Origin: Asterionella formosa
Taxonomy: Eukaryota
Assembly: GCA_002256025.1 (NCBI GenBank)
Contig: NKIB01013534.1
Location: 1-55,856, forward strand
Direction of reading: 5' to 3'
DNA: 55,856 bases
The translations under genes and the position numbers were made by a program. Below are positions 1 to 55,856 of this stretch, in pieces; positions within the stretch are counted from its first letter, which is position 1; every line of letters starts with the position of its first letter. Below the pieces are notes generated by a model that was not told the DNA's origin, made no database searches, and was given only the letters and a program-made list of their open reading frames with translations.

Positions 1-641
1 CACTAAAATCAAAGGGTGCAGGACTATTCTCCTTGTCCAACCATTCCCTAATAACAACTCTTGCAGCAGCTTCCCTCTTCTTCTGTGAAATTCCTTGGTC
101 GTCTGTGATTGCTACATGAATCTGGCCGGATAATATTGGGTTGATCAAACTCATCTGTCTATCCCTTGTTTCCTTGTCAGATTCATTCTTGTGCCCAAAT
201 AACAACCACATTATTAGTTTCACAACTTCATTCCGATTATTGACTCTGGTTGATTGTGCTCTATTTAGCTTTGGATATTCATCAGGTAACATCTTCTTCT
301 TCGTTTCTTCCACCAAGCGATCATGCTCACTTTGTTTTATTGTTGTTGTTGTAGTGCCAGTATCATATCCCGCCCACTTGCTGCTCAAACCAATCTCCTC
401 CTCCCACAAAATATTCGAAGTCATCCTTGCCTTCAAGTGATCTTCCATATTGCTTGAAGCATCCGAGACAAGTAAAAAGGCTTGAATTTGAATTCTTCTC
501 TCCGCAAAGGGGATGTATCGCTCCATCACAAGAAACACATCGGTGGCTGATTGCAGCATGAGGAAATTCGCCACTTTCTTTGCGCATCATCTTACAGGCA
601 TTGCCTAGGCAGCATGGAGCGAAGTTGGGCGTAGAGTCCAT
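1..641 (-). pseudogene. Frameshifted, edge-truncated ORF with an N-terminal Cys/His (PHD-like) finger; probably transposon-derived (possibly Crypton-like)
   Basis: ORF 363-641 has CxxC...HxxC...CxxC (HRCVSC, IHPLC, FTCLGC). A second minus frame stays open from ~415 to the window edge (…RAQSTRVNNRNEVVKLIMWLLF…REWLDKENSPAPFDFS). Inverted repeats lie just upstream at 866-998. Confidence 0.35.
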
Positions 642-865
642 TCTTTAATCAACAATCTGAAAGCTTTGAAAGAGTAATGATAATTTCTGATCTTATAATT
701 CAATCAAAAAATTGAATCATCAGTACTCTATATATATACAGAATCATAGTAGCACCTACTAAAGTGCGGCTCTTGGTGACTTCATGACACTCTCAGCACC
801 TACGGGAGGCGATCCATCAACTATTTTACTCTGCGCAAATGTATCGAAAGCAGCGAGTCATTATT

Positions 866-998
866 AGGTTTTTCCGCACCTAAAATTCCAAGAATTGAAA
901 AGGAAGTTTAAGTTGTCTGTAGCCTTGTACCGGGGTTCGTCTGTAGGACGAGAAAATATTCTCAATCATTTCCTGAATTTTAGGTGCGGAATAACCTT
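866..998. repeat. 23-bp imperfect inverted repeat (probable TE subterminal repeat)
   Basis: aggtttttccgcacctaaaattc (866-888) versus gaattttaggtgcggaataacct (976-998); the acctaaaattc core recurs at ~1026. Confidence 0.7.
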
Positions 999-1142
999 GA
1001 ATGGCCCTCAGGGGCAGTTAATTTAACCTAAAATTCTCCACCTTCTAATGAAGTACCGGTAGGTTGAAACCGCTACATGGAATTTTTAGTATATAGTGCG
1101 CGCAATTCGCTGATCACCGGACCTTCCAGGCAGGTGTACCTA

Positions 1143-2172
1143 CCTGCAAGTTGCGGTAATTTTGCTGAAAAAAAAGGCCGTTGCTAACCGTTGACCCAAA
1201 CCAAAACCCAAAAACTTTTTTGGATTGGTTTTGGTTTTGGTCAACTGACGAAAAAACGATACTATCGGTTTTTGGGAAATCCTAAATGCTGTCAACCACC
1301 CATCTACTGTGACGTAGGATGAAAAAACCATTATAAAAAAGTAAAATATTTCTATTAGACTACTTTTATATATCAAATAGTATGATTCCTATTTGGGAAT
1401 TAGTAAGTTTTCCCCGCAATTTACCGGTAGTGCCGTAAATATATATACTCCAACCACACTTCTTCATGATGAAATACAACTGACAGCAGTTTCAGCAACC
1501 CAGAGAGAATTGAATGCCGCAAACAAAAACAATGGTGTCTTGGTACAAACGAATTGGCAATGCGCCATTACCTGCAACAAAACATCTACTGATTACTTAC
1601 CAGATATATTGATACAATGGGACGTGGCGATGCACCAGTCCCAGTTGCCGGAGCGATACCGCCACCAGCAGCCTCAGTTGAAGAGGACGACGAAGATGAA
1701 GTCGTGGTGACAGAAGATTGATTTATGTGTTCCGCATAATAAATCGAAGTCGATTTGTTGTTGTTGTTGTTCTCGCCAGTGTGGTATGGTACCTGGTACT
1801 CTGGTACCGGTACCGTATAGCTATTGTTGTACATAAATAGATATGATATGCCGGTACCGGCATATGATGCGTCCTATATGTAGTGATTCTGCGACGATAT
1901 TTATTGGGTTTCTAGTGACTACATTCAAAGTAGTCAATATGGAATCCTACGTTTAGGTAACGTTTGGGTAACTTATTGGGATATGGGCACGGAATCCCCT
2001 AAACGTAATGCGTTTGGTTTTTCACTCCCGTTAGCATCGTTTTTTAGGGTTACCGAAACCAAAACACTGTTTGGTTTGGGTTTTGGTCCACTGTTAGCAA
2101 CGGCCTATAAAGATTTAGTTTTTTTATCGCAGATTAAAATGTTAGTGAAGCAAAATGCCCGCAACTTGCTGG
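1143..2172. mobile_element. ~95-bp MITE (family A) split by a nested element
   Basis: Left end cctgcaagttgcggtaattttgctgaaa at 1143. The remainder (…tttatcgcagattaaaatgttagtgaagcaaaatgcccgcaacttgctgg) lies at 2106-2172 and matches the intact copy at 8739-8833. Confidence 0.8.
1176..2105. mobile_element. ~930-bp non-autonomous TIR element with GGCC termini (PIF/Harbinger-like)
   Basis: Left GGCCGTTGCTAACCGTTGACCCAAACCAAAACC; reverse complement of right end GGCCGTTGCTAACAGTGGACCAAAACCCAAACC. No convincing ORF; TSD not cleanly recoverable. Confidence 0.75.
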
Positions 2173-3359
2173 TCAGTACCTGGTACCGTTGAGTACGTGC
2201 GACTCATGCTACCTGTATCGGTGTATGATACTGATGTGTGATGTTATGTTGAGAGTGAGGGACAATATTACTTACCGGTGTGTGCTGGTAAAACATATCA
2301 TTAATTAAATTAAACATCAACATTTTTTATGCGAAATAATTAGCATACCTACGTCATTATCAAGTCGTGATAGAATTGATGACGTTGTATTCTACTTGTT
2401 GAGAATACCGGTACACTAGTTTGTGATTCGAAGAAAAATGGGTCATGGATCTGCATTTTGTTCGAGATACCCGTAGAAGCCATATATGTAGGGTGAAATC
2501 GAAAAAGCTCTAAAAAAATTTGAGATGTAGTTGCCAATTTTTATTTTTGCTTGTATGTAGTATATAATATATTCATGCATCCATAGCGTATAGCAAGCCA
2601 CACAATAGGGCAATTTCGCCGGAAAAAATCGCAAGAGTGAAAATGGCCACGGAGAAGTTTGAATCATCGATGCAAGTGTTATTTTGTTGTACCTGGTACC
2701 ACAGAAGGAGTTCCCTGGTATCGCGTATCGATGTAGAGTAGAGTACTGGTACCAGGTACAAGCAGTCCGTTGGATTGTTGGGTGTCATGGTGTGTTGATC
2801 GACAATGCCAATCGACAGCCAGGACTCCCATTCGTGCAAACGTGCCCAGGTAGAACAACGAGGAGGCATGTGGCAAAGGATTGCTTGTCTGTAAGTACAC
2901 AATATGGTACATGGTAATCAGGTGGCATAGCTGGTGACTTGTTTGAGTTTGTTAGCATTGCTTCAACATACTTACCGGTCCTACGGTACTCGGAGTACCG
3001 TACCGGTGCTATTTACCGGTACGTTCTTAATAATAATAATATAAAATACATTATGTAAATGATGCTCGTCCCTAGATAGTTAGTAAGTACCAGGTACCGT
3101 ACAACACTCCTACTATGATGACAAAATTTGAGACGCGGCACCATTTTCAGGTGTCAGCCCAAGCAAGAAGGAGGAAGAATCTGGATGAATTTCTGTTGTC
3201 CATTAGCTACCGGCACGTACAGTGTACCGGGTATACATATTGACATTTCTGTCATTTCATGAGGAGACTCAACCGCTGTCAACCAGCCAACTGATCAACA
3301 ACATCTGCTTTAGCTGATAAGACGATCGCAAACATAAGAACAAGACTAGTCTTGATGGC

Positions 3360-5045
3360 ATGTATGGAACATCGAATTCGGAGACTCCAACAGCCATATT
3401 CTCTGACCAAATCACAATGAAGCAACCCTCGATGGCACCTCTCTCATTTTTCAAACGCAAGATTGCGGTAGGCGACCAGGTCGTTCAGTCGGTGAAGCAC
3501 CTATCGATGAGTGCTAGTGTCAAAAATTCACAGATGCTTTCCCTTTCCACGCGGACTGAATCGTCGGCTTCCATCAGCGATGACGACAGTGCAAATAGAG
3601 TCGACTCTCCATTCTGCGTCACAGAGGAGGAAGATGTAGAAGATGTCACGCAATCGCCTCAACTAAAGGGCATGAAGCACATTATTGATGACAAGGGCCT
3701 CAAACTGGAAAACCTCATGTTGCATGTTAGGGATAGTTCATCGAGGGGAGACCAGCACACGCCATCTGGTCAATCTGCATCAGAAGATGGATCCGCAGCA
3801 TTTCATCGCAAGCTTCCGCCAAGGAGCCCCTCTCAAAGCTTACGGAAAAATTCCACGCTCCTTTCAGGGAAAAATTCACCAATTTCAAAAGACGGCGTTG
3901 GACCGAACAGTCCTTTTCCACCACGATCGCAGAGTCCTCGCAAGAGTTCCGAGTCTAGCCCCGGAAAGCCTATTCAAGATTCGCAAAAGCAGTATGATCA
4001 TAGTCCGGATGAATGCAACGCTCGTCAAAGATCGTTCTCCCACGAGGATGTCGACCCTCATCGTGGAACTACGTCGTTGGTTGAGAACCGTAGAATTTCA
4101 TCGTCTCGAGTCAACCGACGCCAAAAATCTCCTGTGTTTCATCAACTGGATCTTGATGATTTGGAAGTATTGAAAAGGAAGATGAAGCATAGGAGAGAGA
4201 AATACGGCGAAATTGATTACAGAGTCGGGCAAGTCTGGAATTACATTGGGAATTACTACTTTAAAAATCAAGAACATGCGAAGGCATTATATTCATATAA
4301 GGGAGCCGTCATGTGTTATGATGGCGATGACGCCCATATTGGAGCAGCCTATGGAAATATCGGAACTGTGTATTGGACAACCGGAGATTTGGCAAACGCT
4401 GTCATTTTTCTCAACAAAGCGCTCGAGATGTATCGCTTTATGGAGTCTGCACAGGGTCATGGTCCTGATTCGAGTATTCAAGTTTCTAATGTACTTTATC
4501 AAATTGGATTGGTCTTGTCACTCCAGCAAAATTTTAAGGCCGCTATGAGCACTCTGAAATATTGTCGCCTCGTTCGAGAGAAAACTCTGGGCAACATGCA
4601 TTTAGATTTGGCGAGAACAATTGATGCGATTGGAAAAGTTCATTTGTTCATTGGTGAACTGGACTACGCCATGGCTTGCCATCAACAAGCATTGGAGATG
4701 AAACGTGGCTTGGCAGGCGACTCAGATTCAGCCGTGATTACCTCATTAATGAACATTGCTGCTGTCCATCAAGCCCGTGAGATGTACGACGAGGCTATCT
4801 ATGCCTATTTGGCGGTACTAACTGTACAAAAGCAAGCTTTCCTTACATGCAACGTTGATGGACAAGCTCTTCGATTAGCTAAGGAGGCTGGCGAGACCTT
4901 GCATGCCTTAGCTCAAATTCATAGTCTCAATGGAAACCCTCATGAGTCTTCGCTTGCCATCAAGGAATCTCTTCTGTTCTATAGAGAAGCTGGGTTGTCC
5001 ATGGACGATCCAAAGGTTTTGTCGTTGCAGTCGATGCTTGTTTAA
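3360..5045 (+). CDS. Tetratricopeptide-repeat protein with a long disordered Ser/Pro-rich N-terminus
   Basis: 561-aa intact ORF. The C-terminal half has kinesin-light-chain/NPHP3-style TPRs (VGQVWNYIGNYY, AAYGNIGTVY, VSNVLYQIGLVL, LARTIDAIGKVH, ITSLMNIAAVH). Confidence 0.85.
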   Translation: MYGTSNSETPTAIFSDQITMKQPSMAPLSFFKRKIAVGDQVVQSVKHLSMSASVKNSQMLSLSTRTESSASISDDDSANRVDSPFCVTEEEDVEDVTQSPQLKGMKHIIDDKGLKLENLMLHVRDSSSRGDQHTPSGQSASEDGSAAFHRKLPPRSPSQSLRKNSTLLSGKNSPISKDGVGPNSPFPPRSQSPRKSSESSPGKPIQDSQKQYDHSPDECNARQRSFSHEDVDPHRGTTSLVENRRISSSRVNRRQKSPVFHQLDLDDLEVLKRKMKHRREKYGEIDYRVGQVWNYIGNYYFKNQEHAKALYSYKGAVMCYDGDDAHIGAAYGNIGTVYWTTGDLANAVIFLNKALEMYRFMESAQGHGPDSSIQVSNVLYQIGLVLSLQQNFKAAMSTLKYCRLVREKTLGNMHLDLARTIDAIGKVHLFIGELDYAMACHQQALEMKRGLAGDSDSAVITSLMNIAAVHQAREMYDEAIYAYLAVLTVQKQAFLTCNVDGQALRLAKEAGETLHALAQIHSLNGNPHESSLAIKESLLFYREAGLSMDDPKVLSLQSMLV

Positions 5046-5757
5046 GAATTTAATTTGATGTCAGCATTAATGGCATTGTCGCGTCTAAATATAAGGTGAT
5101 GAACGAGACTACATCTACTGTAGCTCGTGTCGTAACGAACTTGCTATGTAAACATTATTTCAATTGTGTTTCAAATGTAGGGCACAATCCCTTTGTTCGT
5201 TACTCGGTCTGAGTGATAATCATTGCAAACTTCCACTTTCCTAGCCCAAAGTGCTATGCTGCTGCTACCATCAAAACTACACCCAGTTCCTTGAGCATCA
5301 TATGCAAATGACAAATTGCGAGATCAAACGATGTTGTATTTACTCCGAGCTGCCCAAAGCTTGTTTGGATATCTTTTGTTGCTGCTCTATAACTCTTGCT
5401 GCAGAAGAAGTTCTTTGATGTTGTCATAAATTATAATCGAAATGGACCTCAAATCAGTTCGGGATTCGAGTTTATATGGTATACAGTAGGCTTCAACATA
5501 TTCAGAGAATCAGCCAATTGACGTCAGCGAACATTTCGAACGAAAAGCTTTCAAGATCAGATTATCTAAAGGTAACGCAGTCCCTATTTACTAACCTCCG
5601 GTGCGTAGACGAGCTCGACACCCTATTCTCCAATGATCGGGAACAAAGTTGCTATTGAATTATAAAATGGCTGGTATAAAATGAAATATATATTTATATA
5701 ACGAGACAAAAAACGTTTTCAAAAGTCTCCTTACTGAGGGGATGAGCATTCGGGTAT

Positions 5758-8298
5758 CTACCCGCCCCCTCTGTTTCGTCCCATGTCTAACAAAGTAACC
5801 AAGAGTTCACGGACTTGGGACAAATCCGACATGACCTCTGCCTGAATGCTTTCGATCTCGGCCTTCATGCGGTTTACTTCCTCTCGATCATTCATCATCT
5901 CTTTCTGGGTGTCACTTCTTAAACTAATGATTGAACCCTGGATGTGCTTCAATTGATCAAGCTTTTGTTTCTCCATGTCTGCGCGAGAGACAGTACTATC
6001 TTTCTGCACAAATAGATATTCACGGACCTGAGGTGGCCACAACCAACCAGCCGTAAGAACGCCGGCCAGTAACCAGAAGGGAATGATAAAAACGACAGAC
6101 ATGACCTGTAAGAACAAATAGACCCAAAATTCCATTCTCTGTGCACTTAAATCAGTGTCTTCGTAAAGATTTTGATCAAATAGTGAAATGATACTCGTCC
6201 ATGCTTCAGAGAAGTAGTCTTTATCACCCCGGTTTGAATCGAGGTTCATAAAGCCCGATCCCGATGGACCCTCTTGGACCTGGGAGGGTGATCCCATTCC
6301 TTCTGCTCCACCTTTAAGGAACGTCATTCGCTGGCGGAATCCATACGAGATGGCGTCCATTTCCGCGACGAAGTCCAAACGATTAGACCAAAAAACAATA
6401 GCGGCTCGGTCATTCTGAATAATTTCGTAACTATCTGTTACGATAGCGATCAGCACATTGGAGAGCAAAATTACAACCAAGAACGCGTAAGCAATGTACA
6501 GCAACTGGGCCACAAGATTTGATTCATATCGTGACTGATCGTTAATTTGTCCCATCATCATGGTATACACTTTCAACAATGAATTTCCAAAGGTACAATG
6601 AGGATAAGTACATTCCATTTCGTCTTCAGGTATATCACAAATCTCAGTATCCGTGTACACGATGTAGAACATCTGAGCGAATGCGAGCAAAATGACACCC
6701 ACGGCCATCAAGAAAGCAGCGAGACGCTGCAAGACATACCAAACACCACCCACGAAAACAGCGAAATCGACCAAGGTACTCTTTAGGAAATAGATGATGG
6801 CACACCAAAGAACACCCTCCGTGAAGGCAACAGTACTTCGGAAACTGCCTCCATGAACATCGACTTCGCCTGCCATGATAATACCATGGTAGAAGACAAG
6901 TATGATCACTGCGGAATCCAACCAATTGTTTGAGTCGTAAAACCAGGAACTGAGTGAACCCAATGACCACAGCGACACAATCTGTACCAACTCCCGATTT
7001 AAAAAGTAGGTACCTCCAATGAAAAGAAAAACCAATGCAGGAATTGATGTATTCGGTTCCGGGTCAGGGATGAATATGGAGTCGATATAGCGTTTTGTTG
7101 CTATCTGAAAAGAACAAATGAGACAGATGAGGAAGTACCCGTCCATCATCAAAATGCTCGTGGGGAATCTTTGGACAATCTTCTTATTGAGAATGTTCCG
7201 GACATGAGGACTAACAACGGCAAAATCCTGAAGCCAGTCCGGCAAGTCCTGCAAGGCAGTCAAAAAATCGGCAGACGCACTTGGTTCACCGTCGAGATAG
7301 AGTTGAAGGCAAGCAGCGACATTGCTTCGCTGATCACGTTCGTCCGCTTTGAAACCCTTCACACCAAGTGCCAATAAGTGAAGGGGCAGAAATCCGTCAT
7401 GGTCTCTTATATTGACAAGTTCGGGTCCACCGAAGTCCATTAGATACTTGATCACACCAGGCGAAGCATTACGATGAGCATTCACCATGGCCAAATGCAT
7501 CGGAGTACGACCCTTGTTTTCCTTAGCCATCAATGACTCCGGGTAGGAATCTGCCAAAACCTTCAAAACTTGAGGATCGACACCATATGCGCAGGCATAA
7601 TGCATGGGGAGCATACCTCCAACGTCAGGAAGTTCAGCTGCTCCCGAATTACATAAAAAGTCCATGTTCTCAGCCATAGCCGATGCAGTGTCGGAACGTT
7701 GTGTGAGGTAGAAATGCAAAGGAGACCTGTTCTGAGAGTCCTGCCTAGTCTTACCCTCAGGATATGCATCAGTAAGAATCTTCAAAACTCCCCCACACGC
7801 TCCGTTGGCACAAGCGTGATGAAGAGGCAGCCATCCATGCGAGTCCGGCCACATGACCGTTTCTGGAGCAGCTTCCAATAAGGCTTGAATAATATCTTGA
7901 GGAGGATTGCTGAGCTTACATACATTGTGCAGCGGAGTCGCATCATTGCTTCCTCTAACAGATGCAGCAGCAGCTCTATCCTCTGGATTTTGGTGCGCCC
8001 ATAGCCACTTCCTGATATTATCCCATGTCTGATCAACATGATCTCGTCTCTGCTGAGCTTCCACTGTTGTCAGCTGTCGGTTTCCGTTAGGACGAGGCAT
8101 CCCTTCTTCAATGATGATAAAGAGTCGGGTATGACCAAGGCCCGACTCATCAGAGGCCTCTGAGCTGTCATCAGCCATGAATCCATGAGTGGGTTGGCGA
8201 TTATACCCAGCGGGTCCATTGCGGTTTCCCACAAACACATCTTGCACTTCATCGTGAGCGTAGCGCTCGTCGCCTCTATGTGCATTATATGCCGACAT
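5758..8298 (-). CDS. Ankyrin-repeat TRP-like cation channel
   Basis: First ATG at 8298 (MSAYN), with an in-frame stop upstream. About six ankyrin repeats (GWLPLHHAC, GMLPMHYAC, GRTPMHLA, GFLPLHLL), six hydrophobic segments, S6-like LLSNVLIAIVTDSY followed by TRP-box-like FWSNRL, and a C-terminal coiled coil. Confidence 0.85.
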   Translation of the reverse strand: MSAYNAHRGDERYAHDEVQDVFVGNRNGPAGYNRQPTHGFMADDSSEASDESGLGHTRLFIIIEEGMPRPNGNRQLTTVEAQQRRDHVDQTWDNIRKWLWAHQNPEDRAAAASVRGSNDATPLHNVCKLSNPPQDIIQALLEAAPETVMWPDSHGWLPLHHACANGACGGVLKILTDAYPEGKTRQDSQNRSPLHFYLTQRSDTASAMAENMDFLCNSGAAELPDVGGMLPMHYACAYGVDPQVLKVLADSYPESLMAKENKGRTPMHLAMVNAHRNASPGVIKYLMDFGGPELVNIRDHDGFLPLHLLALGVKGFKADERDQRSNVAACLQLYLDGEPSASADFLTALQDLPDWLQDFAVVSPHVRNILNKKIVQRFPTSILMMDGYFLICLICSFQIATKRYIDSIFIPDPEPNTSIPALVFLFIGGTYFLNRELVQIVSLWSLGSLSSWFYDSNNWLDSAVIILVFYHGIIMAGEVDVHGGSFRSTVAFTEGVLWCAIIYFLKSTLVDFAVFVGGVWYVLQRLAAFLMAVGVILLAFAQMFYIVYTDTEICDIPEDEMECTYPHCTFGNSLLKVYTMMMGQINDQSRYESNLVAQLLYIAYAFLVVILLSNVLIAIVTDSYEIIQNDRAAIVFWSNRLDFVAEMDAISYGFRQRMTFLKGGAEGMGSPSQVQEGPSGSGFMNLDSNRGDKDYFSEAWTSIISLFDQNLYEDTDLSAQRMEFWVYLFLQVMSVVFIIPFWLLAGVLTAGWLWPPQVREYLFVQKDSTVSRADMEKQKLDQLKHIQGSIISLRSDTQKEMMNDREEVNRMKAEIESIQAEVMSDLSQVRELLVTLLDMGRNRGGG

Positions 8299-8738
8299 TT
8301 CTACGTCTTGCCTTTCACTGCTAGTTGATCGCACACCGTTACCGATAGAACGTAATCAGAAGCTTCCTCGTCGTCTCTATGGGAGCATCAAACGAGGCGC
8401 AAGCCAAAGTGCGTAGAATTCTACGGAAAAATGTACCAGGGAGGCTTTTCGCCGCTAGAGTAGCAGAACGAGCAAGCAGCTGCAGAAAAGTGCAATCACT
8501 GGTGTATTGTTTCTTCACTTCGTCGAAACGATCAAGTTCAAGAAAGTACAGACTGATTAAATGCACGAGAGAGGACAGCAGAGCGAAGCCTACTGGTTAA
8601 GAAGGTTTCTTCGCGATTTGCCATCAACAAAGGATTTTGAAGTTTGTTTTGCATGTGTCATGAAGGGTCAAAGCAGAATTCCTTGCTGAAAATCATGATC
8701 CTTTTCCAGTCATGGACGGAGAATCGTGAAAAGAGTTA

Positions 8739-8833
8739 CCAGCAGTAAGTTGCGGTAATTTTGCTGAAAGAAAGGTTTAGCTGTCTTTATCCCAGATTAA
8801 ATTGTTGGTTTAAAAATGAACGCAACTTGCAGG
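8739..8833. mobile_element. ~95-bp MITE family A, intact copy with TA on both flanks
   Basis: TA|CCAGCAGTAAGTTGCGGTAATTTT…AAAATGAACGCAACTTGCAGG|TA; TA target plus TIRs suggests a Tc1/mariner-type (Stowaway-like) MITE. Confidence 0.85.
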
Positions 8834-8960
8834 TAACTGGTGGCAGTACAATAGTGTACCAGCTATTTACTACCGGTAGATATCTATGTTGCATAATGCA
8901 TACCGTATGATATGTGTGTACGACATTGAGAAACATGAAATCTTATACCGGTACCTGGAA

Positions 8961-9058
8961 TGCAAGTAAGTTGCAGTCATATTGCTTTAAAAAACAATTT
9001 AATATCGGATAAAGAGAGCCAAATATTTCGTTTAAGCAAAATTGACGAAATTTGCTGG
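8961..9058. mobile_element. ~95-bp MITE family A, opposite orientation
   Basis: tgcaagtaagttgcagtcatattgct…aatttaatatcggataaaga…gcaaaattgacgaaatttgctgg|ta is a degenerate reverse complement of the 20823 copy. Confidence 0.7.
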
Positions 9059-9383
9059 TACCAGGTACCTGGAACTGGAGCGCCTTGTGCCATGTACAGT
9101 ACCAGGTACCTACTGTACCGGTACTCTATCACAATGTGGTCATTTGGCCAGCTGGGGTGTTCTTTGGTTGTTCAACTCATATTTCATGCGCACCATGACC
9201 GCTGATGATAAAATCTATTCGTGAATACGGTACCGGTAATCCAACTCAATTGTTGCTGGTATCTAATAGCGATCCAAATCCGATGGAAAGAACTACGGTA
9301 CATAGGACACCAGGACAAACAGTACCGGTAGACTACCTGGTACCTGGTACCAGGTACTCCACCAGCGAGGCACCTGGTGTGTG

Positions 9384-9554
9384 TGTTGAGAGGGAGAAAC
9401 GCTTGCAATGGATGCCAGCGGCAGCTACATTAACAAGGAACTGAGATTCTAAAGAAGTATTTAACTAGCTGTAGAGGGACCAGTATTCACGGGAATTAAG
9501 CATTTACAGGAATCTTGGTAGGATATACGGAGTTTCTGGTATATGGTACCAACA
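9384..9554 (-). repeat. 3' LTR (171 bp)
   Basis: About 95% identical to 20560-20733 by manual alignment (about 9 substitutions and one 3-nt indel). Confidence 0.85.
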
Positions 9555-10319
9555 CCCCCCTCAAGTGAGAAAATTCCCATACAACGGAACAATTATATTG
9601 CGGAGGCGAAGAAAACGGGCATCATCTTGATGTTATGGCTGCCAAACTGGCAGGGGCAAACACAGAGAATCCTACTAATTTTTCTCCCCAATGATCCCAG
9701 TCCCTTCTTGAATGTCACTTGCTACAGAAAATGTAGAACAGCCGCCCACCATGATCTGTTGATTGTTGCTTTATGGTGCCACTGACCGAGACCTCCAGAA
9801 ATCTCAATGAGTTGCTTGTTTCTTGTTTGACTTGAATGCAAAAGGGATCGAAACCAGTGGGAAAATCAAAAGGGAACTAAAAATACTCTGCAAACATCAG
9901 GACAATTGTGAAAGAGAAATGAAGGTTCTTGGGAGGAGAAGTAAAGGGATAGCTAATTGCTTCTGCTGGTCTTGCGGGAACAAGAATAGATTGACCCAAA
10001 CAATGTTGACAAATAGGTACCTACGGGAAAAGGAAGCAATGCTTTCAGCATCATCAATCTATACACAAGCCTGCGCCACCTGATGTTGTCAATATAGCTA
10101 CCTCGACTTCATCAATGAAGAAGTCAATGGGTGGAGCATGTGAGGAAAATCGGGGTTGAGGTTTTCTTGACGCCAACGTGGACCTGCTTGGCTGAACTCC
10201 TTGCAGATGAAGCAAGGCATTGAGTAACCTGGGCCTGTGAAGCCAAAGGATAAAGAAAAATCTATGACAAGGGTGGTGAGATAGTGTTTAGGAGGGGGGA
10301 GCAAAAGTTATCATAGCTA

Positions 10320-10780
10320 TGTATGTACACAATTGATTTGAATTTTAATCATGCCCATCATAGGGATACCTACCAGTATATATGAAGCACACATATTTTT
10401 GCATGTAAACGTACGTACCAGTATGCATACGATTGATTTGAATTCAAATCATGTCCATCATAGTTACACCTATATACCGGTTTGTTGCACAGATATTTGT
10501 ATGTAAACATAGTACATGTACGATTGATTTGAATTTGAATCATGCCTATGATAGGGATAGGGTTAGGGAGTGACTTTGGTATACCGGTATCTAAAGTTGA
10601 TTGAGGGACGCAATATCACGTAGTCGTACAACAATGTGGCATTGGTATCTGTTGGTGGCTGATGAAGGGGACGCAATAACACTTTCTCGTACAAACAAGT
10701 TGACATTGGTATCTATAGTCACCTCGTACTCAGGCTAATTGAGGGGCTTAATTAAATTACTTACTTGTAGGTACAAGAGT
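10320..10780. repeat. Degenerate tandem repeats (~95-bp unit x3, then ~62-bp unit x3)
   Basis: attgatttgaatt..aatcatg recurs at ~10332, 10432 and 10523; ttggtatct…gagggacgcaat…tcgtacaa recurs across 10572-10780. Confidence 0.7.
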
Positions 10781-10788
10781 TGATGAGG

Positions 10789-10903
10789 AAAAATTCAAAA
10801 ACAGTCCGCACATCAGGTCGTGGAAAACAATGATATCCTCATGCCTTAAAAATTCAAAAACAGTCCGCACATCAGGTCGTGGAAAACAATGATATCCTCA
10901 TGC
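10789..10903. repeat. Perfect tandem duplication, period 59 bp
   Basis: aaaaattcaaaaacagtccgcacatcaggtcgtggaaaacaatgatatcctcatgc occurs twice, at 10789 and 10848. Confidence 0.95.
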
Positions 10904-11729
10904 ATTGTATATATTTGAATTATGTATAAGCTTAATTGATGATAGTATAGATATTATGTCTATATATTTATACGTTTTCAAATTTTTATAAATGTATACA
11001 TAGCCTATACATTTGAAATCATGTTTAGAGGTTCCTTGTTGCTTATGCATACTACTACAAGTACGACATGATCCTGAAATGAAAGATAAACTCTCCCCTA
11101 TGACAAGGAAAACTGAAACAACGACGCTTCAACGCACCCAATGATGATAAACCTTGCGGCTTAGAAGGGTTGAAAATGGAAGAGTGAACTGAATCTAGCT
11201 ATGGTATGTCGAGAGTACATGCCAAGGTGATCAATTGTTGGGTTCACAAAGACTAAATGATTGCCTGATTCCCTTGCAACAATTCAAAAGCACATTTCGC
11301 ATTCAGCGGGATACCACCAATGTCGACCAAAAACTTGTAAATGCTCTTGTTGGATCAATGAGCCACTGTTAGAACATCACTGACACATGTTTGTTTTTCA
11401 ATCTTTCAGGATAATTTTAATCAAATAGTTTTGTTGTAAGTTATAAATGACATTGGTGGAACGGTTTATTGATTTGTACTTATGTGATCATTGACTGACA
11501 CACTACTATTTTACTGAATTATGCGAAAAGTTCATCTATTTCTGGTACTAAGTGGAGCATGCTAAGATTGGACTGCAGTGTTGAGACATAAACAAAACAT
11601 GGCTAAAGAGCGAGTAATTCCTTCTCATTGTTATTATGATCAGGAAATCAAATAGATAAAAAAGAATCGGATCAAAAGGAAATGGGATTTGCAGCGCGTA
11701 TGTAGTCAGATGAGTTTCAGAATCAGCGT

Positions 11730-11950
11730 GGATGGGAGGCGGGAGGCATGCATCAGGAGATTTGAAGGCAGGAGGCAATGCATCCTCAAGAGCATTGAAG
11801 GGAAGCGGGGGAGAGGCAGGAATCCTCAAGAGCATTGAAGGGAAGCGGGAGGCATGTATCCTCAAGAGCATCATTGAAGGGAGTCGGGGGAGGCATGCAT
11901 CCTCGTGAGCATTGAAGGGAGGCAGGAGGCATGCATCAAGAGCATTGAGA
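11730..11950. repeat. Minisatellite, ~33-39 bp purine-rich unit, ~6 copies
   Basis: gcatcctcaagagcattgaagggaagcggg(a)gg is repeated; this explains the repetitive translation of ORF 11548-12090. Confidence 0.85.
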
Positions 11951-13892
11951 CAATATAGAAAAGGGGAACATTGGCTGTTTAACCACACAACAAAATGTAG
12001 CAACATAAAAATGATTTCGTGATATAATAGTAAAATTGCAATCCATTTCAACCTATTTTTAACAGCTATTTCGATTAGAGTTACCATCATGTAAGGCAGG
12101 ATAGGTATATGATAAAAAGAATACTATATATCATAGGGTAATCGTCTGAAAATAAAAACTATCATATTTCCATGATGCATCATAGGATTGTGATTATCTG
12201 ATCATAATTTTTCGTTATATCATCTAATAATTTTGATAAATGCCTTTGTAATTTAAATAGTAACCCTTTTGACTACATATATTTAATTATTATATGTATT
12301 GTTTCTATTTGATTCCTGTATTCGAATTTCTTGGTAGGATAATGTACCAGTCCAAGTAATGTAATTTGGCTTGTCATTTCCATCCGTCATCACTCCGATT
12401 TTTGCAACAACAACGAAATACTAGCGATGACAAGCGGAATGAATGTTTGCGATGACATCTTCAATTTGTTGGTCAAGTGATCATTATATCTTCGAGTAAT
12501 CGTCATGTGCAGTGAACCTTTGTTCATAATCATTCAATTAAGAGTTTACAGGAGAGAAGAAATCATTGGAACTCGTAATGGTTCCGCACACAGTGCACAA
12601 AGTAAATCCATTTCGTCGAGTTCAGCATGACAATCTCGCCAATCAACCCGAAAACAAACACATTCTACTTGTTCTCGTTGACATTTTCAATTCTCACATG
12701 ATACTACATCTACTATTGAGATTCAGCATAGAAAGAGATACGAAAATTTGCGTAACAGACTACTGTCCACATAGCTAAAGAATAGTTATAGAATGATTCT
12801 GAATGGAGGAATGCATTTCATTTTCATATCGCTCGCTCGTTTCTGCATTTGGCATACTGTACTTGAATTAACTATTGAACTTGTCTGCATCTCTGATACC
12901 TTCAAGAGAGCGAAAGCAAGTGGCTCTTTTCATTGTTGTTTGCTCGTAGGAAGAATTTGATATCTGTATCGTCATTTGCTTGCTTGTTGGAACTGTCCGT
13001 TGCCTCAAACCTGCTTGGCGTGTGCATACACACAATGTCGACTTGTTTTCATTGGTATGTTGTTCTTGTATTCACTGTTGAACTTGTCCGCATCTTTGTT
13101 ACCATCAGTAGAGCGACAAGTGGGTCTCTTCATTGTTATTTGCTCCTGGAAAAGTCGGTGTCTGTGTCATCCTCATCAATAGAGAGACAAGTTCTTTCTT
13201 TGGAAAAATTGGTACTCGTGGTATCATCATTCGCTCGTTGGAACCACTGTCCGTTGCCTCAAACCTGATTAGCGTGTGAGTACCGGTATGTGCACTGTCG
13301 ACTTTTGTACATTACAGGCGGAGTGACTTTGCTACTAAATTGCGTGATATAATAATATACCCTGTAGCACGATGCAGAATACAGTTGCTTCCCAATCATC
13401 TCATCATGTTTGATAAGATTTTACTGTGATATCATGATAGGGTTACATCGATGCGTACATCACCAAAGTATGATACGTAATATTGAATAAAGTTTATCAC
13501 ATAGCTATGATACATTGATCATAAAACTATGATGATTTTATAAAATGTTGATGATATAATTTTGATCAAAATATGATTATGTTAAAATAATACAATGACA
13601 ATAAAATACGATAAAATATGTACGCAAGTGTTACCAAGACATCATAGAAAATCAATCAAGCAATCATAAAGGATGTTAATTAATATATATGTTTGTCGTT
13701 TAATGTATACAGTTAAAGTCAACAGTTAATATGATAGTATTATACAGTGGATAGGATCTAAGTATACGGATGCGTTGATATGTACATCACTATAATATGA
13801 TTTGTGACATGGATTGATGCATATCACATACCGGTATCCTCAACAACCAGCCATCACGTTCATTGTCGTGTCATCTTTCCTTGTTTTAGCTA

Positions 13893-16202
13893 CATCTAAG
13901 CCGCGAAATAAGCCACTTTTCAAAATTTCATTTACGTAGGAGTGTTAATGATGGGGTACTTGACATGAATTAATGCCACTCTTCCCGTAAAAAAGATTAC
14001 TTTCAACGGTTTCATGTGAAGTTTTAACAGTTTCATGTGAAGTTCTCACAATGAACTTTGAACTCGAGACTGAATTAGTTGATGTTTCAAATAATTCATT
14101 TCAAAGTTCAACTAATATCCTGCTCTCATGGCTAATTCATTTACTACAGGCATCTTTATTTGTGAAATAGTAAGGATATTTGTAGTGTCTTATTTCATGC
14201 ATGGACAATCTACAGTTTATATTTATGCACTTCACGAAAATAATATGAACTATTATAGTGAACAAGACTTCTCTTCGAGGTTCTCATGCGATGGTTCAGA
14301 ACCATATAGTGATTTCCAAGACAAAACTAGTTGATGTTACAACTACATATTTTAAAAGTTCAAGATAATATTGTTTTAGAGGATAAATCATTGCGAAATG
14401 CAACTCAAGTAACGTATGGTAGTACATATGCCGAGAAGGTATGAATCGGCCAAGAAATGACAGTGAAAAGAGTTTTCGCCATCCTCATGCACCAAATTGA
14501 CGCAACCATAAACATCGCCGCTGTAGGCTGAAGTAAGTGCGCATTGTCAATGTAAAATTCTTGGCAAATTGAACTCGCACTACACCAAAGCAACGCCGAC
14601 TCGAGAGAGTTTCCTTCAGCGCTTATCAGAAGCACTCATGCGATGATAGCTAACCAAGTTAAGTACTGGTACAAGCACCCCGATTGCGTGTTGTTGTCTT
14701 GCGCTGTGTCGTGGCTCAGTTGTTCTAACCCCTTGGCGCTTTTTTCCCTCAAATACTCCATCCGTACTCACAATTGGTAGATTGATTATCACAGCGAGGA
14801 TTGCAGTCATCGGACGCACGCTTAGTCAAAGTGGCCCTGCTGCAGAATTCAAATCTTTCCATTCCCAAACCAGGTTACAACAACTTGGGCAACAAACAAG
14901 AAGGTATGTTTTAATACGTTGGCTGTCAGGATTTCAGCACACCGCGCTTTGGGATCATTGGATTTTGGATTCAACCAAGTCGGCGATGATGGGATTAGAT
15001 CATAGGCACATGCTTTGTTTGGAACTGCCTTGCATACGCTCTACTTGGCAGGGAATCACATGCGGGAAAAAGGAGCCATGGCGTTGGCTGATGGGATCAG
15101 GAGAGGGTGCGCTGTGACCAAACTGCATTTGAATAGAAACCGATTAGGGCCAGATGGAGTGATTTTAGTAACAGAAGCCATTCTAGAAGATGAACTGAGA
15201 AGGAGAAAAACGTCATATGGAGTCAATGACACTCGAGGGAGAGATCCAAGAGCTCTTTTTAGGCGGAATAAGCCAATGGGTTGCAACGCAGTTGCTACAA
15301 TGCTCTGAATGTATGAATTACACAGAATTGAGGAAGACACAACAGATTAAAATTTCATCATGCAAGTGAATTGGTTAACTCATCAGTTGATTGTTTTCAA
15401 TATAAAACCCAGGCGTATTCTTTTACTATAGTAGGACGAGGCTAATGGTAGATCATTCAGTGCATGTGCAATAAGGAGTAGTAACTATTTGCTGTGGCCT
15501 CTCCCTCTTGTCATATTCGTTCAAGTCACACTTGTAGCCTCAGAAATTTTTCCCGACTAAAAGTCATTTCAAGGACAAGGAGGAAGCCAGTGTGATACAT
15601 TCCTGTTGCGATTTCGCACCATGATGCCTTTTCAAGAATGAATAATCTTTTCATTCAGAATGAACGGTTTCTGTTTGTCTTGCATTGTTGTTACAGACGT
15701 CTCATGATGCCTGCCTTCTCAAGACTGAAGATGCCATTCTGAAAGAAATGCTTTGTTTGATTGCACATCGAGATTTGTTTCCCATTTAATGTAAAATACC
15801 GGCAGTTGAATTAAAAATCAACATATTTGATTGTACTTTTAAATTACGTAAACAAATTTGATACATTACGTGAACTATATTATAGAATTACGTGAACAAA
15901 ATTATAAGGCAATGTGAACTAAATTACAGAATTAAGTGAAGTATTTCAAATAATTACGTGAAGGATTTCAAATAATTACATGAAGTATTTCAAATAATTA
16001 TGTGAAGGTGATCACGTAATATAGTGATGATCAGGAATGCATGCATGATACTCTGATCAAATAATTATCCTGATGTATTCAGATAATATATAGATATATT
16101 CAAGTAAGCATTTTGATGTATTAAATTAATTCATGTGATCCATTCAAAATCAACTAGGCTTATTCACTTGATGGTCAATTCACGTAATACGCGGCTTAGA
16201 TG
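13893..16202 (+). mobile_element. 2.3-kb non-autonomous TIR transposon (family B) carrying an LRR gene fragment (Pack-type)
   Basis: Perfect 13-bp TIR CATCTAAGCCGCG / CGCGGCTTAGATG with TA on both sides (13891-92, 16203-04). Both arms match 46164-49812 in inverted orientation. Confidence 0.85.
14830..15308 (+). pseudogene. Frameshifted fragment of an RI-like (NLRC3/RanGAP-type) leucine-rich repeat gene
   Basis: Fragments across frames: GYNNLGN, LGSLDFGFNQVGDDG, LHTLYLAGNHMREKGAMALADGI, VTKLHLNRNRLGPDGVILVTEAI (LxxLxLxxNxIGxxG pattern). Confidence 0.75.
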
Positions 16203-16773
16203 TATATATATGCCGGCATGTGTATTGTGTAAACACTGCGCTGGCGGAACATGCGTATTGAACTGTGCTCTGTTCAAGAATTACTACACTCGGCTACCAT
16301 CACACCAGTTCCACCTCCACAAGCGCCGCAAAAAGCTCCGCATTTCCCTTCAACTGTTTTACATCATAGTCTTCTGGTCCTTTGACCACTTTCCAAATGG
16401 CATTTCACGGATTTCATGGAAAGGATCAGTCAAACAAGAAACGAGACTTAGCTACTTCCATTGTTTACACTACACGACTTTCTGTTTTCGGAAAAGAAGA
16501 TGAAGAAAGTTATGAAATCAATCAAAGATTCATTTGAATAGACTCAAAGATCAAATGAATTTGAACAGATTCATAATATTCCAGAAAAAATAATGAAGTA
16601 GGCCGATACAATAGTGGCTGAGATTGGAAAGAAGGAAAGATTCCTTTCGAAGAGGAAACCCAAACAGTTGGTCTTCGTGGATGAAGACTCTATTCCTACA
16701 GAGTCACAGTTCCACCATCCAGTGTCGTATTTTGCTGCTCATTCTCCCGAAATCGCTGATAATGAAGAAGAAC

Positions 16774-17803
16774 TCAGTGATTCTCATTCATTTGATAAAA
16801 TTGATTATTCAATACATTCTGACATTCTCTCAACTTTTTTATGCACATGCCACCAAATGTTGATTTGATGTAATCTAAACGTGCCTTGTTGGTATGTTCA
16901 ATGGTCTGATTCATTGGAAGTAGTGCATCAGAACCATTCCATATGAAATCGGCAAGCTCTGGGTCACTCTCCACTTCTTTGCCTAACTCCGGTTTCACTG
17001 TGTATAGCCGAGTTAGGCAACATTCGGCAAACCAATCCTTTTTGTGATTGGAAATGCCTTTCATACTACTTGGACCAGATAGACAGGGCGGGATGTTTGA
17101 TTCTCTTTTGGGACCAGAAAAAAGCACATTAGATTGATATTCTGTTTTACAGTACCGGTACCTGCAATTCACGAACTATAACATCAAACTTACATGTTCA
17201 CAGCAAAACTTTTTGGTCTTGAAAATAAAACTCACAACCTTTGTGACAATTGTTGGTTCAATTTTAGCTAAGCGAGAACGATGTTCTGAGAAGGCTGCTG
17301 AAATTGAAGAGTCTTGATATCCTTGTATGGACAAGCGAGTTTTGAACCGAATTACGACCTTTGTAGTGATTGAGTTCATTGATCAATTGATAATATCCTT
17401 TGGCAAGTGCAAAATGTTTTTCCCTCAGATTGTCATGTACTTGTTGGTCTGTGTGATTAGAAAATTTATGATATGGTTCCATGTCATCCATCTGCATCCT
17501 GGAGTTATTAATGGTATCATCGACAGGAGCCATTTTTCTTGTATCAATAACTGAAGTAGAAACGTCATCATAGCTGTCAGTATCAATTACGGGATCCTTT
17601 GTACTAGTAGCTGATGGTGTCCCCATCAACGATGGGGTATTACCCCCAACGTCTCCCAATCGCCGATTGGGTTGCTTTGGATAATCGGCTGTTCGCTTTT
17701 TCTTTGTTAACACATTTTGGAACTTGCTTCTTTGTTCCATACCGGCAGTATTTGCCACATGTCGCTTGTTTCCATGAACCTCTTTATGGTTTCTTGAAGA
17801 CAT
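16774..17803 (-). pseudogene. Broken ORF with a Cys-rich (zinc-finger-like) segment inside the nested block
   Basis: Consecutive fragments 17264-17803, 17176-17379 and 16774-17172 are interrupted by stops and frameshifts; CCEH…CRYRYC…CL…H…CC pattern. Confidence 0.35.
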
Positions 17804-18014
17804 TGTAATACTAGATAACTGTTGTCGTTATCTTGTTCCTTAAAGTTCGATGATCTTAAATTCAGGTGTTGCTAGTTACAATGAAATGAATCATCAGCCA
17901 CTACAAATAATATTTTACGCTGTCTACATATGATGATACCATAAGACCAACAGTGCTATTTACATCATCATTTCCAAAATCAGAACCGAGTTTGAGTAAT
18001 AGCATATCTTGTTT

Positions 18015-18468
18015 TCAATTATACGATTGTACAATCCTGATACTATGATGCTTTACTTTCCCAATGTAGTAGCAACAGTCCAGAACATATGGTATTCTGT
18101 TGCTCGCTTACTACTCCGACTACCGCTTTTCAGTTTTACGATCATACAATCCTAAATCTATGATGATTTACTGTCCCGCTGCAGTAGCAGCAGTTATGAA
18201 CATATGGTGTTCTGTTGCTCGCTTATTACTCCGACCATCTTTTATAGTATTATGATCATATGATCCTAAAACTATGATGATTTACTGTCCCGCTGCAGTA
18301 GCAGCAGTCATAGACATATGGTGTTCTGTTGCTCGCTTATTATTCCGACTATTGGTTTTTAGTTTTACGATCATACGATCCTAAAACTATGATGATTTAC
18401 TGTCCCACTGCAGTAGCAACAGTCCTGAACATATGGTGTTCTGTTGCTACTTTACTACTCCGACTACC
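18015..18468. repeat. Tandem array, ~115-bp unit x4
   Basis: acatatggtgttctgttgctcgctta…tccgac recurs at ~18085, 18200, 18314 and 18429. Confidence 0.95.
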
Positions 18469-20559
18469 CCCAGTATATCACTTACTACCTGCTACTGGTA
18501 CTCTGTGTATATATTTTGTTAGATGATGTATCGGTACACATGAAGAGCTCCCGCCCAAAAAAGGGGCTTAAACAAATGCTACCAAAACCCTTGCGGTTAT
18601 GACTTAAACCAATTGAATGGTCAAAATAATTAGTTTCAACGGACGTAGAAAATATCGATGCAAACAAATTTCGGAAACAATTCCGGTACACATAGTGGAA
18701 AACAATGGACATAGCTATAGTGCATTGAGTATTTTCGAATTATGTATATGCGAGTATGATCATCTCAACCATCTCAGATGTTCCATATCGAGAGCGCCTT
18801 TGAATTTTATAAATGTATAACACTTAATATATATATATATATTTACAAATTTTATTACTATATTCATGGCATATTTATTTTTGAAATCGTTCTGTCATGT
18901 TAACAAACAATGCCTGCTGCTTCATGAAAAGATACGTCGTAGTTAAGCACATGACAAGCAAAGAAACTTTACGCAATAGAAAACGAAAAACATTGTGGCT
19001 TCGACTCATTGCGCATTCGAAGGATGGAGAGTGTTTAAGGTAATGAAGCCATCAATGTGGTACTTGGATGACAATAGTTGGGAGGCAGGCAGCACAACAA
19101 CAAATTGTTAACTAAACGCACATTTCCTATTATCTCAGTTGTTTCAACAGCTCGTTTCGCTTGTTGGGGAGCACCAATGTAAAACAAAACCAAATTGCGT
19201 AAGTGCTCTTGTCGCTCGTTGGACCTATTCACTTCTGTTGGAACAATACTGACAAAAACCTTCTCTCAAAGTTAAGCTGACAAAAATGAACCGGTAAGTT
19301 TTATTCGACAACATTGGATACCCGAAACTTACTTATTTAAGAATTTACTGACAATTTAGTGTAATAGACTTATTCATCTGTTGCATTGATTTGTGGTAAG
19401 TGAAGCAAGAAGATATGGTGGAATTGTGTGTCGTTGTGTCAATGTAACATGACTAGCTAACAAATCATTCCTTCTCATTGTTACTGTAACTGCATAGGAC
19501 AATAAAACCAATCAAACAACGGAATGGTCGGTGAGTTCAGAGTGTCACTAAATGCAGGGAGAAATGCGAGACATTAAGCACTGCATGGCGCAAGATTCAG
19601 AATAGAGGAAGGAAAGGGCGAGACAGGAACAATATACATTGATCTGAGTAGAGAGAGAAACGTTGGGTTGCTGGCCTGTAGAATCATAGATAGCATTGCT
19701 AAATTTGATAGTTAAATTACGATCCATTTCAATCTATTTTAAACAATGCTTGTGATTTCTTTTATGATCATGTTTAAGATAGATATACGATGAAACAATT
19801 CACCTGATAGCATAGTGCTGAGCTGATTTTAGGATGCGTTGTAGTTAAAATTTACATTTGGCGATCACGAGAAGTGAAAATAATATGAGAAGGTTTATGA
19901 TATTGACGAGAAATGTTGTTGATCAGTTTATATACATTGTGGTGTGATGATAATGCTCTTATTATCATTATACTTCAAGGTTGGTAACATATTAATAAAT
20001 CATCATAGTTACAAGATACCATGATCATATTTTTGATCCAAAAATTATCATATATACGAAAATCCTGTGCCACTTAGCGTACGATACCCTTGATCCTATA
20101 TGCATCATGATACTTTTTATTTGCAGACGATGTTTTGACAATTATATGGTGGTTTGATTATTATGAGTAAGCTTAGCCTGTTCACTTTTATAGTATTATT
20201 TTTTCATACATATAACGAAATATGTATTATGCACAGAAAAATCTGTGCCAGTTATCGTATGATACCCCTGATCTTATAAGTACGATATTTTTATTTGCAG
20301 ACACATGCTGCTGCGGAATCCAACATTGTCCTGCTTCCTCTGCGTGTCTGCTGATTCCACTCTTGATCCCACTCGTGCTATTGCAGACCCCTTTCCTATT
20401 ATTGTGTATGATGGTGGACTCCACTTGCGTCTGTACACCAAGCAATCCTACCACCTCTGCATTCGAAGTCTACCAACCTGGTAGTGTTGTCTTTGTCCGC
20501 CTTAATTCTGCTGGTGATGTATCTGAGGATATTGTCAATTCTGTCCCCACCTCTCTCCA

Positions 20560-20733
20560 TGTTGAGAGGGAGAAACGCTTGCAATGGATGCCAGCGGCAG
20601 CTACATTAACAAGGAACTGAGATTCTAAAGTAGTATTTAACTAGCTGTTGAGGGACCAGTAGTACTCACGGGAATTAAGCTCTTACAGGAATCTTGGTAG
20701 GATATACGGAGTAACCGGCATATGGTACCAACA
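20560..20733 (-). repeat. 5' LTR (174 bp)
   Basis: Direct repeat of 9384-9554 with TG…CA ends. Confidence 0.85.
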
Positions 20734-20822
20734 CCTGGTGCTATGTACCTGGTACTTGGTACTACCAGGTACTTCCTACAGATACTTCTACGGTACCTGG
20801 TACTGTTCCAAGGTCCCATGTA

Positions 20823-20920
20823 CCAGCAAGTTGCTGTAATTTTGCTGAAACTAAAAGGTTAGCTATCTTTATCCGATATTAAATTGTTGGTTTAAGCAAA
20901 ATTACCGCGACGTGCACAGG
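20823..20920. mobile_element. ~95-bp MITE family A
   Basis: ta|ccagcaagttgctgtaattttgctgaaa…gcaaaattaccgcgacgtgcacagg; lies ~300 bp upstream of the pebA-like gene. Confidence 0.8.
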
Positions 20921-21220
20921 ACTAGGTCTAGTCTAGCGTATTGTTAGTTTGTGTGGGGGTGGTTGCTTGAACTGAGGATCGCAAAAGATCGCAAAGTTGA
21001 ACCAAATCTGTCTGTGCCTCGATCGCTACGTTTTTCCTCGTACTGCAAGTCCCTAGAGTGGCCCTACCTTCATGTATCGGTGGTTGGCACACGACTCTTG
21101 TAACCTTTCTGCAACTATAGCAGGTACCCGTACATTCTTCAACACCCATCATTCTTTCGTCGTTGTGAATAGAATCATTGATCAACCTTCCTTCGGCAAA
21201 GTCAGCAAGTCTCAACAACA

Positions 21221-22360
21221 ATGAAGGCTCAGAGTTTGCTCCTATTGGTGCCCGTTGTAGCTGCGTTCCGATCGACAGCCCCCCGCCATCCGTTCATTGG
21301 ACCTGGTCGGTCAACAGGCGAATCTTCCACTCACTCGGTCGATATCGAAGGAGGTGCGATTGGATTATTGAAGCTTGAGGCTTCGGTGAAGCCCCGTCCC
21401 CTTTCGCCACATGTCGCGATCGAGGAAGCAGAAGCGACACGAGGCATGCCTTGGACTGCATCCATAGATGCGGCTCTTGGCGAAGACGCCCTCCTCTACA
21501 TGCCGTTCTGGGAATGGCAATTGGATTTCATGAAGAGCCATCTCACTGATCTTCGGGTGGAACCCACAACATTTGAAGATTTCGACTTCTCCTTCAAGGA
21601 AAACACTGACAAGAAGGCAAGAATCGTTAACCTCAACTTTTCATGCCGCGAATATCGCAAAATTCGCATGACATACTACGACGCCGGCGCGAACACACAA
21701 GTTTTCAACTCGGTCTTTTATCCTGCGCCGGAATACAACCTTCCGGTACTGGGAATCGACCTGCTAGCATTTAACCGCAAAAAGTATCTGGCGATTGTCG
21801 ACTTCCAGCCTATTCACAAGGTGGAAGCCGATCACGCTCAGCGCTTTGAACACATTTTGTCTCCCATCAAAGAAAAGTACGAGTCTCTCAAGGGACGCAT
21901 GTCTACCAAATTCTACGATGAGACGCAATTCTTCTCACAGCAAATGCTCTTTGCTCGCTTCGAAGAAGAGCAAATCATCTCCAAGGACTTGCTTCCTGCC
22001 TTTCAACAGTACGTTCACACACACCTTGACTTGATCAAGTCAACCACTCCAGAACCATTGCTTAGATACAAAGTATTGGAGCGTCAACAAGCATATGACA
22101 CTTACTCGGCAGAGCGTGATCCTGCCACTGGGCTGTTTGCTGCTATGTTTGGAAAGGAATGGGCTGATGGCTTTGTCTACGACTTTTTGTTCAGTCTTAG
22201 TGAAAAGAAGGAAGGTGGCATTCCTGCATTCATGCCACCAGGTATGGGGGGAGCACCCATGGGAGGGAACCCGTATGCCAATGGTGGAGCGCCCGTACGA
22301 GGGAACCCATACGCCAATGGTGGCGCCCCTCAGCTAGTGCCTGCTGTTGCCTCCGCATAA
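21221..22360 (+). CDS. pebA: Plastid-targeted ferredoxin-dependent bilin reductase, PebA-type (15,16-dihydrobiliverdin:ferredoxin oxidoreductase)
   Basis: Motifs QVFNSVFYP, LPVLGIDLL, AIVDFQP, FYDETQFFS and YDTYSAERDPATGLFAAMFGKEW match PebA; signal peptide ends VVAA-F (ASAFAP-type). Confidence 0.85.
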   Translation: MKAQSLLLLVPVVAAFRSTAPRHPFIGPGRSTGESSTHSVDIEGGAIGLLKLEASVKPRPLSPHVAIEEAEATRGMPWTASIDAALGEDALLYMPFWEWQLDFMKSHLTDLRVEPTTFEDFDFSFKENTDKKARIVNLNFSCREYRKIRMTYYDAGANTQVFNSVFYPAPEYNLPVLGIDLLAFNRKKYLAIVDFQPIHKVEADHAQRFEHILSPIKEKYESLKGRMSTKFYDETQFFSQQMLFARFEEEQIISKDLLPAFQQYVHTHLDLIKSTTPEPLLRYKVLERQQAYDTYSAERDPATGLFAAMFGKEWADGFVYDFLFSLSEKKEGGIPAFMPPGMGGAPMGGNPYANGGAPVRGNPYANGGAPQLVPAVASA

Positions 22361-22557
22361 AAGCTATGTACTGCAAGCAATGAGCAACGACAGATGTCGT
22401 ACATCCGATTTTGTTGTATTGAGACTGTAAGAATAATAACATGAAATAGATACTGCGTTTTTGATAACTGGCCGCTAAAGCTTTCTTTCATAATTGTGCT
22501 ACTCCTTCTCATCACTACTTCAAATTTGAAAAAATTGGGTAGCAATCAACAAAAAAG

Positions 22558-23885
22558 CTAGAGGTAAGCAATAGCTCCGTTAAATCGAAAGTCCACAATC
22601 TTCCAGTTGAGTTCACCCTTCTCAACGTTGTACTCTCTCTGAAAAGCGGCGACATACGAGTTGGCTCTTATGTCGTCTTCTGATCCTTCCACAACACTGC
22701 CATCCTTCTTCCTCACACAGTTGATTTGTTGGCACATGAAATGAAGCAATATGAGAGGCGACCCTTTTTCTACATCGTCGGGCTATAGGGAAAAATAAAT
22801 GGTGAGAACGAAATTTTTGTGGCTCCTGGCTGTAGCACATAAAGCCACAATCATGAGCTTCGAATTAAAATGATTCAACAGGCTCACCTCAATAGCCAAA
22901 ATTTCTGAATTCATAATAGCCAGCACATGCGTGTCAATCTCAACTCCTTCTTGTTTTCTGGCCGTAATCTCAGCTGCGATTCTCTTGAAGACTCCCTCAG
23001 ACAACCACGGCTTGAGTTGATTGATTTTTCCTTCCAACAACCACGTCATGATTTTAGGAAGAGTGTGTTCAACAACATCTTCTTTCCATTCCTCTAGTGT
23101 AAAGTCTGGATCCAATTTTCGCAAATCCCTAACTGCAACAGCATACTCTGATTCGGCCGTGATTGTGTCATACACACTGCTGACTCGATAAACCCATGGA
23201 TTTTGAGACGTTTCCCACGCTTCGCGAGCGTCTTCCCTCAAGTGATCGACTTTTTGTTTAACCTGCTTGGCACCCGATCGTTCAAACATCTCTTCCGTCG
23301 TTCCGAGAATACCTGTTGGGTGTGACATGATTGATGAAATGGTTGAGTTCGGTGAACGCTCGATACATATTCAGAATTGCCCTTCATTTACAAAATGTCT
23401 CTTTCGGCTTCCATGCACTTACTCTGAATAATAGGAGCCTCTGTCAACCTTCGCTGCATTCTCTGCCAAGCTGTCAAGTGTTCCGAAGGATCAATGACCA
23501 TAATATCGACAGGGCCTGTATATGCTGAATCCCCTTCCTCTGTTTCCTGCGGTCTAATTTTCTTGTTAATGTCCTTGGGCCCGCCACTCTTGACTAGATC
23601 CTGCCAAGTCGCGGTGACTTCGTCTTGGAAGCGGCCGAAAAAGTCGGCAGCCTTTCGAAAGAAATCAGTAGTGTCAGGAGATTCGGGTGTCTTCTCTTCG
23701 TCCTCCTTTCCTTCGGTATTGATTCGATGGATTGCGTCTTTGAGCGAATCTTTCTCCTTTTCTGTTGAAAAGTGCAGCGCCGCCATTGCTGTCTGCGGTT
23801 TCCTTGAGAATGACAGTGGAGGCGTGTGTATGGAAAGAGAGCGCCTTCCTACCAATCGAAGCGCTCGCAATGAATAGGCGGACAT
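22558..23885 (-). CDS. TIM44: Mitochondrial import inner membrane translocase subunit Tim44 (3 exons: 23885-23423, 23312-22888, 22782-22558)
   Basis: Arg-rich mitochondrial presequence; WETSQNPWVY, LDPDF, and C-terminal QQINCVRKKDGSVVEGSEDDI…WKIVD. GT-AG introns join in frame (IIQ-S-ILG; AIE-PDDVEKG). Confidence 0.92.
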
Positions 23886-24670
23886 GAAGGTTATTTATTG
23901 CTCTACCGGGTAGTTGGAGGCAATCGATGGGAAAGTGAAAGAAATATACAAGCAGTCAAATGCCACTAATACAGCCAAAGCAAGTCTGAACTATTATTAA
24001 TTATTTGCTTCGTCGGTAGCAAAACGACCGGTACACCACCTAATATTCATTCATACCATCATACTTACTATATCGCCATCCCTCGAAGGAAAACGAATGG
24101 GAGCATGCAGAATGCAAGATCAGGATCATCGCTACGAAGCAAAGGCAGCGCCAGTCGCCTGCGTGAGCGCGCAAGCCCCATGCTGTATGTCCTGTACATA
24201 CGACAGTAACTGGTACTACCGGTAGGTTTCTTTGTGGAGGCACTCCTCTGATCCCTTTTGCATTGTATGTACCAGTTCCGGTAGCTAAGTCCGTTGGTTC
24301 ACGTATGATGTACAGGCCATTTGGCTCCGAAGACCATTTAACTACCGTAGTATCGACTTCGGTAATCTAACTTCACAATATCTAGAAACTACTTCCGACG
24401 TAGATACATTGTTTCGGTTTTAGACTGTAGTCTTCTCAGCATACATAAAGGCTTCTATTATAACACATATACTACCTGAAACTCTGCAAAGACATACATA
24501 CCGGTAGGGATATAGAACGCAATCAGATAGTAAGCGAAGACAGAATTTCTTCTCCATTCTTTTGTGGTCATCCTGATCAGTATGTATACCAATACTATCG
24601 GTACCACAAAAGTCTTCGGTCCCCTGGACGTGTTATAGCAAACTTCCTGGCACTTGTAGGTTGTTTTGGC

Positions 24671-25897
24671 CTAATATGTATAGTGCATTAGTACCGTCGT
24701 AGTCCGTGGTAGAACGGGTGCATCTGTTTCATCTCCATCGTCAGCTTCTTGCTCCTCAACTTGTTCTTCCACTTTCACCTTGGCACCAGCATTATGCTTC
24801 CAATCATCAAGCCATGTGCTCCAATTCGGTAGCACAGTCGTTCTAGATACTGTGAAATTAATCACCTTTCCGACAATTGCTGCTGTCATGGCCCTCGTCA
24901 TAGCTGCACGCATATCTGTTGACCATTTCATGAGTTCTTCCATATCTGAATGAGTCCATTCTAATAAGACGCAGTCTTCGTTGGCCACAATGGTGTACAA
25001 TGCATTAAGCATTCGCGGCGGAGAAAGTTCGCGTTCTGAGTCATTTTCCGCAACTTTTTTGTGATCTTTTTCAAAAACTTGCTCCAGAAAGGCCATTTCT
25101 CCGATCCACGCCCCCGAATCGCCACCAATTTTCCGTTTTCGTTCTGGAGCAGAACTCGCTGCCGTCAAGTGGCGACCCAATATATTTGCCCTTGTACTGC
25201 CTTGAATCACCAAATAAATTCGAGTGCTGGGCTTGCCGGCCAAGGTTACAACTTCGCCCTCCTTTTTAGTCACAATCTTGGCCTTGTTCCAAATCATTTC
25301 AAACTGCTTGGGTGTCACGCCGTGAGGCATAAATTTGTCAACAAAAATCATTTCTTGTTGTTCCGTCAACACGACCCGTGAGATGCGTTCGTGCAGTATT
25401 TGCACAATTTTGACACAATTCACAGTTGCAAAGAGACAACTCCATGCGATAGAGTTCCATCGACGAACATCGTGGGAGAGATTGTATAGGACGAAGGAGA
25501 AACTGCCCATGGCGGAGAAGGTGCGGAGTTCCAATACATCCGATCGAGTGAAACCTGTGAGGGTACAGAGAGATCCAAAGTTGAGCACGAGAACAGGCCA
25601 GTTGTTCTCCCACCAGACTTTCACTCTTGCAAAATATTCTTGGGCCGAATGAGATGTCTGTTGCTTCTTCGGTATTTCCTTGAAGAGCAAAGGTACCGGT
25701 GGGGAAAGGCCCAAAATGGGCAGGTTAAAGCGATGCTTAAATGTTTTTTCAGGCATTTTAACGCGATAAAAGTTGCCCTTGTAAACACCATTGACATACT
25801 TTCGAGGCTTCTTCGGTGGATCAACGAGATTCTGGAAGCTCCTCCGAGGTTTGCTTATGGAAGCGAGAATATTTGGAGGGAGTTTGGTAACTGTCAT
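24671..25897 (-). CDS. Popeye-domain-like membrane protein with a cyclic-nucleotide-binding fold
   Basis: Three TM segments (NFGSLCTLTGF…DVLELR…WSCLFATVN) followed by a CNB-like region (IYLVIQG, GAWIGEMAFL, TIVANEDCVLLEW). First in-frame ATG at 25897; 5' end uncertain. Confidence 0.75.
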   Translation of the reverse strand: MTVTKLPPNILASISKPRRSFQNLVDPPKKPRKYVNGVYKGNFYRVKMPEKTFKHRFNLPILGLSPPVPLLFKEIPKKQQTSHSAQEYFARVKVWWENNWPVLVLNFGSLCTLTGFTRSDVLELRTFSAMGSFSFVLYNLSHDVRRWNSIAWSCLFATVNCVKIVQILHERISRVVLTEQQEMIFVDKFMPHGVTPKQFEMIWNKAKIVTKKEGEVVTLAGKPSTRIYLVIQGSTRANILGRHLTAASSAPERKRKIGGDSGAWIGEMAFLEQVFEKDHKKVAENDSERELSPPRMLNALYTIVANEDCVLLEWTHSDMEELMKWSTDMRAAMTRAMTAAIVGKVINFTVSRTTVLPNWSTWLDDWKHNAGAKVKVEEQVEEQEADDGDETDAPVLPRTTTVLMHYTY

Positions 25898-27031
25898 AGT
25901 ATTGTCTGGTTCCAATCAATTCTATGATAGTCATGCATCTTAATTGAAGGAGATCTTCAAACGACTGTGAGGATATTCTCGAGAGGGGAACGAATCCCAA
26001 CAATGGTGGAACAACTCGCGTCAGGCGGGGAGGGTTATCAATCAGACGTGGTGTCATAAAATTAGAATTCACAAGCAATCGAACTAGCCGGCGAGCGAAA
26101 TTTCTGTTTCCGCACGAAGTATTCTTTTAGAAGATTTGAGACTGCTGGTGCGTTCCTTCCGTAAAATTGGCCCCTGCCTGTTCATTATATCATAGTATTT
26201 TGTATGTAGGATACAGATGAAGCTTTTGTAGGCAGAAGTCAACAGTGGGCGTACCGGTAGTAATACGATATTCTCCAGATAAATTGCCAATTTTGCGTGC
26301 ACCTTCCTCTAACAAAAGGAAGAGATCCATGTACGCGTCTACAAACAGCATACCGGTAGCTAATGGAGAGAAAACTTAAAACTGGCAAATTTGTGAATAT
26401 ATCTATTGCAAGACATGAGATTTATTTGTTAGAATTATTCTCAGAATGCCAGTTGGATTCTTGGATATAACTACTAACAGCCAGAGTACTACATAAAACA
26501 TGCGATGGCATGGTTACTGGACTTCCAGGGTACCATGTGATAGTGCCAGACTAGGTTATGAGTTAATTGCACAATGTTGAAATGAGCAACAGGGCAGTGG
26601 AGGGGTACCTAGTACTCAAGTTCCAAACTGAGGAGGGTCATGATACCATTGGTCAAGAATTGGACATGACTTGAAGGAGAAGCAGTATCAATGTGACAGT
26701 GATTGTGATAATTGCTAGGCAAATGGACCAATGATGATGGTGATGGCTATGTTAGTTAGAAAAATAATCTCAAAGGAGTAGTAACTAACCACTAGTACTT
26801 CCAAGCAAGAAATTAGTATGAAATCCAAGAAAAACAGGGTAAAACCTGGACAGAAATGGGAAGAACTTGGCTACCAGCAAGTTGCAGTAATTCTGCTGAC
26901 ATCCCAATCTCAGCATTATAAATGTAGTTGCACCTTTGACCCAATACTTAGTGCTTGCCAGCACATAATGCCGTTAATTTTCATTTGTGGCATGATTTTG
27001 AATAAGGTTTTAAGCTCTAAATATGATCATT

Positions 27032-27177
27032 TTGGCAGACATAGCAAAACATTTTGATTTGGCAGATAAAGTGAACTTTGCTTGAATTTAGTAAAGTTTA
27101 CTTTGGGTCATTGCTCGATTCAAGCAAAGTTTACTTTATCTGCCAGATCAAAAACACTTTGCTATACTATCTGCCAA
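27032..27177. mobile_element. ~145-bp fold-back palindrome (MITE-like)
   Basis: ttttgatttggcagataaagtgaactttgcttgaat pairs with attcaagcaaagtttactttatctgccagatcaaaa (36 bp, 2 mismatches), extended outward by ttggcaga…tctgccaa. Confidence 0.8.
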
Positions 27178-27792
27178 GGAGGTGCGGAAAGTGCATTAGG
27201 AATTTAGCATCGTTTTCCTTAGTATCATCCGGTACGTACCAGTACCAGGTTGTAAGAACAGTGTACCTTGTACCGTTATAGTTGGTATCGGATCCTTTCC
27301 AAGTACCGGTATATAAAGAGTTGATACCTGGTACCTGGTACAGTATATACAGCACCATTACATTTATCGGTACGACCAGGTACCTGGTACCTGGTACGGT
27401 CCAGGTACCAGGTAGTCTACCGGTAGTCGTTGCTCTGCCGATATGTATGTACCGGTACTATGAGAATGCCCGTTGCATCGCTGTGTCATATCCCATATCC
27501 CACATGCCGCAGCCTCCTACCGGGACATACGTCAATCATGAATTCTTGCTTCATCTTTCTTGTGATGATGGTTGTTGTTTGGTTTCCGCCTCTCTATGCG
27601 GTCTTGCTTTTGTTGCCGGTAGTTCGATGGCTCGTGATCACGAGTCCCGTGTGTACCGGGGTACTCCTACCACGGAATTTTGGCTCCTCCAATTACAGTT
27701 CGTCACAAAGACCGGCGATTCGCTCATGGGTCACTCCCATCTTGTTGACTTCTGAGGATTGCTGAATCTCATAATCCTAATCGAACTTTACT

Positions 27793-28761
27793 ATGATGTA
27801 CAATTTTTCTGCCTTGTCCACAATTAGTTCGCTAATGATGTGTTTAAGCGTCAACGGGTTTAATGTACAGTCCCAAAACGCCTTGCTGAAGACCGACGTT
27901 CGAGAGACACTAACGGAAGATTCAAAGCACAGAGTTCTAGTCCCGCAGATTCTGACGACATTATCACTTCCTTCGGTGATTGATGTCGCTCAGCAACGGA
28001 TTGGTATGCCTCTGTCAGACAGCGTTCACTCAGGAGCCGACCTCACCTTTATGCCTTTCTGGGAGCAACAAATTCGCTACATGAACGAACATCTCACTGA
28101 TCTCCGGGAGATTCCAGTCACGGACCTTGACGAAACTATAGACTTTTCCATTGCTGAAAATCCAGTCAAAGGTGCTCGCATCTTGAACCTCTGTTTTTCC
28201 AGCAAAGAATTTCGAAAAATTCGCCTGACGTACTATGATGCTGGATTAAATACGCAAGTATTCAATTCGCTGTGGTATCCAGCTGAAGAATACAATCTTC
28301 CTTTGCTCGGCATTGACTTGCTGAAACTTGCTGGGGGTAAAAAGTATCTGGCGGTCGTTGACTTCCAGCCCATTCATGATAAAGAACACGAACACGCGCA
28401 GCCATACGAGTACTTAATGAAGCCAATTCGTCGGGAATACCCCAGTTTACAAGGCCAAATGTCAAAACGATTTTACGACGAAAACCAGTTCTTCTCTCGA
28501 GAAATGTTGTTTTCCAGGTTTGAAGACGCGGCCATTATCAACCGTGATTTAATGCCTGCATTTTGCCAGTACATAGACACGTATTTGAAGCTCATCAAGA
28601 GGACCACTCCAGAGTACAATCCATCTACCCTCAATGGGCATCGTGCCTATGACACATACTCGGCGAGCAGGGACCCAGCTATTCACATGTTCAACTCTAT
28701 GTTTGGTCAAGAGTGGGCTGAAAAGTTTGTTCATGAATTTCTTTTCGACTTGAGCAGATAG
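27793..28761 (+). CDS. pebA: Second plastid-targeted PebA-type bilin reductase paralog
   Basis: Colinear with 21221-22360 (FMPFWE, HLTDLR, ARILNLCFS, YYDAG, QVFNSLWYP, LGIDLL, RDPA); signal peptide ends SVNG-F. Confidence 0.8.
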   Translation: MMYNFSALSTISSLMMCLSVNGFNVQSQNALLKTDVRETLTEDSKHRVLVPQILTTLSLPSVIDVAQQRIGMPLSDSVHSGADLTFMPFWEQQIRYMNEHLTDLREIPVTDLDETIDFSIAENPVKGARILNLCFSSKEFRKIRLTYYDAGLNTQVFNSLWYPAEEYNLPLLGIDLLKLAGGKKYLAVVDFQPIHDKEHEHAQPYEYLMKPIRREYPSLQGQMSKRFYDENQFFSREMLFSRFEDAAIINRDLMPAFCQYIDTYLKLIKRTTPEYNPSTLNGHRAYDTYSASRDPAIHMFNSMFGQEWAEKFVHEFLFDLSR

Positions 28762-29274
28762 CGGCAGTTGAATTCGAATCTTAATAGACCTGGAGTACAA
28801 ACTGTAACAAAGTTAATATTAATTATAAGATAGAACATGACAACCAATAAGTCGAGATTTCTCGACTCCAGCCCACTTTTTGTCAAGACAAACTCTCATC
28901 AACTTGACACCAAATATAAACAAGTCTTATCATGTTACAGTGCAGGACACTATCCTATTTGAGGCAGTAAGAGGATTTTACATCATTAGATAGACTCCCT
29001 TGCCCTGGGTACTCCCACCCAGGAAAGTCTAGTAGCGTACATTTTATGCACACCTTTTCAGTTTTGACGCACTCCCAATGGATTGTCTTGTGCCTGCCAG
29101 TCGAGATAGACTGGCTTTTCATTCCAAATTCTCAAAAGTAAATTTCTTCAATGTTAAATTATCATTCATTAAATCCAAGTCATGTTCTGATCATCAAAAT
29201 CATGTTCACCTACTCCCACTGGTAGTGGTATTCAGTAACTGGATGACGGTTTGCTAATGGAATTCACGAATCAA

Positions 29275-29420
29275 TAACTTCTAGTCATAATCAGCAGTTT
29301 CTAGTTGTAGTCAAGCAGTTTTTAGTCATAGTCAGCAAATTCTTGTCAATGTCAGCAAATTCTAATTGTTGTCAGCAAGTCCTAGTCGTTGTCAGCAGAT
29401 TTCTAGTCGCATGTAGTCAC
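29275..29420. repeat. ~20-bp degenerate tandem repeat (gtcagcaaatttctagtc)
   Basis: About seven copies at 29275-29420, with two more at ~30236-30268; resembles TE subterminal repeats. Confidence 0.7.
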
Positions 29421-31195
29421 CAGCTGGATCAGAAATCATAAACAAAAGAGTCGTTTTGAAAATGTCAATGGACTATTAATCGACATTACTTGAATAGAGA
29501 ATCAAACAAAATTTCCTTCAACCTACAGATTACCGAAGCGCAGTGTTCTGAGTACTGTAAAAGTGTCAAATCTGATTGTAGCTTTGTCATTTTGAATTGT
29601 GCATCATCTAAACTACGTAAAGCAATGCGCCATTGGCGACTTCAATTTTCGTTGTCATTATTAGTGTACTAGTTAAAAATTATTTTTTACGGTTGTATTA
29701 TCTATGTTGAGTTAGATATATATACCAGATAGTATAGTGTTGTTTTCTTTTTCCATGGAGAAATTCGTTTATTTTCGACATGGTCAAGGCGGAGACAGCA
29801 TGACACAGGATTCTCCAGCTGCGCACAGTACTACACTCTCGTGTTTTATGTACAGAAAGAAATCGCAACATGTAAGAAATATAATTATATACTAGCTTCT
29901 ATAAGAGCTACCTCAGGTACCAGGTACCCTGAAAATATTTACCGGTATCCTATGTAGCCATATTGCATATATGTGAAATGTGATACCGGTATCATACATA
30001 TGTTTGATATTCCAATAGTAAAGCGGTACCCCGGTAGGCTGTTGCATCTGGCGTGATAAATGACTGTGACCATGTATGTACTAGACATGATGTTACATAT
30101 GCTTATATTTACTATTAGCAAGGCAATCAGGGGGCAATGGATGTGTCCATTCATGTATATTCTTCATAGGCATAAGGGTCATTCAAAAAATCTATTCTTG
30201 TCTTTTTCGCAAGTTCTAGTCCTCATACCGTAGTGGCCAGCAAATTCTAGTCACTGTCAGCAAATTATCAAACAAATTTCATTAGAGATTCTATATTTAT
30301 TTAGATATACTTGAATATATAAATTCGGAAAACTCACAATTATTGATTTATAATTCAATATTTAGCCATTCAAAATTGTCTCTCGCCATCATCATATTGT
30401 TGTTGATCAGCAATGCTGTCATCATAGCCAGCAAGTATGTATTGTATGACCTACATATTTTATGTATGAGTATTGTAAAACAAAAAGTGGTATGTGGGCT
30501 GTCACGTGACAGACACTGTACGCATTAAATATTACTTAAACCATCACCAACATAAACAACTTGAATTATATACGACCTGAATCCAAATGCTGTTTTCCAT
30601 TGGCCGGCCACTATAATAATGCTTGCTGGAAACCAAATACAACTTATCACTATCATAATTATAAAGTGAATAGAATAACTGTTGTTCTGTATACATTTGA
30701 TGCAATTGTTTTCGCCTGCCAGTGGGAGTGCCATGGTACTTTCTCATGCTGACGTTGTCATAACCGATATGGTACAGACCACACGTGCTGAGAAATTTAC
30801 GTTGACCACTGCCGCACCATTCCGGTATTCTATGTAGAATATGGCTGGGTACATAACATTTATATATTATGCTCTATGATGAGATGTTGACGTCAGGTAT
30901 GGATGACGTGCTTCAACATTGCTAACTGTATGTCTTACTGCCTCACTGCTGGCGTTGTTATATTTCAACCAGTGCGCAGGTAACAAATGCAAGGACGACT
31001 GACGACGAGATCCAACATTTTATTACCGTGACATCAATGCAAGAAACAATCCGCATTTTATAGGTATCTATGTGCAGTTTGTTATCTCATTGCTTCGCCT
31101 ACCAGCAGTTCACTTTATTGCTTATTGTTCGTTACCTGTGTTTGTAACAGAGTTCACCATACAATCCAACCATCCAGCAAAGATTACACTCCAAA

Positions 31196-32076
31196 ATGCT
31201 TGCCGTTTCCCGCACAACTTCCTTGAACTTAAGCAGACGACTATTCCAGACATCCTCCAAGTCGCTCAAGTCGGCGAACGATGGAACTACCATAAAGCCT
31301 GTTCTTGAAGCAGTAAAAGAACCGGCAAAGGAAAGCTTTGCCAAGGCAAATCCGTTTGCCTTCCAGCTGGTGGTTGCTACTGGAAAAACCATGGCCGCTG
31401 ATCTCATGACACAAACGGTTGCAGAAGGAAAGAAATTCGACGAGATTGACTGGAAACGAAATGGGATTTTTGTTGTTTTCGGATTTGCTTACCTTGGAGG
31501 TTTTCAATATTGGTTGATGATTAACAAGTATCGTCAGGTGAGTACCGCTCTTTCTTATTCATTCCGACTGGTAGACACGACAACGATGTCCATAATAACA
31601 TATATACATGTTTTCACGGCGTTAAAAAATCTAACTTTCTTTATCTTTTCTCGTTCCTATTACACCAAAAGTGGTTCCCATCAATGGATAGATTTGCCAA
31701 GTTGAGCTTTGCAGAAAAGCTCAAGGATACTGCTGGTATTCTTGATGCTGTGAAGATGATTGTCTTCGACCTTGTTGTTCACCTGCCGATGATTTACTTC
31801 CCATGCTACTACACTGTCAAGGAGTTTGTTAGTGGTGACTCATGGAATCCAGTTGACTGGGCCAAGAATGGAGTTACCAAGTATTCTAAGAACATGAAGG
31901 AAGACTTGAGTGCCATGATAAAGCTTTGGGGACCGTCTGACTGCGTTCAGTTTGTTCTTCCTCTCCACATTCGACTTCCATTCAGACATTTTGTTTCTTT
32001 CTTCTGGACTGCATACATTAGTTTCACTCGTGGTGCTGTTGAAAAGATTCCAGATGCAGATGATGTGTTGGCATAG
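31196..32076 (+). CDS. Mpv17/PMP22 family membrane protein (exons 31196-31537, 31672-32076)
   Basis: K(T)MAADLMTQ, IDWKRN, FGFAYLG, FDLVVH, WGPSDCVQFVLPLHIR…SFFWTAYIS; a GT-AG intron joins YRQ-WFPSM; mitochondrial-type presequence. Confidence 0.88.
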
Positions 32077-32273
32077 GGGAAAGAGAGCTGCATGTCACAA
32101 CCATAAAATACATTCAACTTTCTCTCGATTACAAAATGCTTTGATAAATGTAACAAGGCTATCAAAGAACAAACAATCATACTCTCGCACCTAGATATAA
32201 TTTTCATTATCTAAATTCTCTATTTGCTAGTTGTTGTCAATGCGTCTAAATTGGTTCGTTAATGTGCACGTGA

Positions 32274-32900
32274 CTATGAATTTACGACTGGCTTTCCAGC
32301 GACAGACACGAGATTGATGCAATATCTGTTTCCGTTACGATCAGGTAGATTATGTCCCAAATGGGTTCCATCGACAGAGACAGTTTCTCCCGAGTTCTTC
32401 AATATACGCACATTTTCCCAGACGACCTCGCTGTCTCGGAAAGAGGGCCATCCATGGACTTGACTCTCGGCAATAAACTGATCCTTGGATCGGCCAATTG
32501 GGGCAACAAAAAGTGGCTTGCCAGTAACCGAGTCGAAGAATGTAACGGGTCCATTGGATTTCAGTACAACGTCTTCGAAGGAAGTGCTCTCAAAGTACCC
32601 TGCTCTTTCGGCGAAATGTCGGTTAAAGTTGCAAATTTGATCGGCAAGCTTGTTAGAGACTCCAAACAGGAGATCTGATTGGGCGGGTTGGTTACTGGTT
32701 CCATGTCCCTTTTGCGACATGATAGATTCGTCCCCGAACAGAGGTTTTCCTCCAATTTCAATCGCATTGGTAGGATAAGAAGGAAGAATTGCGACACCTG
32801 AAACTATGGCAAACTTTTGCAGAAAGGTGCGTCGGCTGGATTGAGTAAACGCGCATACTGTTGTGGCAGCAAACGCACAGAGGAGGAAACGGTTGATCAT
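32274..32900 (-). CDS. msrB: Peptide methionine-R-sulfoxide reductase B-like protein, plastid (probably lumen) targeted
   Basis: GKPLF, HGWPSF, GTHLGH and catalytic RYCIN motifs; signal peptide TVCA-F followed by an RRTFL twin-arginine segment. Confidence 0.8.
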   Translation of the reverse strand: MINRFLLCAFAATTVCAFTQSSRRTFLQKFAIVSGVAILPSYPTNAIEIGGKPLFGDESIMSQKGHGTSNQPAQSDLLFGVSNKLADQICNFNRHFAERAGYFESTSFEDVVLKSNGPVTFFDSVTGKPLFVAPIGRSKDQFIAESQVHGWPSFRDSEVVWENVRILKNSGETVSVDGTHLGHNLPDRNGNRYCINLVSVAGKPVVNS

Positions 32901-33598
32901 ATTGAACGACGACGAGGCCCCTCTTGAATGACAGCTCTCTGATCGACTGCTTTTGAAAGTGTTGAAGGAGAAAGGAAGTGCTTGTCCGCTTCGGAAGCAG
33001 CAACAACGACTGCTGTACCAGTGGATGGGAGAGTACCCTATAGACTGCCGGTCCTAAGCAGTGCACTACTAAGGAACAAGGAATAGAATGGTTGTGAGAA
33101 CAATCCAAGAATAAGGTCGCACATCATGACAATGTCAGTATTCTCCGACCTGCTTACCTTAAAAGACACAAATGGTATTCGCTCGGGCTACTGAGTCGGA
33201 GTGTCTGAGTGCATGATAATGACAATTGTACAACAAGCAATAAGCGGTGATTTTCATGTACAGTACCTGGTGCACTCGAAAATACCGATACCGGTACCGT
33301 GGTAGTATGATTCTTCATTTCCTATTATGTGAAATATCCCGGTACATATAAAATAAATGAAATCTGAACTGATCCATCTTACCTGTTGAACTGTGCGTTG
33401 ATGTAAGTACTCGAGTATGTTTTGTTGTACCGGTACTCCACGAACTCCGTACCACCAGGTACCTCGTGCTAGAACATACCCAGCACATAGTACCAGGTAC
33501 CTCGTACCCGCGAAAGGCTATCGTACTACCAGTATGTACGGCAGGTAATCGAAGAGCATCAATTTAGAAGTCAGAACCACAGCCATGTCACTTTCAAC

Positions 33599-34522
33599 AT
33601 GAATACATCAGCCGACGATAATAGCGAACAGGAAAATCTCATGGCACTTCGACGTGTTCTGGAGGGAAGGAGTCTGGTTGTCAGTGGTGGTGCATGGACA
33701 GCGGAAGCTTGGGAGCCTGAGAGGAATAGTAGACTCCATGCGCAATTGCGTCTTGCTCGACAACTTCGAGTGACCATGGAAAATGCTGCCGACCTGGCGG
33801 AACAGAATTTGAACTCATGTCCACCCAGAAAGTTGTTGGTAGAGCTTATTCCATCCATCAACGAGTTAGTGTCTTTGACAGAGGCAGTTCGAGGGCACTA
33901 CACATTGGATGACTATCATGAGTATACTAGGTTGTTGAAGGAGGAAGAGGACACTCAAAACAAGGAGCTGGCACGGGGAACAGAAACCATAGTCCGGCAA
34001 CTCTTGGAAACAACTAGAAACAAGGAATTTCCCCCTAATCAATCAAATCATATTCCGGCAGCAACAGCTGCTGCTCCATCGAATATACTTCCTTCTGGGC
34101 ACTTTGCGATCGATTTCGATCTGAACGAACCAACACGAAAGGCATCACCATCAAGCAGCCACGTAGTCATGAAGAGTTCTCTAAAACGTAAATCTCATGA
34201 GGTTTCATCCAGATCAACTCCAAAACGTCGATCTGTTCTGCCTCGCCGCTGTCATGATTGCAAATCATCTTCGACTCGCTTCCGCAGATGCCAATTTTGG
34301 TTTTTGACAGGAAGTAAGTGTGGCAAGACCTTTTGTTCCAGTTGTTTGGAGGTGCGTTATGGTGAAGCAACTATGCAGGACTCGGAATTCGATGAAAGTT
34401 CCCACGATTGGAATTGTCCGTCGTGCCAAGGTTCTTGCCTTTGTTCTGACTGTGTCAAGAGCAGAAAAAAGGCTCTCAATAGTGCTACAGACTCAATGAT
34501 TCAACGGAGGTCGAGCCGATAG
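33599..34522 (+). CDS. Protein with a C-terminal zf-4CXXC_R1 (CDCA7/JPO-type) zinc finger
   Basis: CHDC…C…C…FCSSCLEVRYGE…WNCPSCQGSCLCSDC matches the zf-4CXXC_R1 pattern (FCxxCLxxRYGE, WxCPxCxGxCxCSxC); basic NLS-like stretch upstream. Confidence 0.8.
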   Translation: MNTSADDNSEQENLMALRRVLEGRSLVVSGGAWTAEAWEPERNSRLHAQLRLARQLRVTMENAADLAEQNLNSCPPRKLLVELIPSINELVSLTEAVRGHYTLDDYHEYTRLLKEEEDTQNKELARGTETIVRQLLETTRNKEFPPNQSNHIPAATAAAPSNILPSGHFAIDFDLNEPTRKASPSSSHVVMKSSLKRKSHEVSSRSTPKRRSVLPRRCHDCKSSSTRFRRCQFWFLTGSKCGKTFCSSCLEVRYGEATMQDSEFDESSHDWNCPSCQGSCLCSDCVKSRKKALNSATDSMIQRRSSR

Positions 34523-35116
34523 TCGATACAATCATCGATGATTTTACCTCAAGGGGATTATCACTTCACTATAGAGGTCAGGTCCGCTCGACTTTGGAGC
34601 TTTTCTAAGCACAATCGATTTATTTTACATGTGATGCTCAAACGAGATATTGGAATTATAAGCATTCCAATGAGGGATTGAGTGTATTGTGAGGAAATAA
34701 ATGGTGTCACCCTTCCGCCTGAATGTGAAGTCAAAGTGTGCCAGCCGCAGAATAAAATGATTGAGAGGGACAGTGCATATTAATTACTGCAATAGTTTCG
34801 GAAAGCAGGGCGGAAAAGGAAAAGTGATCCAAGTTAGGTTTTCTTCCACAGCTGAAGGAGTGATTAGAAAATAAGTACCTTCAAAAGTATTAAGAAACAA
34901 GCGTACAATGAATATTCATGAAGAGTGCTAGAACACACTTCAGGATAAATTAATTCATCTCTAAATCAATGTTTTCAATAATTATATTGATGTATGCGGA
35001 TGAATTTTGTCAAATCTCTGTTAGTTGTTAAGGAATTAAGTGGATTTAAGGTTTTCATACAATTATTATGGATATGAAATGAGGTACTACCGGTAATCTT
35101 GCATGAGGTAAAGTAA

Positions 35117-36700
35117 TGGCGCCTACTCTAGCGCGCTACAGTACCTGGTACTGCCCTGGAATGACCGGTCAAGATCTTTCTCACGCCGCTCGTCTGCAGA
35201 TTCTTCTGCTATATTTTAGACACTCCTAAGACTACCTAGTCTTCGGACACCTGTCGACATCAACAGCCTAACAGACATACTCTGACACCCTCCCCTGTTG
35301 ATGCTCGACACACCACATCATCCTAATGTGTATGCTCGACACATCCTTTCCTACAGGAATTCTCATAGTGCCCTCTCGTTTTCTTCGTCTTTGTTTTTCT
35401 TTTTCTTTTTTTCTTTTTAGGACTCGAACTATCAACCTCTGGTTTTCACGTATATATCCTTGTACCACTTGTACTAACGAGCCCGCTGCCATGTTGAAAT
35501 ATATGTGCCAATATGGCGCCTACTCTATCGCGCTCCAGTACTGCCCTGGAATGACCGGTCAAGATCTTTCTCATGCCGCTCGTCTGCAGATTCTTCTGCT
35601 ATATAAATCCTGTCTATTTCTGTTTAGACACTCCTCAGATAAGTCAGTGCAGATTCTTTCAATAAGCTGGGGTATGAGTGGACCAAAAGAGTTTATTGGG
35701 TAATGAGTTGCTGCTTTGAATCAGTACAATGAAATATGCATTTAGATACCTTGTTGAGCACGAGTCGGAGTATTCCATCCATCATTGTCAAGTTCCGGGT
35801 TGACCTTGATGTATGGCTTGGTCTGTCTAGTGATTTGATTTGAGTAAAGTATAAAGGCATGAGAGCAACCAACAGCATTTAGATGTGATCAGCAAGATGT
35901 CACAGATAGAATGGGTTTTCTATGGTTGTGGTTGGAAAGGATAATGACATAAAAATCTTGGAAAAAAGTGGCACATACACATGTAGGGGCGAACCAGCTA
36001 GGAGTAGCCTCCAATAGCTTTTTTTCTTCAAGGCATGAATATGAGACCCATGTTGCTACTAGATGTCAAAAGCATTCTGTAAAGCGACTAAAACAATGCA
36101 GAATTACATTCGAAAGAATCCAAGCATGTGCCCAATGATACTGGGTGGTATTATGTTATGATAGGGTGGCTCATAAACTGTTGGAAACATGTTCACCTGG
36201 TACATGAAGAGGAGATCATTCGAAAACAGGTAAAAGAACAGTCTTGATCAGAAGAGTATAATGGGCAAGCAAATGCAACAAATGGCGAAGAACATGTTGA
36301 ATCGCCCTCTGACCACCTTGAAAAGCATGAGCCACAAATACCATTCATCGTTATAGACTAGGACATCACAGGTAGTGACTCGCAAATGATTGCGTTCATG
36401 TCTAGTTATCGAAAACGATGGAGCTAGCTATCGGCCTCAAGCACCAGTTTGGCAGCTCCAGCTTCAGAATAAAATCTCTATGGCTGATGAAAAAGGCTTT
36501 GTGTTTGTTGTCTGGAGCAGAAAACAACAATTGTGTGTCAGCTGACAATAAGGAACTCTTTGAGCTTGGAGAAGGACAACTAAGAAGAGCTTCGTCTGCA
36601 CAACAATAGGCAATGGCAAAATTAAGCATGTTGTAGTTCATGGAAAGCAAACCTAGGGTAGGTGGCAGATATATTGAGGTGCAACCTAGGGGTCATAAAT
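35117..36700 (-). mobile_element. Decayed copia-like remnant with two short LTR-like copies (35492-35630 and truncated 35117-35222)
   Basis: ~110-bp direct repeat. On the minus strand each copy begins TGTCTAAA right after a purine run (GAGGAG / TAGGAG). The longer copy ends TTTCAACA and is followed by PBS-like TGGCAGCGG. RNase H-end-like remnant TSRSTRNL…IFHCTDSKQQL at 35693-35878. Confidence 0.6.
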
Positions 36701-37112
36701 AGAATCTAGTTGAAATTAATCAGTTCACAAAAATGAATCAAACTACATGTAGTGAAAGAAATGACAAAGTGCCTATGAGGAAGAGTGCCAAACAAGAAAA
36801 AATGATAATGTGTGCAGATTCTCATCAATCATTTAATTAAATCTGGTTTGCAAGATAAATCACCTTATGCAGTGGAACTGGTTTTGAACTATACTATACC
36901 TGTGTGTAGCATTCTTCTCGTCTTATTGACACAATTGGTTCTACAGCCGGTAGCAGAGCAACCTGTGCTTTCAACAAAGCAACCACGCACGCACCAGCCA
37001 TTATATTGGATTGCAGGCTTGTTTGCTGGAAGCGTATTACCAGTAGCTGGTTGGGGTGCCATAGGAATAATTCCGTGTAATATAACCATCATGCATACCG
37101 GTAAGTGGACTA

Positions 37113-37208
37113 CCTGCAGGTTGCGGTAATTATGAATAAACGAAAAGTTTAGCTTTTTTAATCCCATATTAAGTTGTTTATTCAAGCAAAATGACCGCAA
37201 CTTGCTGG
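37113..37208. mobile_element. ~95-bp MITE family A
   Basis: ta|cctgcaggttgcggtaatt…gcaaaatgaccgcaacttgctgg. Confidence 0.8.
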
Positions 37209-37856
37209 GACCAGGTACGGAGTACCTGGCATGGTATCTGGTACCTGAGGATTGGAGTATCAGGTGTAGTACATGGCACCATGTACTGCACCCTTTCCCT
37301 GGTGCAAAGCTACCAGTACCACTGCTACCTGGTAGTCAGAATGTATGAGTGACGTGTTGGCATCAGCTGAAATCTGTGGATTGAGTGACTCATCACTCAT
37401 TCTTGATCGTAACTACACATTATGTATGTAAGATCATCGCCATTTGCTCCTTCTTTGCTATCACAGGTATGACCTACTAAATGTAATAGTAATGGTCGAT
37501 AATTGTACCTGGTGCCAGATACCAGGGTACACTGCATGTAGGATACCTCGGTCTCCATCATGCTGGGACTCTGAATGCGATGGTCGTCACTGATGATACT
37601 CCATACCGAGGGAAATCATACCACCCTATTAAACCATCTGCCTTTGTTTACCAGGATACCCACCGATTCTGCTCATTCACGTACTGCTGGTAGTTTCAAT
37701 TTTAGCCTTTCTAGACCGGTGATAGTTGTGTGCCACTACCTGGTACTGCGATAATTAACGGACTCTCGGGTTTCCAAGCGCCAACAGCTCTACCCGGCAG
37801 CAAAAGCCAATTATTTTGGAAAGATCCTCGTGGTTGGGTTCAAGACCGCAAGAAAG

Positions 37857-39974
37857 ATGAAGCTCTTTCCTGCTGTCGCCTGTATCTTGATGATGTTGAC
37901 GTCTCCAATCGCCTCGTTCTCGAACTCAAATTTGAATTCGCTTACTCTGGTTGCGAACTTTGCCCTAAAAGCAACTCCTTCTTCTCCCGAAACATTGGAA
38001 CTTACCAAGTCTCGCACTCAGCGTATCATGGAGAATACCCTCTCGGAAGGACAGTAAGTATCATTACTGACTTTTCGTTTGTCTCTTAACTCGCTACGCC
38101 ATGGGTCGTCTTGTCTCACATATGCTTAACTCGATCCGATTCAATATGACGACTCTAGAACTGGAGGAGCTGGTGGGTCATCAACATACGATGCGTTTCT
38201 TCGAGTGGAACAGAATTGGGCTAGTCTCAAGGGATTCAAAGCCTTTTCCTACGATCCAAAGCTTCTAAACAAAGTACAGGATGGAATCCCTCCTCCTCCT
38301 CAGTTTGTTACAGAAGATGGTGCTGTAGGTAATCCACAATGCTGGGCGAAGCTTCGAAAACAGCAGGAAACTCGCCTTGACTACGATGTGGCCATTTGCG
38401 GTGGAACTCTTGGTATATTTTTTGGCACTGCTCTTGCTCTTCGTGGGCACAAAGTGTGCGTGGTGGAGGCAGGGCAGCTCAGGGGTAGAGAGCAGGAATG
38501 GAATATTTCAATGAAAGAATTAGAAGAGCTTCTGGAATTGGGGGTGTTGTCACAGGAAGATATTGATGCCGCAGTCACCACTGAATTCCCAGCATGTCGA
38601 TCTGGGTTTAAAAACAAGGAAGTTACCCCACTCAAGGGAGGCTATTTTGAGAATGACGTTGGTTATGAATGTGTGACCCCAAATGTCCTCAATTTAGGTG
38701 TTGCTCCTGCTGTTTTGCTCGAGCGTGTCAAGCAGCGTTTCACTGGCATTGGAGGAGTTGTCATGGAACAGACCATGCTCCAAGGAGTTTGTATATCGGT
38801 CTCGCTAGGATCCGCTTTGGACTTTGGCGAAAACATAGAACCAGTCACCGCAAAAATTGTGTTGGACTGTATGGGCAATGCATCACCCATTTCAAGGCAA
38901 CAGCGATATGGAATGAAACCAGATGGAGTTTGCGCTGTTGTTGGATCCTGCGCTTCCGGATATGAAAAGGAGACCAATTTGATCGGTGATATTATCTACA
39001 CCAATACCGAAATTCAAGATAAGGGGAAAGAGGGCAAGCTCCAGTACTTCTGGGAGGCTTTTCCTGTTGGCATCGGGCGGAACGGGAAAGCACCAGGTAC
39101 GAGTGATGTAAAGACTACTTACATGTTTACATACATGGATGCCGACGAAAATCGTCCTTCTCTGGAGACTCTCATGAATGACTATTGGAATCTCCTCCCC
39201 AAGTATCAGCAATCAATTCAAAATCCCGAAGAAGATTTGAACGTAAAAAGAGTGCTCTTCGCATATTTCCCAACTTACAGAGACTCTCCCTTGAAGCCGC
39301 AATGGAGCCGAGTACTTGCTGTGGGAGATGCATCTGGTATTCAAAGCCCCCTTAGTTTTGGGGGATTTGGTGCTTTGACGAGACACCTTGGTCGCATAAC
39401 TGGGGCTGTCTCAGAGGCAATAGAAAGTGAGTGTCTTCACAAGGATGACCTTGGCGAGATAAATGCTTATACCCCGAACCTAAGCGCAGCGTGGATGTGA
39501 GTTTTGCATGTTTGAGATAATGATTGTTTATGTCAACTGCTAACATAGTTCTAAAGGTTCCAGAAGGCTATGTCAGTCAAAGTTGGGCAAGATGTAGACC
39601 CAAAGTTTGTTAACCGACTATTGGCTACAAATTTTCAGATCATGGACGACATGGGAGAGCGCACCATAATGCCCTTCTTGCAGGATGTTGTACGCTTTGA
39701 TGGCTTAGTGGGGAGTTTGGCACGAAGTTTTGCAGCTGACCCGTCGTTCATGCCCCAAATTGTTGCTCATGTAGGCCTTCCTTCGTTGATAGATTGGTTG
39801 GGTCATCTCGGGGCCATGGGTTTGTACACTGCTCTTCATGCGGGCGTTTCTCCCTTGATTGAACCATTTGTAAATAAAGCCAAGGATCCACGCCAGCGAT
39901 TTCGTTGGCGACGTCGAATGGAAGCATGGAAATTTGGATCTGGGGCTGATTACATCTTGCAGGCTAAAGAGTAG
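37857..39974 (+). CDS. cruP: CruP/CruA-type FAD-dependent lycopene cyclase family protein, plastid-targeted (exons 37857-38053, 38159-39496, 39557-39974)
   Basis: YDVAICGGTLG, LRGREQEWNIS, QYFWEAFP, GDASGIQSPLSFGGFGALTRHL, FLQDVV and WKFGSGADY motifs; signal peptide PIAS-F; two GT-AG introns join in frame. Confidence 0.85.
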
Positions 39975-40068
39975 CTTTGAGTGGAATGCAGAAAATAAGG
40001 CATACAAACAGGCTGACGAAACAAGTCAATCTCTAGTGTCAATTCAAGATTAGCAATAATTAATAGCC

Positions 40069-41583
40069 TTAATTCTTTCCAGATTTTCCTTTGTTCTTGT
40101 CCTTTGTTGGTTGGATTCGCTCTGAACCCCATCCTGGGCATACTGTTTCAAGGAGGTTTGAATGATCATCGACCCAAAGAAGGAGTTTGACTACCTGTAG
40201 GGGTGTTAGAATTTCTTGGCATTTGGACATGCGATCATGGAAAACTTTTTGCTTGTGCTCGCAGAGACTCTTCAACCTCTCTAACAGACCCAAACACTCC
40301 TTGAGGTTGGCACTTAAATCCCGGATCTTTTGTCGTTGTTCCAAGATCTTCCGTCCTTGCTGAGGATTGATACCAAGCTCCTTGCTAAGGATGCTTGCTA
40401 TAGGATTCCGTTTCAGGTCAGTATAGAAGCCTTCATTTTGTCCAAGAGTCCACAATCCCATCTTTGTGAAGTTAGTGGGTGCCGCTAGCCTTTCCAGTTG
40501 TTCCAAGTGAAACGTGAGCTCTTGATGTCGATGACTGCCGTAGTCCGAATACATTTGACTGAATTTCGATAGAAGTGGATTGAGCTTCTCTGGTCCAGCG
40601 TCTTCTTGGATGAGTCTCTTCATTTCTGTTTCGGCTTCCTTTCGCTCTTGATCAAACTTTTGTGACTTGTTGGCGATTGTGTCTAAATGACGTTTGAGCA
40701 TTTCATTTTCAGACTTGAGGGATGCAAGTTTCGACTCGCAGTCTGATAATCGAGGCTTTTTTCTTCGCTTACTATGAAGTGGAGCTTTCGCAGCATCCAA
40801 ACTGTCAGCTTGGTTCCGTTTTCTTGTTTCTGAAGCAGTAATCATCGCGGCATCAGCAGTGTCGCTTAGGTGTTGAACAATGGAATCAATTGATTTCGGG
40901 GACGTCTCGGGACTTGACGATCCCTCAAAACCATTCAAGTCTTCCGTGGGACTGGGGCTCTCCCCGCAGAATTTTTCTGCTTCTTTTGCTTCCACTTGCT
41001 GTGTCAGGGACGAAAGAACGTTCTGAGGCAACGATATTCCCAAGCGAGATGCCAACGTTGCAAACTGAGAAACAAGCTGTTTGGCTCGCTCTTGCGGCAT
41101 TCTCGACGTTTCTGGTGCGTTTTGAGGTTGACGAAATGTCTGTTGAGTCAGTTCGCCAATTGCCGATCTACTGCTTTGATTGGCATATGAAGGTGACTCT
41201 GAAGCCGACGAAGTAATCACAGCAGGGGCGACCGCCGTGCCAGGTAGCTTGCGTGTCGTCACTGGACCGAACGGCCTTGAAGAGACCCCAAAGTCTTGCA
41301 AAAGATCCGTTTCCGCCAAAGTATTGGCATCCCGTTCATACATGATATTGGTTTGACTTTGACTTCGAGAATGCCCAGCTTGTGGTTGATATCCATTCGA
41401 GGTACCAACATTCAAAGTGCTATCTGCAGCCAGTGCGCTCATGAAGTCGGGAGATAGGAAAGATGACTCATCTAGAAGCATCATCTCGTTATAGAAGAGG
41501 CTTTCTAGGAGAGTGTGGTCTAGGCTAGCAGCGGCGTCACTATCATTATCGCCATTCATGCTTGTTGTTTCAGGATCTGACAT
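40069..41583 (-). CDS. bZIP-like transcription factor with a DOG1-like C-terminal helical domain
   Basis: Likely start MSDPET at 41583. KRRKKPR is followed by a heptad zipper (L..C..L..L..L), and C-terminal LTPLQVVKLLLWV resembles the DOG1/TGA tail. Confidence 0.7.
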   Translation of the reverse strand: MSDPETTSMNGDNDSDAAASLDHTLLESLFYNEMMLLDESSFLSPDFMSALAADSTLNVGTSNGYQPQAGHSRSQSQTNIMYERDANTLAETDLLQDFGVSSRPFGPVTTRKLPGTAVAPAVITSSASESPSYANQSSRSAIGELTQQTFRQPQNAPETSRMPQERAKQLVSQFATLASRLGISLPQNVLSSLTQQVEAKEAEKFCGESPSPTEDLNGFEGSSSPETSPKSIDSIVQHLSDTADAAMITASETRKRNQADSLDAAKAPLHSKRRKKPRLSDCESKLASLKSENEMLKRHLDTIANKSQKFDQERKEAETEMKRLIQEDAGPEKLNPLLSKFSQMYSDYGSHRHQELTFHLEQLERLAAPTNFTKMGLWTLGQNEGFYTDLKRNPIASILSKELGINPQQGRKILEQRQKIRDLSANLKECLGLLERLKSLCEHKQKVFHDRMSKCQEILTPLQVVKLLLWVDDHSNLLETVCPGWGSERIQPTKDKNKGKSGKN

Positions 41584-42161
41584 CGTCAAAAATGTTGATT
41601 TGTTTCTTTTGTACATCAATACACGTGGTATGATGTAGCTAAAATATGAGTCCTCTATTGGGACAAGCGCTATACCCATAGTATACCAGGTACTCCTACC
41701 AACCACTGTACCATGCTGTCGTGCAAACTACCGGTACCAGGTACCTTGTACCAGCTAGTCAGTCTATAAGGAGAAAAACACCAGCATCTATACGGTAGAC
41801 CACTACATACTAAATACTACCTGCTACCTGGTACCAGCACTGGTAACACACAACGAAATGTACTACCTAGTCTACCGGTACCTAAAGCTATGTAGTTTTG
41901 TACTCGGAGCCTTGTATCTGGTACCGGTACCAGGTATGTCTGCCTTTATCCTCTTACCGGTATGTATTCTTAGTTAGGCAAAGTCTCCAATGATATGCAA
42001 CTAAACTTGGTCGTATGCATGACTGCCTTGTTAGAAAACACCCCTGCCAGCAGCATGCTATGCACTTCGAATCACCATTACCGGTACCAGGTAGCCAAGT
42101 TCAAACAACAGTACCTGGTACACTAGGTACCAGGTACCTCTCGTTTTCCACAGTAATGCAA

Positions 42162-42448
42162 TGTTGTCAGTACTGACTGACGGACTGACGGCTTACGGGG
42201 ATGAAGCGAAGCATCGCCGTCATCATCCCCGTGGTGGCTGTGAAGGATATATAAATCAAGCAGCAAGGAGCAGGAGAGGAGCGAAGGCGATCAAAGAAGA
42301 GCAAAATTCAAATAGCGGTCGTGGTACGCACTGCTTGCCAAAGTGGAAGGCGTCATTACCGTACCCAGGCTCTCACATACCGTAAAACCCGGTGTCTTGT
42401 ATCCACCCATACATAGTCCTTTACCCCCTTTGTACATCTGGCACAACA
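42162..42448. mobile_element. Isolated LTR-like sequence (287 bp)
   Basis: TGTTGT…ACAACA inverted ends, internal TATATAAA (~42248) and a 10-bp stem acggggatga/tcatccccgt; flanks do not form a TSD. Confidence 0.5.
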
Positions 42449-43340
42449 CTCCCAAATGTTTTATGTATACAGAGAAAAAAATAACAGCATTTAATTGTAT
42501 TCCATCAATTTGTTAATAAAATTGTACTATAATTGTATTCTTACTGGTCACCATCATGAAACAACAATCAACCACAACACAAGCGATGCCTATGACATTT
42601 GTAATGGCAATATCCTTGGCCAGAGATCTATTTCAACAGTCGAAGCTGCACATGCAAGCTTGTTGTGGTACGATTGTCAAGCTGAATGCTACAGGCTCAG
42701 GCAGTGCTAGCCTTGATGTTTTAGGGGTGTGTGGCAGAAAACAAAAACCGCTCTAAGGCCATCCGGGGGGAGCAGGTGTGACTTCACAACCTCCACAAAT
42801 GTCGAGTTCTTTAACAATACTGTACTATAAAATTTACTTAATAATTCTTTTTAATGAATGAGAGGATGCATTGCAATGCAATATTAAATCTTAAATATTT
42901 TACTTTGTTAAATTTATATACTGTAACATAAAGGTAATCAAAAATATTTGTTGCATACAAAAGCAGCTAACACAAATATTTTATATTAAATCACAGAAAC
43001 CAATTGTTCTCATAGTTTTGGCACAAATTTACTTGTGCTTTCAAATTGCTCCCAGTAATAACATTAAAGTGAATGTAAATAACACAATAGTAAAAAATTT
43101 CTTCAGTACTCTCTCATGAACTATATAGTTAAGTAAGTTAATAGGGGGATGATGGAATCTGAAATTTAGTTCCTGACACTTCATGACAGCTTTAAATGCT
43201 TGCAGCATTTAGTTAAGCAATCAAAAAAATACTTTCTTCGCTTGCTTGCAGTGGGCGAAAGATGAAATACGGATTTTCGATACATGACCATGACTCGCAT
43301 TGAAATAGTGGGCGAGACGCCGAGACCTACTTGTGACGAA

Positions 43341-43951
43341 CTAAAATCCTAATCCACCAAGCCATTGCGTAACATCCCTCACTCGGTTTCCGTCAACCTC
43401 AACAGTACCTCCAGCTTGGATTCGAATAATGTCATCTCTTTCATTCTTGGGTACTGGAATGTTCAAAACTGATCTCAGCTCTGCCAAGAAAGCCTCCCTA
43501 TCTCCAGTGATTCGCTTGATTCTAGTGATAACTTTCGTTCCATCTTTGCTGAGACGAGAGGAGTGCATGTCAGAGTTTGCAGCCAGAAAATAATCCCGGT
43601 ACCTGGTACCTGATACTGTACTCACCGGTATTTCGTATAGACCGGAAGAAAGCCGACTGCGTCGTTCGGCTTATTTTTCGTCCTGCCCACAGCGAATGGA
43701 TACGTTGGAACCAGTTCGGCAGGTGCCGGAGCGCACCATCCATTCGGCAGAAAATTCGGCTGAAAAATAGCGTCATATTTCGGAGGATCTAGGGGTAAAG
43801 GGGAATGATCGATTCCCTGTCGAGCCTCAATTCTTTTTCTGGCTGGATTGTTTTTGAACAGCCGCTTCAATTGGGTATTTGAATGCTTCCATCGTGCCCC
43901 AATAAAAGGTGCAAGCGCGACGCATTTGAGGCTAAAAAAAGCAGACAGCAT
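43341..43951 (-). CDS. MRPL49: Mitochondrial ribosomal protein mL49/Img2 (exons 43951-43626, 43548-43341)
   Basis: FAVGRT…LPVYTKYR|KDGTKVITRIKRITGD…VTQWLGGLGF* is the L49/Img2 signature; a 77-nt GT-AG intron joins in frame. Confidence 0.9.
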
Positions 43952-46900
43952 ATTTGATGTGACCTTAGTAGAGATCAGGTGTAATGAAAGGAAGGGACAA
44001 GAGAGTGACGACGAGAGAACTGAATACTACAGAGAGTGACTTTTACACTTTTTGTACATGTATCGAGCACCTGAGGTATGTAACCCTTACCTGGTACAAG
44101 GTACAAACAAAGAATGGTGCCGGCATGTATTTTTGTATAGTAAGTAATGTTACGAACAGTTCCTATGGGCGGCTGTATGATACATACGATAGTATTGCTG
44201 CGGTGTTGGCTGTCGATGCGTCGGTCCGTCGTTGGTGCCATTAGCATTACCATTCTTGGTGAGTTTTCTCGTGTGCGCATTAATGGCCTCATGCCTGCAA
44301 GGACACGTGTACCGGTATACGAGAAGGCATGATGCCGCCGAGAACGAATTTGTTGAGGTACGAAAAATTCACAACCTAGCCACATGGAGCACTTGTCGTT
44401 ATGGATAGGATTCGGATGCCAGGGCAATAGTTTTTCAAAAGTTGTCATGCATAACTAGATATGGCTAAATAAATAGTTTGTCTCCTACTACACCATGCTA
44501 ATGGAAAATTACCCCTCTGTAGCTCTTGCCTGATCGGCCATTTGGATGGGTGAGAAACACCAGCCAACGTGTAAATTTTATTGTTGCATCATTGGCATCA
44601 AGCAACAAAAACAAAAATACTTTGCTGCATGTAATCCCAACATGCCTACTCCATCCAATCTTCTGGTAGAGTTGTGATATTACACAGCAGCTGTTTCGAG
44701 GATAGGCAGACGAGGAGCTTGGGTGGAGGCCTGCTTGTCAGAAAACCAAAGATTGCGGAGGAGAAGATAAGCCCATTGCAGCTGGTTTCAGATTACTCAC
44801 AATCCCTGGCGCCTTCATTGTTGATTGTCAACTGTCATTGCTGAAATATCCTCTTATGATATGCATGTCTTCTTTCATTAACCTCCTGAAGTACTAGGCT
44901 CAATTTGTGATTTAGTGCAACATGAATACATACAGAAGGCATGAAGAGGAAATAATCTTGGCAATAGAGACTTGGGTGTATCTTTGATCCATCATCATGG
45001 TCAGAAGCAGACTGGAGCGGCGATTCAGGATTGCTGTATGGGAAGGAGGCTGTTTGGTGCAGGTGGATACACTTGGAAGTAAAGTTGCCTCCTGTCCAAT
45101 GAAGTGTCCAGCCAGCCATATCCAACAATCTTCTAATGTCACTAGCTATTTGTTATTAGGACAAACTATTCACTCTATATCATGTTCATAGAAAATGAAT
45201 AAACAAATATAGACTTTAAAGTATTTATCAATGCATCTACTGCTCCTTGATTCTCAACAGTAGTCTAGCTGTATTGTTTGTTATCATAAGTAAGAGCAAC
45301 CATGATGGACCTTTCAATTTGTTGCAACAGACAGGTACACAAGTCACAATGATGGTACCACCAACTTTGGCGGTTCCGCCATAAAAGGAGGGGGGGGGGT
45401 CGTGAAAAGATAAAAATTATCGAAACGAAAATAAAAAATTCCTTAAAAAACCATTGGCCTACATGAAATTCCCGTAGACGACATACCAGAGCAAAATTTC
45501 CATCCATAACAAGGACTACTTCATGTATCACATAGAAATTTGCAATGGGTCCGATATTGCCCATCATTGAAATAAAGAAACTCAAAGCTTTTTATCATAC
45601 CAGGTACTCCCTCTGGACGACCAGATACTACCAGGTACCATGATACAATCTAGCGCCAATTAGTACTGTTCAAATTAAATATTCAAATAGACATTCAAAT
45701 CATGATGGGAATTCAGAGAAACAAACTCCCTGTTCCAAGCCAATTTTACAACCCTAGCGATGTTTTACTCCAAGCTAGGGCTTAGGCGGGGCCGCAACTT
45801 TAAAACAAAAGATGCATCTAAAGCTACTCAAGGTGGGTATTGAAGAGGAATCATCAGGAGTGCATTTGCCGACGTTCGATGGTATCGATGCCAAGTGGCA
45901 ATTTTGTAAAGCGAAGTTTGTAGCCTATGCCTACTACAAGGCTTTGAAGGAATCCTAAGTGGAGATGAAGTATCACCAGTCGCGAAGGACTCAGTCGGGG
46001 TGAAGATTGTCCTGAGTGACAATGATGAGAAGCGGGCAAGACGAAATAATGTGGTTGCCTACGCAAGTTTAATTATGGCATGTCAGAGTGAACCACTTGG
46101 ATATGTAAATGGTGCCAGAAGTGCAGGGTTCCCCAAGCAATGATTTGCAAAAGGAGTGTTGAACTTAAGCTATGTATTATGTGAAGTGACCTTTACGTAA
46201 ATAAGCCTAGTTGGTTTCAAATGGATCACATGAATGAGTTGAATACATCAAAATGCTTACTTGAATATCTATATATTATCTGAATACATCAAGTTAATCA
46301 TTTGATCAGAGTATCATGCATGCATTCCTGATCATCACAATATTACGTGATCACCCCCTTCACGTAATTATTTGAAATATTTCACATAATTATTTGAAAT
46401 ACTTCAATTAATTCTGTAATTTAGTTCACATTGCCTTATAATTTTGTTCACGTAATTCTATAATATAGTTCACATAATGTATTAAATATGTTAACGTACT
46501 TCAAAAGTACTATCAAATAACAATGTTGATTCCTAATTCAACTACCGGTATTTCACATTACTACATGGGAAACAAATCTCGATATACAATCAAACAAAGA
46601 AGCTGTTCAATCAGAATGGAATCTTCAGTCTTGAGAAGGCATGCATTATGGGACATCTGTAAGGACATTGCAAGACGAAGAGAAGCCATACATTCAGAAG
46701 GGAAAAATTATTCACTCTTGATCAGGCATCATTGTACGAAGTTGCAACATGAATGCATCACACACTGGCTTCCTTCTTGTCCTTGGAATGACTTCTTCAT
46801 TGATCTGCAAAGATTTACATAACAACAGAGTGTCAGTAATACATATGACAGAACTAGCAACAGCAGAAAGCAACACACACATGTAGTAGTATTCAACTGT

Positions 46901-47683
46901 TCCTTAGGGCAGTCGAATTGAAACAACAAACCGGCAACAACCAGGCAGCACCACACCTCACTGATGCGTTCAAAAGAATGCTCCGGTTGTGAAATGGACG
47001 GCTAAAATGTTAAATAAATGTAGACAACAATAACAGAACCATGTGATTTATGGCTTGCTTTGCTGATACAATGACAAAAACTGAAGATTGAGCTTACCTT
47101 AAAGGCCTCCATTGCGGGTCTCCATTTTGTATCATTTCACCCTCTATCACTCATGCTTTCCAAAGAACACTCCTTTTCTGAAAAGTCCTGTTCAAATGTC
47201 AAATGAATTTTGAAAACAACAGCCAGCATATCAGTATGAGTTATCCTTTGCTTGGTGATATGATAGCAAAAATAGTAAGCAAATAAATCTTACCTTAAAA
47301 GCAACGATTGCTTACGATCTCAATGTTGCATCATTCCTTCTTCTGTTGTTGCAACAAACAATGCATATGTGAGTTCTTGGCTGATGAAGGATTTGTTAAT
47401 GGTGAGGCGCTGAAATGCTAGAAGGGGGATGCTAGTCTTAAGGGTTGTCCCCATGTTGAAAACATATTGTGCACAGTGGTGGTTAAATGTTGTCTTTATG
47501 AAGTCAGAGGGATCAAAAATCCTGGCGCAGCCATGACTTCCTCTTTGTACCAACAGAACCTACAATCTACACGAAAAAACCTGGCGCAGTCTTACTTCGT
47601 CGGGACAAATTCTGATGCTACAAGTGTGACCTAAAACAAATATGACAAGAAGGAGAGGACAGAGCCAATGGTTACTCTTAATA

Positions 47684-47866
47684 TTTTCACAGTACGAACG
47701 CATATTCTATTGTATCAAGGGGAATACAGGAATGCTGGTAGGGCAAAGCAACCTACAGTTCCACAGTACGCACGTAGAAATGAGAACAGTTTCACAGTAC
47801 GAACGGCATAATTCCTATTGTAACAAGAAGGGGAAGACGGAATTACTGGTAGGGCAAACCTACAGT
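47684..47866. repeat. Imperfect tandem duplication, period ~106 bp
   Basis: tttcacagtacgaacg…ctggtagggcaaa…cctacagt occurs twice. Confidence 0.8.
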
Positions 47867-47976
47867 CTCACACTTGTAACGACGACCTGGTTCCTACCAG
47901 CCGGGAGTACCTGGTGGTATCATACAGAATAGCTATTTGTTAGTACGTCTGAGTGCAGCGTCAAAGACGCAAGGTA

Positions 47977-48769
47977 CCAGTAAAAAACCGCAATGACCCA
48001 TTGAGAATATTTTTGAACTGCCATGACCAATTGAACGCAGAATAACACGTTTTGCGATGAAAACTGAAATAAATGTAAATTTTGAGAGTTCTGGCTCCTT
48101 CCCGAGCATATAGGCTAGTCAGCTATGTAATTAGTTTGAGATTTGGAGCAAGTTGTTAATCTCGATAGATTTATTTGCCTGAAATGGTCGATCGACCGAA
48201 AAACCATGAAGAACACGGATTAGGGTAAGTTTAGAAATCACCGCATCATATGATATACGACGATCAATATAAAAATTTCGATATTGATTTGAACCTTCAC
48301 CTCATTTGCGACAATATAGTATATCTTCTTGTCTTGGTATTGACTTCTACGGAGATGGCAAATTATTTAGGCGCACGGCATCATCATGCAAATGCGTTAT
48401 GTATGATTGCGGGTATACCAGGTAGGGAGTACATACCAGGTTTAATCGCACCTTTCTAATAGCACGCATGACAAGTGCTTTAACACATGACCTACTAATC
48501 CGTCCTCGAAAATATACATAAATTTATATTCGTTTATCAAGAAAAAAGTATATACTGCCATAACCCATTGAAATCACTTTTTAGCTGTTTTATTATCATC
48601 GTATCTTCTGATGAGATCGTTCAATCAGAATTCTAACACGACAGCTTGATGGATCGATGCTGCTCTGACACTATCTAACAAACGGATCCGCAATTCGGTA
48701 GAATTTACCATTAGTCGGAGGAGTCAAACAAACACCCTAACTCAATGGGTCATGGCAGTTCTTTACTGG
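47977..48769. mobile_element. ~790-bp MITE with 29-bp TIRs and TA target duplication
   Basis: TA|CCAGTAAAAAACCGCAATGACCCATTGAG … CTCAATGGGTCATGGCAGTTCTTTACTGG|TA. Confidence 0.85.
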
Positions 48770-51167
48770 TACCTGGTAGTATGTATGCATCATAGCCCTG
48801 TGTAGGCCTTGTATACCGGTACCTGGTCCTAGGTACCTGGTACCCTGGTACCATGCATACCTATTCATTAGCTGAGGTCAACACACTCAGCATCACGATG
48901 CCATTCCAGACATATTCACAATACAGGTATGTTATTCATATATTTTGTATCTTTAGAATTCATGCGAAATATAGTTTATGTAAAGAATAAGAGAATTCAT
49001 ATTGGATGCTGACAATATCGATGGTAAGGATGATTGTTGATATGCTTCATGCACACCCAGCCAGTTGCCAACAACCACATCACTTCGACTTTCTCCATCA
49101 ATTCATGCCCGATAGCACTCCGAAGATTTGCAGTCGATAACACACACTAATTCAAATAGATATTTAGTTTAGCATTTCAAATTCAATATTAAATGATTTG
49201 TTCCATACCTGTTTTGTGCTCATTAGGGTTGGTTGTTGCTTACATCACAAATCATGTCGCGATATTTCTCGAGATCGATTTCGCTTTGTTTTTCTCAATC
49301 AAATAAGGGCAGATTGCAATCAAACAATTTGAATTGAAGCTGTCTTTCGAAATGATTTATCTTCTAAAAATTTATCTTGAACTTTTAAAATATTTACTTG
49401 TAACATCAACTAGTCCTGCCTTGGAAACAACCATATGATTGTGAACCATCACATGAAACCACGACAAGTAATCTTGTTCAGTATAATAGTAAAAATTATT
49501 TTCGTAAAGTGCACAACCATAAACTGTAGCATGAATTAAGACACCACAAATATCCTTATTATTTCACAAAGGAAGATGCATGTTGTAAATGAATTAGCCT
49601 CAGGAGCAGGACTTAGTTGAACTTTGAAATGAATTATTTGAAACATCAACTAATTCAGTATCGAGTTCAAAGTTTTTGTGATTTCTTCACATGAAACCGT
49701 TAAAAGTAACCTTTTCTATGGGAATAGTAGCATTAATTCATGTGAAGTACCACATAATTAACACTCCTACGTAGAACAACTTTCGAAAAGTGGCATATTT
49801 CGCGGCTTATATGTATGTCTGCATATGAGTCCAACAACATGGCAAATGTGATTGCCTTATCATGTCAGTGGACAAAATGCACGAATAATGAAAATGAGAA
49901 CCACCCTGTCACTTGGTTTGTGGAATTGGATGGAATTCGAGAATGCTTTAGCAGTAAGAGCTCCGCAATTTCGGATGGTGCCTATGTGGCCCATCATGTT
50001 ATCAACAACCTAACAGAAGTCTACAAGAGTTTGGTGTTGGCTGGGAAAATTTGGTCTTGCAAGCTCCAAGCTCATGATCCAAGAGGTCAAAAAGAATGTA
50101 CACAAATACTATAATTTGTATTTACATGACGACACCAAGGCGAATAAGAATGGCAAGCTGGCTTCTTTTCGAAGAGCAAGTTTAAGGGAGACTGCAGGAA
50201 GTGTGGCAAGTATGATTACAAGGCAGTTGATTGCTGAAGCAAGGGCAATACTACAAAAAAACTAACTACCAATTAATGGAATAAGAGAATAAACATGAAG
50301 TGTTTCAAGTGCCAGCAGATAAGTGACTGTGCAAGTGGGTGAAACAATCAACAAAATGCACCAATCAAACAGAATGTAGAAGATGCCAATACTACTACAC
50401 AAGGAATTTTTGTGCATGGTGACATGAATTGAGGTGAGCTACAATGAAACATTTAATCATATGTGCATGAATAAGGACTGTTCGCTACTCAGAGTACTAG
50501 ATAGACTAATGTTGCTATGGTACATATACGCAATGATGAGCACATCATGGAGGACATGCAGGCAGTGTGTGAAACTGTCCTTGCGGGAAACTGTGCAGCA
50601 ATTGTTGCAACCATATCAGGCACAGTGACCCTTAGTATGACAATGGACAAAGGAAAAGTGTTGAAACTCACCAATGTGCTCTATGCACTGGAGTTTAAAC
50701 AGAATATCATCAGCATTTCAAGAATCATTGACAAGGACAACAAACAACAATGACAAGATGACAATCAGAAACAACAATGGATTTTGATCTGCAAACAAGA
50801 TGAAATGAGTACAATTGGTGCAATTCACCATGTGAAAGGAATGCCTATTCTAAAGCAAATGGCGTTGGAGGTTGAACAAGAAAATGAGGAACCAGCACTA
50901 CAATCTATCATCTATAATAAAGAAGACAAGAGTGAATGGGCAAAAGTTAAAGGAAAGAAGAATACGACAAAAGCAACACATGTTAAACAAGCAACACCAA
51001 CAAAAATAATGATGTGATTGTGGAAATCACACATGCAACCTTTGTTGTTTGCTTTTTCTGGGTTGTTTTAGTCTGTTTTTCCTATGCCCTTTCAATAACA
51101 TCAACAAGTGGAACCGGCACACAGAAAGCCATGATGTAGAACCATTGTAGGATTGGCATGATGTTGC

Positions 51168-53003
51168 TTACCAATCACTGGATCCTGTGCTGAACTTGCT
51201 ACCTATTCTTCCAATTCTCAAGTTTTCACCAGTCACTGCGTTGACGCGTTTCCATGCCACAGCACGGTCCTGGGCGACAATACTCAGTGGCACTGGACCC
51301 ATGAGTGCATATGGAGAAGGTTGAACAATTAGAGCACGTGCTTGTCTTCGCCATTCATCTTCATTCAAAATAAGCCTCTGGTTTCCAGGACAACACTTCT
51401 GAATTTTGTGCTTTCTCATGAGATAATCCTCCAGTTCTTCGATGTCTCTAATATCTAGTTGGCCTTGAAAAACCACCAACTCCGATATTGCTCCTTCTCC
51501 TTCTTCTTCGCAACCTTCTCCACAACAGAGAGTCATGTCAAAGCAGTGATCCGATCCAATCGTGAGTCCATCCATTGCGATTTCTTCCATTTCGCCTGTC
51601 TTGTTGCACTGGGGAAGATGCTCACTCATGCCATCGACCCGAATCATGGATTCGCTTCCAGCAAATATAGCAACATAGCAATGCCAATTCCCTGGACCTC
51701 GTTGACCACGATGAATACACTCTTCGTTTACAGGTTCTCGTTCTTCTTCGGGATCGTTTTCACCGGGTATACAGTCAAATGGACAGTCGCAAGCGGTTGT
51801 CTGGATTTGTTCTTGTCGCTGACCCCCTCCTTCTGAATCGCAACTGCTATCGTCGGACTCGAATCCGCGTGGGGCCTTGTCTTGCAATTGCGTTTGACTG
51901 GCTAATTTTTCAGTCGCTATGCAAATTGGAGACATGTCAATTAAATCGTCGCGGCCATTAATTGGGTACATGTGTCCCAATTGGCACTGACGCTTGAGTC
52001 CAGAAAAAAAGCACCCATCTTCTGTGGCGATTCCAACACAAAACACGGTAATTGGTCCACGCAATTCTCCGCAATCAAATGGTGGCGTATGTAATCTTAC
52101 TGCATTGTTTCCCGATGAATTCAGAAATTGGAGACACGGATGTTGACCTCCTTCCAACTCATTCTTGTTGTTCTTCGATGGACTGCTTATCACTACACGG
52201 GGCAGCATTTCTTGCTGTAGAACCCGTCGATTCTTGCTACGATGACGAAGTAATTTAAAAATAACTTCTTGCCGACTTAAGCATTTCTCTTCGTTGTCGT
52301 CATCGTCAGGCTTTGGTGGTACTTGAGTTCCTTCTACGCTGTCATCATAGTCCCAACATAAGCAGTAGCCTTCTGGTCGAGCAAAGGTGGCTCCCCGGAC
52401 TGCTATTGTGGTGGCATGCGTTTCCCGCTTGTATTTATATGTTCTGCTTTTGAATAAATTTCTGATGGATGTCGTTCCATTGTTGAGTTTCGTCTTGCGT
52501 TCCGCTGTTCCTTGCTTCTGCGCAAGTTCCATCGTCTGTTCCACAAAAGACCGCGCATAACCAAAGGGTGCCAAGACCTCCCATGCTTGAGAATAACCTT
52601 TCCATTCGTTGCTGCAATTCCTGTTTAGAAATGATGACGAAGAATCTGATCGCGATATTTTTTGACGGTTTTCGTGTTGGCCGAATGCGAAAGACTTGGA
52701 ACGCGTTGAAGGGGAATGAAACGTCGAGTCGTCGTCGGAGTCACTGTCAAGTGGCACTGGAACTATCTGGATGCCCTCAGGAGGAAACCAAGCCGCGCAA
52801 AATGATTCTGCATTGTTTGTATGAGGGAGAAAGGATGCCAGCATGCTTGGCAACAGGAGTCCAGAACTAGTCCCGCTTGGCTTCAGTAGCGCCAGTATTG
52901 CACGATTTCGCCAACTCTGGGAAACGTTGGAAATCACCGCGAGTTCGACATTCGAGGCGGCATATTGGACCAGCCAGTCTACTAATTCAACAGGAACCTC
53001 CAT
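51168..53003 (-). CDS. Uncharacterised 611-aa protein with an F-box-like N-terminus and a concanavalin A/LamG-like C-terminal domain
   Basis: Intact long ORF. N-terminus VPVELVDWLVQY…LAVISNVSQSWR; C-terminal WHCYVAIF…IRVDG…LTIGSD…GAISELVVFQGQL…LEDYLMRKH resembles LamG_3. Confidence 0.7.
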   Translation of the reverse strand: MEVPVELVDWLVQYAASNVELAVISNVSQSWRNRAILALLKPSGTSSGLLLPSMLASFLPHTNNAESFCAAWFPPEGIQIVPVPLDSDSDDDSTFHSPSTRSKSFAFGQHENRQKISRSDSSSSFLNRNCSNEWKGYSQAWEVLAPFGYARSFVEQTMELAQKQGTAERKTKLNNGTTSIRNLFKSRTYKYKRETHATTIAVRGATFARPEGYCLCWDYDDSVEGTQVPPKPDDDDNEEKCLSRQEVIFKLLRHRSKNRRVLQQEMLPRVVISSPSKNNKNELEGGQHPCLQFLNSSGNNAVRLHTPPFDCGELRGPITVFCVGIATEDGCFFSGLKRQCQLGHMYPINGRDDLIDMSPICIATEKLASQTQLQDKAPRGFESDDSSCDSEGGGQRQEQIQTTACDCPFDCIPGENDPEEEREPVNEECIHRGQRGPGNWHCYVAIFAGSESMIRVDGMSEHLPQCNKTGEMEEIAMDGLTIGSDHCFDMTLCCGEGCEEEGEGAISELVVFQGQLDIRDIEELEDYLMRKHKIQKCCPGNQRLILNEDEWRRQARALIVQPSPYALMGPVPLSIVAQDRAVAWKRVNAVTGENLRIGRIGSKFSTGSSDW

Positions 53004-53157
53004 GGTAGAATGGTCAGGGAGTTCGTGGAATGCGGAAAATGAATGTAATCGAAGTTGTTAAGCGCCTTGCTTGAATGGTCCTGTTGGAAATCGTTCATCT
53101 TCGTGGAAACCCCCGACAGTCAACAATCACATCAGTCACTATACATACTGCCTGATG

Positions 53158-53250
53158 CCTTGCAAGTTGCGGTCATTTTGCTTGAACTAATATTTTAATC
53201 TAGGATGAAGATAGCTAACTCTTTAATTTCAGCAAAATACCGCAACTGGC
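53158..53250. mobile_element. ~95-bp MITE family A
   Basis: ccttgcaagttgcggtcattttgctt…tttcagcaaaataccgcaactggc; 155 bp upstream of the 53003 start. Further family fragments at 26874-26900 and 54690-54765. Confidence 0.75.
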
Positions 53251-54909
53251 CTGATATGCACCATATTTAATATACAGGGAACGTGATCCTTTACATACAT
53301 CATTTATCATACAATATACAGAAGCGAAGCGACCATCATCCAAATGTTTTCGTACATACGTACCGACTAGTACATGGAGGAACTTTTGATCCATGTTTCT
53401 TGTGCGGTCAACAACCATAGTAATGATAAATACTATTTGTACATCCCACTGATCACAATCAATCATCAATCACTCCACCATGACCTCCTTGTCCTCCCAG
53501 AAGGTTTCCACTGGTGATCCTTAGCAAGATACTCTCCATTATGTCATAGTAGTCAATGAAGTGTTGGATTTGATTTGCTGGTGAGGAAAGCCTAGCTAGA
53601 AGGTGAAGAAATGGCTGGCACTGGAGCCCACTGTTGTTCCAAGGAAAGGGCAAGGCATTAGTTTGGTCCTTAAATATCAAAGAGCTCACTTTTCTAAATC
53701 CAATACATTGTCAAGGCCAACAAGTAACTATATTTGAAAAATGTTGGTCCTCCTCCAAGCAACACCTCCACCACCACAAATCACAAATCAAAATCAATCC
53801 AGCACCCACTCCCTCCAAATCGATTTATGCATCGGTTTCTGTTCCCCCAGGCCCGATTTGAAAATTTCTAAATTTTGTTGCGACGACAGCAAAAAAGTGT
53901 GAGTTGAGTATGACGAGTTGACAATCTTTCACACGATTTATCAGCTGAAAACCATCCTCTTTTTTACTATTACTTCTACTCCCTAGTGCTCGTCGTTGTC
54001 ATGATGCCTTACCTTGTTTTGATATATGTTTCATACTTCCCTGCTCATCATTGTCACGCCTTACCTTGTTTCGATTTCCATTTCATACTTTGGCTGGTTT
54101 TAAACATTATGCCGAATTTTTCGATGCTTGTTATAATCATTCTTGTGTGATCATGTATATGTTCGGTACTCCATGCATTTTTGATGTGGCATCATCGGAT
54201 GATTTCTTAACTTTCCAGTGAAAATTCTTCTCCTGAAATTGCTTTACGGTCCCTGCTCAAACCTAAAATTGGACTGCCACAAAATCCACTTTGCCCCCAT
54301 CATATTGCCGCCATTCGACTGAAGTAGTGGTGTTTTCAAGTTGAGCTGTGACGATGCTGATGTTGATTTTCAACCACCAACAAAAGAAATTATATAAATA
54401 GCGAAATATTTTAGCGTGATGCTGGCGTGTTTACAGTTATTTTATCAATGACAATGGACATGGTAAAAGGCAATCAATGGCTGTATCAATGAAACAGAAT
54501 TGGTCAGGGGTCCAAAACCTGTGGTATCAGTGATACACCCATGATGATAACCCGGTGATCAGACCTAAAATCCCATTGGTGATTCAATAATATGATAAAA
54601 ACCACCATTTTCCAAAAAAACGGGAGATGATACACCAATTACAACAAATGACAAAATGATATAAACGGCCCTAAATAAAAATTTCACATCTGGATGAAGA
54701 TTGCTAAATTTTAGCTCCAATCTAATGACCGCAACTTATACAATGAGCGGTCATTTTGCTGAAACTGATAGCGTGGCGCAGGACGAGCAGTCACATTCAA
54801 ATTCCAGCCAATGTCGAATTTGATTCGAAACTGAAATATTTAACCGTTACGTGTCGGCCGAATTATTTTCATTGATTTTATCAAATCAATTTATCTATTT
54901 TCTTCCTGC

Positions 54910-54978
54910 TGGGGAATGGCTTAGTGGTTTAGCACGTTGCCTTTGATCTGAGGTTGTGTGGTTCGATTACCTTCCCAC
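54910..54978 (+). other. Degenerate tRNA-like sequence (tRNA pseudogene or SINE head)
   Basis: A-box TGGCTTAGTGG (54917) and B-box-like GGTTCGATTAC (54960) at tRNA spacing, with a GGGAA/TTCCC acceptor-like stem. The T-stem is imperfect, so it is not a functional tRNA. Confidence 0.45.
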
Positions 54979-55856
54979 ACGGTATTTCCTGGTGTTCAAA
55001 AAATAGTGGGTTGCGCCTTTTCAAGCAGCTTGTCCCGCCTTGTTCCTAGGCGGTCGGAATTTCCCCTAACGCTGCGGCTGAGACGATCACCTTTCGCAAA
55101 TGGTGGTTGGAGACGACTCACCTACGATAACAAACCTACGCAAGCACAGCAGGTCTTGTTGGCAGGTAGCACAATGAAAGACTTGCCTATAGAAATAGGG
55201 GAGTACGAATGGGCTATAAAACATATTATCCTTTTATTCATTTTCTGTAAAACTAGTTTCAGGGACCAGGCAAATTGCAGTCACTTTGCTGAAACTTCTA
55301 GTTCTGTAGTCGTATTTAGGTTCCAGAACTTCATCCCGAGCTAAAATATTCATATGTATATATCATACATGCATACATGGATCTATATATATTTATATAG
55401 CACATTAGCTAGTACCACAACCAATGGTCATGTCACCCGAACCCCCTTTTTAGCTGGCTTCAGCAAACAGCAAAATCTTCTGGATTACGCTGCTGTGACA
55501 ACTCATGCTTGCTTGCATTGACCGAACAGTTTGTTTTCGCTGCAGCTCAGCTGCTGATATTCGTCTGTACAGGGTATAGTGTGTGTGTGCACTCTAGAGC
55601 TAGCTACCGGTAGAGCACTAGCTAATATATAATCAGACTCCAAGGATATACTTGGTGTACATGGGCTGATACGAGAGATCAAGAACGAAGGAAACTGAGG
55701 GAATCAGATTCTCATGTACAACAAATTTTTCATTAGCAAGTTGAGAAGTTGTAAAGAAGAGTTGATTTATGACTAAGTCCCTGACGAGGAAGCAAGATGG
55801 CATCGGTATCAAGCCAACAATGTTTTGACAGTTTCAACAAAAATTATCTAAAATGT

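Follow-up and report, generated by a model that had tools for sequence, protein, structure and literature searches.

Excision footprints are textbook knowledge, generally regarded as infrequent and variable. In plants, the footprint alleles of Ac/Ds and Spm are small insertion alleles whose scars vary because flanking host bases go into them. Among words that dominate a genome, HIP1 of cyanobacteria is an 8-bp palindrome that is by far the commonest genome word, frequent within genes and of unsettled origin. The first nick in the excision of Sleeping Beauty and mariner falls 3 nt inside the element and gives the donor flanks 3' overhangs of 3 nt, and end joining of these overhangs then yields a footprint between duplicated TAs (PMC7827188). 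Cleavage may also be asymmetric, with several forms of footprint as the outcome (bioRxiv 10.1101/659086).

Here we describe two palindromic words, TACCGGTA and TACCWGGTA, that recur in a window of diatom DNA (the whole stretch analysed, 55,856 nt). We conclude that the words are probably scars of stereotyped form, left by end joining after the excision of a TA-targeting family of cut-and-paste elements, long accumulated and still forming; single copies are called units or scars below.

The window is nuclear DNA of a freshwater diatom

The sequence is eukaryotic and nuclear, from a freshwater diatom, with about 42% G+C and long open frames, in which Pfam recognised a TPR protein, an ankyrin/ion-channel protein, two ferredoxin-dependent bilin reductases and a POPDC-like protein, as well as Tim44, Mpv17, SelR and Img2 fragments; ARAGORN found no tRNA in the window. 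The named nearest homologues of two window genes are diatom proteins (Synedropsis, Pseudo-nitzschia, Attheya, Nitzschia, Cylindrotheca and Fistulifera), and the sequencing runs that contain the stretch come from 15 studies, mostly labelled freshwater or lake metagenome. Logan contigs of four runs from four studies (X2, X6, X7 and X8) were compared with window positions 26000-45999, and public metagenome contigs were scanned with a 19-base pattern taken from the terminal repeat of a miniature element (MITE) of the window, which gave 33 loci. Genome-wide statements in this text are extrapolations from the 56 kb of the window and these metagenome loci.

Two palindromic words are enriched and nearly absent from coding DNA

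The most frequent 8-mer of the window is TACCGGTA, with 36 copies against 0.30 expected from the mean of dinucleotide shuffles (0 of 100 shuffles reached 36). The most frequent 9-mers are the two forms of TACCWGGTA, with 37 copies against 0.29 expected (0 of 100 shuffles came near), and A and T were equally common as the central letter (17 and 20). A preliminary description of this DNA had proposed that both words stand out from background, and the enrichment is indeed more than 100-fold for each. We enumerated every TA-N(1-8)-TA word of the window and found that enrichment of this order is restricted to the CCGG (128-fold) and CCWGG (149-fold) cores. Partial forms in which a different number of end letters would be retained (TACCGTA, TACGGTA and TACCWGTA) were enriched 4-7 fold, and a CCWWGG core between TAs occurred once. 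So sharp a product spectrum fits the joining of cleaved ends and not random internal deletion. GGTACC was considered as the core unit and rejected, since CC follows or GG precedes in only some of the copies.

Imperfect copies are also abundant. One-mismatch variants of the two words numbered 44 (9.5 expected) and 40 (7.7 expected), roughly equal to the perfect copies, and the commonest among them were CpG transitions (TACTGGTA and TACCAGTA); the same changes were seen between alleles.

The 73 perfect copies form 66 runs in which neighbouring units share a TA: 60 single units, five double chains and one triple. Runs of identical units occur at 9334-9349, 27325-27340 and 27381-27396, and G precedes the TA of the unit in 53% of cases vs 26% for all TAs of the window. 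Both observations would suit a 6/7-bp minisatellite propagated by slippage during replication or by template switching at palindromes of the GTAC type. Units are nonetheless not confined to tandem arrays, as the 60 single runs show, and three of the five double chains mix 6-bp and 7-bp units, which speaks against that origin; we return to it with the haplotypes below.

The words were said in the preliminary description to saturate intergenic DNA and to be nearly absent from coding sequences, and the counts bear this out. Only 3 of the 73 copies lie inside the 11 frames supported by Pfam or by a homologue, which make up 22.6% of the window (binomial P = 1.3e-5), and all three sit at the 5' edge, within about the first 25 codons of the stop-to-stop frame. 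Outside the supported frames the density is 1.6 copies per kb. Perfect copies are clustered at 1054-3096 (10 copies), at 8871-9356 (10 copies, including the triple chain CCTGGTA, CCTGGTA, CCAGGTA at 9334-9356), at 27304-27457 upstream of a bilin reductase gene (eight copies, two double chains), at 41684-42136 upstream of a bZIP-like gene (13 copies, three mixed chains of CCGGTA+CCAGGTA) and at 48416-48842 in and beside a 0.8-kb element (four copies plus degenerate ones). The clusters lie mostly upstream of genes, those at 33289-33499 and 20746-20802 as well as the two at 27304-27457 and 41684-42136.

Short-read graphs break at chains, as in the 27304-27457 cluster, where the loose ends at 27375-27397 run on into many different sequences, and this could point to the words as products of assembly or sequencing. 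Against an artefact, the words are present in contigs of four runs from four studies and in metagenome contigs from several separate assemblies, and an independent contig (X2 record 7) spans 41825-42451 with 0 differences from the window. We attach practically no weight to this explanation. Many of the 'joints' between motif clusters in the contigs are most likely graph artefacts of shared words. Several contigs also differ from the window by a net gain of 6 letters (X6 records 12 and 14, X7 record 21 and X8 record 28) or 7 letters (X2 record 1), and X6 record 15 has 14 gap letters with zero net length change; the places of these gaps are absent from the best 12 of 63 rows, and the differences were therefore not counted as unit polymorphism.

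Repeat copies set the short form as ancestral

A multi-copy repeat at 35116-35604 (forward strand) carries direct repeats of about 99 bp at 35116-35214 and 35513-35604, which are 90% identical and differ by a single gap. This gap is the 7-bp CCTGGTA, added at a TA in the 5' copy so that it reads TACCTGGTA at 35142-35150, and the corresponding TA of the 3' copy is at 35539-40. The pair is exactly as the preliminary description had presented it. Summed contig depth over 35116-35604 is 400-2100 vs about 5-45 in neighbouring single-copy bins, and a further copy of the repeat lies in the metagenome locus L030 (L030:2192-2605; 426 bp at 89% identity). Both this copy and the 3' repeat of the window read GCGCTCCAG-TA-CTGCC, and the 5' repeat reads ...CAG-TA-CCTGGTA-CTGCC. 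Since both of the former are without the 7 bp, the 7 bp at 35142 is an insertion. Rfam gave no match at 35000-35750, and a tRNA-derived origin of the repeat is not claimed.

Two other comparisons put forward earlier fared less well. The unit at 10582 does contain extra DNA relative to its sister units, but the addition is 8 bp (TACCGGTA) rather than 6. The segment at 13281 and its sister at about 13027 are compatible with a 6-bp insertion but are too diverged for proof. A 176-bp duplicate (9384-9556 and 20560-20735) has unrelated flanks and carries no polarity information. Wherever polarity could be set, namely for the 35142 unit and for a 13-bp double unit in the metagenome locus L017, the short form is the ancestral one, in line with the preliminary description.

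TA-flanked elements have tips that match the words

A MITE of about 95 bp with inverted repeats is present in six copies in the window, with the consensus TA-CCAGCAAGTTGCGGTAATTTTGCT...AGCAAAATGACCGCAACTTGCTGG-TA, and five further copies from metagenome loci enter the family alignment. It has the properties by which MITEs are recognised, being under 500 bp, non-coding and multi-copy, with TA-flanked inverted repeats. Copies lie at 8737-8836 (forward strand; TA-CCAGCAG...TGCAGG-TA), 8952-9060 (reverse strand; TA-CCTGGAATGC...TTTGCTGG-TA, each of its two TAs being shared with a perfect scar), 20821-20920 (forward strand; left end TA-CCAGCAAGTTGC, right end degenerate), 37111-37210 (forward strand; left end TA-CCTGCAGGTTGCGG) and 53156-53255 (reverse strand; tips degenerate). 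The same terminal repeats (TA-CCTGCAAGTTGCGGTAATTTTGCT...CCCGCAACTTGCTGG) bound a 1-kb non-coding element at 1141-2172 (forward strand), which has internal scars at 1422, 1790 and 1805 and whose frames gave no match in Pfam. A 0.8-kb element at 47975-48771 (forward strand; TA-CCAGTAAAAAACCGCAATGACCCATTGAG...-TA) has subterminal repeats and the ends TA-CCAGTAAA...TTTACTGG-TA, with 34-nt arms that are 91% complementary; one scar lies inside it at 48416 and another abuts its right TA at 48770. The tips at 8737-8836 and 47975-48771, which the preliminary description had singled out as those of TA-target elements, were confirmed.

The MITE family and the 1-kb and 0.8-kb elements thus share the tip pattern TA-CC(A/T)G...C(A/T)GG-TA, and the scar cores CCGG and CCWGG match the outermost 2-3 letters at the two ends of the elements. 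Searched blind for TA-flanked inverted repeats, the window gave 10 pairs vs 0-3 in each of 10 Markov controls. Thirteen true MITE ends are TA-flanked (15 regular-expression rows less 2 that are not MITE ends), and beyond the TA flanks the elements are without a longer direct repeat, which suggests that the TA is their target duplication, although a TA flank is itself palindromic. TA flanks and the form of the scars together point to Tc1/mariner as the candidate superfamily; other superfamilies with 2-bp target duplications exist as alternatives.

No transposase was found with Pfam among 117 of the window's 157 frames of at least 75 aa or among 33 of the 46 frames of at least 90 aa from 19 metagenome loci, nor for two large frames of no assigned family that were searched against PDB sequences. 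An autonomous transposase with CCWG tips, for which the preliminary description had suggested a search, did not emerge from these window frames, locus frames and PDB sequence searches, and among the frames in or near the elements none looks like a transposase.

The words accompany the MITE family in other loci

Elements with CC(W)G tips and TA flanks, whose absence would have spoken against the preliminary description, occur both in the window and in 12 of the metagenome loci. These 12 loci, which carry the same MITE family, span 18.2 kb and contain the two words 93 times. Six loci with the same terminal repeat on other internal sequences contain 3 copies in 9.6 kb, and 21 unrelated loci, six of them from viral contigs, contain a single copy (in L018) in 68.3 kb. 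Within the viral contigs the terminal-repeat pattern matched six stretches, none of which holds a footprint word, and the triple-chain pattern gave 0 matches. One terminal repeat on several interiors is what a non-autonomous family served by one transposase would look like.

Units account for much of the indel variation among three haplotypes

Three of the loci (L030, L009 and L017), each from a different assembly, are haplotypes of a single metagenome locus, with pairwise identities of 97%, 94% and 93.5%; they belong to the same or a sister diatom, and the locus differs from that of the window. Between L030 and L017, 8 of 14 gap events were units or lay inside units (49 substitutions in 1,795 aligned columns), as did 9 of 10 between L009 and L017 and 1 of 5 between L030 and L009. 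In a control pair of unrelated loci none of the 64 gaps was of the unit type, and in a second haplotype pair, from a low-density relative (L012/L026), none of the 4 indels was.

Individual events among the three haplotypes take the form of additions at a TA. TACCGG was added at gatga-TA-ctctc. A 13-bp CCAGGTA+CCGGTA is present at gct-TA-aac inside a MITE copy in L017 only; neither of the other alleles has it, nor does the consensus of the family. At a further place, taking out the unit leaves GCATATTTATTTG in all three haplotypes, but CCGGTA occupies the first TA of this sequence in L030 and L009 and the second, 4 bp away, in L017, which requires two independent events at neighbouring TAs. These allelic differences, together with the many one-mismatch variants in the window, indicate a population of units that is old and still growing.

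The haplotypes also bear on a minisatellite. L030 contains a chain of four identical CCAGGTA units, and at three places the haplotypes have chains whose lengths are exactly 7 bp apart, both of which slippage would readily produce. The new units at gatga-TA-ctctc, ttgct-TA-aacaa and gca-TA-ttta, however, are isolated, outside GTAC and without an adjoining unit, so that slippage or template switching at GTAC, named in the preliminary description as a process that might explain the indels better, is not sufficient and is contradicted as the sole cause. Furthermore, the letters of the unit are those of the element tips, an origin that slippage does not explain. We therefore regard a minisatellite as a highly improbable source of the words, and slippage as probably a secondary process that changes the length of unit chains.

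A palindrome kept by selection in promoters, as a cis-regulatory site or a methylation target with CCGG or CCWGG cores, would be in keeping with the position of most clusters upstream of genes and with the palindromic, CpG-containing nature of the words. Clusters upstream of genes would also result from a preference of DNA transposons for open chromatin. Contrary to a conserved position, the presence, number and position of units vary among the three haplotypes, including the 4-bp shift of the CCGGTA unit; copies also lie inside transposons, and decay by one mismatch is common, with CpG transitions dominant. Selection of this kind has, in our judgement, very little chance of being the explanation.

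No presence or absence of a MITE separates the three haplotypes, the empty site of an element was not encountered, and no site that is empty, occupied and scarred in different copies was seen among them or in the window, a small sample in which the haplotypes represent one 1.8-kb locus. The three-state polymorphism that the preliminary description had envisaged was accordingly not among the differences found here. Six-to-seven unit differences among three haplotypes with no element present in one and absent from another could suggest TA-targeted micro-insertion without a resident element, either through abortive ('hit-and-run') transposition or through very short end fragments that the same transposase integrates. 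The excess of scars, about ten per element in the window, and the unusually uniform spectrum of products could be read in the same way. We know of no reaction of this type, which counts against it; the ratio of scars to elements is equally expected from ordinary cut-and-paste, and the haplotype sample is that single locus. Micro-insertion seems to us improbable, though less so than either a minisatellite or a selected site.

Discussion

We favour the reading of the words as scars left by excision of a TA-targeting cut-and-paste family. Under this model, elements would insert at a TA and duplicate it, and their ends read CC(A/T)G...C(A/T)GG. At excision, the transposase would cut a few nucleotides inside each end, so that each flank retains the TA plus CC or CC(A/T), and end joining would seal the flanks to leave a 6- or 7-bp addition. 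Joining TA-CC or TA-CC(A/T) to GG-TA or (A/T)GG-TA would give exactly TACCGGTA and TACCWGGTA. The excision step itself, a cut offset of 2-3 nt and membership in Tc1/mariner/pogo are the parts of the model that we infer. The central W would come from the third letter of one end, and elements with ends CCA...AGG (as at 8738-8836) could pair this third letter. Both TAs of a scar would become targets again, which would build chains that share a TA.

Each jump in this model would add one scar while copy number stays roughly constant, and scars would decay only by point mutation. Scars are expected to outnumber elements for this reason, every jump adding a scar but no copy. In the window, about 8 elements stand against 73 perfect scars and an excess over chance of about 67 one-mismatch variants, so that scars outnumber elements about ten to one. 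The preliminary description had a very active TA-target family rewriting the non-coding DNA; the evidence supports its view of the words as footprints, but 'very active' is not required, since steady low activity over a long time gives the same picture without a high rate of transposition. The uniformity of the products and the near-equal abundance of CCGG and CCWGG are unaccounted for by excision footprints and count against them.

A perfect scar that shares the TA abuts 4 of the 13 true TA-flanked MITE ends, and scar TAs are 139 of the 3,535 TAs of the window (3.9%), a comparison uncorrected for regional clustering. The frequent G before the TA of a unit (53% vs 26%) likewise suits the reuse of scar TAs. 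This could mean that scar TAs are preferred landing pads, with GG-TA-CC attracting the next insertion. The process would then be self-reinforcing, with brief 'hit and run' visits, and palindromic additions of 6-7 bp would keep rewriting promoter-proximal DNA at a pace to rival that of ordinary indels. We offer this extension tentatively and consider it rather unlikely; if it were true, the scars would be a countable ledger of every jump of the family.

A single stereotyped scar ranks here as the commonest non-coding word and makes up about half of the haplotype indel differences at one locus. If the same holds genome-wide, the scars would offer a direct count of past transposition events, and they would reveal an insertion process with sequence specificity that places palindromes containing CpG near promoters. 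Motif-discovery tools would misreport the words as regulatory sites. The chains would account for the fragmentation of short-read diatom assemblies at these places, and diatoms would provide a natural system for the repair of transposon double-strand breaks.

Comparison with known systems

Tc1/mariner footprints (TAC(A/T)GTA for Sleeping Beauty and the equivalents for mariner and Tc1) resemble the diatom scars in having a duplicated TA around a few terminal nucleotides, with a central A or T set by orientation, and, on the model above, in arising when staggered cuts are sealed by end joining (PMC7827188; bioRxiv 10.1101/659086). The diatom scars differ in that they retain CC/GG with or without the central W, and in that the two products are equally frequent. 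In addition, the CCA/CCA overhangs expected in the diatom do not anneal as the CAG/CTG overhangs of Sleeping Beauty do. The diatom scars also differ in their density of 1.6 per kb outside supported frames, in their top rank among 8- and 9-mers and in forming chains.

The MITE resembles Stowaway-like, Tc1/mariner-derived MITEs in its length of about 95 bp, its non-coding sequence, its terminal inverted repeats and TA flanks, its many copies and the several interiors found with one terminal repeat. It differs in its tips, which are CC(A/T)GCAAGTTGCGG. The words differ from HIP1 in avoiding coding DNA, in being demonstrable insertions at TA and in matching transposon tips.

Our search of the literature, which covered journals open without subscription, returned no report of a stereotyped footprint that is the top k-mer, exceeds 1 per kb of non-coding DNA, forms chains and dominates indel polymorphism. 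The known components are a Tc1/mariner-type footprint and Stowaway-like MITEs, and what appears new, not having been found in print, is their natural accumulation on this scale. As with Ac/Ds and Spm, the scars yield small insertion alleles; unlike theirs, the diatom scar is constant, and it can therefore be counted genome-wide.

Proposed excision scars, assembly and other repeats

Chains of the palindromic units TA-CCGG-TA and TACCWGGTA, read as transposon excision scars and linked through shared TAs, form contig ends (at 27375-27397, among others) in short-read assemblies of four runs, where dozens of differing continuations were found. De Bruijn assembly of this organism therefore breaks up at these words.

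The scar at 46543 is common, in mutated form, to both copies of a 2.3-kb element. The first copy, at 13891-16204, is TA-flanked with ends CATCTAAGCCGCG, and the second lies inverted at ~46166-49815 (46166-46794, 47596-47676 and 49345-49815). Nested within this inverted copy, it appears, is the 0.8-kb CCAG-tipped element.

The ~99-bp direct repeats described as an LTR-like pair proved to be part of a high-copy repeat with a period of ~397 bp, at 35110-35640. Because contigs from other runs link 35609-35639 back to 35215-35256, our data suggest that tandem or solo variants of this repeat exist. Rfam and ARAGORN found no RNA gene in it. Intergenic tandem repeats were also observed at 18012-18466 (period ~115 bp), 11725-11948 (~40-66 bp) and 10789-10906 (59 bp). 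Other mobile elements have left remnants: a Copia-type Pol beta-barrel fragment at 50505-50750 (E = 6.9e-11) and, at 366-644, a weak match to a SCAND3-like zinc finger (E = 3.5e-4).

Among the genes, a paralogous pair of ferredoxin-dependent bilin reductases (21182-22360 and 27781-28761) is separated by 5 kb and shares 67% nucleotide identity over 368 bp; one source names their homologues 15,16-dihydrobiliverdin:ferredoxin oxidoreductase.

Additional candidate footprints

When three haplotypes of one metagenome locus (L030, L009 and L017) were compared, six of the seven indels other than scar units were exactly 5 bp (L030 positions 117, 182, 621, 714, 748 and 1358), and the remaining one was 1 bp. 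Another type of element, leaving scars that consist of a duplication only, may account for these 5-bp indels, or they may reflect a slippage bias. Several resemble tandem duplications (GTAGA-GTAGA, CATCT-CATCT).

TATSATA (TA-TGA/TCA-TA) occurs 31 times in the window (e.g. at 1842, 8906 and 12108-12166) versus 11.15 expected, a count reached in 0 of 100 shuffles. In all three haplotypes the copy of the ~95-bp TA-flanked MITE contains the same TA-TGA-TA addition. A 0.57-kb TA-flanked inverted repeat, a candidate element, lies at 11635-12206 (TA-TGATCAGG...TCTGATCA-TA). TATSATA may represent a second, weaker footprint class, left by a source element with TGA...TCA ends, and the footprint so proposed would resemble mariner-type scars.
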